Shown here piece by piece: positions 1 through 64,000 of a DNA stretch of 64,000 nucleotides. A model generated the notes under the pieces. It saw only the letters and a list, made by a program, of their open reading frames with translations. It was not told the origin of the DNA and did not search any database. The stretch spans positions 7,647-71,646 of the forward strand of contig QZKG01000067.1 of the NCBI GenBank assembly GCA_003599855.1, given 5' to 3'. Numbering within the stretch: the first letter of the stretch is position 1; each line of letters opens with the position of its first letter. The DNA is from Gaiellales bacterium. GTDB taxonomy: Bacteria; Actinomycetota; Thermoleophilia; BMS3ABIN01. A program made the position numbers and the translations under genes.

Positions 1-306
1 GCCGCCTTCCTGACCAGCTTCTGCAACAACCTTGCCCGCCCCTCCGTGCGCGGGCTTTCCTCTCTCTGACCAGCCTTTTTCCGGGACAAATGTCCCGTTC
101 TTGACGGGACATACGCCTCTTGTCCCCTCCCAGCCATGGGTTCATCCTTTAAATACCCCCGTGGGGCATATTTCCGTTTTCTTATCCAGAGGGAGGGCGA
201 ATCATTCCCATGAAGACCAAAGGGAGGTGATGTACCAGGGGAGGGCTTGAAATGCGAGACGCAATGTATTTGTGATGAAGGTAAACCCAGAAAGGAAATT
301 GCTGAC

Positions 307-1752
307 ATGAAAGCTACGCGCATTATCCCCGCTTCCATCGGGTTGATAGTAACGCTGATACTGGTGGCCGCGCTCATCTCCATGTCCGGCGTGCCGGCGA
401 CAGCGACATCAGTGGAAGGGACGCTCGTATCCACCCCGGTCGACACAGCGCCGGTGCTTGACGGTATTGCAGATGAGGCAGCCTGGGCCGCTGCCTATGC
501 TACGAACGCGACCGTCAGCGGTGGTTGGTACGGTACGGGAACCGTAAGCATGAAATCGGTCTACAAGGACGGCACCGTTTACTTCCTGTACCAGTACAGC
601 GATCCCGAGAACTCGAACCGCAGGGGCCCCTGGCAGAAGCAGCCTGATGGATCCTGGCTGAAGATCGCCGCTACGCAGTGGCCGGCGCCGGTCTGCCCGC
701 CCGGAGACGCCAGCTGCGAGCAGTACTGGTCCATGAAAGATCCGAACGGCGCCTATGAAGACAAGTTCGCTGTCCTTTGGAACATCAACACCCCGGGCTT
801 CGAGACGGCGGGTTGCGGCATCACCTGCCACTGGGGCATTGACCGCGCCAACGGAAAGTACGGCCGCAAGTACACCAACGCCCCCGGCGAGCTCGTCGAC
901 ATGTGGCACTTCAAGAGCGTCAGGACCGGCCCTGTCGGCCAGACCGACGACCAGTACATCGACAACGCCACCACCGGCAAGGACTGGGGCCGCCATGGCG
1001 ACCCGAACCTCGGCGGCGGTTACAGCGATAACCTGGACTCCAATGGCGATGGCAAGCCCGACTACACGTCGCCGACGCAGCCGGCGCCGCCGTACTACCT
1101 GCTGAAGAGCGAGGAGACGGCGATGGTCGACACCTACGCAGCGGGTGACGAGGTCGCGGCGATCCGCATCGCGGCGCTGACCGGCGACCGCTCCAACCTG
1201 CCCACCGGTTCAAACTATGACGAGACGACCAATACCTGGACGCTGGAGATAGCCCGTCCGCTCGTCACCATGGGTAACGACGGCGTCACCCCCAGCACCA
1301 AGGACGTCCAGTTCACCGACCTCGACTCCGAATACCTCTTCGGCGTGGCGGTGTTCGACAACGCCCAGGTGGAGCACTCGATGTCAGGCCTCTACAAGCT
1401 CACCTTCGCGGAATGCGATAGTCCGTCCCTGGGCCTGTCCAAGTCCGGCGTTTACTGGGCAAGTTACGCCGACTACACGGCGCGTCTGCTGTCGGTCGAC
1501 CTCGGCATCGGTAACAGCGGCGCCGGTGCGGCGACCTCGGCTCAGATCGAAGGCGCGATCAACACCAACGGCGTGACCGTCGTCAGCAGCATGCCTATGG
1601 CGCTCGGCGGGATCGCTGCCGGCAGTAGTGTCGCGGCCACGGTCAAGTACGATGTGCCTGCAGGCGTGTCTTCGTTCAAGACGACGATATACGCCACCGC
1701 CACCGACGCCTGCGGCAACGCGTACAGCTACCCGGGCCCGATGCCGAGCTGA
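307..1752 (+). CDS. secreted haem-binding DOMON/EB_dh-like domain protein
   Basis: ORF 247..1752 opens with TTG; the in-frame ATG at 307 gives a classic signal peptide MKATRIIPASIGLIVTLILVAALISMSGVPATA. The motif TAPVLDGIADEAAWAAA is typical of EB_dh/DOMON (CBM9-like) haem-binding domains. CGITCH is an atypical CX3CH haem-like motif. The C-terminal region is Gly/Ala-rich. Confidence 0.6.
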   Translation: MKATRIIPASIGLIVTLILVAALISMSGVPATATSVEGTLVSTPVDTAPVLDGIADEAAWAAAYATNATVSGGWYGTGTVSMKSVYKDGTVYFLYQYSDPENSNRRGPWQKQPDGSWLKIAATQWPAPVCPPGDASCEQYWSMKDPNGAYEDKFAVLWNINTPGFETAGCGITCHWGIDRANGKYGRKYTNAPGELVDMWHFKSVRTGPVGQTDDQYIDNATTGKDWGRHGDPNLGGGYSDNLDSNGDGKPDYTSPTQPAPPYYLLKSEETAMVDTYAAGDEVAAIRIAALTGDRSNLPTGSNYDETTNTWTLEIARPLVTMGNDGVTPSTKDVQFTDLDSEYLFGVAVFDNAQVEHSMSGLYKLTFAECDSPSLGLSKSGVYWASYADYTARLLSVDLGIGNSGAGAATSAQIEGAINTNGVTVVSSMPMALGGIAAGSSVAATVKYDVPAGVSSFKTTIYATATDACGNAYSYPGPMPS

Positions 1753-1804
1753 CAGGGCGCGTGACCTCATGACAGTGAGCGCAACATACGAAAAGGAGAT
1801 AAGA

Positions 1805-1942
1805 ATGCCTGTTGACAGCGGAAGGGTACCGCATCCCTACGCCAGACCGGAATTGGTAAAGCTGGACAACCTGCGGGACATCACGTTTGAATGCCCCGAC
1901 TGGCAGTGCAGCGTCACGGTTCCGGGAGCGCCTGGGGCGTAA
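1805..1942 (+). CDS. small hypothetical protein (45 aa, CPDWQC motif)
   Basis: ATG at 1805 is preceded by a strong SD (aaaaggagataaga). Product is MPVDSGRVPHPYARPELVKLDNLRDITFECPDWQCSVTVPGAPGA. I recognise no homologue. Confidence 0.35.
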   Translation: MPVDSGRVPHPYARPELVKLDNLRDITFECPDWQCSVTVPGAPGA

Positions 1943-2194
1943 TCCGGACTAGCAGCACCACATGGGCAATAACCGGGAAGGGCCGCCACAAAAGGCGGTC
2001 CTTCCCGTTCAGGCTGACGCTTCCCTTGAATGATAAGCATACGCCGGGGGGGCGATAAGAAAATACCATTTATAATCGCATTGGTTTGGTATAAAATACC
2101 GGTTCATATCCGGCTGGCATCGAGGGTGGTCCTGGCGGCCGCCTTTTTCGTACCTGCGGATTGCTGTCAGAAGCTACTCAAGGGTGTAGAAAAG

Positions 2195-2383
2195 ATGTTG
2201 AAGAACAGTTTCAGGACCTGCATTTCATGTGACGACCCCATCGAGCATGAGGGTTTCAGCCTCAACGTGTGCGAGAACTGCAGCGACGACTCCGCCGGGA
2301 GCGACCAGGGGCGCCGTAACATAGCGGCACGCCTCAAGGACTCCCACGGCCCGGCCGACACCGAGGCGCTGGCCGCCGACTGA
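2195..2383 (+). CDS. small Cys-rich (CxxC...CxxC) hypothetical protein, 62 aa
   Basis: Internal Met of ORF 2030..2383 (MLKNSFRTCISCDDPIEHEGFSLNVCENCSDD...) has a zinc-ribbon-like Cys spacing. The RBS is weak. Confidence 0.2.
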   Translation: MLKNSFRTCISCDDPIEHEGFSLNVCENCSDDSAGSDQGRRNIAARLKDSHGPADTEALAAD

Positions 2384-2416
2384 CCGGCTGGCTACGACGG
2401 CCTGGGGCCGTTTCCT

Positions 2417-3094
2417 CTACTGCAGAACTTCGTCGAAGCCCACCTGCAATATCTTCTTGCGGATGGCGTAGCGCACCAGCTCCGGGCGCTTGTGGAGGTC
2501 GAGCTTGTCCATGATCTTGGCCTTGTGCGACTCCACCGTCTTGACGCTGATGACCAGGAACTCGGCGATCTCGCGGCAGGTATAACCCTCGGCGATCATC
2601 TTGAGGATCTCCTGCTCGCGCTCGGTGAGCGTGTCGCAGCAACTGTCCGACTCCCTGCCATTGTAGGGCTTGAGCAGGAAGTTCTCGACCACCGTCCTGG
2701 TTATCGACGAATACAGGAAGTAATCGCCCCGGGCGACGGTCTGGATCGCGTTGACCAGGTCGCTGTCCGCGGCCTGCTTGAGCATGTAGCCGACGGCCCC
2801 CGCCCGGAACGCCTGGAAGAGGTACTCATCATTCTCATGCACCGTGAGCACGAGTACCTTTATCTCCCGGTTACGCTTGCGGATCTGCCTGGTGGCTTCC
2901 ATGCCGTCCATCACGGGCATACTGATATCCATGAGCACAATGTCCGGTTTGAGTTCCTGCGCCTTCTGAACTGCCTCGCGGCCGTTCTCCGCCTGCCCTA
3001 CCACCTCGATGCCGTCATCTTCGCCCAGCAGACGGATGAGCCCGGAGCGGATGAGCGCGTGGTCGTCAGCCAGGAGTACCTTGATCTTGTTCAC
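2417..3094 (-). CDS. two-component response regulator, NarL/LuxR family
   Basis: The receiver domain shows KVLLADDHALIRSGL...DIVLMDISMPVMDG. The C-terminal LuxR HTH shows LTEREQEILKMIAEGYTCREIAEFLVISVKTVESHKAKIMDKL. The start overlaps the upstream kinase stop by 4 nt (ATGA). Confidence 0.9.
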   Translation of the reverse strand: MNKIKVLLADDHALIRSGLIRLLGEDDGIEVVGQAENGREAVQKAQELKPDIVLMDISMPVMDGMEATRQIRKRNREIKVLVLTVHENDEYLFQAFRAGAVGYMLKQAADSDLVNAIQTVARGDYFLYSSITRTVVENFLLKPYNGRESDSCCDTLTEREQEILKMIAEGYTCREIAEFLVISVKTVESHKAKIMDKLDLHKRPELVRYAIRKKILQVGFDEVLQ

Positions 3095-4203
3095 CAGACC
3101 CCCTCCTTCGACTCGATGGGGACCTCAAGCCTGATGGTCGTCCCTATGCCGGGACCGGACTCGAATGCCAGCGAGCCGTCCACCAGCTCCACCCTCTCCT
3201 GCATGCCGTGGAGTCCCAGGCCGCGGGCGCCTTCGTCCGACTGCAGCACTTCTTCCGGCGAGAAGCCGCAACCGTCGTCTGTTATCGTCCCCTTCACCGT
3301 TGACTTGTCTCGCTCGAGCGACACGCGGCACCCCTTCGCCCCGGAATGTCGCGCCACGTTGGTCAGGGCTTCCTGCACCACCCGGTAAAGTACTGTCTCC
3401 AGCCGGGATGGCAGACGCCCCGACATGGATTTCATCCTGAGGTCGACGAAGATCCGGGTGTTCCGGGTGAACTCCTTGATGTATGAGCGTATCGCCGCCG
3501 ACAGGCCGAGGTCGTCCAGCACGCTCGGCCTCAGCCTGACCGCCATCGTGTGCACCTCACCCAGGGTGGTGTGGGCCAGGTCCTTGATGTTATGGAGCCG
3601 CTCACGGATGTCGGGCAGCGAAGGGGGAACCATCTCTTCCGCGACCTTGATGCCGATAACCAGACCGGTGAGGGACTGGCTGGTCTCGTCATGGAGTTCG
3701 CGCGCGATGCGCTTGCGCTCCTCTTCCTGTGCCTTGATCGCCGAGGCCGCTCCCTTCCGGCGCTGTTGTTCGAGCGAATCGAGCATGGAGTTGAGGCTCC
3801 GGGAGAGCTCCCCGATCTGGGGATCATCCCTCACCTCGGGAACCCGGATCGCGCGCCGGCCGATGCGGATCGCCTTCAGTGCCTCGACGACATTGTCCAG
3901 CGGCCGGAAGGCCAGTTTGACCATGATGCAATTGACCAGGATCGAGAATGCCACACCGCCGGCGACGAACAGCAGCACCAGGTCGAAGCCGCCCCCGAGC
4001 AGCTGCTCTTCCAGGTAGATCCCCATGGTCGAGCCGCTGATGATCAGCGCCGTGTTGGCGATAACCACCTTCTGGAACAATGGGCGTCGCTTGAGCCGGT
4101 TGACCGCCCGGAGCAGGGTCCCTCTGGAGCAGCGCTCACGGATCCCCCGCTCCGGTACGGTCGGCGCCACGCCTACCTGTTGTATGGCTTCCGAGTTTTC
4201 CAT
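3091..4203 (-). CDS. sensor histidine kinase, NarX/DegS type (HisKA_3 + HATPase)
   Basis: N-terminal TM helices, a HAMP-like linker and an H-box RIARELHDETSQSLTGL (HisKA_3) are present, followed by a C-terminal HATPase (DDGCGF ... GLGLHGMQERV). Confidence 0.85.
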   Translation of the reverse strand: MENSEAIQQVGVAPTVPERGIRERCSRGTLLRAVNRLKRRPLFQKVVIANTALIISGSTMGIYLEEQLLGGGFDLVLLFVAGGVAFSILVNCIMVKLAFRPLDNVVEALKAIRIGRRAIRVPEVRDDPQIGELSRSLNSMLDSLEQQRRKGAASAIKAQEEERKRIARELHDETSQSLTGLVIGIKVAEEMVPPSLPDIRERLHNIKDLAHTTLGEVHTMAVRLRPSVLDDLGLSAAIRSYIKEFTRNTRIFVDLRMKSMSGRLPSRLETVLYRVVQEALTNVARHSGAKGCRVSLERDKSTVKGTITDDGCGFSPEEVLQSDEGARGLGLHGMQERVELVDGSLAFESGPGIGTTIRLEVPIESKEGVW

Positions 4204-4219
4204 CTGTCATCGTCCCTGG

Positions 4220-4519
4220 CTACCTTCCCCCGCGCCAGATCACGTAGGTGGTCAGCCCGGTGCCGATCATCAGCAGGCCGAACAGCAGGGTGTCGGTTAT
4301 GGGTGAGAAGATGAAGCCCAGGACCGTGAGCGCCGTGACTACCACCAGCACCGCAGCGGAGAAGACTCCGGCGACCCCGAAGGCTACTTTCTCCGCGGCC
4401 GACAGGCTCTTCTCCCCTGCCTTGTCCCTCTCCGCCTCTACCTCTCTCGCTACCGACTGCTTCGTCAGCTCCCCTGCCGCCAATGCGTTCTTTTCCTCGT
4501 ATGTGAGCTGGCTTTCCAT
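4220..4519 (-). CDS. small membrane protein (2 TM), unknown function
   Basis: The 99-aa product has a strong SD (gaaaggagggcaa ATG) and hydrophobic segments AFGVAGVFSAAVLVVVTALTVLGFIF and LLFGLLMIGTGLTTYVIW. It sits inside the operon between the cytochrome and the kinase. Confidence 0.6.
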   Translation of the reverse strand: MESQLTYEEKNALAAGELTKQSVAREVEAERDKAGEKSLSAAEKVAFGVAGVFSAAVLVVVTALTVLGFIFSPITDTLLFGLLMIGTGLTTYVIWRGGR

Positions 4520-4563
4520 GTTGCCCTCCTTTCTGTTTGACCTTCACGTTTGCTGGTTGCCGC

Positions 4564-5031
4564 TTACTCTTCCTCGATCCCCTTGACGCCCACGTGGCAG
4601 CGGGCGCACTGGGTGTCGGAAGCAAAAGCCATCTGCGGTTCGCCCGAATGGCAGGCGCCGCAGTACTTGCCCTCGGCCAGGCCCGCCATGTCGAAGTCAG
4701 GCTCGCCCTGGGAGCTGAGCGCCTTCATCTCGAACAACCCCGAATGACAGCTGTCGCATTTGAACCCCATATCCGTGACGTGAGTATCATGGCTGAAGAC
4801 GACCGCATCCACCGGCTTGGTGAAGTAGATGTCATCCGGTACGCCAAGGGCATCGCTGGTGGCCCCGTAGACTTCGCCGGCGGCCCCGTAATTGTCGCTG
4901 GCGGCTCCGCTGGTCACGTCCAGGTCAGCGATGGGGTCCTGCCCCTCCGCTATGCCGGCGCCCCGGTGAAGGATGAAACCGACAGCCATGGCGGCGATGA
5001 TGACCGGCATTGCCAAAAGTATGCGTTTCAT
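4564..5031 (-). CDS. trihaem c-type cytochrome (periplasmic, signal-anchored)
   Basis: A signal peptide (MKRILLAMPVIIAAMAVGF) and three CXXCH motifs (CDSCH, CGACH, CARCH) are present. The strong SD aaggagaggc lies 9 nt after the NrfC-like stop. Confidence 0.85.
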   Translation of the reverse strand: MKRILLAMPVIIAAMAVGFILHRGAGIAEGQDPIADLDVTSGAASDNYGAAGEVYGATSDALGVPDDIYFTKPVDAVVFSHDTHVTDMGFKCDSCHSGLFEMKALSSQGEPDFDMAGLAEGKYCGACHSGEPQMAFASDTQCARCHVGVKGIEEE

Positions 5032-5040
5032 GGCCTCTCC

Positions 5041-5799
5041 TTATCCTGTGGTATAGAAGATGTTCGGTTTCGTCCCGGTCTCGGGACGCTGGACCCAGAC
5101 GGCGGCCTCGAGGTCATGCACCCGCTTGTAGACCTCGCTCTGTGGGTCGGAGAGGTCGCCGAAGATGCGCACGCCCGCCGGGCAGGCCTCGGCACAGGCG
5201 GTGAGCGTCTCGCCCTTGCTCAGCCGCGTGTCGTAACAGAAGTTGCACTTGTCCACCGCCATCGTCTCTTCATTGAAGTAGCGGTCGTTGCAGGGGCAGG
5301 CCGACATGCAGGTCTTGCAGCCGATGCACTTGCTCTGGTCCATCATGACGATGCCGTTGGTCTTGTCCTTGTAGGTTGCCTTGGTGGGGCAGGCCCGGAC
5401 GCAGGCCGGGTTGTTGCACTGGTTGCAGAGGACGGGGATGAACTCGACGGTGCGCCCCTCGCTCTCCTCGCTCACGTGCTGTAGTATCCTGGTCCGGTAA
5501 CCATATTCCGGTACATCGTTGGTGCGGGCGCAGGCCTCGACGCAGCGCTCGCAGTCGATGCAGTTGTCCTGCCGGATGACCATGCTGTAATGCGGCTTGT
5601 AGGGGTAGCTCTCAGCGAGCTCCTCGCGCGAGGCGAAGACCTCGTCCACCACCGACACCGCCGACAGCAGCGTCCCCCCGGCGAAGACCCCCGTGATGGC
5701 GAGCCCAATCTTGAGAAAGTCCCGGCGCTCGATATCACTGACGGCCTTGTCGCTTTTCGCCGGCTCCGGCTCCCTGGGAATCCTGGGCGAGCGTTTCAT
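5041..5799 (-). CDS. Tat-exported 4Fe-4S ferredoxin subunit, NrfC/PsrB/HybA-like
   Basis: A twin-arginine signal (RRDFLKIGLAITGVFAGGTLL) and multiple CxxCxxCxxxCP ferredoxin motifs (CIDCERCVEACA, CNQCNNPACVRACP, CIGCKTCMSACP) are present. SD is aaggaggg. Confidence 0.85.
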   Translation of the reverse strand: MKRSPRIPREPEPAKSDKAVSDIERRDFLKIGLAITGVFAGGTLLSAVSVVDEVFASREELAESYPYKPHYSMVIRQDNCIDCERCVEACARTNDVPEYGYRTRILQHVSEESEGRTVEFIPVLCNQCNNPACVRACPTKATYKDKTNGIVMMDQSKCIGCKTCMSACPCNDRYFNEETMAVDKCNFCYDTRLSKGETLTACAEACPAGVRIFGDLSDPQSEVYKRVHDLEAAVWVQRPETGTKPNIFYTTG

Positions 5800-5812
5800 T
5801 GGTCATCCCTCC

Positions 5813-7027
5813 TTAATGGGCTTCGCTTTTATGGCCGCCGAAGACCTTCTCGCCCAGCAGGAAGAGAAAGCCGGTCAGCCCGATTCCGCCCAGCACCACC
5901 ATGATCTCGTGGAAACTCGGCGTGTAACTGAGCAGTCCCGTGTACTCCTTGACTTCGAGCTCGTAGTAGACCGGGACTATCTGGCCGACCACGACCAGGT
6001 CATAGCGCATGAAGAAGATCCCGAATACCATCAGGCCCGAAGCCAGCGCCATCATCCCCAGGTTGGTGCCGCGAGACTTGAGGAAAAGGACCAGCGGTAT
6101 GACCATGCCGACCAGGATCTCCAACACCCAGAAGTTGAAGGCGTAGGGGCCGGTGAGCAGCGACCTGAGCGCCATCACCTTGGCCTCCCCGCCAGCGAAC
6201 CCTATGATGAACTTCCAGGTAGTGAAGAAAAGGATCACGGCGATGAGCAGTATGCCGACCTTGGTGGTGACCTCGAGCGCGCGCTTCATCCCGCTGTCCA
6301 TCTGCTCGCCGTTCACCTTGTAGGCGAGCCAGGTAAAGAGGATGATCGCCGCCGCGCCCGACATCATCGCCGATGTGATGAAGTAGATGGGCATGAAGGG
6401 CCCGTACCAGAACTCGCGCCCGTCGAGCATCCCGAAGACGGCTCCCAGGTTGCTGTGCGCCGCGACACCGGAGACCACCCCCAGGAATCCCAGTAGCGTC
6501 GCCAGCCTGTACCTGCGCTGCACCAGCAGGGTGAACTCGATAGCCATGAACATCATGTAGGCGCCGTAGAGGGTGCCCATCCACCAGATGTTCGAGGTCA
6601 GGTTTGGCGAGATGACGTTGTAGATCGCCATCCGGAGCGGGTTCTCGATCTCGAAGAAGATGACGAAGAAGCCGGAGATGATCGTCGCGACGGCGAGGAA
6701 GACTGACCTCTTGGCGATGGGCGCGTAATCCTTGACGCCGAATACGTGGCCGATGGAAGAGACCAGGCATAGCCCGGTCGACGTTACCACAAAAAAGACA
6801 TACGTAGAAATCAATATGCCCCAGGGGACCTCTCGTGTGACCCCGTAGGCGTGCATGGTGCCGACCGACCGGGCGTGCATCCCTGCTGCGACGCCGGCGA
6901 CTACGAGCAGCGCCATAGCGATGAGCGTGAACAGATAAGCCCTGTTTCTGATGCCGTCGTATACGCCCTCCCACGCAGTCAGCAAGAACGGCGCTTTGGC
7001 TGTTTCCGTTGAGACATTGTCAGCCAT
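5813..7027 (-). CDS. NrfD/PsrC-family polytopic membrane quinol-interacting subunit
   Basis: A 404-aa, roughly 10-TM protein, first in the operon, with a strong SD gagggaggtaa ATG. The NrfD-type call rests on architecture and its pairing with NrfC-like and cytochrome genes; no catalytic molybdopterin subunit is adjacent. Confidence 0.75.
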   Translation of the reverse strand: MADNVSTETAKAPFLLTAWEGVYDGIRNRAYLFTLIAMALLVVAGVAAGMHARSVGTMHAYGVTREVPWGILISTYVFFVVTSTGLCLVSSIGHVFGVKDYAPIAKRSVFLAVATIISGFFVIFFEIENPLRMAIYNVISPNLTSNIWWMGTLYGAYMMFMAIEFTLLVQRRYRLATLLGFLGVVSGVAAHSNLGAVFGMLDGREFWYGPFMPIYFITSAMMSGAAAIILFTWLAYKVNGEQMDSGMKRALEVTTKVGILLIAVILFFTTWKFIIGFAGGEAKVMALRSLLTGPYAFNFWVLEILVGMVIPLVLFLKSRGTNLGMMALASGLMVFGIFFMRYDLVVVGQIVPVYYELEVKEYTGLLSYTPSFHEIMVVLGGIGLTGFLFLLGEKVFGGHKSEAH

Positions 7028-7211
7028 GTTACCTCCCTCGTCACATAAAACACACTGACCCGGTCTCCGGCCGCCCGTCTTCCGTTTTCCCCCATCACCG
7101 GCATCCGGCTGTTGGTAAAAAATCTACCCAACTTGCGCGCGCAATATAATCGGGGGAATGTACCAAAGGGCTAAGGTTTAGTGCCTAGCGGCTATGGGGG
7201 TTTTCCGCAAT

Positions 7212-7315
7212 GGCGTAAGGCAATACCCTAGGGGGTACTAAGGCGTTTCACTGAGTAATCCATGCAGGCGATCCTCCCGCTTCACCCGTTAATCGCCTGC
7301 CGATAACCTTACGCC
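7212..7315. ncRNA. candidate structured RNA / cis-regulatory element (nested perfect helices)
   Basis: Outer 9-bp helix ggcgtaagg (7212-7220) pairs with ccttacgcc (7307-7315). Inner 9-bp helix gcaggcgat (7264-7272) pairs with atcgcctgc (7292-7300). A small hairpin taccc-tagg-gggta lies at 7224-7238. The element sits in a 660-nt ORF-free region upstream of the nrfD-like operon; strand is unknown. Confidence 0.35.
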
Positions 7316-8017
7316 CGACTCGCGGATACAGTTTACTACCTGCAATTGAAGTACTTTTACTGGCAGCCGGACGGCGCCACGACGCATATTGTAATTGGTG
7401 TTATCGTGGTGATAATGAATATTATTACGGTCATGAAAGCTATTATCTTCGCCTTGATTGTGATCCTTTTCTCAGATTTTGACGCTGCAACGTGACAAAG
7501 ACTATCGTTTCGGTATTGTGTGCCGTTTGTATTATATCAATTGATATAGAATTATATATATAGCTTAATCAATATCTGTTTTATGGTGCTCTAATGAATA
7601 TCGACAGTAATTCGACGGCGCTCTCGTGAGTTGCCGATTGGCAATCAGCTGCGCTCACTCACCATCCTGCCGCACTGTGCCAGTGACGCCATCACCCACT
7701 GCGTGTCATGCGGGAGCCGTGCTGGCGCTGATCGGTGACGGGCGCTGTTGCAGCACTATTTTTGCTTGACATATTAAATAAAGCTGGCGAAAGCAGGACG
7801 CTGCCGTGATGAGCAGCAATTTTCCTTGGAGACATGAAGCTGGTGACTGGATGGAAATGATCCGGTGGTTGCTTGACATCCGTGGCCGCAGGCGCGGCCG
7901 CAAACTGGCAAGTCATGTTCGTACGGAGTGTATTGGAGACAGAGCCATTCAGGGGTTTAAAAAAGCGCCGCGGTATTTCACCGCGGCGCCACAATGATTC
8001 CTGCTTTCCTCCCCGTA

Positions 8018-8224
8018 TCAGGAAGCCAGCCTCTCAGCGCTGTCGGTCTCCCACTCGCCTGAGTTCACTCGCTTATCAAAGCAGTTCCTGCAAACGGACT
8101 TGCCGCTGCCGTCCTCGAAACATACATGATAGGCTGCCGTCCCTTCGCAGCCGGGCAGCTTCTCCGTACAGCTGCATTTCTCTTCGACGGGAAAATTACT
8201 GGTGTACTTCACTGTCTTGAGCAT
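8018..8224 (-). CDS. small Cys-rich putative metal-binding protein (paralog A)
   Basis: 68 aa; the motif C..KLPGCE...HVCFEDGSGKSVCRNCFDKRVNSGEW is shared with the ORF at 10211..10429. An SD-like aaagggg precedes the ATG. Confidence 0.55.
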   Translation of the reverse strand: MLKTVKYTSNFPVEEKCSCTEKLPGCEGTAAYHVCFEDGSGKSVCRNCFDKRVNSGEWETDSAERLAS

Positions 8225-8431
8225 TTCGCACCCCTTTGCATCGTTTTACATGTACGCCGGCGTGACCGCGCATGCCGGTCTTTCGCAAATTTAGACGCAA
8301 TATACCCCTGGGGGTTTCATCTTCATGGTTGTGGCCTGACGAATTGCCGGCGTGTCGCCGCTACCCTTTTATCCCGATCGGATGTATAAATCAGATGACG
8401 GCTGGCTTACCCGATCGAGGAAACGGAGGGC

Positions 8432-9409
8432 TTGATGAGGGCCATTATCTATCTGCCGCAGGATGGCGCCGCCAGGGAGGTGCCTGTCAGGGAGGCGCTG
8501 GAAGGCCGCCGGAATGCGGGCGCTCTGCTCTGGCTGGATTGCGGCCATCTGGGAGAGGATGACATGGCACTGCTCAGCGAGGAGTTCGGTTTTCACGAGC
8601 TGGCTCTCGAGGACGCCTTCAAACATCACGAGCAGCGACCCAAGGTCGAAGAGTACGATGACCATTTCTTCCTGGTCATGCACTCGCTCTCAGCCAGGCC
8701 CCAGGGCCAGTCGCTGACGTTCGAAAGGAGCGAGCTCGACCTGTTCGCAGGCGCGGGCTATGTGGTCACGGTCCACCCGGGCGAAGTGCCGGAGCTGGAG
8801 ACCGTCTGGACGGACTCGCTCAAGCGGCCGTCGCTCATGAGCAACGGCTCCGATCGCCTGACCTACCACCTGCTGGACCGGGTAGTGGACAATTACCTGG
8901 AGGCTGTCGACCGGATCGAGGACGTCATCGACTACCTGGAAGACCGCGCAGTCGATGAGAAAGCAAGCGAAGAGGGAATCCGGGAGATCTTCGGCTTCAA
9001 GCGCGAGCTCATCCGCTTCCGCAAGACCAGCGGTCCCCTGCGCGACGCCATCGGCGAACTGACCTCCCTGGACTTCCCCGTAGTAAGCGCGGAAACGATG
9101 CCCTACCTGCGCGACGTTTACGACCACCTAATCCGGCTGGCCGACATGCTCGACACCTACCGGGACATCCTCGGCGGCGCCCTCGACGTCCACCTCGCGG
9201 CTGTGTCCAACCGCCTGAACGAGATCATGAAGCGGCTGACCCTGGTAGCCACCGTCTTCATGCCGCTGACTTTCATCACCGGTTTCTTCGGGATGAACTT
9301 CCTGGAGCTGCCCTTCAGCAGCGCCCTCTGGTTCTGGGGCAGCCTTGTGGTGATGGCCCTGACCGCCTTCTGGATGGTTGATTACTTCCGGCGCAATCAC
9401 TGGCTGTAA
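8432..9409 (+). CDS. corA: magnesium/cobalt transporter CorA
   Basis: The C-terminal two TM helices carry the GMN signature (FFGMNF) and end in YFRRNHWL. The cytoplasmic N-domain is acidic. SD is ggaaacggaggg. Confidence 0.85.
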   Translation: MMRAIIYLPQDGAAREVPVREALEGRRNAGALLWLDCGHLGEDDMALLSEEFGFHELALEDAFKHHEQRPKVEEYDDHFFLVMHSLSARPQGQSLTFERSELDLFAGAGYVVTVHPGEVPELETVWTDSLKRPSLMSNGSDRLTYHLLDRVVDNYLEAVDRIEDVIDYLEDRAVDEKASEEGIREIFGFKRELIRFRKTSGPLRDAIGELTSLDFPVVSAETMPYLRDVYDHLIRLADMLDTYRDILGGALDVHLAAVSNRLNEIMKRLTLVATVFMPLTFITGFFGMNFLELPFSSALWFWGSLVVMALTAFWMVDYFRRNHWL

Positions 9410-9486
9410 GCCAGGGGCAGCCGTCCGAACCCTTACCCTGCGTGCCAGCGTCGAATCCCTGAGACATATATTTCAAGCGATGCGGG

Positions 9487-10068
9487 ATGGACATGGTCAT
9501 GAGGGATAAACCGATTGCTGCCGGCAAGAGCAGTTTCGACCTGGTGGATACAGACACTGTATACAGAGAGCTCGGTTTGGGGCCGGGCATGGTGCTGGTG
9601 GACATCGCCAGCGGCGCCGGCAACTACACTTTCCCTGCCGCCGCCATAGTCGGGCCCCGGGGCGCCGTTCATGCAGTCGACCTCTGGCGGGAGGGCATCG
9701 AGTCCCTGGCATCGTATGCCCGCGAACGCGGCCTGGACAACATCCATCCTGCGGTGACTGACGTTTCTGAGGATATCCCGCTCGAGGACGGCGCCGCCGA
9801 CGCCTGCCTGATAGCCACCGCGCTGCACGACCTGGTGGAGGACGGCGCTGGCGCAGGAACGCTGCGGGAAGCAGCCCGAGTCCTCAAGACCGGCGGCAGG
9901 TTGACGGTGGTGGAGTTCAACAAGACCGGGGGACCTCCCGGGCCCCCGCAGCATGTCCGCCTCTCACCCCAGGAACTCGATGATCTGGTGGCGCCGTTCG
10001 GGTTCAGCAAGGTCGGCACTGTCAGCACTGGTGAGCATACCTACGCCACCACATACCTGCGCGACTGA
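9487..10068 (+). CDS. class I SAM-dependent methyltransferase
   Basis: Motif I VLVDIASGAGNYT (DxGxGxG-like) and an acidic post-I motif (VHAVDL) fit a methyltransferase type 11/12 fold. Confidence 0.7.
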   Translation: MDMVMRDKPIAAGKSSFDLVDTDTVYRELGLGPGMVLVDIASGAGNYTFPAAAIVGPRGAVHAVDLWREGIESLASYARERGLDNIHPAVTDVSEDIPLEDGAADACLIATALHDLVEDGAGAGTLREAARVLKTGGRLTVVEFNKTGGPPGPPQHVRLSPQELDDLVAPFGFSKVGTVSTGEHTYATTYLRD

Positions 10069-10210
10069 CCGCAATATACATCTCCCTGAAGCCCTGAGGC
10101 AAAGATTCACCGTCCCGTCCCGCACGGCACCGCCTGCAGATGAAAAAGGGACCGCCGTTAGGCGGTCCCTCTCATGCACTGGGCATCCGGATTGCCCTCC
10201 AGGGTCTGGG

Positions 10211-10420
10211 CTATGACGCCATCAGCACCTCTGTGCCGTCCGTGCTCCAGTCGCCCCGGTTCAGCCTTTCCTCAAAACAGCTGCGGCAGACCGCTTCACC
10301 CTTGCCGTCCTGAAAACAGACATGGACGACCGCCTTCCTCTCACATCCCGGCAGTTCTTCCCGGCAGACCGCGCCCGACTTGGCGGTAAGCACACCAGCA
10401 AACCTGACCTCTCTCAACAT
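10211..10420 (-). CDS. small Cys-rich putative metal-binding protein (paralog B)
   Basis: Paralog of 8018..8224 with collinear conserved Cys (AVCREELPGCE...HVCFQDGKGEAVCRSCFEERLNRGDW). The second ATG (MLREV) aligns with the paralog A start. The upstream gcac..cccctttSca element is similar in both copies. Confidence 0.5.
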   Translation of the reverse strand: MLREVRFAGVLTAKSGAVCREELPGCERKAVVHVCFQDGKGEAVCRSCFEERLNRGDWSTDGTEVLMAS

Positions 10421-10595
10421 CGCGCACAACCCCTTTCCACTTGTTTCCCGACACAGCGGCTTGACCGTTCATATTGTTTATCGGACTTTCTGCGGCAGTA
10501 TCGCGCCCTAAAAGGCGCTCCTGGGAAAAGGACACTCGGGCATGCGCCCCGGAGCCGCTGCCGGGATTGGGCCAAGCCTGGCCAGAAGCCGTTCG

Positions 10596-11585
10596 TCAGG
10601 ATTCGATGTCGAAATAGATGGTGACGATATCCAGGTCCCGGGGGTCGCCGGCGCCGTCGTCTGTGACGGTGAGGAACTCCCCGGTCAGCAGGCAGGCTGC
10701 CTCGTCCCTGGTGATCTCCCCGGCCGACTCGATCTCGCCGTAGGCGTTGGTGTCTGCCATGCCGTAGGGCCGGTAGAAGTTCCAGGTGCCCTTGAAGGCG
10801 CCTTTCCTGTAGGTACCCTTGATCTCCAGGGTGGTCTGGACCCCCTGCATCACCGACCCGTCGCCGGAAATGGCCGGCCGCTGCGCCATGCCGTAGACAT
10901 CCCCGCCGTCCACTTCGATCTCGATCTCAGCCAGCAGGTATTCCATATCCACGAGGTCGTCCGGGATGCTTCCATCGAGCAGGTCGACCTTGAGGGTGAA
11001 GGGCTCTTCCAGTGGTTCAGCCTCCGGATCCACCTCGACTGTCTTGACCTTCACAACGGTCTCTGTTTTAGGAGTCTTGTCGTCGCCGCTCAGCTCAAGA
11101 AGCGCGATAACGCTGCCCGCGATGGTAGCCGCAGCTACCAGGGCGATGGCGGCGTAGATGACCTGCTTCTTCCTTCTGCCCTTTTCATCGGGCGGTTGTC
11201 CACCTGCACCAGGACCCTCTCCCGGGCCATCCGGGGGTCCTGGGGCCGGCATCACCCCGGTGGGCTCATCCTGGGCCGGCATCGCTGCTGTCTGTTCGTC
11301 GTCCGCCTGGCCACCCTCCTGGTCATAAGTCCTCCGAGGCAGTGCGGCTGCCAGCTGCGCCGCCGGTATGGCCTGGGTTGGAGCCTCGTCGGCAGGCTCA
11401 TCCTCCCCGGACCCCTCCCCGGCAGCAGGAGCCTCCGCAGACTCATCTGCGGGAGCCTCCGGTGGCCCAGCCTGCTCCTGACCCGAAGCATCAATCCCCT
11501 GCTTTGGCAGCTCCGCACCGCACTGCGCGCAGAACGACGAACCCTCTTCGACGGCCTCGTGGCCGCACGTGGGACAAAAAGTCAT
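10596..11585 (-). CDS. zinc-ribbon domain membrane protein with Pro/Ala/Glu-rich linker
   Basis: Real start MTFCPTCGHEAVEEGSSFCAQCGAEL follows the SD ggagg. A low-complexity acidic/Pro region comes next, then a single TM (VIYAAIALVAAATIAGSVIALL) and a C-terminal extracytoplasmic domain. Confidence 0.65.
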   Translation of the reverse strand: MTFCPTCGHEAVEEGSSFCAQCGAELPKQGIDASGQEQAGPPEAPADESAEAPAAGEGSGEDEPADEAPTQAIPAAQLAAALPRRTYDQEGGQADDEQTAAMPAQDEPTGVMPAPGPPDGPGEGPGAGGQPPDEKGRRKKQVIYAAIALVAAATIAGSVIALLELSGDDKTPKTETVVKVKTVEVDPEAEPLEEPFTLKVDLLDGSIPDDLVDMEYLLAEIEIEVDGGDVYGMAQRPAISGDGSVMQGVQTTLEIKGTYRKGAFKGTWNFYRPYGMADTNAYGEIESAGEITRDEAACLLTGEFLTVTDDGAGDPRDLDIVTIYFDIES

Positions 11586-11831
11586 CCGACCTCCTGGGAG
11601 CCTGTATTTGAGCCGTTTCAGGGCACCGCCCTGCCGGCCGCTCGCTCGCTGCGACTCCAAGTCTTTCAGAAATCCGGGGAAAGTTAAATAGCCCAACCTC
11701 GGATCCCGCCTCAAGTCAATTCATTAAATACCGAATAATCAAAAGCACTCCATCGGCCGGTGTGCCGGGTAGTCAAAAACCATATAGGGGGTATCCGGGG
11801 AACCGGGGCCATCCGGTTCGCTGGGGCAGAC

Positions 11832-13568
11832 ATGAAAAGGTACCTTGCAACTTATCTGTCCAGCATGAAGCGCATCTGTGCGGTCATGGTAGCCTTCGGC
11901 CTGACTATCGGCCTGGTATTCCCCCTGGTTGTGAATCCTTTTGTCTCCTGGAACGAGGGGCGAAGGATTTATTTCCAGCTGGCCTGCCTGATCGCCGGGT
12001 TCGCCGTCGGCATGTTCTGCTACACCCTGATCAAGATCACCCTCTACAGGCAGAAGCAGGAGCTCGAAAGCGCAAAAGTACAGTTCACCTCGCTGACCGA
12101 GACTGCCATCAAGAATCATAATTGGGACGTCGTCTTGCATGATGAAAGAATCTCTACCTGCTGGCAAGACATGAACTGCAACAGCAGCAACTGCCCTGTT
12201 TACGGGCTGCGCCATACGCGCTGCTGGCTCATTGCCGGGACCTTCTGCGGCGGCGAGATACAGGGGCGGTTCGCGCAGAAACTGGAAACCTGCTCGGAGT
12301 GCCGGATTTACCAGGGGGCCGTCCAGCAGGACCCCATCAGCGAGATCGGCGAGAACTTCAACAGCCTGATGTGGGTCGTGCACGAGCGCGAGGAGCAGCT
12401 GGAGCAAGTGAACAACAAGCTGAAGGAGATGGCAACGACCGACGCACTCACAGGGCTGAAGAACCATGGCCATTTCCAGGAAGAGCTATCGCAGGAGATG
12501 GCGCGCTCCAGACGCTTCGGCCACCCTCTTTCCCTCGTCATCCTCGACCTCGACCATTTCAAGAGCGTCAACGACAAGTTCGGCCATCAGACAGGCGACT
12601 CGGTGCTGAAGGCTGTAGGCAGCTTCCTGAGGGCAGAGATCAGGGCGGTGGACTATGTGGCCCGCTACGGCGGCGAGGAGTTCGTGATCATCCTGCCGGA
12701 AACCATGCCCCAGGCCGCCATCAGGGTCGCGCAAAAACTCAGGGTCAGGATCAGGGACGTAGTGGCTGCTGAAACGGGACTGCCGCCGTCGTATATCGGG
12801 GCCAGCTTCGGAGTTGCTGACTATCCGGGGTGCGCCACGGACAAGGACAGCCTGATCGCGGCAGCGGACTCGGCGTTGTTGTTCACCAAGCGCCAGGGCC
12901 GTGACAATGTATCCTACTTCCTCAGTCTCAACGATACGGCGCTGACCGACGGCGACATCGAACAGCTGGGCGAGCGGCTGAGCTGCGCCGGCCTGCAGAC
13001 TATCCGCGCCCTCGCGCTGGCGGTTGACAGCAGTGACGGTTACTCCATGGAAGACGCGGAACGCATCAGCGGGATAACCCAGGCGCTCGCGGCAGATTTG
13101 GACCTTGACAGGGAAAAGACCGAGACGCTGATGCTGGCAACCAGGCTCCATGATATCGGCAAGGTCGGCATACCCAGCGCCCTGCTGTCCAACCCGGAAG
13201 AGCTCTCCGAGGACGAGGTCAAGCAGATGCGGCAGCATCCCGAGATCGCGCGGCGGATCCTGCATGAAGCAGTCGCCATCAAGGACCTGGTCGCCGCCAT
13301 CCTCTATCACCACGAACGCTGGGACGGCACCGGCTACCCCGAGCAACTGGCGGGCGAGGAGATCCCCCTGATGGCCCGGGTCGTGAGCATCACCGACGCG
13401 TATCGCGCCATGTTGTGCGACCGCCCCTACCGCAAGGCGATCAGCAAGGCGGAGGCGATCGCCGAGCTGCGCAAGAACGCGGGCAGGCAGTTCGACCCGG
13501 CCCTGGTGGAGAAATTCATCAGGATTCTGGAGCAGGAAGACCTCGAGAGCCTGCGCGACGCGGTCTGA
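11832..13568 (+). CDS. GGDEF diguanylate cyclase + HD-GYP phosphodiesterase fusion with N-terminal TM and Cys-rich domain
   Basis: GGDEF active site RYGGEEFVIILPE. HD-GYP motifs HDIGKVGIP and HHERWDGTGYP. N-terminal TM helices. An 8-Cys cluster CWQDMNCNSSNCPVYGLRHTRCWLIAGTFCGGEIQ...CSECRIY. Confidence 0.85.
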   Translation: MKRYLATYLSSMKRICAVMVAFGLTIGLVFPLVVNPFVSWNEGRRIYFQLACLIAGFAVGMFCYTLIKITLYRQKQELESAKVQFTSLTETAIKNHNWDVVLHDERISTCWQDMNCNSSNCPVYGLRHTRCWLIAGTFCGGEIQGRFAQKLETCSECRIYQGAVQQDPISEIGENFNSLMWVVHEREEQLEQVNNKLKEMATTDALTGLKNHGHFQEELSQEMARSRRFGHPLSLVILDLDHFKSVNDKFGHQTGDSVLKAVGSFLRAEIRAVDYVARYGGEEFVIILPETMPQAAIRVAQKLRVRIRDVVAAETGLPPSYIGASFGVADYPGCATDKDSLIAAADSALLFTKRQGRDNVSYFLSLNDTALTDGDIEQLGERLSCAGLQTIRALALAVDSSDGYSMEDAERISGITQALAADLDLDREKTETLMLATRLHDIGKVGIPSALLSNPEELSEDEVKQMRQHPEIARRILHEAVAIKDLVAAILYHHERWDGTGYPEQLAGEEIPLMARVVSITDAYRAMLCDRPYRKAISKAEAIAELRKNAGRQFDPALVEKFIRILEQEDLESLRDAV

Positions 13569-13574
13569 CAGCGG

Positions 13575-15380
13575 TTATCCGGCTTCCGGCTCCCTTGCCG
13601 TGGCGCCGACTCCGCGCGCAGACTCCCCCTTGTCGATGCCGTCGATCTCGTCGTAGACCATGCTCTTTGAAATGATGAAGTCACCCATCACCAGATAGTC
13701 GAGCCCCGTGGAGAAGAAGCAGCGCAGAGCGTCGGCGGGGCTGTCGACGATGGGCTCCCCCTTGACGTTGAAACTGGTATTGAGGATGAGCGGGCAGCCG
13801 GTCAGCCTGTAGAACTCCTCGATGAGCGCGTGGTACCGTGGGTTGGCGGTGCGGCTCACGGTCTGGGGACGGGCGGTGCCATCCACGTGGGTGACCGCCT
13901 GGATGATGCCCCGCTTGTCTTCCCGGACGGTGGGTATCATCAGCATGTACGGCGAGCTGATGTCGAGGTCGAACCACTCGGCGCAATGCTCCTCCATGAC
14001 TGACGGCGCAAACGGGCGGAACTCCTCCCTGAACTTGATGCGGGCGTTGACGATATCCTTGTTCTCCGCCGGGCGGGGGTCGGCGATGATGCTGCGGGAG
14101 CCGAGCGCCCGCGGCCCCAGTTCGCTCCGGCCCTGGAACCAGCCGATGATCTTGCCGTCCACCAGCAGCCTGGCGACGGTGCCGGGGACATCTGCCAGTC
14201 GGCGGGCGGCGATCCTGTAATTGCCGAGCTCCTGCTCGATCTCCTCGTTGGTGAAGCCGCTGCCCCAGTAGGCATGGTCGAAGCCGATCTTCTCACGATT
14301 GCCCCCGATGGCGTGATAACCGTACAAAGCGGCTCCCAGGGATACGCCCCCGTCGTTGGAGGCCGGTTGTATGTAGATGTTGTCCAGGGAGAGCTGCTTG
14401 TGGATCTGGTAGTTCATCACGCCGTTGAGGCAGACACCGCCCGCAAGGCACAGGTTGTCTATGCCCGTGGACTGCACCAGGTTGCCGGCGATCTCCACGC
14501 CCACCTCGTTGAGCCGCGCCTGCAGGCTGCAGGCGATATCCATGTGGGTCCGGGTGATCTCCTGGCTGTCCTTCCGTGGCGGCCCGAAGGTCTTCTCCAC
14601 CAGGCTGGTCCAGTAATCGCCCTTGGCACAGCCCGAATAGGACTGATGCTGGATGTAGGCGGTGTCCACGTGAAATATGGTCTCCGGGTCGAAGCGGAAG
14701 ATTTTCCTCATCTCATCGAGGTGAACCGGCTCGCCGTAGGCCGCCAGGCCCATCACCTTGTATTCGTCATGGTTGCCGAACCCGAGGTAGCGGGTGAAGG
14801 CCAGGTAGAGAAGACCAAGCGACTGGGGCCAGAAGGATTCCCTGATCTTCACTATCCCTGATCCGTCGCCCAGGCCCAACAACCCGGTGCTCCATTCGCC
14901 TCGCCCGTCCAGCGAAAGGATGCTGGCCCGATCGAAGGGAGAGGCGTAGAACGAACTGGCCGCATGGGCCATGTGGTGTTCGATGAAATGCACGCTGGCG
15001 TTGGGGAACAACATCCTGACGGTCCTGCCGTCGTTGAGCGTGCCGTAATGGAGGTTCCGCAGGAAAGCAGCCTTGCGCCGCATGACCCGGGGGCTCATCG
15101 ATTTGTGCACCAGGATACCGGCTTTCTTCAGGTAATGACCGCGAGGGGTCCACCCGATGACCACCTGATCCACCCTGTCGCCGCTGATGCCGGCACGGTC
15201 GAGACAGAACCTGATGCTCTGCATGGGAAAGTCGCTGTCGTGCTTCTTCCGGGTCAGCCGCTCTTCCTCAATGGCAGCCAGAAGCCTGCCGCCCGCGATC
15301 AGGGACGCGCCGCTGTCATGGCCGCTGCTGCACCCTAACCCGAGGATGATCCTGTCATTGTCTGGGGACACTGGGGACAC
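13575..15380 (-). CDS. carbamoyltransferase, NodU/CmcH (TobZ-like) family
   Basis: A 601-aa protein with an N-terminal Kae1/YgjD-like domain (IILGLGCSSGHDSGASLIAGGRLLAAIEEERLTRKKHDSDFP) and a C-terminal YrdC-like domain, typical of O-carbamoyltransferases. Confidence 0.75.
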   Translation of the reverse strand: MSPVSPDNDRIILGLGCSSGHDSGASLIAGGRLLAAIEEERLTRKKHDSDFPMQSIRFCLDRAGISGDRVDQVVIGWTPRGHYLKKAGILVHKSMSPRVMRRKAAFLRNLHYGTLNDGRTVRMLFPNASVHFIEHHMAHAASSFYASPFDRASILSLDGRGEWSTGLLGLGDGSGIVKIRESFWPQSLGLLYLAFTRYLGFGNHDEYKVMGLAAYGEPVHLDEMRKIFRFDPETIFHVDTAYIQHQSYSGCAKGDYWTSLVEKTFGPPRKDSQEITRTHMDIACSLQARLNEVGVEIAGNLVQSTGIDNLCLAGGVCLNGVMNYQIHKQLSLDNIYIQPASNDGGVSLGAALYGYHAIGGNREKIGFDHAYWGSGFTNEEIEQELGNYRIAARRLADVPGTVARLLVDGKIIGWFQGRSELGPRALGSRSIIADPRPAENKDIVNARIKFREEFRPFAPSVMEEHCAEWFDLDISSPYMLMIPTVREDKRGIIQAVTHVDGTARPQTVSRTANPRYHALIEEFYRLTGCPLILNTSFNVKGEPIVDSPADALRCFFSTGLDYLVMGDFIISKSMVYDEIDGIDKGESARGVGATAREPEAG

Positions 15381-15643
15381 AAATATTCCTATTGCGCTAG
15401 GTTATCTATAGTTAGCAAATGTTCCCTGAAACTGCAGCGGTTGTCAATGCGCGCGGGCAGCTTATGACAGGCCCTTCTCACAGTTCAGAGCCGCTTCCCC
15501 TGACGCTCACCGACCAGCAGAACTGGCGACCACATTTATCAGCATGTCAAGGTGAATCTTGTCAATACCGAAGATTCATAGTAAGGAGCCAGCCCGACGA
15601 CACTACGCCGGCTCCAGTCAGGAAACGAGATGGCAGGTGGGGA

Positions 15644-17620
15644 ATGCCAGACGACAGTTTTACTCGCGACGCTTCAAGAACGCTCGGCGAGGACCCTGGT
15701 GGTTCATTCCGACACAAGAGTGAGAACCAGCTGGCCCCTACCCTGATGGAAGTCCTCGACTCGCTACCCTTCTACGTGATGCTGGTTGATTCGGGCCACC
15801 ACATCCTTTTCGCCAACAAGTCAGTCAGGAGCCAGCTGGATGTCGAGCCCCGCGACATCGTCGGCAAGTACTGCCCTAGAGCAGTGCACGGCCTCGACCA
15901 CCCCTTCCCCGGCTGCCCGCTTGAGACAGCGGTCGCGAAGGGAGGCATTGCGGTGGAGCATGAGCAGTTCGATGAAAACAGCGGCAGGTGGTTCCTGCTC
16001 TCAGTCTACCCGACAGGCTGCAAGAGCTCTGACGGCGAGGACATATACTTCCACATAGTCCAGGATGTCTCGGAGAAGAAAGAGGCCCAGCGGGCCCAGT
16101 GGGAGAGCGAGGACAGGTATCGACAGATCATCGACACGACGAAGGATATCGTCTGCGTCGGCGACCCGGAAGGCAGGATAATAGACATCAACCCGGCGGG
16201 ACTGCAGTTGCTGGGATACTCTTCCGTGGACGAGCTGCGCGGTATGAATTACATCACTGACTTATATTTCAATCCAGACGACCATGAGGACTTCATGCGC
16301 CTGATCTCTGAACGCGGATTCGTTGAAGATTGCGAGATCGACCTGCGCAACCGTGCAGGCGACAAGATCACCGTGACCACCTGCGTCACAGCCGTCCGCG
16401 ACGACGAGGGCAGCATCGTCGAGCTCCGCGCGATCATGCGCGACATCACGGAGAACAAGATGCTCCAGCAACAGCTTTATCATGCCCAGCGCATGGAGGC
16501 CATCGGCCGCTTCGCCGGGGGCATCGCCCATGACTTCAACAACTTCCTCATGGCTATCCGGGGCCATGCCCTGCTTCTGCTCAAGGACCTGCCGGAGGGC
16601 GACCCGTCGCGTGAAGACCTCAACGAGATCCTCAGGACGACAGAGAGGGGCGCTGACCTGACCCGCCAGCTGCTGCTCTTCGGACGGTCGACGGAGCCGG
16701 ACCTGAAGCCGGTGGACCTGGATGACATGATCGACGGCACGCGCGCGCTCCTGGAACAGCTAATCGGCGAGAATTACACGATCGCCACCAGGAACGACGG
16801 CGGCAGCCATACGGTCAGGGCGGACCCGGTCCAGCTACAGCAGGTACTGATGAATCTTGTGATCAACGCGCGCGACGCCATGCCCGGCGGCGGCACGATA
16901 ACCATCGGGTGCAGCGCCATCGACGTCGATGAAGCTACCTTGGCTGAAAATCCGAAGGCGGCGCCGGGCCGGGCTGCCTGCATCACAGTGGCCGACGAAG
17001 GCGCGGGTATCCCTGAAGATCACCTGGGCAAGATCTTCGACCCCTTCTTCACCACCAAGAAAGCCGGCAAGGGGACCGGGCTCGGTCTTTCCGTTGTGCA
17101 CGGTATAGTCACCCGGCACGGGGGCTGGATGGACGTGGAAAGCTCGCCGGAGAAGGGCACTTCCTTCAGCTTCTGCCTGCCTCTCTCCCGCGAAGCGGCG
17201 CTGGAGGGGATCACGGATGTGGATACCGATGACGAAGTGGTTGCCGGGAACGGCCAACTGATCCTGGTGGTCGAGGACGAAGAGTCGATCCAGAAGATCG
17301 TCGCGCGCATGCTGACCCGTCAGGGCTTCAGCGTCACCGTCGCCGGCAGCGCGGAAGAGGCGCTGGAACTGGTCCGTGATGGAGAGGCCGGATTCGATCT
17401 GCTGTTCACCGATGTGATGCTGCCCGGTGAAAGCGGGATAGCGCTTGCCGCCAGACTGCGCGAGCAGCATCCCGGGCTGAAGGTGCTGTTGACCTCGGGA
17501 TACGCCGACGATGGTTTCGAAACCGGTGATGGCGATCGCGCTGACTTCCAGATACTGCAGAAGCCCTACACCATCACGACGCTGGCAAGAGCGGTGAACA
17601 GGGCGCTGGCCGGCGGCTGA
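15644..17620 (+). CDS. hybrid sensor histidine kinase (PAS-PAS-HisKA-HATPase-REC)
   Basis: H-box IAHDFNNFLMAIRGH. HATPase G-boxes ([15 protein letters not shown]). C-terminal receiver (LILVVEDEESIQKIVARML...LLFTDVMLPGESG). Start chosen at the ATG with SD aggtgggga; ORF track begins at 15419. Confidence 0.8.
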   Translation: MPDDSFTRDASRTLGEDPGGSFRHKSENQLAPTLMEVLDSLPFYVMLVDSGHHILFANKSVRSQLDVEPRDIVGKYCPRAVHGLDHPFPGCPLETAVAKGGIAVEHEQFDENSGRWFLLSVYPTGCKSSDGEDIYFHIVQDVSEKKEAQRAQWESEDRYRQIIDTTKDIVCVGDPEGRIIDINPAGLQLLGYSSVDELRGMNYITDLYFNPDDHEDFMRLISERGFVEDCEIDLRNRAGDKITVTTCVTAVRDDEGSIVELRAIMRDITENKMLQQQLYHAQRMEAIGRFAGGIAHDFNNFLMAIRGHALLLLKDLPEGDPSREDLNEILRTTERGADLTRQLLLFGRSTEPDLKPVDLDDMIDGTRALLEQLIGENYTIATRNDGGSHTVRADPVQLQQVLMNLVINARDAMPGGGTITIGCSAIDVDEATLAENPKAAPGRAACITVADEGAGIPEDHLGKIFDPFFTTKKAGKGTGLGLSVVHGIVTRHGGWMDVESSPEKGTSFSFCLPLSREAALEGITDVDTDDEVVAGNGQLILVVEDEESIQKIVARMLTRQGFSVTVAGSAEEALELVRDGEAGFDLLFTDVMLPGESGIALAARLREQHPGLKVLLTSGYADDGFETGDGDRADFQILQKPYTITTLARAVNRALAGG

Positions 17621-17816
17621 TCAGCTTCCGGCGACTCATGCTTTACCGGCCCCTTCCGATACAACCCCGCAAACAGGCTGCTGACACGCCTGCGCCGTGA
17701 TAGCCATGTTTAACTCACGCGGCGCTCGAGGCATGATAGGGCACTGACGCAAAACTGCGGCTGCATCAATCGCCGCGGCAAGGAGCGCGACCGCGCGCCA
17801 CGTGAAGGGGGAGGAT

Positions 17817-20126
17817 ATGGACTCGAACAGCGTCTCCTGGCCTGTGCTGATCGTTTCGGGCCAGTTCAACGCCGAGAACGACGAGGGCTTCCGCCTGAGG
17901 GAGCTGGAGCGGGAACTCGTGGACAACCACCGCTGCAGCGTCATCCCGTCATTATCCTACGAAGACGCCGACGAGATCTGCCGCTCCCGCGCCGACTTCG
18001 GCTGCGTCATCGTCGACTGGGACATCCCGGCGGAGCTGCCCGGCGAACGCATGCGCCCTGCCGGCTTCGTGGAACTGGTCCGCGCGCGCCACCGGCACGT
18101 GCCCGTCCTGCTGCTCACCGGCAGCGCGGGGCTGAAGGACATACCCGCGGGGACCCTGGCCAGGATCGACGGCTGCCTCTGGAAGACCGCCGACACCATC
18201 CGGTTCCTCGCCGGCCGCATCCGCATGCACCTCGACGAGTACGTGCAGAGCGTCTATCCCGTTTTTTTCGGCGAGCTGGTGAAGTACGCCAGGGAGTACA
18301 AGTACGCCTGGCATACTCCCGGGCACATGGGCGGTGAGGGTTTCCTGCGCAGCCCGGCGGGGACTGCCATGTTCAAGTTCTACGGTGAGAACGTCTTTCG
18401 CGCTGACCTGTCGATCTCGGTCCCCGAGCTCGGCTCCCTGCTGGACCACAGCGGCGTCACCGGCGAGGCCGAGCGCAACTCCGCAGCGGCCTTCGGCGCT
18501 GACCACACCTATTACGTCCTCAACGGCACCTCCACCGCCAACCAGATTATCTGGCGCAGCCGCCTCACGGGGGGCGAGATCGCGTTCGTGGACCGCAACT
18601 GCCACAAGTCACTGAACTACGCGATGGTGATCACCGGCGCGGTCCCTGTCTACATGATACCCAGGCGCAACCGGCGGGGCATCATCGGGCCGGTGAGGCT
18701 GTCGGAGTTCTCGCCGGCTTCGGTCCGCAAGAAGATCGGCGCCAGCAGGCTCGTCCCCCGGGACCGCCGCCGCGAGGGCGTCGCCATGTCGGCCCTGACC
18801 AACTCGACCTACGACGGCCTCTGCTACAACGTCACCAACATCAAGAAGCAGCTGGAGAAGAGCGTCGGCGCCCTGCACTTCGACGAGGCCTGGTACGCCT
18901 ACGCCCGTTTCCATCCCGTCTACAAAGACCACTACGGCATGACCGAAGGGAGCGTGGAAGCGGACCATCCGCCGATCTTCTGCTCCCACTCGACCCACAA
19001 GCTGCTGACCGCCTTCTCCCAGGCGTCGATGATCCACATCAAGGACGGCGGCCGTGACCGCATCGACCCCGACATCTTCAACGAGTCGTACATGATGCAC
19101 GGATCGACGTCGCCGCAGTACGGCATGATCGCGTCGCTGGATGTGGCCACGCGCATGATGCAGGACAACGGCGACATCATGATGGGGGACATCATCCGCG
19201 AGGCGGTGAGGCTGCGCCAGAAGGTCGTGGGCATCGGCAAGGAGCTCAGGCGCAAAAAGAAGGGCGACTGGTTCTTCGGCATGTGGCAGCCGGCGAAGGT
19301 CAGGCACAAGGGGAAGATGGCGCTTTTCGAGGACGTCGACCCGGATTACCTGGCCGGCCGCCAGGAGCCCTGGGTCCTGACCCGCAGCAACAACTGGCAT
19401 GGTTTCGACGACATCGAGCCGAACTACGTCATGCTCGACCCGATCAAGCTGACCTTCACCACGCCGGGGCTCGACGACAAGGGCCGGATGGCGGCCCGCG
19501 GCATCCCCGCAGCGGTGGTGACGAATTTCCTTATCGACAGGGGCATCGTCTGCGAGAAGACCGACTACTATTCGTTCCTGCTGCTCAACTCCCTGGGGAC
19601 CACCGAGGCCAAGCAGGGGACACTGCTGGCGGAGATGCTGCGCTTCAAGGAGCTCTACGACGCGGACGCACCGCTGGCGGAGGTCTTCCCGGAGCTGGTG
19701 GAAGCCTGGCCCGGGCGCTACGACGGGATAGGGCTGGCCGGCCATTGCCAGGCGATGCACGAGTATTTCCGCAGGCACGCCATCCTCGACGCGATGCAGG
19801 CCGCTTTCGAGGTCATACCCGACCCGGTGATGAAGCCGACCGAGGCTTACCACCAGGTGGTGGCGGGCAACGTCGAGTACGTCGAGCTCAAGGAGATGAT
19901 GGGGCGCGTGCCGGCGGTGATGATGGTTCCCTATCCCCCGGGCATCCCCATCATGATGGGGGGCGAGGTGATGAACCGCAAGGCGGCCCCGATCCACAAA
20001 TACCTGCGCCTGCGCCAGGACTTCGAGAACGAGTTCCCCGGTTACGAGGGTGACATCCACGGGGTTGAGCGGGACGAGCGCGACGGGCAGAAGTTCTTCC
20101 GGACACTCTGCGTGAGGGAGGCCTGA
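17817..20126 (+). CDS. Orn/Lys/Arg decarboxylase, large fold-I PLP-dependent (AdiA/SpeF/LdcI family)
   Basis: The roughly 770-aa protein has an N-terminal wing domain and the PLP-lysine motif FCSHSTHKLLTAFSQASMIHIKDG. SD is gaagggggagg before the ATG at 17817. Confidence 0.85.
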   Translation: MDSNSVSWPVLIVSGQFNAENDEGFRLRELERELVDNHRCSVIPSLSYEDADEICRSRADFGCVIVDWDIPAELPGERMRPAGFVELVRARHRHVPVLLLTGSAGLKDIPAGTLARIDGCLWKTADTIRFLAGRIRMHLDEYVQSVYPVFFGELVKYAREYKYAWHTPGHMGGEGFLRSPAGTAMFKFYGENVFRADLSISVPELGSLLDHSGVTGEAERNSAAAFGADHTYYVLNGTSTANQIIWRSRLTGGEIAFVDRNCHKSLNYAMVITGAVPVYMIPRRNRRGIIGPVRLSEFSPASVRKKIGASRLVPRDRRREGVAMSALTNSTYDGLCYNVTNIKKQLEKSVGALHFDEAWYAYARFHPVYKDHYGMTEGSVEADHPPIFCSHSTHKLLTAFSQASMIHIKDGGRDRIDPDIFNESYMMHGSTSPQYGMIASLDVATRMMQDNGDIMMGDIIREAVRLRQKVVGIGKELRRKKKGDWFFGMWQPAKVRHKGKMALFEDVDPDYLAGRQEPWVLTRSNNWHGFDDIEPNYVMLDPIKLTFTTPGLDDKGRMAARGIPAAVVTNFLIDRGIVCEKTDYYSFLLLNSLGTTEAKQGTLLAEMLRFKELYDADAPLAEVFPELVEAWPGRYDGIGLAGHCQAMHEYFRRHAILDAMQAAFEVIPDPVMKPTEAYHQVVAGNVEYVELKEMMGRVPAVMMVPYPPGIPIMMGGEVMNRKAAPIHKYLRLRQDFENEFPGYEGDIHGVERDERDGQKFFRTLCVREA

Positions 20127-20211
20127 TGGCAGCCGGTGAGAACCGCCGACGGGCCGGACGGGTTTATGGGCGAACGCCTGAGAGCAGAGGCGCGGGCGGC
20201 GGGGCGGCCTC

Positions 20212-21660
20212 ATGAGCCCCGGCAAGCCGGCGAAGCTGGGCGTCTTCACCCTGGCGATGATCAATGTCGCGGCGGTGCTGTCGCTGAGGAACTTCCCCTC
20301 CATGGCGGACTACGGCTACGCCGTCGTCTTCTACCTGACGCTGTCGTCGGTCTGCTTCTTCATCCCCTCAGCGCTGGTCTCGGCGGAGCTCGCCTCGGCC
20401 TGGCCGAAGAAAGGCGGCGTCTACCTCTGGGTCAGAGAGGCCTTCGGCGACCGCTGGGGCTTCGTCGCCATCTTCATGCAATGGGTGGAGAACCTGCCCT
20501 GGTTCCCGGCGGTGCTCACCTTCGTGGCGTCGTCCCTGGCTTACGCTTACAAGCCTGAGCTGGCGGAGAACAAGCTTTATGTCGTGGTGGTGGTGCTGGT
20601 AGCCATGTGGGCCGCCACGCTGCTCAACTTCAGGGGGATGAAGCTCTCGGCCTTCCTCAGCTCCTCTGGGGCCATCTCAGGCTCGCTGGTGCCGGGACTG
20701 GCGATCATAACCCTGGCCGGGGCGTACCTCATCTCCGGCGACAAACCCGCAATCGACTTCACCCCCGGGGCGCTGGTGCCGGACCTGGGCAGCCTCGACC
20801 AGCTGATGCTGATGGTGGGGATGCTGCTGGCCATCGCCGGCATGGAGCTGTCGGCGGTGCACGTCACCGAGGTGGACAATCCGCGCAAGAACTTCCCCAA
20901 GGCGATCTTCATCGCCGCGGTTATCATCATTTTCATCAGCGTGGTGGCTTCCCTGTCCATCGCCATCGTCATCCCCCAGAGCAGCATCAGCCTGAGCGCC
21001 GGGGTGAACCAGGCCTTTGAGGACCTGCTGCGGATGTTCCACCTCGACTGGCTGACGCCGGTCGTCTCGCTGCTTTTGGCTTACGGGGCGCTGACGATGG
21101 TGGTCACCTGGATGGTGGGGCCTTCCAAGGGCGTGCGCGAGGTGGCCGGCGACGGCTACCTGCCCGCGTACATGAACCGCTCCAACAAACAGGGGATGCC
21201 CACCGGCACCCTGATCGTACAGGGGGTTCTGTCTTCGCTCCTGACCCTGAACGTCCTCTTCATGCCCACCGTCAGCAGCGCCTTCTGGATCATGTCCGCC
21301 CTGGCGATACAGCTCTACCTGGTGATGTACCTGCTGATGTTCGCGGCGGCCATCAAGCTGCGCTACTCGCAGCCCGACGTGGAGCGGCCCTACAGGGTGC
21401 CGGGCGGCAAGGCGGGCATGTGGCTGGTGGCGGGGATAGCCTTCCTCACCTCGCTCCTGGTCTTCTTCTTCGGCTTCATCCCCACGAGCTCGGTGCGCGC
21501 TGAAGGGGCCCTGGCGATGGCCGCTTATGTGGCCTTCCTGGTGGCCGGGGTCCTGGTCTTCGTCAGCATCCCCCTGGTCTTCTACCGGCGGGCCGAGAAG
21601 CGCGGCGTCGCGGGGGCGAAAGGGACTCAGGCCGGGGGCGGCACGTCCGCTGACTTGTAG
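20212..21660 (+). CDS. APC-superfamily amino acid antiporter, GadC-like (APA family)
   Basis: About 12 TM. By my recall of E. coli GadC, the N-terminal (GGVYLWVREAFGDRWGFVAIF) and TM6-8 (LSAVHVTEVDNPRKNFPKAIFIAAVIIIFISVVASLSIAIVIPQSSISLSAGVNQAF) regions closely resemble it. The gene is co-directional with and just downstream of the decarboxylase. Confidence 0.8.
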   Translation: MSPGKPAKLGVFTLAMINVAAVLSLRNFPSMADYGYAVVFYLTLSSVCFFIPSALVSAELASAWPKKGGVYLWVREAFGDRWGFVAIFMQWVENLPWFPAVLTFVASSLAYAYKPELAENKLYVVVVVLVAMWAATLLNFRGMKLSAFLSSSGAISGSLVPGLAIITLAGAYLISGDKPAIDFTPGALVPDLGSLDQLMLMVGMLLAIAGMELSAVHVTEVDNPRKNFPKAIFIAAVIIIFISVVASLSIAIVIPQSSISLSAGVNQAFEDLLRMFHLDWLTPVVSLLLAYGALTMVVTWMVGPSKGVREVAGDGYLPAYMNRSNKQGMPTGTLIVQGVLSSLLTLNVLFMPTVSSAFWIMSALAIQLYLVMYLLMFAAAIKLRYSQPDVERPYRVPGGKAGMWLVAGIAFLTSLLVFFFGFIPTSSVRAEGALAMAAYVAFLVAGVLVFVSIPLVFYRRAEKRGVAGAKGTQAGGGTSADL

Positions 21661-22769
21661 AACATGAGCCAGCCGCCGGGCAGCTGGATCGGGGCGGGGT
21701 CGCAGGCGATCCTTCCCGGCTCTTCAGCCAGCCTGACGCCGGGGTCGTCCACCCAGACGACCCCGTCTCCGGAGAGGGCGCTTCTGATCCCCTGGCGGCA
21801 GAAGTACTGGCGGTACTGGCCGCCGCCGGCTGGCACCGTGTTGGACACGGAGCCGTCTTCCCTCACCGGCCCCACCACCGTGAACTCCATGCCGTCGAAT
21901 GACGAATAGGCGACGTTCCGGCGCCCCTGGGAGACATACATGTACCATTGCCCGTCGATCCTGACCACGTCCGGGTCGGTGATGAGCTCGGTCGTCTCCA
22001 GCCGTGAGCCCTCTTCCTCCTCGAAGTCGATGCCGTTGCTGGAGAGGGCGCTCATGACCTTTACGGGCTCGCCGGCTCCAGGCGCCTGGCTGTCCTGTGC
22101 GGTGGGGGCGCCCTGGGGTTCCGCGGGCGGGACACCCTGGGGCGTGCCGCCCTGGCCGCCTGGCGGCGGAGGCTGGGGCGGCGGGGGCTGCTTCTGCGGG
22201 AAGACGACATAGTAGAGCCGCACGCTGCCGTCGTCCAGCACCACCGCCTCAGGGTCGACGCCGAGGCGGTGGTCACCCTTGTACTCCACCTGAAGCGAGC
22301 CCTGTTTCCAGCTCTCGCCGTCGTCGTCCGAGACCGCCACCATCAGGCCCGATTCGCTGCGGTCGCCGCCGTCGACGGCATAGATGATGAGGCGGCCGCT
22401 CGGCAGGCGGATGATATCCGGCACCGACGCCCGGTTGAGCACCACCCCCGGGACCCTGGTGAAATTGAGCCCGTCGGGCGAGGTAGCCTTCATGACCTGG
22501 TGGAAGTAGGGGCCGGACGGGTCGTTGAACGGGTCGGAGGCGGCCATGGGCCGGTCGAAGGCGAGCTCGGCTGCGGCGTCGGCTTTCGCATCGGTCCGGG
22601 TCTCGGTGGCAACGGTCTCCGCCTCATCTCCCCCGCAGCCAACCGCGGCCGCCGTCAGGGCCAGGGCTGCGAACAGGGCTCCCGCCACCCGGATGATGGT
22701 CCGCTTCATGCCGCCCTCCTCTCCGGTGATGTCTGGTCCCGGCTGCCTTCTTCTACAAGGGCCGTCCAC
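21627..22769 (-). CDS. secreted lipoprotein with BNR/Asp-box repeats (beta-propeller-like)
   Basis: Signal plus lipobox (LTAAAVGCGG). Asp-box SDDDGESW and partial Asp-boxes. A Pro/Gln-rich linker QPPPPQPPPPGGQGG. The 3' end overlaps the convergent antiporter gene by 34 nt. Confidence 0.6.
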   Translation of the reverse strand: MDGPCRRRQPGPDITGEEGGMKRTIIRVAGALFAALALTAAAVGCGGDEAETVATETRTDAKADAAAELAFDRPMAASDPFNDPSGPYFHQVMKATSPDGLNFTRVPGVVLNRASVPDIIRLPSGRLIIYAVDGGDRSESGLMVAVSDDDGESWKQGSLQVEYKGDHRLGVDPEAVVLDDGSVRLYYVVFPQKQPPPPQPPPPGGQGGTPQGVPPAEPQGAPTAQDSQAPGAGEPVKVMSALSSNGIDFEEEEGSRLETTELITDPDVVRIDGQWYMYVSQGRRNVAYSSFDGMEFTVVGPVREDGSVSNTVPAGGGQYRQYFCRQGIRSALSGDGVVWVDDPGVRLAEEPGRIACDPAPIQLPGGWLMFYKSADVPPPA

Positions 22770-22899
22770 CTCCTGTACGGCCGATGACCAGGAATCCCCA
22801 GCAGGAAGATGCGCCCGGTTTTAATACCGCCGGTTACAGGTAGTTTATTGATGTGGGGCCCCTGCGGGCACGCAGGACACGAAATCACCGGAGGCGGCA

Positions 22900-23937
22900 A
22901 TGTTCGTGGTGGAAGTCAGTGAGCTCTGCAAGTCATATGGCGACAGGCTGGCGGTGGATGACGCGTCGCTCTCGGTGGAGCGTGGTGAGATCTTCGGGCT
23001 GATCGGCCCCAACGGCGCCGGCAAGACGACGGTCATCGAATGCATCGAGGGGCTCAGGGTGCCGGATCGCGGCCGGATCCGCGTGCTCGGACTCGACCCG
23101 GTCCGGGACGGCCGCGAGATGAGGCGGCTGATCGGCTGCCAGCTGCAGGATTCGGCCCTGCCCCACCGCATCAAGGTCCGCGAAGCGCTCAAACTGTTCG
23201 CCTCGCTGGCCCCGGGCGCCTCCCGCTGGGAGGAACTGCTGGAGCAATGGGGGCTCGCTGACAAGCGCGACGCCGCCTTCGGCAGCCTGTCGGGAGGCCA
23301 GCGACAGCGTCTCTTCGTCGCCCTGGCACTGGTAAACGACCCCGAGGTGGTCTTCCTCGACGAGATGACCACCGGCCTCGACCCGGCCGCCCGCCGCACG
23401 GCCTGGGACCTCATCCGGCGGCTGCGGGACCGCGGCGCCACGGTCATCCTCGTCACCCACTTCATGGACGAGGCCGAGGAGCTCTGCGACTGGCTGGCGG
23501 TGATGCGCCAGGGCCGGATAATCGCCGCCGACAGCCCCCGGGGGCTCATCGACCGCTTCGCGCCGGGCATCAACATCACCTTCAGCAGTGAGAACGGCGA
23601 TCTCGGCTGGCTGGAACAGCTGGAGCCTGTCCACAGCATGAGCCGCCGCGGGCGGAGGGTGTCCCTGGAGGCGGATTCCGACGCCCTGGTGGCGGTGGCG
23701 GGCGCCCTCTTCGAGCACGGCCTCCACCCGGCCGACCTCGACGTGAACCGCCCCAGCCTCGAGGACGTCTTCCTCGCGCTTACCGGGGAGAGGGCCGCGG
23801 ACGAGCCGGCCGTGTCTTCGGGAGAAGGCGGGAGTGGCGGGTCCGGCGGGCAGGCTGGCGGGGGTCCCGGCGGGGCGGCCGCTGGCCATAACCGCGCGGA
23901 GAGTCCGCGCATGATCAAGGGGGTCCGCCGTGGCTGA
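22900..23937 (+). CDS. ABC transporter ATP-binding protein
   Basis: Walker A GLIGPNGAGKTT, signature LSGGQRQRL, Walker B VVFLDEMTTGLD and H-loop VTHF are present. The C-terminus is Gly/Ala-rich. SD is ggaggcggca. Confidence 0.9.
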   Translation: MFVVEVSELCKSYGDRLAVDDASLSVERGEIFGLIGPNGAGKTTVIECIEGLRVPDRGRIRVLGLDPVRDGREMRRLIGCQLQDSALPHRIKVREALKLFASLAPGASRWEELLEQWGLADKRDAAFGSLSGGQRQRLFVALALVNDPEVVFLDEMTTGLDPAARRTAWDLIRRLRDRGATVILVTHFMDEAEELCDWLAVMRQGRIIAADSPRGLIDRFAPGINITFSSENGDLGWLEQLEPVHSMSRRGRRVSLEADSDALVAVAGALFEHGLHPADLDVNRPSLEDVFLALTGERAADEPAVSSGEGGSGGSGGQAGGGPGGAAAGHNRAESPRMIKGVRRG

Positions 23938-24685
23938 AGTCCTGGGCAAGGTCGGCAACCTCACCTGGATCGAGCTCAAGCTGTTCTTGCGCGAGCCGCT
24001 GTCGCTGGCCTTCGTCTTCGCTTACCCGCTGATCGTCATCGTCGTGCTCGGAGGTTTCTTCAGGGACGCACCCGTGGAGGTCGGCCCGCTGGCCGGGTTC
24101 GACATGATGGAGAGCTACGTTCCCGCGTACATCGGGCTGGTGATCGCTTCGGTGGGGCTGCTGGGCCTGCCGGTACACCTGGCCGGCTACAGGGAGCTGG
24201 GCGTCCTGCGCCGCTTCCGCGCCTCGGGGCTTCCCCCCTGGGCGCTGTTCGGCTCACAGGGGGCCGTGACCCTGGCGATGGCCGTGGCTGGCGGGGCAGT
24301 GCTGGTGGTCACCGGCATGGCGGCCTTCGACACCGGCCTGCCGCAGTCAGTGGCCGGTGTGGCTGCCGCCTTCATGCTCACCGTCTTCTGCTTCACCGCC
24401 ATCGGCACCCTCCTGGGCGCCGTCATGCCCAACGCCCGCTCGACGCTGGGCTTCGGCCTCATCCTCTGGTTCGTTATGATGATGCTCTCCGGCACCGACG
24501 GGCCGCTGCCGGCGATGCCCGGCTGGCTGCAGACAGTGGCCGAAGCGCTGCCGCTCACCCACGCGGTGCGCGCGCTGCAGTACCCCTGGGTGGGCCTGGG
24601 CTGGTACTGGGAGGAGAACCTCGTGCTGCTGGGCGCCGGCGCCGTTGCCTGGCTCCTGGCGGCAAGGGTCATACGCTGGGAATGA
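23930..24685 (+). CDS. ABC-2 family transporter permease
   Basis: A 6-TM protein that overlaps the ATPase gene by 8 nt, with an ABC-2 type N-terminus (WIELKLFLREPLSLAFVFAYPL). Confidence 0.75.
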   Translation: MAEVLGKVGNLTWIELKLFLREPLSLAFVFAYPLIVIVVLGGFFRDAPVEVGPLAGFDMMESYVPAYIGLVIASVGLLGLPVHLAGYRELGVLRRFRASGLPPWALFGSQGAVTLAMAVAGGAVLVVTGMAAFDTGLPQSVAGVAAAFMLTVFCFTAIGTLLGAVMPNARSTLGFGLILWFVMMMLSGTDGPLPAMPGWLQTVAEALPLTHAVRALQYPWVGLGWYWEENLVLLGAGAVAWLLAARVIRWE

Positions 24686-24764
24686 GACGGCTCGCCGCCT
24701 TCCACCGGAAGCGCCACGAACCGACTGTCTCCATCAGTCGTATCTGCCTTCGGCCGGCCGGGCG

Positions 24765-24980
24765 CTAGCTGCAGCCGCAGCGGCCCCAGCGCAGGATCTT
24801 TTTGATGCGGCGGAAGATGATCCGGTTGAGCAGGAAGAGCCCGACGACGCCGGCGGCCACCCCGGCGACAAAGAAGACTTTGGTCTCCTCGACCCGCTCG
24901 CCGAGCTCGCTGACCGTCTGCTGGACCTCCTCGAGCCTGGCTTCCGTCTGAGCTTTCAGGCGGGCTGTCTCCTTGCTCAT
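24765..24980 (-). CDS. DUF3618-like coiled-coil protein with C-terminal TM
   Basis: 71 aa with a coiled coil (TARLKAQTEARLEEVQQTVSELGERVEE) and a TM helix. It overlaps the upstream holin-X-like gene by 4 nt. This pairing is typical in Actinobacteria. Confidence 0.5.
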   Translation of the reverse strand: MSKETARLKAQTEARLEEVQQTVSELGERVEETKVFFVAGVAAGVVGLFLLNRIIFRRIKKILRWGRCGCS

Positions 24981-25666
24981 GCCTCATCCTCCTCGTCGCT
25001 GCCGGGCGTAGCCGCCTCCGGTTCGGGTTGCAGCCCGGCGCCACCCTCCGGCGTGGTGTGTTCGTAGTCCGGCTCAGCCGGGAGCTTTTGGCCCGGTGCG
25101 CCGGCAGTTTCTTCTGCTGGTGTCGCTGGTGAATCCTGCTGCGTCTCCGCTTGAGGCGCCTCTGCGCGGGCATCACTCACTGCCGGAGCGGATTTCATGC
25201 CATCGTCGCGTTTGGGCGCGGGCTTCCCGCCGCCCGGCGCGGACGCGTGCTGCTTCCTGCCCCTCCCGGGCCCGGACTTCCCGCTGCCCGGCGCTGGCGG
25301 CCTGTCCTCGCCGTCCGCGGCCAGCTTTTTAAAGCGGTGCACGCCGATGAAGGCGAGGGCGGCGGCGATGAGCAGCCACAGCAGGGTGACGGCAAGCGCG
25401 GCAAGCCAGAGCGGCAGGAACAGGTCCAGGACGATGATGGCGAGCGCGGTGCCGGTGGCGATGGCCATCGAAAGGAAGATGAGGGCGGCGAAGATCAGCC
25501 CCGCCCCCTGCCCCGCCAGCCCGGCCTTCTCCCGCGCCTGGGCCTTGAGCAGGGCGATCTCGGCCCGGATGAGCTCGGGGATGCTCCGGCTGAGGTCGGC
25601 CAGGAGCTCCGGCACCGACATGCCTTTCAGGTTTTTTTTGTCCGGCGCACCGGGTCCCTGATCCAT
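24977..25666 (-). CDS. putative actinobacterial holin-X (Phage_holin_3_6 family) membrane protein with acidic Pro-rich tail
   Basis: The N-terminal amphipathic helix (LLADLSRSIPELIRAEIALLKAQAREKAG) plus two TM helices (LIFAALIFLSMAIATGTALAIIVLDLF and LWLAALAVTLLWLLIAAALAFIGV) match the holin-X architecture. Confidence 0.6.
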   Translation of the reverse strand: MDQGPGAPDKKNLKGMSVPELLADLSRSIPELIRAEIALLKAQAREKAGLAGQGAGLIFAALIFLSMAIATGTALAIIVLDLFLPLWLAALAVTLLWLLIAAALAFIGVHRFKKLAADGEDRPPAPGSGKSGPGRGRKQHASAPGGGKPAPKRDDGMKSAPAVSDARAEAPQAETQQDSPATPAEETAGAPGQKLPAEPDYEHTTPEGGAGLQPEPEAATPGSDEEDEA

Positions 25667-25797
25667 AACGCCTCCAGAATAGATGGTCGTATGCTATCAG
25701 GGCGGGGTGCGCGTGCGCTACCCTGAAGCAGCTCTTGCGCTCCGACTTGCCAGATCCGTATCCCCGGCCTTATGCTGATAGCTGGAGGCGATCACTG

Positions 25798-26373
25798 ATG
25801 TCTAAATGTTCCGGATGCCAGACGGAGGTACAGGAAGGTTTCAGATTCTGCCCGTCCTGCGGTGCGGAGATGGCAGCCGCTGCAGCGCAGCAACCCGCGA
25901 CAGCGGCGCCGAGCCCGGAAGAGGTAGCCGAGCAGCTGCGCGTCCTTCAGCAGAAAGAGGCGGAAAAGGAGCGGCTCAAACAGGAGCGGCTCGAACGGAT
26001 GGCGCAAAAAAAGGTCGAAAGGCAGCAAAGGCTGGCCGTGAAGAAGGTCGAGCACGAGCAGCGGCTGGCAGAGCGCAAGACCCTCCGTGAACAAAAGAGG
26101 CTGGAGAAGACGAAGAAACTGGCAGCCAAGGCGACGGGCGGCGCTTACGTCCCGCCGGCGCCCCTGACGACTCCAACGGCCCCGGCGCAACCATCTCAGG
26201 CGGCGGCTCCGCAGCCTCTACCTGTCACCGCCCAAACTCAACAACAAACCCCTCCGAAGCCACAAAAGACGATCCCGGCCGCCGGCTGGGCGCTGATCGT
26301 CTTTCTCTTCATCCTGCTTTTAGCTGCAGTCGGAATCGGATCTTACTACCTGACCCTGTATATCTTCTCATAA
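25798..26373 (+). CDS. zinc-ribbon domain protein with KE-rich coiled coil and C-terminal TM anchor
   Basis: Start MSKCSGCQTEVQEGFRFCPSCGAEM follows the SD tggagg. A Lys/Glu/Arg-rich repeat region (KEAEKERLKQERLERMAQKKVERQQRLAVKKVEHEQRLAERK) and a C-terminal TM (AGWALIVFLFILLLAAVGIGSYYL) follow. The architecture is analogous to 10596..11585. Confidence 0.65.
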   Translation: MSKCSGCQTEVQEGFRFCPSCGAEMAAAAAQQPATAAPSPEEVAEQLRVLQQKEAEKERLKQERLERMAQKKVERQQRLAVKKVEHEQRLAERKTLREQKRLEKTKKLAAKATGGAYVPPAPLTTPTAPAQPSQAAAPQPLPVTAQTQQQTPPKPQKTIPAAGWALIVFLFILLLAAVGIGSYYLTLYIFS

Positions 26374-26418
26374 GCGCGCCGCCGGGCCCGGGCAGTGCCT
26401 TTACTCCGGGAAGACATT

Positions 26419-26676
26419 TCAGTCCCCGGGCGGCTCCAGCGGGTCGATGCGGCTGCCCCGGTAGCCCGGCCGGCAGCGCGACAGTCGCCCCAAGGCCTTG
26501 CGGGTCGCCTTGAAGAACCCGTAGGTCTGGTAGGCCTCCAGGGCGTACTGCGAGCAGCACGGCTCGAAGCTGCATCTTGTTCCCAGCTGGCGGCTGACCC
26601 GCGCCCGGTAGGTCTCGATGAAGCGGACGGCGAACCGCGATAGCGCCGATGGCTGTGTTGCGACGTGGCCGCTCAC
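26419..26676 (-). CDS. yidD: membrane protein insertion efficiency factor YidD
   Basis: Conserved motif CSFEPCCSQYALEAYQTYGFFKATRKALGRLSRCRPGYRGSRIDPLEP (compare the CRFxPSCSxYA...RCHPxxxGGxDP hallmark). Confidence 0.8.
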   Translation of the reverse strand: MSGHVATQPSALSRFAVRFIETYRARVSRQLGTRCSFEPCCSQYALEAYQTYGFFKATRKALGRLSRCRPGYRGSRIDPLEPPGD

Positions 26677-27659
26677 TGGTTCTGGCCGCCCTCTTCCGGC
26701 ATGGCCTTGCCCTCTTCCGGCGTGACACCTCCCTCAGAAGCCCAATATTTCAGGATGTCGTTGGCCTTGCGCACCGAGGAGAGATGGGCGAGCGACGGGA
26801 TCACCACGCCGACGGCCAGCCACCCCAGGAGCCAGACCACCAGCAGCGTGATCGTCGGGAAGAACAGGGCGAACTGCTGGGCCAGTACCAGAGTCCCAAG
26901 GCCTGCCAGCAGGGAACCGGTCAGCGAAATAACCGAGAGGTACGGCCGCCAGCGCAGCATGACCGCCGGTCCGCCGACACCGCCGGCGCCCGCCAGCATA
27001 TACGCCCCGGTCGTAAGCAGGGCCAGCGGAGCGAGGGTCAGGCAATGGAGCATTCCCATGTACACGAAAGCCGCGTCCTCGTCGACCTGGGTCGCCTGCG
27101 TCTGGGTCGGCCCCTCGGCTATCCTTCGCGCCAGGCTGGGGGCCTTGTTGCCACTGAAGAGGCCCGCACCGGCTACGCCCGCTACTCCCAGGGCGGTGGC
27201 GGCCGCGCCGCCGATCCCGACCGGCGTCGTCAGCGGATTCTTGCCCGTGACCTTGATATAAGCGGAGCCGCTGCAGGCGCCGGCGCCGTAGGACTCGCCG
27301 GTGACCCGGTACAGCCCGACGCCGTATCTGGAGTACTTGGCGACCGACTCGGTGCCGGACCAGGTGTTGCTGTCGTCGTCCTTCTCGGAGATGGTCCACG
27401 GCGCTCCGCCGATGAACTCCAGCCGCACCTCGTGCCGGCTGATCGTGTCATCGGAAACGACCTCCACATCGATGGCGCCGTTATAGGGCACCTGCAGCGC
27501 GTTCGCCGGCTTTGCCAGCGAATCGGCGCTGACCCCGTTCATCGTGACCGTACATGGCCCGTCGATCTGGGCCGGTGCCGCCGCCGGCAGCGACAGGAGC
27601 AGCGCGGCGGTGAAAACGAGTGTAGCCGCCAGGGATAAAACGACGCGTCTGTGCTGCAT
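26673..27659 (-). CDS. exported/membrane protein, unknown function (N-terminal periplasmic domain + 4-5 TM)
   Basis: Start at the internal ATG with SD ggggaaggtga. Signal peptide MQHRRVVLSLAATLVFTAALLLSLPAAAPAQ, with C-terminal hydrophobic helices. Confidence 0.6.
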   Translation of the reverse strand: MQHRRVVLSLAATLVFTAALLLSLPAAAPAQIDGPCTVTMNGVSADSLAKPANALQVPYNGAIDVEVVSDDTISRHEVRLEFIGGAPWTISEKDDDSNTWSGTESVAKYSRYGVGLYRVTGESYGAGACSGSAYIKVTGKNPLTTPVGIGGAAATALGVAGVAGAGLFSGNKAPSLARRIAEGPTQTQATQVDEDAAFVYMGMLHCLTLAPLALLTTGAYMLAGAGGVGGPAVMLRWRPYLSVISLTGSLLAGLGTLVLAQQFALFFPTITLLVVWLLGWLAVGVVIPSLAHLSSVRKANDILKYWASEGGVTPEEGKAMPEEGGQNQ

Positions 27660-27857
27660 GACATCACCTTCCCCGCATGCGAAGTACATTCGTCAGGACG
27701 TCTATATATTCCAGCAGAGGAGGTGGTGTCCTGCGGCGACCGCCATTCCCGGCATCATGCTTTTCCGTCCGAACAGCCTGCTACGCTGGTTGACCCGCCG
27801 CTGAAGCGGGGATGACATGTACCTCAGAGATCAGGTTTGGTAAAGGAGGCAGGTCCC

Positions 27858-29801
27858 ATGCTCACCAAGTGGAGGCTTTCAAACTTCAAATGCTTCAAGC
27901 GTGAACACGAGCTCGAACTCGGGCGGCTGACGCTGATCGCCGGCGCCAACAATGCCGGCAAGAGCATGCTGCTCAAGTCGCTCCTGCTCGTCTGCCAGTC
28001 GATGTTCCAGAAGGAAGGCAACGCCGACGTCATCGCCAACGGCCACCTGACCCGGCTGGGCCGGTTGGTCGAGCCTGCTTCTGTTGAGCCGGGGATCGTG
28101 CACGATGCAAGCATGCGCATCGGGTGGGAGTGGCGCCGGGGAAGGCTGGAAGGCGTCCCCGAGCCGGAAGTCTACGATAACCACGGCAACGGCGACCGCA
28201 TCCGCCACAGGAAGGGCGGCCTCGACCTGGACATCGGGTGCGACATCATGATCACGTCGGTGTCTAAGCTGCTGGGACCGTTCACGGTAGCCTCACCGCC
28301 GAGGATAAGCAGCTTCTCGGTCTGGACCGAGCGTCACGGCGATGAGCGGGTTTCACTGTCCGCCTCCAATGATGAGGAAGAGCCCGCAGATGAATCCTGC
28401 CCGGGCTGCGGGCACGCCGGCTGTGACGGCTTGCATGAGGGAGATGCCAGGGGGATGCGGATCACCTGCATCGACGAAAGGTCGGCAGCCGAGCTCGACG
28501 ATGATTTCATCGAGGGAGAGCTTTGCGGCTGCGATTTCCAGGGGCTCCTGCCGGCCGGGCTGCGCGTCCGCTTCGACCGGCGCAAGCAGGCGGCGGCAAT
28601 CGTCGAGCTGGCGCTCCTCAGGGTCGCGGACCCCGCGCTTGCCTATAACCTGCGGCGTATGTCGCGGCACCTGCGCGAACCAATAGAAATACCCGCCGGC
28701 GTCATCGACCGGATCGCGGCTGCCGCCGGGGTCGAGTTTCGCAGGGACGGCACAACGTCTGGAGTGATCAGCATCCTGGAATGGCACCGCGCTGTGGAAC
28801 AGCTCGAAGGCAGCGACCGCGAGGCGCTAGAAGCAGCGACCCGCAGGCTGTTCGCAGATGAGGCCGAGTGGGGCGCCATCGTCTCCGAGATCGAGGCCTC
28901 GGAGGGCCGCGAACTCGAAGAAGACGATGAAACACACCCGCAGATGAGCGATACATCGGTCTGGCTGCCGGGCCCGCTGCGCATGGCGACTGGCTACCTG
29001 AGGGACTACTTCACCAGCATGGTGAAGTACATCGGCCCGCTGAGGCAGTCTCCGCGGCTTTACCACGAGCTGCCGGAACCGGCTGCGGACGGGTATGTCG
29101 GCTCCATGGGCGAGCATGCCATCGCCATCCTCGGCCGCAACCTGGACAGGCGGGTGACGTTCATGCCGCCGGAGAACTTCGACCACCCCGGGATCAAGAT
29201 GGCGGCTAAGGTCACGACGCTGCGCGAGGCGGTGTCGGCATGGCTGGTTCACTTCGGCATGGGAGAGCTGGTCGCGGCTTTCGACGCCGGCAAGCCGGGG
29301 TACGGGTTCCTGCTCAGGTTGCCCGGCTCACGCATGCTGCGCGACCCTGAGAGCGTGGGCGTCGGCATCAGCCAGTTGCTGCCAGTGCTGGTGATGTGCC
29401 TGCTGGCCGAAGAGCACTCGACGCTCATCATCGAGCAGCCGGAGCTGCACCTGCACCCCGGGGCGCAGTCGAAGCTGGGAGATTTCTTCCTGTCGATGGC
29501 GCTCCTGAACAGGCAGTGCATCCTCGAGACGCACAGCGAACACCTGATGGAGCGGGTCAACTACCGCGTGGCGGCCAGCAACGACGCGCTTGTGCCCCTG
29601 GTGAAGAACTATTTCGTCGAGGCGGTCGAGGACGGCTCGGTAGTCGACGAGGCGCCGCTGAACCGCCATCGCAACATCGTCCACTGGCCGGAGGGGTTCT
29701 ACGACGAGGTGCACCGGCAGGAAGAGGCGCTGCTGCGGGTCAGGACCGGCTACGAGCCCGATGCGCTGGCCGGCGAGCACGATCCGGTGAGGAATAACTG
29801 A
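27858..29801 (+). CDS. OLD/ABC-type AAA ATPase (AAA_15/AAA_21-like with DUF3696-like C-terminus) carrying an inserted Cys-cluster region
   Basis: Strong SD aaaggagg 8 nt before the ATG at 27858. N-terminal KWRLSNFKCFK, Walker A GANNAGKS, signature YIGPLRQSPRLYHE, Walker B/D-loop LIIEQPELHLHP and H-loop ETHSEHL. A 350-aa insert between Walker A and IGPLR contains CPGCGHAGCDG...CGCDF. Confidence 0.75.
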   Translation: MLTKWRLSNFKCFKREHELELGRLTLIAGANNAGKSMLLKSLLLVCQSMFQKEGNADVIANGHLTRLGRLVEPASVEPGIVHDASMRIGWEWRRGRLEGVPEPEVYDNHGNGDRIRHRKGGLDLDIGCDIMITSVSKLLGPFTVASPPRISSFSVWTERHGDERVSLSASNDEEEPADESCPGCGHAGCDGLHEGDARGMRITCIDERSAAELDDDFIEGELCGCDFQGLLPAGLRVRFDRRKQAAAIVELALLRVADPALAYNLRRMSRHLREPIEIPAGVIDRIAAAAGVEFRRDGTTSGVISILEWHRAVEQLEGSDREALEAATRRLFADEAEWGAIVSEIEASEGRELEEDDETHPQMSDTSVWLPGPLRMATGYLRDYFTSMVKYIGPLRQSPRLYHELPEPAADGYVGSMGEHAIAILGRNLDRRVTFMPPENFDHPGIKMAAKVTTLREAVSAWLVHFGMGELVAAFDAGKPGYGFLLRLPGSRMLRDPESVGVGISQLLPVLVMCLLAEEHSTLIIEQPELHLHPGAQSKLGDFFLSMALLNRQCILETHSEHLMERVNYRVAASNDALVPLVKNYFVEAVEDGSVVDEAPLNRHRNIVHWPEGFYDEVHRQEEALLRVRTGYEPDALAGEHDPVRNN

Positions 29802-29833
29802 TCAAATCAAATCGGAGGATGGAGGAAAAGAGG

Positions 29834-30268
29834 ATGAGCCAGGAAGATGCAGCGCTGCGCAAAACGATAAACCGGCGAATCGACGGGATCCAGGAGAGGA
29901 TCGATTCCGGCTTCTTCCTGGAAGAGGCCCTGACAGTCGCTGAGTTCACGGGCGCTGACGTCAAGATACGGCAGCCCCTGGGCGAGAATGTCGAGGCGCT
30001 TCCCGAGAGCGCACCGTTCGTCATCAGCCTGCAGGAGAGCGTGCCGCAAAAGAGAGTTGTCCGTACAGTGTATTCCCGGGAGCTCAGCTGGCTCTTGTTA
30101 GAGCTAGGAGAAGCATTCAGGGAGACGATCGATTACGTGTCCAAGTATGACTTTTTCGGCAGTCTCGCCCAGGCGGCGCTGGATCACCTGGCGGCTGAAG
30201 GGGATGCGGCCGGCAGCAAACCGCTGCTGTTGCACGTCCTGGCCAGGGCGAGGGAGATGGTTGGGTAG
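29834..30268 (+). CDS. hypothetical protein (145 aa), operon partner of the ATPase
   Basis: Begins 32 nt after the ATPase stop with SD ggaggaaaagagg. Predicted to be alpha-helical, with no motif I recognise. Followed by a terminator-like hairpin. Confidence 0.6.
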   Translation: MSQEDAALRKTINRRIDGIQERIDSGFFLEEALTVAEFTGADVKIRQPLGENVEALPESAPFVISLQESVPQKRVVRTVYSRELSWLLLELGEAFRETIDYVSKYDFFGSLAQAALDHLAAEGDAAGSKPLLLHVLARAREMVG

Positions 30269-30269
30269 G

Positions 30270-30292
30270 AACAGGTCGCCTGTTTTATAAAT
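30270..30292 (+). terminator. rho-independent terminator-like hairpin after the ATPase/small-protein pair
   Basis: The stem aacagg-tcg-cctgtt is followed by ttataaat, immediately after the TAG at 30266-30268. Confidence 0.4.
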
Positions 30293-30340
30293 GCAGATAG
30301 TCATATAGACCCGTTTGCGTATGGCTGATAGTATTTGAAC

Positions 30341-32272
30341 ATGTCTAATGAATCCACTCAATCGGGCTGGAGCTCCGACTTTCCCACATTCCGCGACAGC
30401 CAGCCTTATCGGATACGAGAAGATCTTCATTCTTTTGTATCCGACGTTAGCCCCGAACAGATTCGAGCGTGGGATGAGTCTATCCCTCTATTGCAAAATG
30501 AGGTGGATGAAGTATTGCAAACAACTGATTTAGCGCAGAAATACGACACAATTTTAGAGTACGAACTACCCATGGAGTCCCGCCGCACGGATGCCATATT
30601 TCTGACCTCAGCCGGCGTTATCGTTATCGAGCTGAAGGGAAAAAGCAACCCCTCCCGGGCTGATATTGACCAGGCGGCTGCGTATGGACGCGACCTTCGC
30701 TGCTATCATCGCGAATGTCATAACCGACCTGTCCATGCAGTTCTCGTTCCGACGAGGGCGAAGGGTTATATGTTTCAGAAGTCGGGCGTTCATGTGCTTG
30801 GTCCTGATGTCATCGATAAGTTCGTGGACGATATTAGAATGAAGGGTGGGCAAGAACCAATCGACAGGAATTCATTTTTATCGGCAGATGCATATTGCCC
30901 TCTCCCAACAATAGTGGAAGCTGCACGCGAACTGATGATGTCTGGATCGATACGAACAATTCACAGGGCTCGAGCAGCTACTGAGCCGGCTCTTGAAGAA
31001 ATATCCCGAATCATTCATGAAGCAGCCTTGACCAAAACACGTCGCTTGGTTCTGCTAACTGGTGTTCCGGGTGCCGGGAAGACGCTTGTCGGTCTACAAG
31101 TCGTCCACGCTCACTTCTTGGATGACCTGTCCATCCCCAGGGCTGATGGAAATAGCGGCACACCGGCAGTTTATTTGTCTGGCAACGGCCCCTTAGTACA
31201 AGTTCTCCAATATGAGCTGAAAAGTGCTGGAGGCGGCGGTCGTACCTTTGTAAGAGGAGTTAAAGACTATGTGAAACGATATTCAACCAGGGCTGACCTG
31301 GTTCCGCCGGAGCACGTATTGGTTTTTGATGAAGCCCAAAGGGCTTTTGACGCTGACCAGGTACGAGAGAAGCATAGCAATACTCCCGGATTTGAAGGCG
31401 GAAAATCTGAGCCAGAACACTTCATCGAGTTTGCCGAAAGAATCCCGGAGTGGTGTGTGGTAGTTGGACTTATTGGTGGTGGTCAAGAAATTCACATTGG
31501 AGAGGAAGCCGGAATCGTTCAATGGCTGCAGGCAATTGAAGGATCGGCAGATCCCTCTGCGTGGACCATCCACATGCCTCCCGAAGCCAAACCTGCCTTC
31601 GCTGATTCCCAGGTTAAACAAACTGCATCACCGGCTTTGAATTTAGATACGGAAATCCGCTTTCATCTGGCTAGCGAGCTTCATGATTTCGTCGCAGACC
31701 TGCTTGATAGTCGCGATATTGAGAGTAATCGGGAGCGTGCTCTCAGACTGGAAGCAGATGGCTATCATCTCAGAATCACGCGAGACTTGAATGTGGCGAA
31801 ATCATATCTAAGGGAGCGCTATGGTGAAGACCCTGACGCACGCTTTGGTCTTATCGCATCTTCTAAGGACAAAGATTTAACCAGATTTGGCATCCTCAAT
31901 GATTTCCAATCGACAAAAAGAGTCAGATTTGGCCCCTGGTACGGAGACAGGGAGGACGACGAGGGCCATTTTTCTTGCCGGCATCTTGATGCATGTATTA
32001 CAGAATTTGGCGCACAGGGGCTAGAGCTTGATGCCGTATTGCTAGCGTGGGGCACGGACTTGCTCAGAGAAGATGGAGCGTGGTCGAACGAAAGAGCTCG
32101 CGGATATCGCAATAGCAGTAGGATAAAAGACGCTTTTCAGCTACGGCTAAATGCTTACCGCGTCCTCCTCACCCGCGGCCGGGACGCAACTGTTGTTTTC
32201 GTGCCACAACTGGAACTACTAGACGATACATTCAATTATCTAGTTGATAGTGGATTCTTACCCCTTGCTTAG
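30341..32272 (+). CDS. PD-(D/E)xK (NERD-like) nuclease domain fused to DUF2075 / Schlafen-group-3-like SF1 helicase ATPase
   Basis: N-terminal nuclease motif RRTDAIFLTSAGVIVIELKGK (D...ExK). Walker A LLTGVPGAGKTLVGL, motif II VLVFDEAQRAF and a motif VI-like VLLTRGRDATVVFV. Visibly lower GC than its neighbours. Confidence 0.8.
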   Translation: MSNESTQSGWSSDFPTFRDSQPYRIREDLHSFVSDVSPEQIRAWDESIPLLQNEVDEVLQTTDLAQKYDTILEYELPMESRRTDAIFLTSAGVIVIELKGKSNPSRADIDQAAAYGRDLRCYHRECHNRPVHAVLVPTRAKGYMFQKSGVHVLGPDVIDKFVDDIRMKGGQEPIDRNSFLSADAYCPLPTIVEAARELMMSGSIRTIHRARAATEPALEEISRIIHEAALTKTRRLVLLTGVPGAGKTLVGLQVVHAHFLDDLSIPRADGNSGTPAVYLSGNGPLVQVLQYELKSAGGGGRTFVRGVKDYVKRYSTRADLVPPEHVLVFDEAQRAFDADQVREKHSNTPGFEGGKSEPEHFIEFAERIPEWCVVVGLIGGGQEIHIGEEAGIVQWLQAIEGSADPSAWTIHMPPEAKPAFADSQVKQTASPALNLDTEIRFHLASELHDFVADLLDSRDIESNRERALRLEADGYHLRITRDLNVAKSYLRERYGEDPDARFGLIASSKDKDLTRFGILNDFQSTKRVRFGPWYGDREDDEGHFSCRHLDACITEFGAQGLELDAVLLAWGTDLLREDGAWSNERARGYRNSSRIKDAFQLRLNAYRVLLTRGRDATVVFVPQLELLDDTFNYLVDSGFLPLA

Positions 32273-32331
32273 TAGGTGAACTTTTATCTCGATGCCTTGA
32301 GCTAAGCCACTGACAATACCTTTTCTACCCC

Positions 32332-33930
32332 CTACCCCTCCCTCATGCCCATCGGCAGGTTCAAGAGCCAGAGGTTGACGGCGGCGAACGCCACCATCAG
32401 CACCAGCATCGGCGCGAGGCCGGCGATGGTGCGCATGCTGTCGCCGAAGGTCTGCCGGGCGGCGCGCCACCCCACGTACACCGCAGCGACGTAGCCGATG
32501 AGCACCATCGTCATCTGCAGGAAGCGCAGCGGCTCCATGCCCAGGAGCGGTATCGTCGTCACGTTCGCGGTGCCGAAGAGGTTCCAGCCCCAGCCGAAGG
32601 GGTCCGAGAGCACCGGCACTACCGCGGCCCCCTCCTCGAAGAAGTGGACCAGGTTGTGGGCCAGGTGAGAGGTCAGGGCTATCGGCAGGAACGCGAAGGA
32701 GAACGCGATGAAGACGGACTTGAGGCTGGCGCCCTTGCCGCCCACCCTCGTGGTTATCCACGACCAGAGGCTGAAGATCAGCATCGGCGCCAGCACCGCC
32801 AGCACGATATAGCTTAAGGTCAGCACGGTCTGCTCGCCGAGCCCGGTGGCATTCGCCATTGCCGCCGAGGCGTCGGTCCAGGGCTCGACCATGTCGAGGG
32901 TCTGGAAAACCGTCACCCCCAGAAGGATAACGACGATGGCCGCCACGTCGAAACCGACCTTGCGCGTTTTCCAGAGGTCGCTGAGGAAGGGGCGGGCGTT
33001 CAGGGCGATGTTGTCATTGGGGCAGGTCTTGACGCACTCGGTGCAGAGGACGCAGTAGATGTTGGTGTCCATCTTCTGCGGCCACTCGAACATCGGGCAG
33101 CCGTAGCCCTTGTCGCTCCCCTTGTAGCACGCCTTCTCCCGGCAGGACTGGCAGACGCCGGTGTCGCGGACGCGCAGTTCCAGCGGCGCCGTCATAGAGT
33201 AGGCGCCGATGATCCCGCCGATGGGGCAGACGTAACGGCAGAAGGTGCGCCGCTCGAACAACAGCGAGACCACGATGGCGGGAACGATGAAGAGCCCCAG
33301 CGTCACCACCGCCGTGTACAGCGGGTTGCTCGCCAGGCCCAGGAAGAGGTACATCCAGGTGAGGATGATGAAGAACGCCGTCGGCACCCAGAAGTTCCGC
33401 AGCCGGCGCGGCCACTTGCGGTTCATGCTGAAGACGCGGCGCCCGACCCCCCACAGCTTGCCCCGCTGCAGCCATTCGGCGAAGGAGACGAGGGGACAGG
33501 CCATACACCAGGTGCGTGACAGCAGGAGGAAGGTGAAGATGATGACCGCCCACCAGATGAGCCAGGTGATGACGGTGGCGAAGTTGCGGTCCCCCGCCTG
33601 CGTGCCCCAGATGCCGGCGGCGACCACCAGCGCGAAGATGAGCGCGTTGGGCAGCTGCACGGCGAACTGGAACGCCCGGTGCCGCAGCAAGCGGTAGACA
33701 AGCGGCAGGCGCAGCAGGTCGTAGCGGTGCCTGGTGCCGGCGGCGCCGGACTCCAGGACGGTGCCGCCATCGATGTCCTGCAGCAACTCCGCCTGTTTCC
33801 GGGCCCGGCGCGCGAGCAGCCAGACCATGAGCGGCGTCACGATAAGGATGATGATCAGATAGGGGATCAGCAGCGAGAACTCCCAGCCGCCTCCTGCTGC
33901 GGGTGCCGCGCCATGAGCATGGTGGTCCAT
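32332..33930 (-). CDS. NapH/MauN/FixG-like polytopic membrane protein with 4Fe-4S ferredoxin domain
   Basis: TM-embedded CxxCP motifs (WCMACPLVSF, FCRYVCPIGGIIG) and a ferredoxin cluster region CQSCREKACYKG...CVLCTECVKTCPNDNI. Paralogous to 48504..49859. Confidence 0.7.
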   Translation of the reverse strand: MDHHAHGAAPAAGGGWEFSLLIPYLIIILIVTPLMVWLLARRARKQAELLQDIDGGTVLESGAAGTRHRYDLLRLPLVYRLLRHRAFQFAVQLPNALIFALVVAAGIWGTQAGDRNFATVITWLIWWAVIIFTFLLLSRTWCMACPLVSFAEWLQRGKLWGVGRRVFSMNRKWPRRLRNFWVPTAFFIILTWMYLFLGLASNPLYTAVVTLGLFIVPAIVVSLLFERRTFCRYVCPIGGIIGAYSMTAPLELRVRDTGVCQSCREKACYKGSDKGYGCPMFEWPQKMDTNIYCVLCTECVKTCPNDNIALNARPFLSDLWKTRKVGFDVAAIVVILLGVTVFQTLDMVEPWTDASAAMANATGLGEQTVLTLSYIVLAVLAPMLIFSLWSWITTRVGGKGASLKSVFIAFSFAFLPIALTSHLAHNLVHFFEEGAAVVPVLSDPFGWGWNLFGTANVTTIPLLGMEPLRFLQMTMVLIGYVAAVYVGWRAARQTFGDSMRTIAGLAPMLVLMVAFAAVNLWLLNLPMGMREG

Positions 33931-34200
33931 CTCATACCTCTTTCACTTCGATTGAGTATTCGATGACCTTGCGGGCCTGGCGGCCCTTTCCCATACGCCC
34001 TGGTGCTGCCGGCAACCATAAAGGCGGCTGGCAGTTGCAGCTTCAATTCAAGCGAAGCCGTTACACGACTAATTGAGTTATTTTAGTTCATCCGGGCGGG
34101 CGTGCCTAGCGTTTGCAGGCAAAATGATGCATCGGCACCATGCGGGTTGAACCCTGGGGATTAATCATCAGAGGAGGGTTGGGGGAAATTGGTGGCACCC

Positions 34201-34234
34201 AATAAAGAGAAAGGACCCTCCTCGCAGAGGGCCC
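34201..34234 (-). terminator. rho-independent terminator of the cold-shock gene
   Basis: On the minus-strand transcript, hairpin gggccctc-tgcgag-gagggtcc is followed by uuucucuuuauu, directly after the csp stop at 34269. Confidence 0.6.
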
Positions 34235-34268
34235 TTGTGCGTTGCCTTAGTGCGTTACTCAAGTGCAG

Positions 34269-34472
34269 CTATTCTATCGGCGTCACGTTTGTGGCCTGCG
34301 GGCCCTTGGGGCCTTCGCCGGCTTCGAAAGTCACTTTCTGACCTTCCTTGAGCGTCTTGAAGCCTTCGCCCTTGATCTCAGAAAAGTGCACAAACAGGTC
34401 TTCGCCGCTCTCCTGCTCGATAAAGCCGAAGCCTTTCTGATCGGAGAACCATTTGACTGTTCCTTCTGGCAA
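34269..34472 (-). CDS. csp: cold-shock protein (CspA family)
   Basis: [60 protein letters not shown] carries the RNP1/RNP2 motifs. The likely TTG start gives (M)PEGTVKWF, with GGAGG 7 nt upstream. The ORF track extends it to 34514. Confidence 0.85.
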
Positions 34473-34834
34473 GTTCGTTCCTCCTCTCACCAATTCCGGT
34501 AAGAGCACTCGCATGTGCCGGAAAAGCAGTCAAGTACTTCAAACCTGTCCCCGTCCTCATGATCGCGGGGTCAATGACACTATAGAGTGTAGAAGTGTTA
34601 ATAGCAATGCATTGAACGTCGGGGGCAATTAATTGAAGCAACTCGATACCGCAGGCGACGATGTGGGGTAGGAGCCCCGGCTGGTAAGGTTCACAGGTTT
34701 CAGTACGTCCCCTAATCTCTTCAAATCTCTACATTCCAACCACTCAACCACCAATAAAATACAGGTTTGCTTGATTTCGCGTCAGTTTATCCGATATTAT
34801 CTGAATATCTGATATTCTGATTAACGGACGGTTT

Positions 34835-35185
34835 ATGACAAAGGGCAAGCAATATCCGGACAGGCGCCCTGGAATGGGCGGCGCTTCCATCATCCGCGAG
34901 ACGGGCAAGGTAGGCAAGCGCGGCACGGTAGTCATCGCGGCAGCGCTGAGGCGTCGTTTCGGTCTCGATGAGGGGTCGCTCATCATCGAAGAAGAGACCC
35001 CGGAGGGCGTACTGATCCGCCCGGCGGTCGCCATGCCGGTCGAGATTTACACCACCGAACGGCAGGCGGAGTTCCTGCTCAATAATGCTGTCGATGAGAA
35101 GGATTACCAGCGAGCACGGCGCGCCGTGAAGAAGCTGGGGCTGGACCCTGACGCCATCCCCCACCGCCGTCCCGACAGTGCCTGA
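34835..35185 (+). CDS. vapB: AbrB/MazE-fold antitoxin (VapB-like)
   Basis: Swapped-hairpin motif GKRGTVVIAAALRRRFGLDEGSLIIEEETPEGVLIRP. It overlaps the downstream PIN gene by 8 nt. Confidence 0.7.
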   Translation: MTKGKQYPDRRPGMGGASIIRETGKVGKRGTVVIAAALRRRFGLDEGSLIIEEETPEGVLIRPAVAMPVEIYTTERQAEFLLNNAVDEKDYQRARRAVKKLGLDPDAIPHRRPDSA

Positions 35186-35609
35186 ATCCCCGGACCGGGT
35201 CTTTCTGGACGCAAACGTCCTGTTTTCTGCGGCTTATTCCCCGGGCAGTGGGCTGCATCGGCTCTGGGAGCTGGCGCAGGATGGCAGGATCGAGTTACTG
35301 GCCTCCTCGTATGTAGTCGAAGAGGCGCGACGCAACCTCACATCAGGCTTGCAGATACAACGACTGGAGAAGCTGCTGACCCGGGTGCGGATAAGCGCGT
35401 GTAGAGCGCGTGCGGGAGCGGCTCCAGCGGCTGAAGGTCTTGCGCAAAAGGACCGGCCCTTTCTGCAGGCGGCGCTTGCGATGGACGCTACCCATCTGCT
35501 GACTGGTGACATAGCTCATTTCGGCTCTCTTCTGGGAAAGTGGTTCGAGGGAGTGCTTGTGCTCTTGCCGGGCGACTACCTGAGCAGAACGGGGAAGGGC
35601 GCCAGGTAA
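35178..35609 (+). CDS. vapC: PIN-domain ribonuclease toxin (VapC-like)
   Basis: PIN acidic residues lie in VFLDANVLF, VVEEARRNL and LTGDIAHF. The 143-aa size fits VapC. Confidence 0.75.
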   Translation: MPESPDRVFLDANVLFSAAYSPGSGLHRLWELAQDGRIELLASSYVVEEARRNLTSGLQIQRLEKLLTRVRISACRARAGAAPAAEGLAQKDRPFLQAALAMDATHLLTGDIAHFGSLLGKWFEGVLVLLPGDYLSRTGKGAR

Positions 35610-35702
35610 CGAGTGGTTTGAGGAAATGGCAGGCAGGGGGCAAAAGGGCAGATCCTTCGCTGCGCTCAGGATGACAGGGGTATCGAACCCGGTCGGCGCC
35701 TG

Positions 35703-36290
35703 TCAGCCGCCCGGCGTGAACATCACCCTCACCGTGACCAGGTTCTCCACGGAGCCGTCGCGGGCGGAGTAGTTGAAGACCTCGATGCGGCCGATGGGCG
35801 TGAGCGGCTGGCTGAAGGCGGCGGCTACCGTGTATGGGCCGAACAGGCCTACATCGGCGGCTGCCGCGGTGGTGAAGCCTTCGCCTATGACAGTGCCATT
35901 CTCGTCGAGGATGCGGTAGTTGACGGTGCCCTCGAAGACCCGCGCCTCGCCGGAGATGGTCACCGGGCTTGTGATGGAAGCGCCCTGCTCGGGCGCGTAG
36001 ACCTTGATGTTCTCCGACTGCACCACCGGCGGCAGCTCCGGGCAGGGGGCGAACTCGCAGTCCGGCGGCACGCGGCCCACGTAGCTGCCGTCCGGGCAGA
36101 GCTTAGCCTCCATGGTGCAAGCCACCTCATCGGTGGATGTGCCACCGCCGGTGCTGGTGGTGTCGGTGGTGGCCACGGTGCCGCCGCCGTTGTCATCGCC
36201 TCCGTCCAGCAGTAAAGCAACCGCGCCGCCGGCTAGCGCCCCGGCGAGCAAACCGATCAATATCACGATGATGAGGTTATTCTTGTTCAT
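35703..36290 (-). CDS. membrane-anchored protein with Gmad2 immunoglobulin-like domain
   Basis: N-terminal TM anchor (IIVILIGLLAGALAGGAVALLL), a Gly/Thr-rich linker and a C-terminal domain (GEARVFEGTVNYRILDENGTVIGEGFTTAAAADVGLFGPYTVA) resembling Gmad2/GerM-associated Ig-like domains. Confidence 0.5.
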   Translation of the reverse strand: MNKNNLIIVILIGLLAGALAGGAVALLLDGGDDNGGGTVATTDTTSTGGGTSTDEVACTMEAKLCPDGSYVGRVPPDCEFAPCPELPPVVQSENIKVYAPEQGASITSPVTISGEARVFEGTVNYRILDENGTVIGEGFTTAAAADVGLFGPYTVAAAFSQPLTPIGRIEVFNYSARDGSVENLVTVRVMFTPGG

Positions 36291-36556
36291 ATAGATTCAT
36301 TCGCGTTTTGGCGGCGTTTTCATTTTTTTCAGGACAGATCCTTCGTCACCTGCTGCGTGTTGTCACCCTCCTTTGGGGCCCCCGCCTGCCAACCTAAACC
36401 AAACCGGCTGATTAACCGATACAAATGTTCAGATTTGGGGCATATAAAGGGCGGCACGGTAGTGGCGGAGATCAGGGTCAAGACAGCGGCATCATCTTTC
36501 ACATGGGTTAATCCCGCCCCGGACGATAATAGCGAATGCTCGTTGTCGGAGGCAGC

Positions 36557-39271
36557 TTGACATTACGCAGAAAAACCCTGCTGGTCATCGGCCTGGTCCT
36601 GGTGTGCCTGATCGCCATCGTCTACTTCTTCTCCAACGAGATCCTGCTGGGCGGCTTCGCCGAGGTCGAGAGCGAACGCGCCGCGGCCAACGTGCTGCGC
36701 GCCAGGGACGCCGTCACCAACGACCTGGATACCATGGCCGCCCAGACGCGCGACTGGTCCTTCTGGGACGACACCTACCAGTTCATCGATGACGAGAACG
36801 CGGGCTACATCGAGAGGAACCTGGAGCCTGATGAGACCTTCGTCAACCAGCAGGTCAACTTCATGCTCTTCATCAACGCCGCCGGCGAGCTCGTCTACTC
36901 ACGCACCTTCGACGTCGCAGAAGGCGTCTTCGTGCCGCCATCCGAAGAGGTTCTGTCGCTCACAACCGATTACCCGCTGCTGCTGGAGCATGCCGACCCC
37001 AACGACAGCAAGACAGGTATCATCATGATGGCTGCCGGCCCTGCCCTGGTAGCGTCTCAGCCTATCGTCACCAGCGAGGGAGAAGGGCCCATCCGCGGTT
37101 CCCTGGTCTTGGGACGCTACATCCATCAGGATCAGGTCGACGCCTTCAGCGATCTGACTCACCTGGCGGTCTCGATCATGCCGTATGAGGGAGAGGAGCT
37201 CCCGGAAGACTATGGCCGCGCCAAGGACAACCTCAGCGGCGCCGGGGATGTCTTCGTCCAGCCGCTCGACAAGGAGGCTATCGCCGGGTATACCCGCCTG
37301 GACGATATCAACGGCCAACCGGCCCTGGTGCTGAAGATCGAGCAGCCGAGGCAGATCTACGGGCAGGGCCTGACTTCCATGCGGTACTTCATCTATGCTC
37401 TCATCGGGGTGGGGCTTGCCTCCATCCTGGCCATCATCCTGCTGCTGGAACGGATGGTCCTCTCGCGCATGGCGCGCCTGAGCGGCGAGGTCACGGAGAT
37501 CGCCGAGCGCGGCGACCACAAGGCCCGCGTCCACGTGAGTGGCAATGACGAGCTTTCCCGCTTCGGTGAGGTCATGAACCGGATGCTGGCGGCGCTGGAG
37601 CAGTCACAGGAAGACCTGCGCGCCTACAACGACGAGCTGGACGCAAAGGTGCGGCAGCGCACCAGGGAGCTCCGCGACAGGGTCGCCACTCTCAGGACCC
37701 TCTCCGAGATCGATCGTGAAGTGAACGCGGCCATGCATGTGGAGCCGCTGTTGAAGGTGGTCTGCATGCGCACCGCCGAACTGCTGGGCGCGCCCGTCAC
37801 GCTGATTGCGCTGGCCGATGGATCAACCGACAGACCGGCGGAATCCTGCGGCCTCTCCGCCGCCACCATTTCCGACAGGGCGATCGCGCGGCACCTGGAA
37901 AAGGTCCTGGAACCTCGGCCGCACGGCAATGAAGGTGACGCCGCTGTCAGCGAGAGCCTCGACCTGGACGACCCGGTATCCGGTGATTTCTACCGGCAGG
38001 CAGGCGCACGCTCGGGCATCATGGTGCCCCTCAGGATCGACGGCGCCGTGCTGGGGGTCATCGAGGCGCTGGATGACGAACCGCGGGAGTGGCGCGACGA
38101 CGAAGTCCAGGCGCTGGAGCTTCTGGCAGGCCAGCTCACCCAGGCGCTCGGCCGCGCCCGCCTCTATGAGATGGAGCTGGCCAGGCGCGGCGAGCTCTCG
38201 GTGCTGTTCGACCTCTCCCGCGACCTCAATGAGAGCGAGCAGGACCCCGACGTCATCCTGGCCAAGGTCACCCGGCACGCCGTCGAGAACATCAAGGTGA
38301 CCTTCGCCATCGCGGCGCTCATCGAAGGCGACGAGATCGTCCCGCGCGTCGGCTACCCGATCCGCATCCTCGACTACGACCTCGTTACCCATGGCCGCGG
38401 CAAGATGTCCTCCCTGCCCTTTATCAGGAAGGTGATCGAAGAGGACTCCCCGGTCATCGTCCATAGGGACGGCGGTTGCCTGAACAGGCTGGAGCAGGTC
38501 ATCGTGATGCCGGGAGACACGGCCTCGACCTGCATCGTGCCCCTGCGGTCGGGCGATTCCAAGATGGGCATCCTCATTCTGGGCGAGTCGCGTTCGGCAC
38601 AGAGGGAGCCCATCGATGGCGAGAAACTCGAGTTGGCGCGCAGCATGTGTGACCAGACCGCTAGCGCCCTCAAGCGGGCCGAGCTGTTCCAGGAGATCCA
38701 GGAAGCTTACATGCAGACAGTGCTAGCGCTGGCCAACGCTGTCAATGCCAAAGATTCCTACACCGCCGACCACGGCCAGCGCATGGGCGACATGGCGATG
38801 GCGTTGGGCGAGGCGATGGAGATGGGGCGGGCCGACCTGGAAACGCTGCGCTACGGGGCCATCCTGCACGACGTGGGCAAGATCGGTGTCCCCGACTCCA
38901 TCCTGCTCAAGCCGGGGTCGCTTGACCACGAGGAGTGGCAACGGGTCAAGGAGCATCCCGCCATCGGCGAGCAGATCGTGACGCCGGTCAGGCATCTCGC
39001 CGGCGCCACCAAGATCGTCCGGCATCATCACGAGCGTTTCGACGGCTCGGGCTACCCTGACGGGCTTGCCGGGGAGAACATCCCCTTGGGGGCGCGCATC
39101 CTGACCGTGGTCGACGCCTACTGCGCCATGACTGACGAACGGGTCTACAAGAGCGCTGTCGGCCATGACGAAGCGATCGAAGAGCTGAAAGCGCACAGCG
39201 GCACGCAGTTCGACCCGGCGATCGTCGACGCCTTCATCAGGCGTTTCAGCAGGAAGACTGACGCGGCTTAG
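36557..39271 (+). CDS. membrane sensor with periplasmic domain, HAMP, GAF domains and C-terminal HD-GYP phosphodiesterase
   Basis: Likely TTG start at 36557, preceded by GGAGG. Two TM helices bracket a sensor domain of about 270 aa. HAMP and a coiled coil follow. HD-GYP motifs HDVGKIGVPDSILLKPG and HHERFDGSGYPDGL are present. Confidence 0.8.
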   Translation: MTLRRKTLLVIGLVLVCLIAIVYFFSNEILLGGFAEVESERAAANVLRARDAVTNDLDTMAAQTRDWSFWDDTYQFIDDENAGYIERNLEPDETFVNQQVNFMLFINAAGELVYSRTFDVAEGVFVPPSEEVLSLTTDYPLLLEHADPNDSKTGIIMMAAGPALVASQPIVTSEGEGPIRGSLVLGRYIHQDQVDAFSDLTHLAVSIMPYEGEELPEDYGRAKDNLSGAGDVFVQPLDKEAIAGYTRLDDINGQPALVLKIEQPRQIYGQGLTSMRYFIYALIGVGLASILAIILLLERMVLSRMARLSGEVTEIAERGDHKARVHVSGNDELSRFGEVMNRMLAALEQSQEDLRAYNDELDAKVRQRTRELRDRVATLRTLSEIDREVNAAMHVEPLLKVVCMRTAELLGAPVTLIALADGSTDRPAESCGLSAATISDRAIARHLEKVLEPRPHGNEGDAAVSESLDLDDPVSGDFYRQAGARSGIMVPLRIDGAVLGVIEALDDEPREWRDDEVQALELLAGQLTQALGRARLYEMELARRGELSVLFDLSRDLNESEQDPDVILAKVTRHAVENIKVTFAIAALIEGDEIVPRVGYPIRILDYDLVTHGRGKMSSLPFIRKVIEEDSPVIVHRDGGCLNRLEQVIVMPGDTASTCIVPLRSGDSKMGILILGESRSAQREPIDGEKLELARSMCDQTASALKRAELFQEIQEAYMQTVLALANAVNAKDSYTADHGQRMGDMAMALGEAMEMGRADLETLRYGAILHDVGKIGVPDSILLKPGSLDHEEWQRVKEHPAIGEQIVTPVRHLAGATKIVRHHHERFDGSGYPDGLAGENIPLGARILTVVDAYCAMTDERVYKSAVGHDEAIEELKAHSGTQFDPAIVDAFIRRFSRKTDAA

Positions 39272-39272
39272 G

Positions 39273-39306
39273 GAGAGCGCGGGGGGCGTTCTCGCGGTTT
39301 ATTTTT
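39273..39306 (+). terminator. terminator-like hairpin after the HD-GYP sensor gene
   Basis: The stem gagagcg/cgttctc includes one G-U pair, has a 7-nt G-rich loop and is followed by a T-rich tract (tttattttt). Confidence 0.4.
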
Positions 39307-39578
39307 CGCCGACTACGGGGAAACGAGTCTGGGTTTCCTGTTCGTGTTGATATCCCAGGGATCGGGTGAGATGCCATGGGAACTAGGACGATAAGGGTAA
39401 TGCCGCTTGGCTGGTCTACGCAGGCGAGACTTCGGAAGTCAGTCTGGACGCGCCTCCCAGTGAGCCAGCGGTCACTGCCGCAGGAGACGAGGCAGTGGGC
39501 GCCGCAGCGATCATCATGCTGGTCATTATCCTTGCCATCGTCGCAAGGCAAAAGGAAAAGCCGGCCTAGGCCCCGCCC

Positions 39579-42365
39579 TCAACCGACAAGCGCATCCCGC
39601 ACCGCGATCAATAGCTGGTCCATCGTGTACGGTTTCTGGATGAAGGGGATGTCGTGCTGCTTGATGTCTCGCAGCACATCGTCGTCGACGTAGCCGCTGG
39701 CCAGAAGCACCCTGAGCCCCGGGCGCTCGGAACGAAGATCCTCCGCCAGGCTGAGGCCGTCCCCGCCCGGCAGGACCACATCGCTGAACACCAGGTCGAA
39801 CTCGCCGCTTCCGTCCCTGAAAACCTCCTCCGCCTCATCGGCGTCCGCCACAGTGACCACCCGGTACCCGTGCTCGGTCAGTATCTTGCCGGCGACCTCA
39901 CGCACGCCCTGCTCGTCCTCGATCAAAAGGACCCGCTCGTCGTGGCCATCCGGCACGCCCGCCTGCCAGCCGTCCGCCCCCGGCACGTCCTGCCTCACGT
40001 CGGCCAGAGGCAGGTAGATATGGAACACCGAACCATCACCCGGCACGCTGTCCACCTCGATCCAGCCCCCGAGCTGGGAGATGATGCCATATACCACCGA
40101 GAGGCCGAGCCCGGTCCCCTTGCCGACCTCCTTGGTGCTGAAGAAGGGCTCGAATATCCGCTGGCGCGTCTCGGCGTCTATGCCCTCGCCCTCATCGCTG
40201 ATGGATAGCCTCACAAAATCGCCGGGGTACGCTTCTGCATGCTCGTGGCAGTATTCCCGGTCGACCCGCGCGTTGCGCGTGGATATGGTTATCTCGCCGC
40301 CTGCGGGCATGGCGTCACGCGCGTTCACCACCAGGTTCATGATCACCTGCTCGATATAGGTCACGTCCACCGCGACCAGGCCGAGCCGCTCGCCGAAACT
40401 GGTCGTTATCCTGAAACCCTCGCCGATGAGCCGGTTGAGCATGTTGAGCAGTTCGATGATGGAAGCATTGAGGTCGACCACGGATATGTCCATGGGCTCG
40501 CGCCGGCTGAAGAGAAGCATCTGCCGGGTGAGCTCCGCGGCGCGGTCGGCCGCCTTGCGGGCCTGTTTCAGCTCCTCCCGTGCCTCGCTGTCGCCAGGTA
40601 TATCCGATATCGCCAGGTCGACGTAGCCGCGGATCACGGTCAACAGGTTGTTGAAATCGTGGGCCACGCCCCCGGCCAGGTGGCCGACGCTCTCCATTTT
40701 CTGCGCCTGCACCAGCTGTTCGCTCAGGCGCCGCTGCTCAGTGACGTCGCGAATGATGCCCCTATAGGCGACTACCATGCCATCGTCATCGCGGTGGGCG
40801 CTGGCGGATATGATTACGTCTATCTGCTTGCCGTCCTTGCGCTTCAGCGCCGCCTCGTAGTCGTCGACATAACCCTGTTCGGCCATCCTCTTCTGGAACT
40901 CCTCGCGCGCCTCGGGATCTGCGTACAGGTCGCGGCCGATATCGATCTCCAGGAGCTCTTCCCTGGAGATATAGCCCAGGATCCTGATACCCGCCGGGTT
41001 CATGTCCAGGAAGCGGCCCTCCGGGGTGCTGATGAACACTGCATCCCTGGATTCCTCGAAGAGGCTGCGGAACTTCTCTTCGCTCTCACGCAGGGCCGCC
41101 TCCGCCTCCCTGCGCTCGCTGATGTCGCGCGCGCTGCTGAAAATGAACCGCTCGTCCCCGATCACAACGGACCGGGCGTTGATCTCCACCGGGAAGACCG
41201 TGCCGTCGCTGCGCCTGTGTACCCACTCGAAGGAGGCGCCGCCGGCCAGGGCTTCCTGAATCTTGCCTGGGACCCTTTCCTGGTTCCCGGCGACCGTCAG
41301 GTCGGCGACGGTCATCCTCCCGAATTCGTCCATGGAGTAACCGTACCGCTCGACAGCGAGCGAGTTGGCGTCGAGAACACTTCCGTCTTCCCCGATGACA
41401 AAGAGAGCGTCAGGGCTGGATTCGAAAAGCTGTTTGTAGCGGCGGCGGGACTCCTCGAGCTCCTCGGTGCGGGACCGCACCGCCCGGGCGAGGCTCCCCT
41501 GGCGCCCCGCCAGCAGGTACACCACGGAGCTGAGCAGGAGTACGATCATCAGGCTGCTGACCCTGAACAGCGCCAGCTCGCCGCGGATCGCCCCATCCCA
41601 GCCGCCTGCGGGCGCGCCAGCCATCTCCCAGGACACGCCGCCAAGCGAGAGTGTCTGCGTGACGGGGTTCTCGATGGCGCGGTCACCACCGGCCATGATG
41701 GCCCCTTCATCGTCCCGGACGACGAGGTCGACCCCTTCGATGCCCTCACCGAGCCCGGCGTCCTCGAAGATGTCGAGCAGTTCATAGCTGTTGTAGCAAA
41801 ACCCCCAGAGCTGGTTGCCCTTGTAAACCGCCAGCCACAGGCTGAGATGCGTCTCGTTGTCAGGCCCGGCTTCTATCAGCAATACGGGGTCTCCGCCGGC
41901 CATGGTCTCACCCACCGCCTCCCGGGTCGCGGCGTCGGGGTCGCTGCGGGGATCCTGCGGCGGCGGCTCGCCCGCGCTCTGCTGCGGATAAACATAGACG
42001 AAATGGTCGTCCGATTGCAGCGAGTAAAGCCGCACGTTATGGACGCCCGGCTCTGATTCCAGGACGAAGCTGGTGAATTCCGTCTCCGTTACCTGCTCGG
42101 AGTTCCGGGCCAGCACCGCCAGGCTCTCGATCTCCGATATGCGCTCATCCACCTGGGAGACAAGGGCGGCGGCCTGGGGGGCCAGCCGCTCAGCCAGCAT
42201 GGCTCGTTCCTCCACGACCAGGGTCTGCTTGTGCCACTGACTCACAAGCCACCAGGCGCCGAGCAGCAACAGGAATACGCTCGCCGTGATCAGGATCTCC
42301 GGCGCAACCAAAGAGCGGCGGCCGCGCCCGGCTGCCGCGCTGTCTTCAGCCTGATTCAAGCCCAC
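39579..42365 (-). CDS. hybrid sensor histidine kinase (periplasmic sensor-PAS-PAS-HisKA-HATPase-REC)
   Basis: GTG start with SD gggggaagg. H-box [15 protein letters not shown] and HATPase ([19 protein letters not shown]) are present. C-terminal receiver [18 protein letters not shown]...[13 protein letters not shown]. Confidence 0.8.
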
Positions 42366-42564
42366 ACCTTCCCCCAGTTCGCGGATTTCCCTGAATATCC
42401 CCTGAGAATGCAGCGAAAAAACGTGTCGCTTGCTTTCATCATTTCATACCTATTCGGCAGGTGGCCGGTTTTTTCTGACAAAGCAATGAGGAAGGCTTAT
42501 CAAAAACCCCTGTATAAGATACTATTACTCCAGATTCTGCCCACCTGATATCACGGGAGGATGC

Positions 42565-43056
42565 ATGGGGATCGGATCGAGGGTTGCCGTCCTGGCAGCG
42601 GCTGCGCTGCTATCAGCCGGGCTGGCATTTCCAGCAGGCGGCTGCGGTGATGGCGAGAAGCAGGCCGAGACCGTTACCAGGAATGAGACCAAGACCGTCA
42701 CCAAGAAGGATAAGAAAAACAAGAAGTCCGGCACCAGCCCCAGGACAGCTCCCGCAACACCGCCGGCAACCCCGGCTACTCCGGCCACCCCGGCTACACC
42801 GGCCCCCGGCCCCGGCGCCGGCAGCGCCACCAATGAAGCCGCTGACATGGCTGACATGGTGGCCCTGATCCAGAGCGACCCCTATTACGGCGGCGGCGAT
42901 ACTTACGAGGCTATCTCCTACGACTTCAGATACGGTACGGGGACCGTCCTGATCACCACCTATTACGACACCCACACGCAGTTCACCGAGGTCTACATGG
43001 AGAAGGACCAGTACGGCTGGTACGCCTACGACGATTACACCTATACGATCCCCTGA
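42565..43056 (+). CDS. lipoprotein with Pro-Ala-Thr tandem repeats
   Basis: Signal plus lipobox (LAFPAGGCG), a Lys-rich segment and then (PAT)n repeats PATPPATPATPATPATPAP. The C-terminal domain is rich in Tyr and Asp. Confidence 0.6.
   Translation: MGIGSRVAVLAAAALLSAGLAFPAGGCGDGEKQAETVTRNETKTVTKKDKKNKKSGTSPRTAPATPPATPATPATPATPAPGPGAGSATNEAADMADMVALIQSDPYYGGGDTYEAISYDFRYGTGTVLITTYYDTHTQFTEVYMEKDQYGWYAYDDYTYTIP
42757..42812 (+). repeat. 9-nt tandem repeat (ccggcNacN)n encoding PAT repeats
   Basis: A direct repeat is visible: ccggcaacc ccggctact ccggccacc ccggctaca ccggccccc. Confidence 0.6.
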
Positions 43057-43116
43057 GGCGCCCTGCCGTATGATCCCCTGAAGGCAGGCCCGGTTCGGGC
43101 GCTGCCGCGCCCGTTA

Positions 43117-43440
43117 TTATTCCTGGGAACGGATCATCGTGAGGACCATCTTGAACGGCTCCACCGCATCGAGGGCGTGGGGCTCCCCCTCGGGCATGAT
43201 GATCATCTCGCCGGCGCCCAGCCGGTAGACCTCACCGGAGATCGTTATATCCGCGACGCCGTCGAGCACGTGCACCAGCGCGTCGAAGGGCGCCGTGTGC
43301 TCGCTCAGGCCCTGCCCCTTGTCGAACGAGAAAAGTGTGACAGTCCCCGTCTTCTTCTCGATGATGGTCGTGCTTATGACCGAATCGTCCTGGTAGTCGA
43401 TCATGTCGGCGTACATGGCTTTCTTTGTTCCAGTGCTCAT
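43117..43440 (-). CDS. cupin domain protein
   Basis: 107 aa with the cupin_2 motifs GLSEHTAPFDALVHVLDGVADITISGEVYRLGAGEMIIMPEGEPHAL. SD is gaaaggaag. Confidence 0.7.
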   Translation of the reverse strand: MSTGTKKAMYADMIDYQDDSVISTTIIEKKTGTVTLFSFDKGQGLSEHTAPFDALVHVLDGVADITISGEVYRLGAGEMIIMPEGEPHALDAVEPFKMVLTMIRSQE

Positions 43441-43507
43441 GATCTTCCTTTCTGCGAGTTGGTGTCAGTGGTCACCGATAACATACCCCCACCGGCAAGG
43501 AAAAAAT

Positions 43508-43888
43508 GTGACATTGCCCACTTTTGTCCGCGGGCGGCGGCGCTGGCTCTTGAAGAGGGCTTTCCCCCTTGCTATCGTGGGTGTAGTGGACTGCGACCTT
43601 TATGGGGTTCCCTTGGAGCACATCTCCCTTTACCTGCTATGCGCCGGCGCGGCAGTGGTCAACCTGCCGTTCGGCTACGTCCGGCGCGGCCTGAGCCGCC
43701 TTTCCTGGCCGTGGCTCTTGGCGGTCCACGCTCCGGTGCCGCTGGTAGTGGTCCTGAGGCTCATGAGCCACAGGAGCTGGGCCATCGTGCCGCTTCTCGT
43801 CGTCTGCGCCGTTTTCGGTCAGCTGGCGGGGGGCATGATGCGCGGCGGCCATCGCCGGACGGCCCCTGTGAGAGAACGCCGCGACTGA
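43508..43888 (+). CDS. hypothetical membrane protein (GTG start)
   Basis: Internal GTG of ORF 43403..43888 with aagga upstream. Hydrophobic helices (LAIVGVVDCDLYGV, LYLLCAGAAVVNL, AIVPLLVVCAVFGQLAGG). The upstream part of the ORF overlaps the cupin gene antisense. Confidence 0.3.
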   Translation: MTLPTFVRGRRRWLLKRAFPLAIVGVVDCDLYGVPLEHISLYLLCAGAAVVNLPFGYVRRGLSRLSWPWLLAVHAPVPLVVVLRLMSHRSWAIVPLLVVCAVFGQLAGGMMRGGHRRTAPVRERRD

Positions 43889-43920
43889 TCCCGCAGCTTT
43901 TTGACTGGTGGTGTGAAGCA

Positions 43921-44073
43921 ATGAACGTCAAGATCGTCAACAGGCTCAGGCGCCTGTTCGGGGGCAAGCCTGTTCCCCTCTGCCCCTCCTGCATGTATGA
44001 CTGGCGCTCCGCCTGCCACAACCCCGACCGGCCCCGCGCTACCGAGTGCGAGGAGTACAAGAAGCGCTACTAG
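43921..44073 (+). CDS. small Cys-containing ORF (50 aa), hypothetical
   Basis: MNVKIVNRLRRLFGGKPVPLCPSCMYDWRSACHNPDRPRATECEEYKKRY is the in-frame tail of ORF 43177..44073, whose upstream part is antisense to the cupin gene. Confidence 0.2.
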   Translation: MNVKIVNRLRRLFGGKPVPLCPSCMYDWRSACHNPDRPRATECEEYKKRY

Positions 44074-44077
44074 CCGC

Positions 44078-45283
44078 TCAAGCCCTGTCTTCCGGAGAGG
44101 CAAAGCTTTCAGCCGCCGGGGGACCGCCGGCCAACACCCGCCGCAGCCTGCCCCCTGCCCGTTCCAGGAACACAGGCAGCCTCTCCGCCAGGCTGTTCAC
44201 CCGGAAGCAGAAATACACCAGGGCCGGCAGCAGCATGGCCGTCACCACGATGCTGGTGATGTGCCTGGGCTGCAGCAGCGAGAGCCTGGCAAGGAGCCTG
44301 AAGAAGGAGTTATGGAAGACGTAGAGCGGTAGCGTCATACCCCCCGCGAAAACCAGCGCGCGCCTCATCATCAGCGGCAGCCGCGGCCTGGTCACCATGG
44401 CCACCAGGCAGAACAGGTAGATGGTGGCGAAGTTGAAAAGTTCCATCTCCTCCACCAGGTAATGATAGTTGATCCGGTCGTAACGGTCGACGAAGAGCAC
44501 GGCCGCCATGAGTGCTGCTACGGCGTACAGGATGTGGGCGCGGTTAAGACGGCTGCTGTAACGCTCGATGAGGAGCGGCATCATCATCCCTGCTGAAAAG
44601 AGCAACACGTTCCCCAGGAAGATATCCCTGTAAAGGAGCGCGTAGCGGTCGGGGACGGCGTAGTGGGCCAGTCGCTCGAGGTAAGGCAGGTATTCCAGGT
44701 AGAACTCGCTGACCAGCGCCACGACCCCGATGGCGGCCAGGTTCAGTATGATGAAATTCCGGGCGCCAGCTTTCCTGTAAACCAGGTAGATGAGCGGTGC
44801 GAAGAGATAGCACTGGAAGATCGCCGTGATGAACCAGAGGGGGGAATTGACAAAGGGGATCCCCGCCAGGATGGCGACGAGCTTGCCTGGCCCCACGGCA
44901 TGAAGTGAGAAGGTCTCCGGGAAGGCCAGCCGGACGAACACCATCGCCAGCAGGTAGACGGGATAAACCCTGATGAAGCGGTCACGGAAGAAGATGAGGA
45001 TGACGCGGGTCAGGTTCTCCCCGCTGCCGAAGCGCCGCTCGAATGAATGAAACATCCCGTAGCCAGAGAGGATGAAGAAGACGGAGATGAAGGCGTTGGC
45101 GTAGTTGCTGAGGTGCTCCTGGTAGAGCTCTGGGTCGTAGAGCTCGAAGAAGTGGGAAGCCATCACCAGGATGATGGCCGCGCCCTTGATGAAATTGCTG
45201 ATTTCCCTGCTGCTTGTCGTGTTGCTCAAAGAGTCAATGCGTCCCGTGATCCGCCTATATTGCATTGCCCCCTTGCTATACAT
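44078..45283 (-). CDS. acyltransferase family 3 (OafA/YrhL-like) membrane protein
   Basis: About 10 TM, roughly 400 aa, with an N-terminal AT3 region (IKGAAIILVMASHFFELY ... FFILSGYGMFHSFERRF). Confidence 0.7.
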   Translation of the reverse strand: MYSKGAMQYRRITGRIDSLSNTTSSREISNFIKGAAIILVMASHFFELYDPELYQEHLSNYANAFISVFFILSGYGMFHSFERRFGSGENLTRVILIFFRDRFIRVYPVYLLAMVFVRLAFPETFSLHAVGPGKLVAILAGIPFVNSPLWFITAIFQCYLFAPLIYLVYRKAGARNFIILNLAAIGVVALVSEFYLEYLPYLERLAHYAVPDRYALLYRDIFLGNVLLFSAGMMMPLLIERYSSRLNRAHILYAVAALMAAVLFVDRYDRINYHYLVEEMELFNFATIYLFCLVAMVTRPRLPLMMRRALVFAGGMTLPLYVFHNSFFRLLARLSLLQPRHITSIVVTAMLLPALVYFCFRVNSLAERLPVFLERAGGRLRRVLAGGPPAAESFASPEDRA

Positions 45284-45598
45284 GACTTATCTGATGAATC
45301 AAGTCCGAATGATTGTATATCTGACAATTCCTGTCGTCAAGCTGGTATTAAGTAACCCGACCATTGTGGCAGCGACTCAGGGAATTCGCGTCGCTCCCAG
45401 TGATGGTTCCCGGCCATGTGATCTCACCTGTCGCCGGTCGCGTGGCCGAAAGCTTAAAGATAAACCCCGTCGGGACGATTCTAAATTTACGTGGCATCAG
45501 GCGTAGCGACCGCCGGTATCCTCCGCCGTCATCCTCCGGCAGTACCAGCGCCAGACCTGCCGCGCCAACAGGCAAAGGGATAGGACAAAGGAGTTCGA

Positions 45599-45808
45599 TT
45601 GATGAAGACCGGGATACAGGTGCAGGAAGCGACGAGCGAACACGTGATAACGATCATGCAGATCAGGGAGAAGATCAGGCTGCTGAACAAATGCCGCCGC
45701 AAGATGGAGATGTCGGTCATCGATCCCGACAATTACCGTATCTATGTAGCCGCCTACAAGCAGCTGCAAAAGGAGATCTACGAGCTTTGCCGCGAGGTGG
45801 GACTGTAG
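45599..45808 (+). CDS. small hypothetical protein (69 aa)
   Basis: Helical, with lower local GC. Faint resemblance to Spo0E-like small regulators; not claimed. Confidence 0.25.
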   Translation: MMKTGIQVQEATSEHVITIMQIREKIRLLNKCRRKMEMSVIDPDNYRIYVAAYKQLQKEIYELCREVGL

Positions 45809-45974
45809 GGCCGCCCGTGAACCTTGGGCCGCGGCCAGCCGCGGCGCTCGCCGCCCCGCACAAGCGGGGCGGTCGCTTTTTCAGGGTCGCCGCCGTGACC
45901 CTGTTGTCGCCGGAAACAGAAAGGGCGGCCCGCTTACAAGCGGGCCGCCCTGATGATGCTTCACCGTCTGTTTG

Positions 45975-46460
45975 TCAGCTGCGCTTCTTCCTGGCCAGCA
46001 GCAGGCTGAAGCCGGCCACAAGCAGGGCACCGGAGGGAATCAGTGCGAAACCTGTCTCCGGCAGCTTTGCCAGCGGCTTGGAGCCGCTGGGTGCGGCGGC
46101 AGCGGGAGCTTCTGCCAGGGCTTCCACCACGAACGGCGTCGGGCAGTCGTCGCTGCCTTCACCGGTGAAGCGAACGATTACTTCATGCTCGCCTGCGGCC
46201 GCGTCGGCCGGGACGGTGAAGTCGACGCTGAAGTTGCCGTACTGGTCGGTGGTGGACGAGGCGATCGCGGCGCCGTCCCAAAGGATGGTCACATCGGTGT
46301 CTGAGTAGGCGTCGCCGTAGACGTTAACGGCTGCGCCGGGCGTTCCGGTGGTAGTTGAAAAGGAGATCTGGTCGCACAGGGACTGTGCCACTGCGACCCC
46401 GCCGATAGCCAGCGCCAGGAGCGCCCCCAACAGTACAACAGCGATTATCTTCGTTTTCAT
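45975..46460 (-). CDS. LPXTG cell-wall-anchored surface protein (sortase substrate)
   Basis: A signal peptide and strong SD gaggaggaacaa are present. The C-terminal sorting signal is KLPETG followed by a hydrophobic helix and an RKKRS tail. Confidence 0.8.
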   Translation of the reverse strand: MKTKIIAVVLLGALLALAIGGVAVAQSLCDQISFSTTTGTPGAAVNVYGDAYSDTDVTILWDGAAIASSTTDQYGNFSVDFTVPADAAAGEHEVIVRFTGEGSDDCPTPFVVEALAEAPAAAAPSGSKPLAKLPETGFALIPSGALLVAGFSLLLARKKRS

Positions 46461-46738
46461 TTGTTCCTCCTCGCATGGATTTACTGCCGGAAATAATATA
46501 CCGATTCAACCTCATTTGAAAGCTGGTCAGGTAACCAGGGGGATCGAAACGCTGCGGGTCCCTTTCCTAACATTTGTCTGGCATGCACTCAAGATTCTTC
46601 TGTCCGGACGGGGTGTTATCCTTTGTCCGCGACGAGTCGTGGATGCGCTGCTGCGCAAGGGTGGTTGCTAATATTAATGATATATGGTTCAATTCGTTCG
46701 AAGCGGGCGTCGTTTGCGGCGCCGGCAGAAGAGAGGGC

Positions 46739-47419
46739 ATGATGGTCGGGAGTTATACCCACATATCGGTGATACTCGACCGCACCGGCTCCATGGAGCC
46801 GGTGCGGGATGACATCATCGGCGGTTTCAACACTTTCCTCGAAGACCAGAAACAGCAGCCGGGGCTGGCGACGCTGACGCTCGTCCAGTTCGACTCCGAG
46901 GAGCCTTACGAGGTGCTGTTCCACTTCGCCCCGCTCGAGGACATCCCCGGGTTGAGCCGTGATACCTACGTGCCCCGGGCCGCCACCCCCCTGCTGGATG
47001 CCATCGGGCGGGGCATCAACGACCTCGACCAGGTACTGGGCGGGATGGCGCCGGAGGAGCGGCCTATGCACGTGATCGTCGTCATCATCACCGACGGGCA
47101 GGAGAACGCGAGCAGGGAATTCCACCGAAAAGACATAATCAAGATGATCACGGAGCACAGCGAGAAAGATGGTTGGCAGTTCGCGTTTCTAAGCGCGGAC
47201 CTGGGCGCGATGAGGGACGCGGTCAGTTACGGGATGCAGGAAGCGTCGATCATGGCCTATGACAAGTCGACGAAGGGCGTCAGGGACGTCATGAGGTCAT
47301 CCTCGGACCGCATATCAGACCTGCGCCGCGGGACGAAGGACCGGCTGGCTTTCAACCAAGAGGACCGCGCCAGGCAGAAGAGCGAGAAGCGCCGGGGCCG
47401 AGACCCCGACGCTTCCTGA
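46739..47419 (+). CDS. von Willebrand factor type A (vWA) domain protein
   Basis: MIDAS motif ILDRTGSM (DxSxS) with a downstream Rossmann-like pattern. Start at the internal ATG of ORF 46574..47419. Confidence 0.65.
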   Translation: MMVGSYTHISVILDRTGSMEPVRDDIIGGFNTFLEDQKQQPGLATLTLVQFDSEEPYEVLFHFAPLEDIPGLSRDTYVPRAATPLLDAIGRGINDLDQVLGGMAPEERPMHVIVVIITDGQENASREFHRKDIIKMITEHSEKDGWQFAFLSADLGAMRDAVSYGMQEASIMAYDKSTKGVRDVMRSSSDRISDLRRGTKDRLAFNQEDRARQKSEKRRGRDPDAS

Positions 47420-47430
47420 CGTCAACATCC

Positions 47431-47634
47431 TCAGTGGGCCGCATGTTCTTCGCATTCATGGGCCTTCTTGTGATGACCCTTATGCTTGCCCTTGCCCTTG
47501 CAGTGTCCGTAATGGTTGCCAGGGGGGCACTTGCACTCCGTCACAGTTCCCACCGCCCCGGGATCGCTGCCAGTCTCGCTGGCAAACGCCACGCCGGTGA
47601 GCGGCGCCGCAAACATGGTCACAACCGCAATCAT
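47431..47634 (-). CDS. small secreted His/Lys-rich protein (putative metal-binding)
   Basis: Signal peptide MIAVVTMFAAPLTGVAFA, then ...CKCPPGNHYGHCKGKGKHKGHHKKAHECEEHAAH. The ORF track extends it to 47700. Confidence 0.45.
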   Translation of the reverse strand: MIAVVTMFAAPLTGVAFASETGSDPGAVGTVTECKCPPGNHYGHCKGKGKHKGHHKKAHECEEHAAH

Positions 47635-47965
47635 GGTAATCGCCAATAGTCGTCTCACTTCTTCCTCCTGAGGTCCGGCCGTCCGCAGGACAGCCAACAT
47701 ACATTACAACGGCAATTATGTGCCCCCGACATGAAGGATCTGTGTAGCTCCGGTTAAGAACAGGCTAAGAAATCAGGAATCCATCGTTTTTCACTGACGG
47801 TCCGAAGGTTGCGCGAGGCCTGAATTTTAACGGACTCTTAATACTTGCGTATAACTGAAACGGCCGGAAAAGGGTATCATTTCATAGAAGGTTCGAATCG
47901 CTTGCGCCCTGCGCCCGCGGGACGACTTCCTGACTGGTTCATTCGGATATGGATGGAGTATGCCC

Positions 47966-48466
47966 ATGACAGAATCACGGGATGATGCAATTTTTCGGCA
48001 GCGCCTCGCCCGGCTCCGTACCGGTTCATCAGCTGCCCTGGTGACAATAGCAATGTTGCTGCTGGTATTGCTGGCGACGGGCTGTAGTGAAGATGCGGCC
48101 ACGACCTCGACGGTGGCCGACCTTTCCACCCCCGAAGGCGGCAGGCTCGAACTGAAGGAGACAAGTCACGACTTCGGCAAGGTGCCGGTGGGTGAAACGG
48201 TCACCCATTCTTTCGAGGTGAGGAACAGCGGTGACGGACCCCTGCGGCTGGGTGAGCTCGAGGTCAAGCGCCTGGAGGGATGCTGAAGCGCCGATGCGGT
48301 CGTGGGTTCCACGACCCTGGCGCCCGGCGAGACCACCAGCCTCGACGTGACCATACACATGGGCAAGGGCATGGGCGGCGTGCATGTCTTTGAGATCACT
48401 ATCCCCTCCAACGATCCCGGAGCGGTGAACAACAAGGTCCAGGCGCGCGTCGATTTCATCGAATAG
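47966..48466 (+). CDS. DUF1573-like lipoprotein interrupted by an in-frame TGA (candidate selenoprotein, or pseudogene)
   Basis: Lipobox LLATGC and DUF1573-like HDFGKVPVGETVTHSFEVRNSGDGPLRL...LEGC[TGA 48284-48286]SADAVVGSTTLAPGETTSLDV...NDPGAVNNKVQARVDFIE. The reading frame is unchanged across the TGA. Confidence 0.5.
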
Positions 48467-48503
48467 GAAAGATGTGGCGGCTGGAACAGCCGGTTAGAGA
48501 ATC

Positions 48504-49859
48504 GTGAACGGACAAACCGAGAAGATCGGCGTCGATAACGGCGCCGGAAGAGGCGGCATCGACAGGCTCCTCTACTGGCGCCGCTATCCGGCGTCGCTGC
48601 ACGCCGCCTTCTACCTGATGCTGGCCGTCCTGGTGTTCTTCGCTTTCTACCCGCCGCGCCAGGCAGAAGGCAACCTCGCCACCGAGGTGGTCTGGAAGCT
48701 CTGGTGGCCGGGGCTGTCATTCCTGCTGCTGGCGGCCGGGCGCGTCTGGTGCGGCGTCTGCCCCTTCGGGGGCCTTTCCGACCTGGCCGCCAGGCTCCGC
48801 CGCCCGCGCCATGCGCCGCCCGGAGTCATCCGCAAGGCCGGCCCGTGGCTCGGGGTCGTTTCCGTCTTCCTCTTCGGCATCGCCTTTCTGGCCCTGGGGC
48901 TGGAAGGCAACGCCGCCGCCACGGGGGTCATCCTCGTGGGGATGGCGGCGCTGGCGTTCGGCCTCTCCCTCGCCTGGAAGGGCAGGAACTTCTGCCGCTA
49001 CCTCTGCCCCATCGGCATGATCACCCGGGTCTATTCCTTTTTCTCCTGGATGCGCGTGCGGGGCGGTGGCGGCCGGCGGCCGGCGATGGCCTGCCCGGTC
49101 GGGCAGTCGCCCGCCAGCCTCAGGCAGCCGAGCCAGTGCCATCTCTGCGGCGCCTGCACCAAGGGGGGCAGCGCCGGGGTCAGGACTTTTACCGGTTTCG
49201 CCGGCGCGCGCCTGCCCGCCCGCACCGAGTTCGGCCGGGTCGAGGCCACCCTCTCCATCGTCATGCTGGGCCTGATGGCGGCGGATTCGGTGCGCATGAC
49301 CCCCCTGTTCGCCCGCTACCAGCGGGGCGCACTGCCCTGGTTCGGCTTCAATTACCGCCTGTCGGTGATCGTCGGCGTAGCTGCTCTCACCGCGCTGCTG
49401 CTGGCGTCGTTCGCCCTCGCCTCCCGCCTGCTGGCCCGCCGCCCGGGGGGAGCGGAGAGCGTCTTCCGCTCGCTCGGCTTCTCGCTGCTGCCGCTGACTT
49501 TCGGCGTTTTCATGGCGCTGGCGCTCCAGCACCTCTGGTCCGGGGCCTGGCCTTCACTGCAGACCATCGCCGCTGAGTCCCGGCTGCTGGACTGGACGGG
49601 CCACATGCCGCCCGAGGATGTCTACTTCGTCAGCATCCCGTTGAAGATCATCCAGTTCGTCTTTCTCGCCGTGGGGCTGGGCTGGTCCCTGCGGCTGGCC
49701 GACCGTACACTGCAACCAGGCCGGGAGAAGCCGGGCCCGGTACCGCTCGAGGTCGCACCGCACAAGTCAGGTGCCACCTCGCTCAAACGTCCGGTCATAC
49801 TGCTGGCGGCAGGCGGGATCAGTTTCCTCTTCCTGCTGCCCATGAGCGGCGCCTGTTGA
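48504..49859 (+). CDS. NapH/FixG-like polytopic membrane protein with CxxCP FeS motifs (paralog of 32332..33930)
   Basis: Motifs WCGVCPFGGLSD, FCRYLCPIGMI and CHLCGACTKGG lie within roughly 10 TM. Confidence 0.65.
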   Translation: MNGQTEKIGVDNGAGRGGIDRLLYWRRYPASLHAAFYLMLAVLVFFAFYPPRQAEGNLATEVVWKLWWPGLSFLLLAAGRVWCGVCPFGGLSDLAARLRRPRHAPPGVIRKAGPWLGVVSVFLFGIAFLALGLEGNAAATGVILVGMAALAFGLSLAWKGRNFCRYLCPIGMITRVYSFFSWMRVRGGGGRRPAMACPVGQSPASLRQPSQCHLCGACTKGGSAGVRTFTGFAGARLPARTEFGRVEATLSIVMLGLMAADSVRMTPLFARYQRGALPWFGFNYRLSVIVGVAALTALLLASFALASRLLARRPGGAESVFRSLGFSLLPLTFGVFMALALQHLWSGAWPSLQTIAAESRLLDWTGHMPPEDVYFVSIPLKIIQFVFLAVGLGWSLRLADRTLQPGREKPGPVPLEVAPHKSGATSLKRPVILLAAGGISFLFLLPMSGAC

Positions 49860-49884
49860 CAAAATGATAAGGGAGTCACCCAGG

Positions 49885-50322
49885 ATGAAACGATTTATTT
49901 TGATGAGCAGGCAACGCGTCCTGCTGCTGGCAATCGCGGCGATCGCCCTTGCCGTTATCTCAGCCGGCGGTTGCGGCGAGGAGGCCGGCGACGTGGAGTT
50001 CCCCGAGTTCGTTTACCGCTCGGAGGAATCCCTGGAGGGGTACAGGATCGCCGCGGCCAACCAGGATGTGCTCGAGCAGATTCCCTGCTATTGCGGCTGC
50101 GAGCGGGACAGGGAGAAGTATCAGAACCTCAAGGACTGCTTCTACAACCGCGAGACGGGAGACTTCGACGAGCATGCCGCCAGTTGCGCCATCTGCCTGG
50201 AGGAGGCCCGGGACGTGGAGCAGTGGCAGGACGAGGGCCTTTCGCTGAAAGAGATCAGGGACCGGATCGACGAGAAGTACCAGGACCGCGGCACACCCAC
50301 CGATACGCCGCCGGTCGAGTGA
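49885..50322 (+). CDS. PCYCGC-motif lipoprotein
   Basis: Signal plus lipobox (VISAGGCG), the conserved IPCYCGCERD motif and an additional CAIC pair. SD is aagggag. Confidence 0.65.
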   Translation: MKRFILMSRQRVLLLAIAAIALAVISAGGCGEEAGDVEFPEFVYRSEESLEGYRIAAANQDVLEQIPCYCGCERDREKYQNLKDCFYNRETGDFDEHAASCAICLEEARDVEQWQDEGLSLKEIRDRIDEKYQDRGTPTDTPPVE

Positions 50323-50498
50323 GCCTGCCGCTTCTGGCAGCCCGTATCTGATGTTCCTGGTGCGGCCCCTGTGATGCTAAAAAAAGGTATGGTGTCACCG
50401 GTATCGTGCCGGTTTTCAGGTAAGGCGCGGTCGTCCCTTCCGTCCGGGCAAATGTGTATAATTTGCGTTCCAGCCAACAGGGGAAAACAGGAGTGGTG

Positions 50499-50864
50499 AT
50501 GGCAACAGTAGTGAAGGCGTCCGAGCAGAAGGTGTACCGCGGCCCCGAGGACGGGCGCTCGCGCATGCTGATTCACCCGGGCATGGGGGCGAGAAACCTC
50601 AGCCTGGGTTCGATGGTGTTCCCCGTGGGCGGCCGCACCGCCCCGCATACCCGCGAGACCGAAGAAGTGATCTTCGTCGTCCGCGGTCGGACGGCGATCC
50701 ATATCGCCGGCGAGGCGCACGAACTCGAGGCCGGCGACGCCATCTACATCCCGCCGGGCACCGAGCACTATCACGAGAACATCGGCGATGAAGAACTGGA
50801 GCACGTCTGGGTCTTCTCGCCCCAGGGCCCGGAACAGCTGTTCTACGGCATGGAGACAGAATAG
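50499..50864 (+). CDS. cupin domain protein
   Basis: Cupin motifs GGRTAPHTRETEEVIFVVRGRTAIHIAGEAHELEAGDAIYIPPGTEHYHEN. SD is aggagtgg. Confidence 0.65.
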   Translation: MATVVKASEQKVYRGPEDGRSRMLIHPGMGARNLSLGSMVFPVGGRTAPHTRETEEVIFVVRGRTAIHIAGEAHELEAGDAIYIPPGTEHYHENIGDEELEHVWVFSPQGPEQLFYGMETE

Positions 50865-50941
50865 CCCCGGTGCTCGCGGGCCAGCATGGCTGACCGGAGA
50901 ACGCCAGCCGGAGAACGCCATCCGGAGAGGGCCGCCCGCCG

Positions 50942-53002
50942 CTACGCGGGACCGGGGGGGCCCGCCAGCAGCGACTCGGCGGCGTTAAGCTCATCGAGCG
51001 TACCCATCAAGAAGACGGAGTCGCCCGCGGCGAAGGTGAAATCGGGGGCGGGGTTGGACTCTCGCCCGGCGCCGCGCTCGACAGCCACTACGGTGGCCCC
51101 GGTCTTCTTCCTGATGGCCAGCTCCATGATGCTCTTGCCGTCGGCCGCCATGCCAGGCTCTACCACCACCTCACGCAGGTCCTCCGCCGAGATGAGCGCG
51201 TCGAGGGAGCGCCGGCGTTCATGGCGATGGTCGTCGCGTGAGAGGAAGGAGTAATGCTCGTTGCGGATGCTGTCCTTCTCCGCCGAGACCACCCGGCTGG
51301 GGGCGCCGTAGACCGACATCACCTTTCCCGCCAGCTCCAGCGACGTCTCGAACTCCTCCGGGACCACCTGGTCCGCGCCCAGCTTGTACAGGTCGTCCAT
51401 CTCTGACAGGAACCGCGTCCGCACGATGATGTTGAGGCCGGGGCTGAGCGCCCGGGCGGTGGCCACCATCTGGCGGCTCTGGGCCGGGTCCGCCACAGCG
51501 ATGACCAGCGACCGCGCCCGCTCCACGCCCGCGTGCCTGAGCACGTCCCGGCGCACGGCGTCGCCGAAATAAATGTTCTCTCCCTGCTGGCGCATCTTCA
51601 TGACCGTATGGGGATTGAGCTCCAGTACTATGTATTTGACATCGATGTGCCTGAGCATGCGGGCGACGTTGCGTCCGTTGACCCCGTAACCCACGATGAT
51701 GACATGATCCTCGATGCCGCCCTCGCCGGCCTCGACGGCTTCGAGCCCTACCATCCTGCCGAACCGCGCCCGGGCGCGGGAGCCGTAGCCGCCGATCACG
51801 CGGGCCAGGCGCTCCTCGCGGGGCAGCCGGGCGGCGATTACCGGCGCCAGCCTCGCGATAAGGGGCGTGATGGCCATGGTGAGCACCGATATCGAGATGA
51901 AAATGGCATAGGTGTCATCGGCCAGCAGCCCGTGGGTCAGGCCGGCGCTAGCCAGCACGAAGGAGAACTCGCCCACCTGGGCCAGCCCCATGCCCGCTAT
52001 CACGGCGACCCAGGCGCCGAATCCCAGGGCCAGGGCAATGGCCGCAACCACCAGCGACTTGAGCGCCAGCACCCCGGCCCCGGCGCCCAGGGTCGACACC
52101 GGGTCGCTGAACCAAAGGCCCGGGTCCACCAGCATGCCGATGGACACGAAGAAGAGGCTGTTGAACACATCACGGAAGGGCGTGATGTCGGCCAGCACCT
52201 GGTGCGAGTAGTCGGACTCCGACATCACCACACCGGCGAGGAAGGCGCCCATAGCCAGGGAGAAGCCCATGCGGCTGCCCAGGTAGGCCGTGCCCAGAGC
52301 GATGAGGATCACCGAGAGGGTGAATACCTCGCTGCTGCGGGTGTGAACCACCCTCTCCATGATCCAGGGAAAGAGGAAATGGCTGGCCACGAGCAGGGCC
52401 GCCAGCAGGCCGACGGCCTGCACCAGGGTCAGGATGCCCTCGAACCAGGAGCCCGAATCGCCGCCTCCCAGAAAGATAGTCAGCAGGATGAGGGGTATCA
52501 CAGCCAGGTCCTGGAAGATGAGGATGCCCACCATCAGGCGTCCCTGGACAGTGTAGGTCTCGCCGCTCTCCTCCAGCAGCCGCAGGACGATGGCCGTGGA
52601 GCTGACGGCCACCAGGAACCCGATCATGAGGGCATTGCGGGGCGCCATGGCGAAGAAACGGTTGAGCGCCAGCGTGGTCACGGCGATGGTGACCAGCATC
52701 TGCGCGCCGCCGGCCCCGAGGGCGAGCCACTTCATCTGGGCCAGCTCCCGGAAGGAGAAGCGCAGCCCTATCGTGAACAGCAGGAGCGCAACGCCTATCT
52801 CGGCGATGACCTCGATATCCCCACGCTCGTCCACGAGGCCGAAGCCCCCCGGGCCGATCAGTACGCCGGCGATGATGAACCCGGCGATCACCGGGATGCG
52901 CAACTTGCGCAGCAGGTAGACCGTGACGATGGCTACCGCCAGGATGAGAAGGATGTCCCTGAGGATATCGTATTCGTGCATCGCGAAAGTCTCCTCGCGC
53001 AA
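50942..53002 (-). CDS. monovalent cation:proton antiporter-2 (CPA2, Kef-type) with RCK/TrkA-N domain
   Basis: A roughly 13-TM exchanger domain, then a TrkA-N Rossmann HVIIVGYGVNGRNVARML, then a TrkA-C-like C-terminus. Confidence 0.8.
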   Translation of the reverse strand: MREETFAMHEYDILRDILLILAVAIVTVYLLRKLRIPVIAGFIIAGVLIGPGGFGLVDERGDIEVIAEIGVALLLFTIGLRFSFRELAQMKWLALGAGGAQMLVTIAVTTLALNRFFAMAPRNALMIGFLVAVSSTAIVLRLLEESGETYTVQGRLMVGILIFQDLAVIPLILLTIFLGGGDSGSWFEGILTLVQAVGLLAALLVASHFLFPWIMERVVHTRSSEVFTLSVILIALGTAYLGSRMGFSLAMGAFLAGVVMSESDYSHQVLADITPFRDVFNSLFFVSIGMLVDPGLWFSDPVSTLGAGAGVLALKSLVVAAIALALGFGAWVAVIAGMGLAQVGEFSFVLASAGLTHGLLADDTYAIFISISVLTMAITPLIARLAPVIAARLPREERLARVIGGYGSRARARFGRMVGLEAVEAGEGGIEDHVIIVGYGVNGRNVARMLRHIDVKYIVLELNPHTVMKMRQQGENIYFGDAVRRDVLRHAGVERARSLVIAVADPAQSRQMVATARALSPGLNIIVRTRFLSEMDDLYKLGADQVVPEEFETSLELAGKVMSVYGAPSRVVSAEKDSIRNEHYSFLSRDDHRHERRRSLDALISAEDLREVVVEPGMAADGKSIMELAIRKKTGATVVAVERGAGRESNPAPDFTFAAGDSVFLMGTLDELNAAESLLAGPPGPA

Positions 53003-53083
53003 TATCTTGTGTCCGGTTCCCGCCCCTGCCGGGAACGCAGGCGGGGTTACGGTTTATTACCCCCTTGCCCGGCTACTTCCTTT

Positions 53084-54640
53084 TTATGCTTTTGCCGGCT
53101 TGGGGGGCTGGCTGGCGGAGCCGAATCCGCCACCACCCGGGGTCTCGACAGTGACGGTGTCGCCGGCGTCCAGGGACAGCGTCACCTTGCCCGGGACCTC
53201 GCGGCCGTTCACCAGGTTCCGCCCGGTAAGGCCCGCCTCGCCACCGGCGGCCCCCCGCGGGCCGTGGCGGCGGCGGTCAGCCATGAGCGACAAGCGGGCG
53301 GGCGCCAGCAGCCGCAGGGACCGTACCACACCGTCGCCGCCACGTCGCTGGCCGGCGCCGCCGGAGCCGTGACGCAGCTCGTAGCGTTCCACCTTGAGCG
53401 GGAAGGCCATCTCCAGCGCCTCCACCGGGGTGTTGAGCGTGTTGGTCGTGCCGGTGTGGATGCCGCTGGCGCCGTCGCGTTCCTGACAGGCGCCGCCGCC
53501 ACCGCCGATCGTCTCGTAGTAGTTGAACTCGTCACTGCCCAGGGTGAGGTTGTTCATGGTGGCCTGGCTCTGGGCCGGCAGGGTGACGGCCTTTGAGAGG
53601 GCGAGCGCCACGGCGTCGGCGATGCGCTGGGAAGCTTCGACGTTGCCGCCGGCGACCGCCGCTGGCGGCACAGCGTTCACCAGGCAGCCCGCCGGAGCGC
53701 TAACCGACACGGGCGCCACAGCGCCGGCATTGGGCGGGATGTCCGGGTCGGTGATCGCCCGCATGACGAAGTAGCAGGCGGAACGAGTCACAGCCATGGG
53801 ACAATTGAGGTTGCCCTGCTCCTGGGGCGCCGTGCCGCTGAAATCCATCGCTATCTCGTCGCCCGCGATCTCTACCGCCACCCGGATGACCAGATCATCG
53901 CCGTCGCGCTCAAGGTAGTCCTCGGCCTGATAGCGCCCGTCAGGCAAATCCGCAATCTCCGCCCGCATCCGCCGCTCGGAGTAAGACACCGTCGCCGCCA
54001 TGGCTGCGGCAAGCCGGCGGGACCCTTCGCGCCACGCCAGCTCCTCGAGCCGCGCCTGGGCGACTCGTCCCGCGCCGAGCTGCGCCCGCAAATCGCCGAG
54101 CCGCTCCCCAGGCCGGCGCACCCTGGTGAGGAAGCCGTCCAGGAACTCCTGCTGCATCTCCCCGGCTGCCACCAGCCGCGTGGGCCCGATGACGACACCC
54201 TCCTCCTCCAGCGTCAACGACCCTGCGGGCATGCTGCCTGGCTCGCTGCCGCCGACGTCGGCATGATGGGCCCGGCTGGCAGCGTAGGCGATGATGGCGC
54301 CATCGACGGTCACCGGCGCGACCAAGGTGATGTCCGGCAGGTGGGTGCCGCCGCGGAAAGGGTCGTTAAGGATGAATACGTCCCCCGGCTCCGGCCCCTC
54401 GGCGAGCACCGCGGCCACCGCGTCCGGCAGGGCCCCCAGGTGTACGGGGATGTGCTCAGCCTGGGCCACCAGGGTCCCGGAGGCGTCAAAGAGCGCGGTG
54501 GAGCAGTCGCGCCGCTCCTTGATATTGGTGGAGTAGGATGAGCGTATCAGCGCCGCGCCCATCTCGGCGCAGATGGATCCAAGCGCCGAGCTGAGCACCT
54601 GGAGCGTGATGGGGTCTATGTCATTCTTGCCGGTGTCCAT
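53084..54640 (-). CDS. hyuB: hydantoinase B / 5-oxoprolinase subunit B family
   Basis: The N-terminus DPITLQVLSSALGSICAEMGAALIRSSYSTNIKERRDCSTALFD is characteristic of the HyuB family. 518 aa. Confidence 0.8.
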   Translation of the reverse strand: MDTGKNDIDPITLQVLSSALGSICAEMGAALIRSSYSTNIKERRDCSTALFDASGTLVAQAEHIPVHLGALPDAVAAVLAEGPEPGDVFILNDPFRGGTHLPDITLVAPVTVDGAIIAYAASRAHHADVGGSEPGSMPAGSLTLEEEGVVIGPTRLVAAGEMQQEFLDGFLTRVRRPGERLGDLRAQLGAGRVAQARLEELAWREGSRRLAAAMAATVSYSERRMRAEIADLPDGRYQAEDYLERDGDDLVIRVAVEIAGDEIAMDFSGTAPQEQGNLNCPMAVTRSACYFVMRAITDPDIPPNAGAVAPVSVSAPAGCLVNAVPPAAVAGGNVEASQRIADAVALALSKAVTLPAQSQATMNNLTLGSDEFNYYETIGGGGGACQERDGASGIHTGTTNTLNTPVEALEMAFPLKVERYELRHGSGGAGQRRGGDGVVRSLRLLAPARLSLMADRRRHGPRGAAGGEAGLTGRNLVNGREVPGKVTLSLDAGDTVTVETPGGGGFGSASQPPKPAKA

Positions 54641-54682
54641 ATCTGCCTCTTCGTGCTCAGTGACGGGCTCCGCCCGGCCGGC

Positions 54683-56662
54683 TTATAGAGTCCATTCTTT
54701 CCCCGCCTCCAGCCAGAGGTTCCCGGCGTCATCGAGCCGGGCTTCCCACCCGGGCGGAACCACCGTGGTGGCCTCTCCTTCCTCTATGACCGCCGGGCCG
54801 GGAACCGTGTCCAGGCCCAGGTCAAGCCGCTGCCACACGGCTGCCTCGAGCCATTCCCCGCCGAAATATGCCCGCCTGAAAAGGGGTTTCCCCGCGCCCG
54901 CCCGCGGCGGCCAGAGCTCCGGGCCTTCAAGGGCCTCGAGCGCCGTCACCCGGATATTGATGAGCTCGACTGCCTCATCCTGGGCGGTGTAGCCGTAGGC
55001 CTGTTCGTGTGCCGCGCCAAAGGCCGCCACCAGGGAATCACGGCCGCCCCCGTCATAGTCGACGGTCAACTCATGGGACTGGCCGCGGTAGCGCAGGTCC
55101 GCCTGGCGCACCACGCGCGCACCCGCCGGGCCTGCGCCTGTCTCCTCCTCCAGCCTTGCAAAGGCGGAGGCGACGAACTCCGTATCCCAGTCTGGCGGCG
55201 CGCTGACGGTCCTGACCCAGTCTCGCCGCTGGTCTCCAACCACCATGCCCAGCGCCGACAGCACCCCGCAACTGTCCGGTACCAGCACCCGGCTCACTTC
55301 CAGCTCGCCCGCCAGGTCCGCCCCGTGCATCGGTCCGGCGCCGCCGAAAGCTACCAGCACGAAACCGCGGGGGTCGTGGCCGCGCTCGACGCTGATCACC
55401 CTGAGCGCCTTCACCATCCCCGCGTTGGCCACGCGGCGGATACCCATGGCCGCTTCCTCAAGCCTCAGGCCCAGGGATGCTGCAAGGGCGCCCACTACCT
55501 CCCGCGCGGCGTCGGCGTCGAGCCTGATGCCGCCTGCTCCCCCCAGATCGCCCCCCAGGTAGCCGAGCACCAGGTTAGCGTCGGTGACGGTGGGCTCGCT
55601 GCCGCCGTTGCCGTAGCAGGCCGGCCCTGGCAGTGCCCCGGCGCTCCGCGGGCCCACGCGCAGAGCGCCGCCGGCGTCGATCCAGGCGATGCTGCCGCCG
55701 CCGGCGCCGATCGTATGGATGTCCACCATGGGCAACGCCACCGGTGAGCCGCCTATCTCACTGCTGCCGGTGACCGTAGCCGCGCCGCCGCGCACAAGCG
55801 TGACATCGGTGCTGGTCCCGCCCATGTCGAAGGCCATCAAATCCCCGCAGCCGCCGCGGCCGCCGGCGAACGCCGCCCCGACCACGCCCGCCGCCGGTCC
55901 CGAAAGCAGCAGGGGCGCGGCGCTAGCCGCCGCCAGCGGCAGCGGGATGACTCCGCCGTTGGACTGCATGATCGCTGGCTCGGGCAACCCGGCCGCCCTG
56001 ACCCCCTCCCCCAGCGAGGCAAGGTAACGCTGGACCACCGGCGTCAGGTAGGCGTCCACCGCGGTGGTGCTGAAGCGCTCGTACTCCCGGAACTGGGGCA
56101 GCACCCGCGAGGAGAGCGACACATGCACGCCGGGCAGTTCGCGCTTCAGCAGCTCCCCCAGCCGTTCCTCGTGACCGGGGTTTAAGAAGGAGAAGAGCAG
56201 GCAGACAGCGATGGCCTCGGGCCGGGCATCCTTGAGCCGGGCGACCAGGCGCTCAGCCTCGCGGTCGGTCAACTCCCGCTCGGCGCCGGCCGGGGTGACC
56301 CGCTCCACAACGGTGTACCTGAGCTCCCGGGGCACCAGGGGCTCGGGCCGCTCCGGGCAGAGGTCGTAAAGGCGCGAGCGGTTCTGGCGGCCGATCTCCA
56401 GGATGTCCCTGAAGCCTTCCGTGGCCACCGCGGCCGTGCGCGCGCCCTGACGCTCCAGCAGGGCGTTGGTGGCCGTAGTCATACCGTGGGCGAAGTAATC
56501 CACCTGGCCGGCCTCCACGCCCGCCGCAGCGAGCGCCCGGAAAGCCGCCGCCAGGACGCCCTCGGACTGGTCCGGAGTGGTGGCGACCTTGGCCCGGAAC
56601 AGCTCCCCGCCGTGGACAAGGACGCAATCGGTGAACGTGCCGCCGACGTCGATGCCGAGCAT
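54683..56662 (-). CDS. hyuA: hydantoinase A / 5-oxoprolinase subunit A family
   Basis: Internal start MLGIDVGGTFTDCVLV is the HyuA N-terminal signature; the 146-codon GTG-initiated extension in the ORF track is rejected. The gene lies immediately upstream of hyuB. Confidence 0.75.
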   Translation of the reverse strand: MLGIDVGGTFTDCVLVHGGELFRAKVATTPDQSEGVLAAAFRALAAAGVEAGQVDYFAHGMTTATNALLERQGARTAAVATEGFRDILEIGRQNRSRLYDLCPERPEPLVPRELRYTVVERVTPAGAERELTDREAERLVARLKDARPEAIAVCLLFSFLNPGHEERLGELLKRELPGVHVSLSSRVLPQFREYERFSTTAVDAYLTPVVQRYLASLGEGVRAAGLPEPAIMQSNGGVIPLPLAAASAAPLLLSGPAAGVVGAAFAGGRGGCGDLMAFDMGGTSTDVTLVRGGAATVTGSSEIGGSPVALPMVDIHTIGAGGGSIAWIDAGGALRVGPRSAGALPGPACYGNGGSEPTVTDANLVLGYLGGDLGGAGGIRLDADAAREVVGALAASLGLRLEEAAMGIRRVANAGMVKALRVISVERGHDPRGFVLVAFGGAGPMHGADLAGELEVSRVLVPDSCGVLSALGMVVGDQRRDWVRTVSAPPDWDTEFVASAFARLEEETGAGPAGARVVRQADLRYRGQSHELTVDYDGGGRDSLVAAFGAAHEQAYGYTAQDEAVELINIRVTALEALEGPELWPPRAGAGKPLFRRAYFGGEWLEAAVWQRLDLGLDTVPGPAVIEEGEATTVVPPGWEARLDDAGNLWLEAGKEWTL

Positions 56663-56688
56663 CAGCCGTTGCTGACGTCCGCCGGCGC

Positions 56689-58209
56689 TCAAAGCGTCTT
56701 GAACCAGGCCAGCAGGCTGATGGATTCGAACAACACCAGCCACACCAGCAACAACTGGGCGAAGAAGATGGCCCGCTCCCGCCTCAGCAGCCTGTCGATG
56801 CCGAAGACCAGCAGGAAAGCGATCACCGGGATCAGCGGGTAGAGGTAGCGGCCGGGCACCCCGCCGATCCCCGAACCGAAGGGCAGCAGCAGGTTGACCG
56901 CGAAGCCTATGATAAATGTGAAGGCCAGGAACAGCACGCGCGGCTGCACGGCCCTGACTTCGCCGCGCCCGCGGCTGAAGTAGTAGAGCAGGCCGGCGAC
57001 ACCGGCGCCCACCGCGGCGAAGATCCCCACGACGGTGTAGCTGGTGAGCGGGAAGGGCAGGCCCGGCCAGACGGGCTCCCCGAACCAGAACGTCGGCCAC
57101 AGCTCGTTGACGCGCAGGGTCTCTATCGATACCAGCGGCGACATGAAGAAAGACGACATCAGGGGGCGCGCCGCGCTCACCCCGGTAGCGTCGCCGTAAC
57201 GCGCCAGATTGTGGATGAACCAGGGAGATATGACGGCCAGGGAGACAGCCAGGGCCGCCGCCGCGTGCGTAACGGCCCGCCGCAGCCGCTCCCGGCGGTA
57301 GGCACAGGCCAGCGCGAAGGCGGTGAGCGCCACCGGCACCAGGAAGACCGTGGTCAGCTTGGCCAGCATGGCCGCCCCCATGAGCAGGCCGGCTAGCGTT
57401 GTGCGCTTGCGGCTCAGGCCCCGGGCCAGCGAACGGGCCAGCACAAGGATCGCCGCGCCGGCGAGGGGGATAGCCAGGACGTCGTTGGTCATCTGGGACA
57501 TGTTGAGCGGATAACCCTGGATCAACACCGCCGCCACCGGCGCCCCGTATAGCACCAGGCGGCTGTCAGGGAATGTCTCCTTCGCCAGCAGGTAGGTGAT
57601 CGGGACCATCGACGACATGATGATCGCGGCCAGCACCCTCATGGCATACAGGCGTATCATGGGATCGTCGGGCAGCGCCGCGTACACCGGGGCGTTGACC
57701 GCGTAGTAGAGCGGCGGCTGCATGGCCTCGTAGTTGAACCGCCAGAGGTTCCAGCGCACCCATTCCTCGCGGTCATGGTCGCTGAGCCCCTCGGGCACTT
57801 TTATCCAGGCGTCCGGGTCCAGGTACACCGGGTCCGAGGAGCTGCCCGCGGGACGCCAGCCCCACTGTCCCCGTTCGAGCGACACATCTATCACTTCCGG
57901 CGAGACGAAAGTCTCACCCTGCACTGGCAGGGACTTCTCCTCCACCAGGTACTGGACGTAATGGAAATGCTGTGCCTCATCGACTCGGCTCCACACCGGT
58001 TGGGTGAGGGCGAAGGTCAGGCCAAGGGCCAGCAATACCAGCCAGGCGGCGAGCATCGACCGGGCCGGGCCGCTCAACCCGCGCCAAAGCCGCTTTCGCC
58101 CGGCCACGCCCTCGGGCTGCAGACGGGCCTCGGCGGCGCCCTCCACCGCCACCCCTCCTCTCCCCGCCAGCGCCGTTGGGCTTCCCTGTCCATCGTGCCT
58201 CTCTGGCAT
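56689..58209 (-). CDS. ArnT/PMT-like (GT39/GT83, PMT_2) integral membrane glycosyltransferase
   Basis: About 12 TM with a periplasmic loop. The ATG overlaps the upstream gene stop as ATGA at 58209. The YYAVNAPVYA...LAKETFPDSRLVL region is typical of ArnT-like enzymes. Confidence 0.6.
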   Translation of the reverse strand: MPERHDGQGSPTALAGRGGVAVEGAAEARLQPEGVAGRKRLWRGLSGPARSMLAAWLVLLALGLTFALTQPVWSRVDEAQHFHYVQYLVEEKSLPVQGETFVSPEVIDVSLERGQWGWRPAGSSSDPVYLDPDAWIKVPEGLSDHDREEWVRWNLWRFNYEAMQPPLYYAVNAPVYAALPDDPMIRLYAMRVLAAIIMSSMVPITYLLAKETFPDSRLVLYGAPVAAVLIQGYPLNMSQMTNDVLAIPLAGAAILVLARSLARGLSRKRTTLAGLLMGAAMLAKLTTVFLVPVALTAFALACAYRRERLRRAVTHAAAALAVSLAVISPWFIHNLARYGDATGVSAARPLMSSFFMSPLVSIETLRVNELWPTFWFGEPVWPGLPFPLTSYTVVGIFAAVGAGVAGLLYYFSRGRGEVRAVQPRVLFLAFTFIIGFAVNLLLPFGSGIGGVPGRYLYPLIPVIAFLLVFGIDRLLRRERAIFFAQLLLVWLVLFESISLLAWFKTL

Positions 58210-59345
58210 CAGGCGATCCACCTCCCCGAGACGAACACGGCCGTGGAGACTCCCAGAAGGCCCAACGACACGGCCGACAGCGCCCAGCGCGCCGGCCGGC
58301 CGGCAGTCAGCAGCCCCAGCAGGATGAAGACCGGGAAGACCATCAGTGTATAGCGGCTCATGGACCTGACCGAGCCGCCCACCAGCACGAACAGCAGGCT
58401 GATGATGACATATAGAGAGTAAGAGCCACGCAGGTACCTGAAACCCACCACCAGCATGACGAGCATGAAAATGATGGTGAGGATGTCATAGACGACCCAG
58501 GCCTCATGGGTCCTGGTGAAGAAGATATCGATGTCGTGCCGCAGGCTGCCGAAGAACGGTGTGAACTTGTGGGACCAGGCGTCGATCTGGGTCTCGATGA
58601 AAGCCAGCGGCCGGTCGAACTCCCGCTGCAGGTACACCGAGTATGCCAGTGTGCCGCATGGTATCAGGCCGAGCCAAAGGACCCCCGGACGTACCCGCGC
58701 TGGCGAAAAGGAGCGTTGCGAGAGGTACTCCCAGGCGAGCGGTATCACCAGCAGCAGCCCGGTGACGCGGGTCAGGGCGGCCACGAGTCCCCACAGGCCC
58801 GCCAGGGCCCAGTCATCCTTGCGGGCGTGATAGAAGGCGCCGATGCTCGCCAGCAGGAATAACGACTCGGTATAGAAGCTGTTGAAGAAGAAGGCTGTGG
58901 GAAAGATGGCGATGAACCACACCGCGCGACCGGCGGTGGCGGCGCCGTGATCCATCTCCGCGAGCCGGTACAGGTAGACCATGGCGGCGAACAGGCAGGA
59001 AAGCGACAGCAGCAGCCCGGCCAGGAGATAGCTCCCGCCCAGCAGCCAGCCGGAGGCCCTGACCAACATGGGATAGAGCGGGAAGAAAGCCACGTTTGAC
59101 TGCATGCCGTCAGCCCATTCGTAACCTTCGCGGATGACTGACATGTACCAGTTGGCGTCCCACCGGTACCAGTAACTGGCGAACCAGGGCGCCCACCCGT
59201 CCAGGGGCACCGACTTGCCCCGCTCGACAGCAGGGAGGAAATGGTAGCCGGCTGCCGCTGCAAGGAATATGTAGGCGCGACTGACGGCAAAAGAACTGGC
59301 AACGGACTTGAGCATCGGCAAATCCCTTGTCGTCTCTGATGACAA
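58209..59345 (-). CDS. integral membrane mannosyltransferase-like protein (PIG-V/GT87-like)
   Basis: A multi-TM protein with WDANWYMSVIREGYEW resembling the Mannosyl_trans2 (PIG-V) motif. Family assignment is tentative. Confidence 0.45.
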   Translation of the reverse strand: MSSETTRDLPMLKSVASSFAVSRAYIFLAAAAGYHFLPAVERGKSVPLDGWAPWFASYWYRWDANWYMSVIREGYEWADGMQSNVAFFPLYPMLVRASGWLLGGSYLLAGLLLSLSCLFAAMVYLYRLAEMDHGAATAGRAVWFIAIFPTAFFFNSFYTESLFLLASIGAFYHARKDDWALAGLWGLVAALTRVTGLLLVIPLAWEYLSQRSFSPARVRPGVLWLGLIPCGTLAYSVYLQREFDRPLAFIETQIDAWSHKFTPFFGSLRHDIDIFFTRTHEAWVVYDILTIIFMLVMLVVGFRYLRGSYSLYVIISLLFVLVGGSVRSMSRYTLMVFPVFILLGLLTAGRPARWALSAVSLGLLGVSTAVFVSGRWIA

Positions 59346-59411
59346 AGCAAGGTAGATGATACCAGAAGGGAGGCCTTCTTTCGCCGCCGGGCGGCCCCGG
59401 CCAGGCGGGCG

Positions 59412-60842
59412 CTATTTATTCAGCGCCTTCTCCTCGTGGTATTCCTTCTCGGCGTTTACCGCGTCCAGGTCATGCTCCTCGCCGAGGATGTTACGCGCCG
59501 CGAGGATGCCGGTCTTCATCGAATGGTCCATGTTGTTGTACTTGTAGGTGCCGTAGCGGCCGATGATCTGCAGATTGCCGAAGGAGCCGATGTAGTCCTT
59601 TATCCTGTCCAGCGGTTCCTCGTAGCCCAGCTCGTAGGTGGGGTAGGCCTTGGGGATGCGCACGACGAAAGCATCGATGACCTCCTCCTCCTTGAGGAAG
59701 CCCAGGCTCTCGTCCAGCTCTCTCACCGCGAGGGCGATGATGTCGGCGTCTTCCATGTTCCAGATGTCGCCCTCCTTGAAGCAAAAGAACTCGGCCACGA
59801 TGGAGCTCTTGCCTGGAGGGGCCATGTCCGGGCTCCAGTTCCTGGGCTCGTGGATCCGCCCCAGCCTGAGCGCGGGGTCGTGGATGTAGATCCAGGTCTG
59901 ATCGGTCACCTGGGGCTTGTCCACCATGATGTTGACCGTGATCAGGTCCCGGTAACGGAGCCTGCGCGCGGCCTCGGCTACCTCTTCCGGCGCCTCGGGC
60001 CTCATGGCCAGGACCAGCTCCGTGAGCGGCATGCTGGAGCAGAGATGGTCCACTTCCAACCGGTAGCCGCCGTCCTCAGCCTCGACGTCCACCGATCTGA
60101 TGACGCCGTCCTCATGGTTGACGGCCGTCACCCGGGAATGCATGCTGACCTCGTTGCCCAGCTCCGTGACCACGTCAGCCATGCGTTCGCTCAGGCGGCC
60201 GATGCCCAGGCGCGGGTACATGAACTTGTCGATCAGCGTCGCCACCTTGCCGTTCTTGGAACCCATGAGCGCGTCCTTGATAGCCACTCTCAACGACAGC
60301 CCCTTGATCCGCTGGGCGGCCCATTCGGCGCAGATCTGGTTGCAGTCGATGCCCCAGACTTTCTCGGTGTAGTTCTTGAAGAAGAGCTTGAAGAGCTGGC
60401 GGCCGAACTCGTTGCTGACCCAGTCTTCCAGGGAGACGATCTCGGGCTTTCTGAAGATATTACGCACCTTGACGGCGCCGTAGTCGGCCAGGCACCTGGC
60501 GGTGGTGCCAATGCCCATGCCCAGGAGAGCGTTGGCAGGCTTGAGGGGGTAGTCGAAATACTTGCCGAGGTAGAAGATCTTGCTGGAGCGATTGACCCAG
60601 ACGATCTCGTCGCCCAGGACCTCGCGAAAGAAATCCTCGATCTCCTCGTCCTTGGTGAAAAAGCGGTGGCCGCCGAGATCGAAGCGGAAGCCGTCGCGCA
60701 CGACGGTGCGTGAGATGCCCCCCACCTGACCGCTCATCTCCAGCACGAGCGTCTCGACGTTGTTGCGGCTCAGGACGTACGCGGCGCTCAAGCCGGCTGG
60801 TCCCGCCCCGATGACTCCTACCTCAGTCCTTTTACCCTGCAA
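59412..60842 (-). CDS. FAD-dependent oxidoreductase (amine-oxidase/UDP-galactopyranose-mutase-like fold)
   Basis: TTG start with SD aggag. N-terminal dinucleotide motif VGVIGAGPAGLSAAYVL...LEMSGQVGG. 476 aa. Confidence 0.7.
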   Translation of the reverse strand: MQGKRTEVGVIGAGPAGLSAAYVLSRNNVETLVLEMSGQVGGISRTVVRDGFRFDLGGHRFFTKDEEIEDFFREVLGDEIVWVNRSSKIFYLGKYFDYPLKPANALLGMGIGTTARCLADYGAVKVRNIFRKPEIVSLEDWVSNEFGRQLFKLFFKNYTEKVWGIDCNQICAEWAAQRIKGLSLRVAIKDALMGSKNGKVATLIDKFMYPRLGIGRLSERMADVVTELGNEVSMHSRVTAVNHEDGVIRSVDVEAEDGGYRLEVDHLCSSMPLTELVLAMRPEAPEEVAEAARRLRYRDLITVNIMVDKPQVTDQTWIYIHDPALRLGRIHEPRNWSPDMAPPGKSSIVAEFFCFKEGDIWNMEDADIIALAVRELDESLGFLKEEEVIDAFVVRIPKAYPTYELGYEEPLDRIKDYIGSFGNLQIIGRYGTYKYNNMDHSMKTGILAARNILGEEHDLDAVNAEKEYHEEKALNK

Positions 60843-61416
60843 GTGAAGCTCCTGCGTCCTCGCAAATCAGAATAAGTCCATTTATTCCCTGGGGTGGCGA
60901 AAACAGCAACATCAATGCAAGGTCCATCGCGCCCACCACCCTGACGCTGGTGGCCGAGTCGCCCGGAATGACCGCAATCGACGGATTGTAATCATCGGAA
61001 GGAATCCTCTGCTACCCACTAGCGCTTGTCTAATTATAGCGACAGGGGTAAAACCGGACAAGTTCGATTTATCCAGATGAGGCCGAGGAGTGAAAAAACC
61101 AGCATCCGGGTATAAGTTTGATTTGGCACACCCGAAGAATCGGCTTGCATGGGGCGCGGTCAGACTGTTTCAGGAAAAGGTTGAGCCCGTAGGTGGGGGG
61201 AGGCTAAACTCACAACCTACGGGCTCCCTTTTAGGGCGGAGGCATTCGCCTCTTGCCAATGTAGTGGTATTCAATGAATATATCGACTCACCGGAACCAT
61301 CCTTTAGAATAAATATTGGTTTTTTACTTAATTTTGAGATAAATCTTTTTCAGGCAGGTTCTTTACCCGCTGCCAGCAGGCAAAATAGCGGCTGCAGCCC
61401 TACCAGAGGAGGAGAT

Positions 61417-61737
61417 ATGAGCGGCGAAGAGCAGGGTCACGGTGCCCAGGGACCCCAGGTCAAGGTCCAGGTGCCGCCGGAAGTCCAGCGCGGCGTGTAT
61501 GCCAACATGGCGCGGGTCAACCACTCGGAGTTCGAGTTCTCCATCGACTTCGCCAACGCTGATTTTGCCGGCCAGGACGCGGCTGGGAACATACCGGCGA
61601 TAGTAGTCACCCGTGTGATGGTCAGCCATGAGTTCATGCCGCGGCTGCTCGAGGCCCTGCAGGACAACTACAGCCGCTACCTCACACGTCGCGACATCGA
61701 GGGCCTGCCGGAGACGGATGAACCCCTCGGCGGCTAG
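61417..61737 (+). CDS. DUF3467-like small protein
   Basis: The SD gaggaggag precedes MSGEEQ.... The motif VYANMARVNHSEFEFSIDFA is as I recall for DUF3467. The AT-rich upstream part of ORF 61090..61737 is rejected as coding. Confidence 0.55.
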   Translation: MSGEEQGHGAQGPQVKVQVPPEVQRGVYANMARVNHSEFEFSIDFANADFAGQDAAGNIPAIVVTRVMVSHEFMPRLLEALQDNYSRYLTRRDIEGLPETDEPLGG

Positions 61738-61862
61738 TTGTTTAAAATAGGGCCGGACGTGTCAGATTGATGATAAGCGGGCTTCTTTATCAGTCCGTGC
61801 CGCGAGTCTGCGTGGCAGTGCATGTGTCCCTGAGCGCTATTGCGAGAAAGTGAGATGACTAC

Positions 61863-62150
61863 ATGTGCATTCCCTGGGAGCACGTACCCGGCTCTCCGAT
61901 CGACCATGACGTGCGTCTGTTCGCCCTGAGCACCTGCGGCTGGTGCCGCCGGACCAAGCAGCTCCTGGAGGAGCTGGGCGTCGAGTATTACCGTGTCGAT
62001 GTCGACCTCCTGGACAGCGGGGTCAAGGACGAAGTGGTGGCGGAAGTGAAGAAGTGGAACAGCGCCGCCACTTTCCCCACGATCGTCATCGACAACCAAA
62101 AGGCCATCATCGGCTATGAGGCTGAAGAGATCAGGGAAAAGCTGTCATGA
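61863..62150 (+). CDS. glutaredoxin-like thioredoxin-fold protein (CGWC active site)
   Basis: VRLFALSTCGWCRRTKQLLEELGVEYYRVDVD...FPTIVIDNQKAIIGY is a glutaredoxin/NrdH-like pattern. Confidence 0.75.
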   Translation: MCIPWEHVPGSPIDHDVRLFALSTCGWCRRTKQLLEELGVEYYRVDVDLLDSGVKDEVVAEVKKWNSAATFPTIVIDNQKAIIGYEAEEIREKLS

Positions 62151-62644
62151 GCAGCGCCGGCGCCATTGACGAGCTGTACGAGAAACTCGATCGCGAGGCG
62201 CGGGAGGGCGGCTACCACCTCAACCCCGACCGTGAGTTCACCCGCGAGCTGGTGGAAGGGCTCGCCGCGAACCAGGAGCGCTTCGGCTACATGGCCTGTC
62301 CCTGCCGCCTGGCTGACGGCGAGCGCGCCCGGGACCTCGACATCATCTGCCCCTGTTACTACCGCGACCCCGATCTGGCCGAGTACGGCCAGTGCTATTG
62401 TGCCCTGTATGTCTCAGAGGCGGTGGTAGAGGGCGAGGCCGGCACCGGTCCGATACCCGAGCGGCGGCCGGAAGGCGGCGTCCCCGCCGAGCCTTCCGGC
62501 GAGCCGGCCGGCGCCCCTGGCGGCAGCCTGTCAAAACCGGTCTGGCGCTGCCGGGTCTGTGGCTACCTCTGCGGCCGCGACGAGCCCCCGGAGCACTGTC
62601 CCATCTGCGGCGCCGACAGCGACCGCTTCGAACGCTTCATGTAG
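62147..62644 (+). CDS. ferredoxin:thioredoxin reductase catalytic-subunit-like protein fused to a C-terminal rubredoxin-like domain
   Basis: FTR-C Cys pattern YMACPCRLADGERARDLDIICPCYYRDPDLAEYGQCYCALYV. Pro/Gly-rich linker. Rubredoxin-like WRCRVCGYLC...HCPICGA. The start overlaps the glutaredoxin stop by 4 nt. Confidence 0.75.
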   Translation: MSSAGAIDELYEKLDREAREGGYHLNPDREFTRELVEGLAANQERFGYMACPCRLADGERARDLDIICPCYYRDPDLAEYGQCYCALYVSEAVVEGEAGTGPIPERRPEGGVPAEPSGEPAGAPGGSLSKPVWRCRVCGYLCGRDEPPEHCPICGADSDRFERFM

Positions 62645-62651
62645 GCACGCC

Positions 62652-63266
62652 ATGGGCAGGAACAAGGATGACTCCCGCTGGGAGGAGATGTACCAGGCCC
62701 ATGATGTGGAGACGATGCCCTGGTACCTGCCCGGTCTCGACCCGGATTTCGAGGAAGCCCTGGAAAACCACTCCATCGGCCCAGGCAAGGCGCTTGACCT
62801 CTGCACCGGTCCGGCGACACAGGCGATGGCCCTGGCCGAACTCGGCTTCGACGTCTTCGCCACCGACATCTCGGAGACAGCGGTACGCCTGGCTGCGCAA
62901 AAGGCGAAGCTGAAAGGGCTCGAGATATCGTTCCGGCAGGCGGACATCCTCAGGGACGACCTTGGCGGGGAGTTCGACCTGCTGCTCGACCGGGGCTGCT
63001 TCCACGTCTTTGAGCCGGGGCAGCGCGGGATGTACGTGGATGCCGTGGACCAGCTGTTAAGACCGGGGGGTTACCTGCTGCTGAAGTGCTTCAGCCACCG
63101 GGAGAAACGACGGGAGGGCCCTTACCGGTTCACGCCGGAAGAGCTGGGCGGCTATTTTTCCGGTGTGCTCAAGGTGCTCTCGATCAGGGATGCCGTCTTC
63201 AAGGGCACACTGGAACATTACCCGAAAGCCCTTTTCTGCGTAATGAGGAAACCGGGGCGTCAATAA
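62652..63266 (+). CDS. class I SAM-dependent methyltransferase (TehB/TPMT-like)
   Basis: The internal ATG lies 8 nt after the FTR-like stop. Motif I ALDLCTGPATQAMALAELGFDVFATDISETAV and motif II LLLDRGCFHV are present. Confidence 0.7.
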   Translation: MGRNKDDSRWEEMYQAHDVETMPWYLPGLDPDFEEALENHSIGPGKALDLCTGPATQAMALAELGFDVFATDISETAVRLAAQKAKLKGLEISFRQADILRDDLGGEFDLLLDRGCFHVFEPGQRGMYVDAVDQLLRPGGYLLLKCFSHREKRREGPYRFTPEELGGYFSGVLKVLSIRDAVFKGTLEHYPKALFCVMRKPGRQ

Positions 63267-63274
63267 AATAAAAA

Positions 63275-63320
63275 GAGCCCTTCAGGCTCACTCGACCGGA
63301 CGCGCTTATCCGCGTCCCGG
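63275..63320. terminator. bidirectional terminator region (two hairpins between convergent genes)
   Basis: Hairpin gagcc-cttca-ggctc is flanked by an A-tract (a U-tract on the minus strand). The second hairpin is ccggacgcg-cttat-ccgcgtcccgg. Confidence 0.4.
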
Positions 63321-63346
63321 CTCCCTTTCCCGCCTTCCTGCCAGCT

Positions 63347-63532
63347 TCAGGTGACGCTGTGGGTGCGGGTAGGACCGCCAACCTCTACCGGATTCTGCCA
63401 GAGCCTGTTGATGAACGTGTCGGCCTTCTTGCCGGAGACCCACTCGTGTTTCCCGTCATCAGACTCGTCGCAAGGCCCGGTCCAGGCGAAGTTGGTGATG
63501 CTCTTGCAATGTTTGCAAAGATAGTAATCCAT
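63347..63532 (-). CDS. small hypothetical protein (61 aa, CxxC)
   Basis: MDYYLCKHCKSITNFAWTGPCDESDDGKHEW... is followed by the terminator hairpin. Confidence 0.25.
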   Translation of the reverse strand: MDYYLCKHCKSITNFAWTGPCDESDDGKHEWVSGKKADTFINRLWQNPVEVGGPTRTHSVT

Positions 63533-63769
63533 CGCCCTGCCTCCCCTGCTTGCTGCCGCGGAACCTCTTTACTCGCAGATGCCTGTCAAACCCTGTCCTT
63601 GAGATCACCCTGGAGCTTCATCTGACTGGCTGTCACGTGGTTTTCACTGCATGGGCACCTGTGATTCCGTTTATATATCATGCCACCAATCAAATGATTT
63701 CAAACGGACACACCTTAGTCAATTACCTTCTCGGCGGATAAATTCCTGCAATTTGCGTTATTTTTTCTG

Positions 63770-63982
63770 TCAGGAGCGGGGAGTGGCCGTGCCGGAGATG
63801 ACGATGACGCCTGCTGTCGCCTGCATTGGGAAGGATTCGGCTACCGGACCGGCCAGCCATACTTCCGCCCGCTGGCCTGACTCGAGCGCCTCGAAACCGA
63901 CGTCTCCCAGGTTCCCGGGCTTCTCGCCCACCTGGCGGTAGACGAGAGTGTCCGCATCGATGGTGATGACGTACTTGTCCAC
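63770..63982 (-). CDS. hypothetical protein (70 aa)
   Basis: Clean ORF near the window edge (MDKYVITIDADTLVYRQVGEKPGNLGDVGFEALESGQRAEVW...). No recognisable motif. Confidence 0.3.
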   Translation of the reverse strand: MDKYVITIDADTLVYRQVGEKPGNLGDVGFEALESGQRAEVWLAGPVAESFPMQATAGVIVISGTATPRS

Positions 63983-64000
63983 CTGCGAGCCCGCGTCGGG

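Follow-up and report, generated by a model that had tools for sequence, protein, structure and literature searches.

A low-GC Nhi-like nuclease-helicase gene in a Gaiellales chromosome, a probable single-gene anti-phage system

An AT-rich gene in a Gaiellales chromosome raises the question of whether its product defends the cell against phages by itself or as one component of a module formed with the ATPase gene that lies upstream. An initial annotation of this DNA had proposed a horizontally acquired fusion of a nuclease and a DUF2075/Schlafen-like helicase, which might act alone or together with the neighboring ATPases. In the present study, the window, by which we mean the whole stretch of 64,000 nt that was analyzed, was examined by profile, structure, and homologue searches. 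In our view, its product is probably an anti-phage nuclease-helicase of the Nhi-like type that acts alone, and the gene probably entered the Gaiellales chromosome by horizontal transfer from a lower-GC pool.

Composition and upstream surroundings of the gene

The gene described earlier as being of low GC is real and was found as an intact open reading frame of 643 aa at 30341..32272 on the + strand (GC 0.499, GC3 0.457). Its candidate starts are a TTG at 30335 and an ATG at 30341, with the stop at 32272; the ATG is favored by sequence comparison, as both of the closest homologues start with MSNE... from the corresponding ATG. The GC content was compared with that of same-size windows elsewhere in the 64 kb (0.633 +/- 0.035) and deviated by z = -3.8, and the lowest-GC windows of this size in the whole stretch fall in this gene. 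Regarding GC3, the deviation from the 40 other ORFs of the window (0.821 +/- 0.067) reached z = -5.4, and the log-likelihood of its synonymous codons under the usage of the rest of the window (z = -5.35) made it the most deviant ORF. The markedly lower GC that had been noted is, thus, confirmed, and the codon usage is aberrant as well. The low-GC block spans approximately 30286-32331 and comprises the leader, the coding sequence, and the 3' spacer, such that the foreign block is one gene with its spacers. No tRNA, integrase, or transposase genes were detected near the gene within the window.

The AT-rich leader of approximately 70 nt that had been reported upstream of the gene is indeed present, with a length of 72 nt and a GC content of 0.40, which decreases to 0.36 beyond a small hairpin (30286..30340, + strand). 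An extended -10-like element, TGATAGTAT, at 30326-30334 is located 6 nt before the ATG at 30341, and the arrangement TGnTA(A/G)TAT followed by 6 nt and ATG is kept in the window as well as in the homologous loci L001, L002, and L013. The leader has no visible Shine-Dalgarno sequence and no Rfam match other than one at chance level when E <= 1 was allowed (E 0.53); at the gathering score, Rfam returned nothing across the window. The leader may be regarded as a candidate promoter from which a leaderless mRNA would be made. The hairpin itself, GGAACAGG-UCG-CCUGUUUU (30268..30286, + strand), whose first base is also the last one of the upstream stop codon, had been read as a terminator that separates the gene from the upstream ATPases. 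It is present and consists of 8 pairs including two G-U (-7.5 kcal/mol), but its role as a terminator found no statistical support, since 17 of 200 shuffled sequences folded equally well, the whole upstream spacer did not exceed shuffles in stability (z = 0.11), and a consensus terminator scan made no call between the upstream ORF and the nuclease-helicase gene.

The "upstream ATPase pair" of the initial annotation was reduced to one ATPase. The gene at 27837..29801 (+ strand) encodes an ABC-type ATPase with a DUF3696 tail (Pfam AAA_15, AAA_21, and DUF3696), which matched PADLOC NsnB at 1.3e-59 and fits NsnB of the Menshen system NsnABC, but is unusually long at ~650 aa rather than ~350-400 aa. 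A homologue search with this ATPase returned four weak relatives only and almost no close ones. The second gene of the supposed pair, at 29819..30268 (+ strand), is an orphan ORF of 149 aa that had no match in Pfam, PADLOC, NCBIfam, or PHROGs. It was rejected as a conserved partner of the ATPase: it has four homologues, and both of the two readable contexts place them beside unrelated genes without an ATPase of this type. Both genes were judged to be independent of the nuclease-helicase gene. Among the other Menshen components, NsnA (ParB-DUF262 with a ParBDB sensor) is absent upstream, where two membrane proteins are encoded, one with a zinc ribbon and the other on the - strand; an ORF on the + strand at 26649..27638 is probably spurious, as it is the membrane-protein ORF overlapping it on the - strand that shows a host-like GC3. 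As for NsnC (an inactive PIN domain with a nuclease), the 149-aa ORF lacks any profile match and the Nhi-like protein lacks a PIN-like N terminus.

Domain architecture and family membership

The N-terminal part was predicted to contain a PD-(D/E)xK nuclease core at aa 68-168 (30542..30844, + strand), in which a long helix is followed by a beta-beta-beta-alpha-beta topology in the AlphaFold model. Confidence in this model is moderate (pLDDT 68) and the Foldseek E-values are marginal (best 2e-3); all of the top matches are PD-(D/E)xK nucleases, namely, Cdn1, Bax1, DdmD, Can2, NucS, and Hjc. The catalytic motif D84...E97-x-K99, which reads DAIFLTSAGVIVIELK (aa 84-99, 30590..30637, + strand), is followed in the next helix by Q111xxxY115, and the residues E73, R82, D84, E97, K99, Q111, and Y115 are invariant across 22 relatives with 38-56% identity. 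The earlier description of this part as "NERD-like" is only loosely right because the NERD profile (PF08378) scored 13.5 bits against a cutoff of 22.1. The match to HSDR_N in Pfam was also sub-threshold, and among 18 homologues, seven gave NERD matches that were all sub-threshold (best E 0.016). The predicted fold together with the invariant residues confirms the assignment of this part as a putative PD-(D/E)xK nuclease with intact catalytic residues.

The C-terminal part is a DUF2075/Schlafen group-3 helicase domain of the SF1B-like type (aa 235-622, 31043..32206, + strand), as indicated by a Pfam match to PF09848 at 1.2e-58 and by Foldseek searches with a full-length AlphaFold model (pLDDT 76.7), and the proposed architecture is supported by both approaches. 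SLFN11 and SLFN14 were the nearest structures to the helicase part, in agreement with the Schlafen relationship that had been suggested, and RecD, Upf1, Dda, and Dna2 were also among the top matches. The motifs first read from the sequence were all present with invariant catalytic positions in the relatives: the Walker A motif GVPGAGKT (aa 241-248, 31061..31084; G241, P243, G244, G246, K247, and T248), the Walker B motif DEAQ (aa 330-333, 31328..31339; D330-E-A-Q-R-A335), and the motif VI-like stretch NAYRVLLTRGR (aa 604-614, 32150..32182; N604, Y606, R607, V608, L609, and R612), all on the + strand, the last of which overlaps the originally noted LLTRGRDATVVFV at aa 609-621. The most variable part of the protein in terms of column entropy among 57 homologues is an accessory helicase insert (aa 407-431 and 452-469, 31559..31747, + strand), which may represent a specificity or counter-defence surface. 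A sequence search of solved structures with the whole protein and with an N-terminal profile returned chance-level matches only, and nothing meaningful was obtained for this gene from NCBIfam or PHROGs.

The protein matched the PADLOC candidate family PDC-S41 (PDLC05014) at 4e-128, in which aa 8-630 aligned with profile positions 4-632 of 657 and each half of the protein matched separately. Bacillus cereus FSL H8-0482 is the source of the Nhi-like protein that was verified experimentally (gene 2729017301, system SG141; Millman et al., 2022), of which a 399-aa part was taken from the supplement of that study. This protein itself matched PDC-S41 at 8.8e-76, and its alignment with the window protein covered aa 9-401 with an identity of 32% (8e-50). 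A copy on a B. cereus plasmid, 88% identical to the verified protein, aligned with aa 9-641 at 1e-87. Since the verified protein and the window protein belong to the same HMM family, the link to single-gene immunity proteins suggested at the outset holds; the window gene is a further, ordinary member of a known and validated single-gene defence family, and PDC-S41 and Nhi-like are one family. Besides the collinear full-length alignment, the two proteins have in common the nuclease motifs RRxD...ExK...QxxxY, the helicase motifs GxPGxGKT, SGNGPL, DEAQRA, GxGQEIxxGEE, QGLELD, and NAYRVxLTRGR, and an organization as one gene without a fixed partner. They differ in host (Bacillus versus a high-GC actinobacterium) and in length (611 aa versus 643 aa), and most of the differences fall in the variable segments aa 161-177 and 407-469.

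Within the family, function has been verified for the Bacillus protein alone, which shows approximately 32% identity to the window protein. The Nhi-like protein protects Bacillus subtilis, and phages escape from it through the loss of a DNA methylase (Millman et al., 2022). In the literature searched, we found no published description of the mechanism of Nhi-like and no report that uses the name PDC-S41.

The staphylococcal protein Nhi (SERP2475 of Staphylococcus epidermidis; Bari et al., 2022) has the same domain order, with the PD-(D/E)xK nuclease at the N terminus and, after it, an SF1B helicase that overlaps DUF2075, and shares the concept of one enzyme that is both the sensor and the effector and restrains the build-up of phage DNA. 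Nhi requires its nuclease as well as its helicase activity (Bari et al., 2022), and phages escape from Nhi through SSB rather than through the loss of a methylase. Membership of the window protein in Nhi proper was ruled out because the PADLOC Nhi model (PDLC02372) matched at E = 0.05 over 30 residues of the P-loop region only (aa 226-255); consistent with this result, Nhi and Nhi-like were reported to have no sequence identity to each other (Millman et al., 2022). Regarding the group III Schlafen proteins (SLFN5/11/13/14), the helicase domain belongs to the same Pfam family, PF09848, the best structural matches were SLFN11 (7zep/7zel) and SLFN14 (9uie), and a nuclease is similarly paired with this motor in antiviral or genome-guarding proteins. 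However, the Schlafen N terminus is an AlbA_2-like tRNA-cleaving core, whereas that of the window protein is of the PD-(D/E)xK DNA type and gave no Pfam match to the AlbA_2-type RNase domain. The bacterial Schlafen defence proteins of 2025-2026 are reported to share the RNase core and not the PF09848 helicase. A PD-(D/E)xK nuclease is also combined with an ATP-driven DNA motor in DdmD, Bax1-XPB, Dna2, and Hachiman HamAB, among which DdmD and Bax1 are structurally near the N-terminal domain and Dna2 is near the helicase, but their helicase families and domain orders differ from those of the window protein, and none of their models matched it in PADLOC at E <= 0.01 or was among the matches listed at E <= 10.

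Homologue contexts and allele replacement

Relatives of the protein occur in at least 584 species representatives from many phyla, including some archaea, and the family comprises more than 8000 clusters at 90% identity. The distribution is patchy, identities of approximately 65% are reached between phyla, and a homologue with 71% identity was found in a genome of 40% GC. Homologues were also carried by 47 plasmids of the B. cereus group, most of those listed being several hundred kb in size, and by one contig of 12.7 kb that is labelled as phage. Nine annotated contexts were all different and rich in toxin-antitoxin and defence genes; one copy (L011) adjoins an IS transposase and another (L010) is located among ordinary cell-envelope and DNA-processing genes. 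The 127 nearest-neighbor ORFs at the loci of 32 further species included PADLOC matches to type IV restriction enzymes, PbeA, PsyrT, DpdF, BrxH, and mad2, with no family recurring in more than three loci; as this survey has no matched control, the enrichment of defence genes is a qualitative one. The contexts are, thus, variable and accessory. An NsnB-like ABC ATPase was found in none of the nine annotated contexts and was absent from the neighbor families listed at the 32 loci, and the upstream ATPase is not a conserved companion. Concerning the two possibilities that had been left side by side, action alone is favored over action with the ATPase module, and the nuclease-helicase qualifies as a single-gene system with no obligatory partner. 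One relative (P0127) carries a 260-aa C-terminal extension suspected to be a modified-base reader, for which Pfam and PDB sequence searches returned nothing; this idea, which would have favored the sensing of methylation, was dropped.

Three related Thermoleophilia genomes have the gene in the same chromosomal slot, next to Gmad2, but with the coding body exchanged for alleles that are deeply diverged and equally AT-rich (GC3 0.43-0.46 in hosts with values of approximately 0.8). For L001 and L013, the flanks are 87-97% identical and the leader with the first ~60 nt of the coding sequence is 93-97% identical, while the body of the coding sequence is ~70% identical with saturated 4-fold sites (0.30). 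The breakpoints are sharp, at approximately codon 20 and in the 3' spacer, and among the syntenic relatives, the tree of the gene disagrees with that of the flanks. Because the foreign composition is accompanied by this conflict between trees, the horizontal acquisition proposed in the initial annotation is supported, with a lower-GC gene pool as the likely source. Long residence without amelioration was considered as the sole cause of the low GC, and was ruled out by the tree conflict and the sharp breakpoints. The three syntenic alleles retain 83-85% amino-acid identity despite saturated synonymous sites, which indicates purifying selection.

Proposed mode of action and alternative explanations

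In the mechanism that we propose, the sensor and the effector would both reside on one polypeptide. The DUF2075 SF1B-type motor is predicted to bind and hydrolyze ATP through Walker A K247, Walker B D330/E331, and motif VI R607/R612 and to translocate on or unwind DNA, which would then be passed to the N-terminal metal-dependent nuclease (D84, E97, K99, E73, and the Q111xxxY115 helix). Degradation of phage DNA by this nuclease would block the accumulation of the phage genome. This coupling of the motor and nuclease is borrowed by analogy from Nhi, to which demonstrable homology is confined to the P-loop. Phage and host DNA are probably discriminated through a property of the phage DNA, possibly one that depends on methylation; the verified Bacillus homologue is escaped by phages that lose their DNA methylase, and replication intermediates have been implicated for the analogous staphylococcal Nhi. 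Transcription would probably start from the gene's own AT-rich leader and possibly yield a leaderless mRNA, and the protein is expected to work without the neighboring ATPase.

Several other explanations were weighed against this stand-alone defence role. Homologues on plasmids and on a phage-labelled contig, the copy beside an IS transposase, and the low GC of the gene would each fit the cargo of a plasmid, prophage, or integrative element that serves its element in replication or in the exclusion of competitors. However, the vicinity of the gene in the window contains no integrase, transposase, or tRNA, the foreign block is confined to one gene with spacers, and PHROGs gave no meaningful match, such that we regard this as improbable; it also overlaps the defence reading, because an enzyme that keeps out foreign DNA does the same thing biochemically in either case. 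We find it somewhat more improbable still that the protein is the effector of a multi-gene system with the NsnB-like ATPase and the 149-aa ORF, in which it would replace NsnC in a Menshen-like arrangement. The three genes are co-oriented and tightly spaced (gaps of 17 nt and 72 nt), the DUF3696 tail of the ATPase binds effectors in Menshen models, and Menshen effectors are known to be shuffled. However, the sharp contrast in GC3 between the ATPase (0.84, host-like), the 149-aa ORF (0.75), and the nuclease-helicase (0.46) implies that they did not arrive together, and the syntenic L001 and L013 possess the nuclease-helicase without the ATPase. The absence of such an ATPase beside the homologues, the lack of a ParB-DUF262 NsnA upstream, the position of the 149-aa ORF homologues away from ATPases of this kind, and the action of the verified Nhi-like homologue as a single gene also argue against this arrangement.

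A housekeeping function in repair or replication, in the manner of Dna2, AddAB, or RecD, might be expected from the fold, which resembles RecD, Dna2, and Upf1, from the ordinary surroundings of L010, and from the constant slot in three related genomes. We consider this very improbable in view of the foreign codon usage, the patchy distribution with ~65% identity between phyla, the variable contexts rich in toxin-antitoxin and defence genes, the exchange of alleles among close relatives, and the verified defence role of one family member. Codons that are rare for the host could limit expression, as would fit a decaying remnant without a present function, but the 643-aa reading frame is intact, the catalytic and nucleotide-binding residues are all conserved, and the syntenic alleles are under apparent purifying selection; there is hardly any likelihood that the gene is such a remnant.

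A more speculative pair of proposals, which we jointly hold to be doubtful, extends the stand-alone defence role. The slot beside Gmad2 would be a fixed "socket" for Nhi-like alleles, in which recombination would be anchored upstream by the conserved leaderless promoter together with the first ~20 codons, deeply diverged coding bodies would be exchanged in from a shared pool, and AT-richness would be functional in that it could silence or limit the translation of a dangerous nuclease-helicase until infection. Separately, the whole family may consist of translocating, modification-dependent restriction enzymes that resemble type IV.

For the gene itself, the present results mostly amount to tidy annotation, in that a product labelled merely as a "DUF2075 domain-containing protein" can now be assigned to the experimentally validated Nhi-like family. 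Since PDC-S41 and Nhi-like are one family, thousands of candidate calls are upgraded. This large cross-domain family, whose motor is akin to that of the human Schlafen antiviral proteins, is well worth biochemical study. What is unusual is the exchange of very different AT-rich versions of the gene among related genomes within the same chromosomal slot. The three syntenic Thermoleophilia genomes provide a clean natural example of the replacement of defence-gene alleles, and the mapped breakpoints may be used to study the turnover of defence repertoires in uncultured Actinomycetota.

Composition, leader and domains of the nuclease-helicase gene

The Nhi-like open reading frame lies on the forward strand and runs from a TTG at 30335 or an ATG at 30341 to 32272; the ATG was taken as the start, giving 643 aa, because the two closest homologues begin with MSNE at the equivalent codon. 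The exact protein is recorded, on a contig of 76 kb, as a "DUF2075 domain-containing protein" of a MAG from the Gaiellales, which are placed in Thermoleophilia, Actinomycetota. The low GC content reported in the initial annotation was correct and strong, at 0.499 versus 0.633 ± 0.035 for equal-sized windows elsewhere in the 64 kb (z = -3.8), the lowest-GC windows of that size in the whole stretch being those at this gene. GC3 was 0.457 versus 0.821 ± 0.067 in the 40 other ORFs (z = -5.4), and codon usage, scored as the per-codon log-likelihood of its synonymous codons given the remainder of the window, deviated further than in any other ORF (z = -5.35). The low-GC block (approximately 30286-32331) coincides exactly with the leader, coding sequence and 3' spacer.

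The AT-rich leader of about 70 nt was measured as a 72-nt spacer with a GC of 0.40. The hairpin described as terminator-like is real (30268-30286, -7.5 kcal/mol) but weak: 17 of 200 shuffles folded equally well, folding of the whole spacer gave z = 0.11, and a terminator scan did not call it. The motif TGnTA(A/G)TAT, followed by 6 nt and ATG, is common to the window (30325-30343) and to L001 and L013, two syntenic Thermoleophilia contigs carrying a related gene in the same slot. This motif is a possible candidate for an extended -10 element giving a leaderless mRNA; such leaderless arrangements are common in Actinomycetota.

The proposed combination of a nuclease with a DUF2075/Schlafen-like helicase was upheld. 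Residues 235-622 match Pfam PF09848 (Schlafen group 3 helicase, formerly DUF2075; 1.2e-58), and the best solved-structure matches of an AlphaFold2 model built on 57 homologues (mean pLDDT 76.7) were human SLFN11 and SLFN14, followed by RecD, Upf1, Dna2 and Dda; the matches of the helicase are SF1B-type motors. Schlafen in the strict sense was rejected because the protein lacks the Schlafen RNase core. For the N-terminal 232 residues, a Pfam search returned nothing above threshold and weak matches to NERD and HSDR_N, both PD-(D/E)xK families; the NERD-like label of the initial annotation fits only loosely. The modelled order of this domain is predicted to be alpha-beta-beta-beta-alpha-beta, as in PD-(D/E)xK nucleases, and its top structural neighbours (Cdn1, Bax1, VC1899, DdmD, Can1/Can2, NucS/EndoMS, R2 endonuclease and Hjc) all belong to that class, with marginal E-values (2e-3 at best).

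Across 22 relatives (38-56% identity), the invariant nuclease columns were E73, R82, D84, E97, K99, Q111 and Y115, and those of the helicase were GxPGxGKT (241-248), SGNGPL (280-285), DEAQRA (330-335), GxGQEIxxGEE (379-389), QGLELD (559-564), WGxD (570-573) and NxYRVLxTR (604-612). Judged by these motifs and by the order D...ExK then QxxxY, which we take to be of the RecB/Cas4 type, both catalytic centres look intact. Variability is highest in residues 161-177 and in an accessory insert at 407-469. Three homologues, P0127 (912 aa), P0160 (844 aa) and P0164 (823 aa), are extended by 180-260 aa at the N or C terminus. A faint DUF4145 match in P0160 was the only match found in these extensions, which may be added sensor domains.

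Family assignment and allele replacement

One PADLOC model, the candidate family PDC-S41, covers the protein over its whole length (4e-128). Nhi proper, the staphylococcal SERP2475, was rejected; its model gave E = 0.05 over the P-loop only. Nhi-like was named for an architecture resembling that of staphylococcal Nhi, with which it has no sequence identity (Millman et al., 2022). The N-terminal 399 residues of Nhi-like as verified in Bacillus cereus FSL H8-0482, obtained from the supplement of that study, align with residues 9-401 of the window protein (32% identity, E = 8e-50) and match PDC-S41 at 8.8e-76 and Nhi at only 6e-7. The verified protein has an 88%-identical counterpart on a B. cereus megaplasmid, and this counterpart aligns collinearly with residues 9-641 of the window protein (1e-87). 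On these sequence grounds, PDC-S41 and Nhi-like are one family that includes the window gene; no mention of PDC-S41 was found in the literature searched.

More than 8000 clusters were retrieved, and relatives occur in at least 584 species representatives, including Bathyarchaeia and Methanobrevibacter. The N-terminal domain is confined almost wholly to nuclease-helicases of approximately 640 aa, and proteins labelled Planctomycetes, Gemmatimonadaceae and Actinobacteria share approximately 65% identity. At 58 loci the gene averaged 3 GC points below its flanks (more than 5 points in 22), whereas the GC of more distant homologues often matches the host.

The proposed horizontal acquisition is supported by the foreign codon usage and by conflicting gene and flank relationships among the three Thermoleophilia loci. 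The three proteins share 83-85% identity, and in L001 and L013 the gene is placed as in the window with respect to Gmad2, a PAS histidine kinase and a small ORF. The flanking genes of these two contigs are 87-97% identical, with a 4-fold-site identity of 0.77-0.94, as in close relatives. Their leaders and first ~60 nt of coding sequence (approximately 20 codons; L001:822-1000) are 93-97% identical, whereas identity falls to only ~70% over the remainder, where 4-fold sites are saturated (0.30); this drop marks a recombination breakpoint. The window allele is closer to that of L013 than L001 is, the opposite of the flanks. GC3 is 0.43-0.46 in all three alleles, and a 71%-identical copy was found in a 40%-GC genome. 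The simplest reading of these comparisons is that recombination has repeatedly exchanged the coding body for others drawn from a pool of diverged, AT-richer alleles.

A low-GC island in L013 (405-4032) extends 4 kb or more upstream of the gene and encodes, at a GC of 0.43-0.47, three paralogues of ~320 aa that match nothing in Pfam, along with a zinc-ribbon/TerB protein; L001 has a low-GC acetyltransferase in its place. Between the gene and Gmad2, L001 and L013 have other genes than the window does, namely those for a GGDEF protein and a NERD-UvrD helicase.

Neighbouring features of the window

The annotated upstream ATPase pair contains one ABC-type ATPase, NsnB-like with a DUF3696 tail (27837..29801, forward, ~650 aa); its second member is a 149-aa ORF (29819..30268, forward) with four homologues only and no recognisable domain in profile searches. 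In the ATPase, an insert of ~300 aa separates the Walker A region from the C-terminal half; the protein has almost no close relatives in a search of 5.8 billion proteins, and no Menshen NsnA lies beside it. Together the two genes may form a two-gene module, either degenerate or novel. Further upstream, the first ORF in keeping with the host codon bias lies on the opposite strand and encodes a membrane protein.

A second patch of lower GC (34001-35000, GC 0.525), situated between the Nhi-like gene and Gmad2, holds a MazE/AbrB-type antitoxin gene (34835..35185, forward) that overlaps a PIN_3 toxin gene (35178..35609, forward) by 8 nt and adjoins a cold-shock protein gene (34269-34514, reverse). 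A DUF3467 gene (61090-61737, forward; GC3 0.625) has the second most deviant codon usage and may be another imported gene. Directly upstream of the CorA Mg2+ transporter gene (8432..9409), ~1.4 kb at 7030-8430 has a GC of ~0.50, contains no ORF above 115 aa and gave no convincing match to Rfam; this segment may be either a long regulatory leader or a further foreign insert.

Alternative explanations and proposed function

Nine annotated homologue neighbourhoods included no two alike and often contained toxin-antitoxin or defence genes (HigB, AbiEii/AbiEi, ParE/Phd, Uma2, HNH, a PLD-MZB-helicase cluster, a NERD-UvrD helicase and an IS element). A survey of a further 32 loci, without a matched control, took in the 127 nearest ORFs; the PADLOC families among these include type IV restriction enzymes, PbeA, PsyrT, DpdF, BrxH and mad2, and no family was present at more than three loci. 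A housekeeping repair helicase-nuclease, which is disfavoured by these variable contexts and by the codon usage, patchy distribution and allele swapping, deserves very little credence. A joint system with the neighbouring ATPase is highly improbable: the two genes are compositionally discordant, NsnA is lacking, the verified homologue acts as a single gene, and the ATPase is missing from other homologue contexts (NsnB-like ABC ATPases were not among the families listed for the 127 ORFs) and from syntenic relatives, the whole module being absent from L001 and L013.

Homologues on Bacillus megaplasmids and one phage-labelled contig would suit cargo that serves a mobile element, which we consider very unlikely here with no mobility genes or tRNA beside the gene in the window. 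Strong purifying selection makes a dead relic scarcely tenable. The window gene is probably an imported, stand-alone Nhi-like anti-phage nuclease-helicase, based on validated-family membership, two intact-looking catalytic modules, foreign origin, accessory context and the lack of a conserved partner; the initial annotation was essentially right in both observation and interpretation.

Nhi-like gives B. subtilis protection that phages evade through inactivation of their own DNA methylase; the analogous Nhi prevents phage DNA accumulation and depends on its nuclease as well as its helicase activity, and a phage SSB counters it. By analogy, the DUF2075 motor would load on phage DNA, spend ATP on translocation or unwinding, and hand the substrate to the PD-(D/E)xK nuclease for degradation. 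Recognition would depend on a feature of phage DNA, such as methylation or replication structures; methylation is only a tentative candidate trigger for the window protein. The variable insert (407-469) may be a site of specificity or of phage counter-measures. The Nhi-like defence family was already known; the membership of the window gene is new, and the present analysis adds the identity of PDC-S41 with Nhi-like, the breadth of the family and a mapped case of allele replacement in Thermoleophilia.

Follow-up and report, generated by a model that had tools for sequence, protein, structure and literature searches.

The gene described here lies on the forward strand of the window (by which we mean the whole 64-kb stretch of DNA that was analysed), at positions 47966..48466, and is predicted to be a complete coding sequence for a selenoprotein, in which an internal UGA would be read as selenocysteine (Sec). 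It comprises 166 codons, or 168 if an alternative start at 47960 is used. The N-terminal open reading frame, 47966-48286, encodes a protein ending in ...LEVKRLEGC and then reaches a TGA at 48284-48286; beyond it the frame continues as SADAVVGSTTLAPGE...VDFIE for 59 more codons, up to a TAG stop at 48464-48466. A putative Shine-Dalgarno-like GGAG can be read from the sequence at 47955..47958 on the same strand; since it is located 7 nt before 47966 and only 1 nt before 47960, the ATG at 47966 is the likelier start. An earlier note on this DNA had claimed that the frame is unbroken through the TGA and that homology continues on both sides of it, and both observations are borne out. The Pfam family PF22544 matches across the TGA at residues 62-155 with 52 bits (stop written as Cys), and the DUF1573 family PF07610 does so at residues 63-152 with 40.8 bits against a cutoff of 26.1 (U written as C), both matches spanning codon 109.

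By inspection, the segment encoded at 47966..48085 (+) has the properties of a signal peptide, in which a basic n-region precedes a hydrophobic core and the lipobox L-A-T-G-C. The codon for the Cys expected to be lipidated, TGT at 48083-48085, corresponds to Cys42 when numbered from 47960. This residue is invariant, and a lipobox of the form [A/S/E/V]-[G/A]-C follows a hydrophobic stretch in 10 aligned full-length sequences and in 13 further N-terminal fragments; with the lipobox recognised by inspection in 23/23 members, the product is predicted to be a lipoprotein. Every member of the clade, meaning the window protein and the orthologues described below, combines a lipoprotein signal with a single Ig-like domain. 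Two of the elements that are invariant in this clade, E-T-x-Y/H-D-F-G-x-V-P and N-x-G, are generic DUF1573/ASH landmarks; the other two are L105-E-G-C-U109 and M134-G-x-G-M-G-G-x-H142. Within the former, TGC-TGA at 48281..48286 (+), identical in 12 loci, would encode a vicinal Cys108-Sec109 dyad. The latter belongs to a Met/His-rich loop, H-M-G-K-G-M-G-G-V-H, encoded at 48356..48385 (+) and delineated from alignments, in which M134, G135, G137, M138, G139, G140 and H142 are invariant and which in the alignment is an insertion without counterpart in ordinary DUF1573 proteins; its side chains are candidate soft-metal ligands. Going by the usual strand order of the sandwich, the dyad loop and the Met/His loop should lie at one end of the domain. 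The best solved relative, 2qsv_A (E = 1e-4), is gapped at the LEGCU segment.

The TGA had been proposed to fall on the Cys motif, CGC, that is normally present in this family, giving a C-U dyad. The dyad itself is confirmed, while the suggested replacement of a Cys is not: in a MAFFT alignment against ordinary DUF1573 proteins, G107-C108 is placed on the G-C of CGC, and the TGA comes one residue after the second Cys. After the N.G..PL strand the window protein thus reads L-E-G-C-U instead of C-G-C, and the first Cys of the motif is absent. In distant DUF1573 proteins the residue aligned to Sec is the one that follows CGC, and is usually Thr or Val.

In all public records examined the gene is misannotated, as an 'Ig-like domain-containing protein' of ~100 aa and a separate 'hypothetical protein' of 54 aa. 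The record of a near-identical contig (L042) splits it into ORFs of 77 and 54 aa, and the Thermoleophilia MAGs carry an equivalent split into 103 and 54 aa. The 54-aa ORF of the window is identical to one of the 62 C-terminal matches described below, which comes from the JGI metagenome contig Ga0104756_1000346, a metagenome fragment on which the gene has these separate 77-aa and 54-aa ORF annotations. The N-terminal ORF of the window, whether started at 47960 or at 47966, is absent from protein records. Because TGA serves as the ordinary stop of 34 of the 56 predicted window genes, the genetic code is not reassigned in this DNA. Among these 34 TGA-terminated genes, the present one is the only case that has both a coding-like in-frame extension (GC3 0.83, GC2 0.44) and a SECIS-type hairpin, and in-frame TGA scans together with a covariance model of the hairpin revealed no second selenoprotein gene in the window.

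When the read-through protein was used in a word-indexed search, four proteins of 101-103 aa were retrieved, all of which end in ...LEGC. On their contigs, among them three NCBI MAGs that bear the label Thermoleophilia bacterium, a TGA is located at the equivalent codon, a 54-aa ORF is called 15 nt later, and the downstream genes are those of the window. A metagenome scan added two more orthologues (L017 and L018, ~60% identity), with the TGA present in both. We also performed an exhaustive HMMER search with a profile of the N-terminal fragment against 1.84 billion cluster representatives. Besides giant multi-repeat proteins, this yielded 14 single-domain representatives of 84-116 aa; in all 14, the match reaches both the last profile position and the C-terminus of the protein itself, which ends in (R/L/M)LEGC, and for five of them the DNA shows the TGA and a conserved continuation. 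A profile of the C-terminal half matched 62 clusters (90% identity) among 5.8 billion proteins, and 62/62 are fragments, 35-75 aa in length, of the part after the TGA; an organism name is given for three of them, in each case a Thermoleophilia MAG. Assemblies with the gene include the Thermoleophilia MAGs GCA_054642275.1, GCA_054607135.1 and GCA_054604235.1, MAGs whose locus tags begin with ACYC6B, ACYCXF and IBX61, and the bin that contains JGI 3300007352 Ga0104756_1000346. Neither the 14 N-terminal nor the 62 C-terminal clusters include a full-length form with Cys or any other sense codon at the position of the TGA. Likewise, no homologue with a Cys aligned to the Sec was found among close relatives, the existence of such a homologue being a usual rather than an obligatory criterion. 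A scan of the GTDB representative genomes returned no orthologue, only distant DUF1573 proteins of the CGC type and giant Ig-repeat proteins.

The TGA, preceded by TGC, occupies the identical codon in the 12 loci for which DNA was at hand (window, L001-L006, L017, L018, L036-L041). The earlier note had proposed an alignment of orthologues as a check on whether Cys or TGA occupies this position; the outcome agrees with the selenoprotein reading, in that a TGA and never a sense codon is seen in the 12 loci, with the downstream hairpin conserved. Over the 110 codons of the domain, the alignment of all sequences contains no indel, and every one of them terminates at the same stop. Pairwise dS among the loci is 0.8-2.4, which is near or beyond saturation, while dN/dS is about 0.09-0.37 after the TGA (with the hairpin codons excluded) and 0.13-0.45 upstream of it. 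This comparison shows that the 59 downstream codons evolve as translated sequence under purifying selection.

The hairpin that we consider to be a bacterial SECIS element is located at 48298..48316 (+). It reads GGTCGTG-GGTTC-CACGACC in the DNA and can be drawn with an 8-bp stem, GGUCGUGG/CCACGACC, and an apical GUU, or alternatively with 7 bp and the loop GGUUC. The earlier note had placed it eleven nucleotides after the TGA, as we also find, and the apical loop follows 19 nt after the TGA. All 8 bp of the stem are Watson-Crick pairs closed by the GUU triloop, with a folding energy of -12.5 kcal/mol for the hairpin alone; for a surrounding segment of 71 nt the value is -32.7 kcal/mol (z = -2.26). 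Loose SECIS criteria are passed by 223 of the 2013 TGA triplets in the window (11%), which is 63% G+C, and a perfect stem of at least 7 bp at an allowed spacing follows 15 of the 2013 (0.7%). The shape of the hairpin by itself is thus only moderately unusual. Two longer hairpins occur after other TGA-ended genes of the window; their 12-13 bp stems lie at gene ends and are terminator-like. We considered a terminator for the present hairpin as well and rejected it, as no T-run follows and the element is inside a conserved coding frame.

Across 11 distinct sequences every position of the stem is paired (88/88 cells, 100%), as compared with 37-52% pairing when the structure is shifted by 1-3 columns. 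Compensatory double changes are seen at 4/8 stem pairs, a result that was equalled in 0/500 shuffles: G-C is changed to U-A in L005, C-G to U-A in L037, L038 and L040, U-A to C-G in L036, and G-C to A-U in L039. The codons of the stem are GCG GTC GTG GGT TCC ACG ACC, in which three stem pairs join two third-codon (wobble) positions, one of them between codons +5 and +9, and 3/3 of these covary. The fourth covariation involves amino acid replacements, V>A and T>A; since these occur together and preserve the pair, the peptide A-V-V-G-S-T-T is shaped by the RNA. Of the fourfold-degenerate sites in codons +4..+11, 5/7 are invariant, compared with 3/27 elsewhere (Fisher p = 0.0035), and the loop G-G-U is invariant in the 11 sequences, the fourfold-degenerate Gly codon GGU included. 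The lower helix of the hairpin is weakly conserved. This comparative pattern shows selection on the RNA stem itself, and for the assignment as a putative SECIS it is the comparative evidence, and not the shape of the hairpin, that is decisive.

A likeness to the SECIS of E. coli fdhF had also been suggested, and when spacing, G/U content of the loop and stem length are set against the published consensus, this suggestion holds. The loop of the fdhF element is GGUC. As in that element and in the consensus model, 11 nt separate the UGA from the stem-loop, whose small loop starts with G followed by G/U; unlike the fdhF SECIS, the stem found here is without a bulged U, and the loop is G-GUU-C. The bacterial consensus has a loop of 3-9 nt with G in loop positions 1-2, a stem of 4-16 bp, a distance of 16-37 nt from the UGA and a minimum free energy of -7.5 kcal/mol or below (PMC13188914). 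The GUU (or GGUUC) loop, the 8 bp, the 19 nt and the -12.5 kcal/mol of the hairpin all fall within these limits, and a loop 19 nt from the UGA on an upper stem of 8 bp also resembles the consensus model given there (PMC13188914). A covariance model built from the element scores 80.6 bits at the hairpin, and no other site in the window exceeds 21 bits; the second-best site, at 63076, falls within a methyltransferase gene but not in its frame. Rfam contains no match for the hairpin, as expected.

The gene is followed, after a 38-nt gap, by a gene for a polytopic Fer4_5 membrane protein at 48504..49859 (+), with which it probably shares an operon. This protein has two CxxxCP motifs and is NapH/MauN-like (Pfam PF12801, E = 5e-11), the matches to NapH and MauN being weak (22 bits against cutoffs of 213-234). 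Next comes a lipoprotein of the PCYCGC family (OS_HP4/CYCXC) at 49864..50322 (+), present in its Cys form (PF13798, 83.3 bits; NF041379, 72.9 bits with a cutoff of 90); PCYCGC/OS_HP4 is a catalogued family that has selenoprotein members. A Cupin_2 protein at 50454..50864 (+), found at the equivalent position in L001-L004 and L042, closes the conserved block. On the other side, at 47431..47700 on the reverse strand, is a divergently transcribed gene for a small secreted Cys/His-rich protein (...ECKCPPGNHYGHC..HKGHHKKxHxCE.H), which is kept in L001, L005 and L006, has a weak Asr-like match and may be metal-binding.

These neighbours vary among lineages. The Fer4_5 gene is located at the equivalent position in L001-L004, L006 and L017, with the PCYCGC gene kept after it in L001-L004 and L017, and it does not adjoin the selenoprotein gene in L018, L036, L039 and L040. 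Instead, L018, L036 and L040/41 have a convergent gene that encodes a J-domain protein of ~95 aa (93-97 aa), and a gene for an Rrf2 regulator is near the selenoprotein gene in L017, L018 and L036. Given that the Fer4_5 and PCYCGC genes accompany the window clade and L017 while J-domain and Rrf2 genes take their place in other lineages, the neighbourhood is suggestive, but is not fixed. The Fer4_5 protein resembles membrane proteins of the NapH/MauN/NosR type, which act as conduits of electrons to partners outside the cytoplasm, in having two CxxxCP Fer4_5 motifs in a polytopic membrane protein; it differs from them in scoring far below the family cutoffs and in not always being located beside the selenoprotein gene. 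That the Fer4_5 protein passes electrons on to the Cys-Sec protein is a conjecture on our part.

Can the TGA be explained without recoding? The earlier note had left room for a recently inactivated gene. In that case the TGA would have arisen by nonsense mutation, or by an error in sequencing or assembly, and the frame beyond it would be decaying. Taken from the window sequence alone, a TGA within a domain does resemble a nonsense mutation, and the public annotation reads it as a stop. Against this, the equivalent TGA recurs in 12 loci that were assembled independently, ~76 protein clusters imply it, and the contigs encode proteins that are 45-65% identical, which excludes a single misassembled template. 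The 59 codons after the TGA are under purifying selection, free of indels and closed by a shared stop; with synonymous sites saturated, an indel-free frame, a common stop and purifying selection exclude both a pseudogene and an assembly error. The TGA, the frame, the stop and the hairpin have all been conserved over this distance, with four independent compensatory changes in the hairpin, and we regard the probability of inactivation as negligible. Another possibility is that two genes are present, a half-domain lipoprotein that stops at the TGA and a 54-aa peptide for which translation would re-initiate at GTG 48302, the hairpin having a role in coupling or mRNA stability. A GTG-started ORF of 54 aa, 15 nt after the TGA, is indeed called in most loci. 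This GTG is itself part of the stem, though, and has become GCG in L036, leaving no start there, and it has no Shine-Dalgarno sequence before it. Moreover, codons +2 and +4, which follow the TGA and precede the GTG, are kept as Ala with synonymous variation, the Ig-like match runs across the TGA from residue 62 to 155, and neither half is a folding unit. An arrangement of two genes is thus very improbable.

A third possibility is a programmed read-through that is independent of selenium, in which the hairpin would stimulate a near-cognate tRNA (for Trp, Cys or Arg) at the UGA. Conservation and covariation prove that the hairpin and the read-through are functional, while not in themselves giving the identity of the inserted residue. 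Several features nonetheless argue for Sec: the hairpin has the layout of a bacterial SECIS, with 11 nt to the stem and an apical G-G-U in 11/11 sequences, and the UGA is located beside a conserved Cys, in the region of a redox/metal motif, in a superfamily that has Sec-containing members. In addition, a product with Cys or Trp at this position predicts that a sense codon is used in some relatives, and none is seen in ~76 clusters. We consider selenium-independent read-through unlikely on these grounds.

We thus favour the reading of the UGA as a recoded codon, most probably for Sec, and hold this with high confidence; the explanation as a whole, in which UGA 48284-48286 is a Sec codon read by means of the conserved hairpin, we regard as very probable on the comparative evidence, if by a slightly smaller measure. 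From the SECIS geometry, the adjoining conserved Cys and the lack of any sense codon in ~76 clusters, we infer that SelB and tRNA-Sec are the decoding agents. No selA, selB, selD or tRNA-Sec gene was found in the 64-kb window, which is part of a genome, or in the fetched loci; ARAGORN reported 0 tRNAs in the window and 8 loci, and Pfam scans of 45 window ORFs gave no SelA, SelB or SelD. A literature search found no published statement on the use of Sec in Thermoleophilia or Conexibacter.

In the model that we propose, when a ribosome stands at the UGA, the hairpin at 48298-48316 would offer the G-GUU-C loop at its apex to the Sec-specific elongation factor, SelB, loaded with Sec-tRNA(Sec). Insertion of Sec would follow, and translation would continue for 59 codons to the TAG at 48464. 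The resulting prolipoprotein of ~166 aa would have its signal peptide cut and Cys42 lipidated, and would be anchored on the outside of the cytoplasmic membrane. The mature protein is expected to be an Ig-like beta-sandwich of the DUF1573/ASH type that displays the L-E-G-Cys-Sec dyad and the HMGxGMGGxH loop. We speculate that the Cys-Sec pair acts as an extracytoplasmic selenenylsulfide redox centre and/or as a soft-metal site of the Cu(I)/Hg(II) type, and that in the lineage of the window the protein might work together with the Fer4_5 membrane protein, which is NapH-like, and with the PCYCGC lipoprotein. Such a specific redox or metal function of the dyad, with Fer4_5/PCYCGC cooperation in some lineages, can be put forward only tentatively. 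A further idea, which we regard as rather doubtful, is that of an obligate-selenium family, in which a lipid-anchored Ig-like domain would combine Cys-Sec and the invariant Met/His loop into an extracytoplasmic soft-metal or selenenylsulfide centre. If this were true, the chemistry would be one for which cysteine cannot substitute, in line with the lack of a Cys counterpart in ~5.8 billion predicted proteins, and exported selenoproteins and the Sec trait would be a regular feature of Thermoleophilia.

A selenoprotein of related type has been described before. OS_HP2 (DUF1573) was predicted as a selenoprotein in Olavius symbionts by Zhang and Gladyshev in 2007 (PMC1976440); the GOS analysis assigned it to pfam07610 with the motif UxC and counted 2 Sec and 354 Cys forms (PMC2398784), and recent catalogues list a 'DUF1573 domain-containing protein, UGC' (PMC9312934, PMC13188914). 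The description of the window protein as a new exported selenoprotein, given in the earlier note, thus needs to be qualified. That it is an exported selenoprotein is supported by our analysis, while its novelty is limited by DUF1573/OS_HP2 having been catalogued with UGC (PMC1976440, PMC2398784, PMC13188914). The NCBIfam model for OS_HP2, NF041425, gives the window protein 40 bits, well below its cutoff of 100, and 10/10 tested clade members are matched below threshold as well (best E = 4e-13); OS_HP2 has Sec first, in U-G-C (PMC2398784, PMC13188914), and the motif found here is G-C-U. None of the other NCBIfam selenoprotein models matches the window protein or the clade.

The clade and OS_HP2 share an Ig-like domain of the DUF1573 type, a Sec in the segment of the Cys motif after the 'N.G..PL' strand, and a SECIS directly downstream. 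They differ in several respects. The predicted Sec of the clade follows the residue aligned to the second Cys, with the first Cys position not conserved, and the clade has a 2-residue insertion (L-E) as well as the extra Met/His loop. Its hosts are Thermoleophilia (Actinomycetota), in contrast to the deltaproteobacterial symbionts and marine samples of OS_HP2, and it is without a close Cys form, where OS_HP2 has 354 Cys homologues in the GOS data. On the basis of these sequence comparisons, the clade is a previously uncatalogued, putative Gly-Cys-Sec branch of the DUF1573 superfamily. The bacterial selenoproteome was put at 119 families and subfamilies in a 2026 review, and in this catalogue proteins of one domain architecture are assigned to separate subfamilies when their Sec position or motif differs (PMC13188914); since both motif and position differ here, the clade would count as a new subfamily by that rule, and adds an uncatalogued one to the bacterial selenoproteome. 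We note that this selenoprotein, like others before it, is predicted computationally, in a superfamily whose known members include Sec-containing ones, and that it does not amount to a new principle. It does provide a compact and well-supported SECIS example in which the RNA signal shapes the protein sequence. The lack of a Cys form, a G-C-U resembling that of thioredoxin reductase at the cell surface, and the Cys-rich neighbours (PCYCGC, Fer4_5 and the Cys/His protein) make an extracytoplasmic redox or metal function a candidate in this little-studied class of actinobacteria.

A Cys adjacent to Sec is also known from unrelated selenoproteins. Mammalian thioredoxin reductase carries a C-terminal GCUG that forms a redox-active selenenylsulfide. 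Bacterial families with a CU motif comprise SaoL, SaoC, SaoB, HgcA, MbdU, KCU-star and Csac_0668, and several bacterial selenoproteins with this motif are tied to metal or organometallic chemistry (PMC13188914). The clade has in common with these vicinal Cys-Sec selenoproteins an adjacent Cys-Sec that follows a Gly, and L005 reads exactly G-C-U-G, as does thioredoxin reductase. It is unlike them in having an unrelated fold, a lipid-anchored Ig-like sandwich, in which the dyad would be internal and not C-terminal. The NCBIfam models for those families give no match to the clade, and there is no sequence homology between them.

In the public annotations (JGI and NCBI PGAP MAGs), the selenoprotein gene is cut into two ORFs, of which the 5' one is recorded as an 'Ig-like domain-containing protein' or as a truncated DUF1573 ORF, and the 3' one as a 54-aa 'hypothetical protein'. 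This split is seen in the JGI contig near-identical to the window (L042, 9752-10165), in the closely related locus L001 (3853-4344), and in the public protein records P0003, P0179, P0187 and P0189; none of these annotations carries a selenocysteine flag. Around the SECIS stem, a candidate lower helix, GCGCCG...CGGCG (window 48287-48331; columns 11-16 and 48-52 of alignment A4), is found in the window clade and disrupted in the related loci L017, L018 and L039; this flanking helix is probably not required.

Divergent to the selenoprotein gene lies a small secreted Cys/His/Lys-rich protein, conserved in four loci (window 47431-47700, L001 3305-3523, L005 872-1087 and L006 3-224, all on the minus strand) with the motif ...ECKCPxGNHYGHC..HKGHHKKGHxCEEH. 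The protein probably binds metal; in the library it matches acid-shock Asr only, and weakly (E = 0.005). In more distant family members, a conserved gene of opposite orientation comes after the selenoprotein gene and encodes a J-domain protein of ~95 aa (93-102 aa across five loci) with the C-terminal tail FWRxFWREGLSGLSR: L017 8217-8525, L018 592-876, L036 3534-3818 and L040 2699-2992, all (-). At three of these loci the J-domain gene is in turn followed by one for an Rrf2-family regulator that has a three-Cys motif (L017 8729-9265, L018 1104-1580 and L036 4089-4562, all on the minus strand); this arrangement may be the ancestral neighbourhood of the selenoprotein gene.

Elsewhere in the window, a second Fer4_5 membrane protein of 532 aa (32332-33930, minus strand) is a larger paralogue of the one adjoining the selenoprotein gene, and is flanked by neither a DUF1573-like nor a PCYCGC gene. 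Other genes encode an ethylbenzene-dehydrogenase-like haem domain protein (EB_dh; 247-1752, plus strand) and a 4Fe-4S dicluster protein with an NrfD-type membrane subunit (5041-7027, minus strand); no molybdopterin catalytic subunit was found near them, and the 1.4 kb at 7027-8432 holds no convincing ORF. The stretch 27837-32272, with an AAA_15/AAA_21 ATPase (27837-29801) and a Schlafen-group-3/DUF2075-type helicase (30335-32272), has a GC3 visibly below that of its surroundings and looks like an acquired defence-type island.

A TPMT/TehB-type SAM methyltransferase (62559-63266, plus strand; PF05724 E = 2e-12, PF03848 E = 4.5e-08) is encoded at a distance of 14 kb from the selenoprotein gene. 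Elsewhere among bacteria the family has been connected with resistance to tellurite and with methylation of selenium or tellurium.
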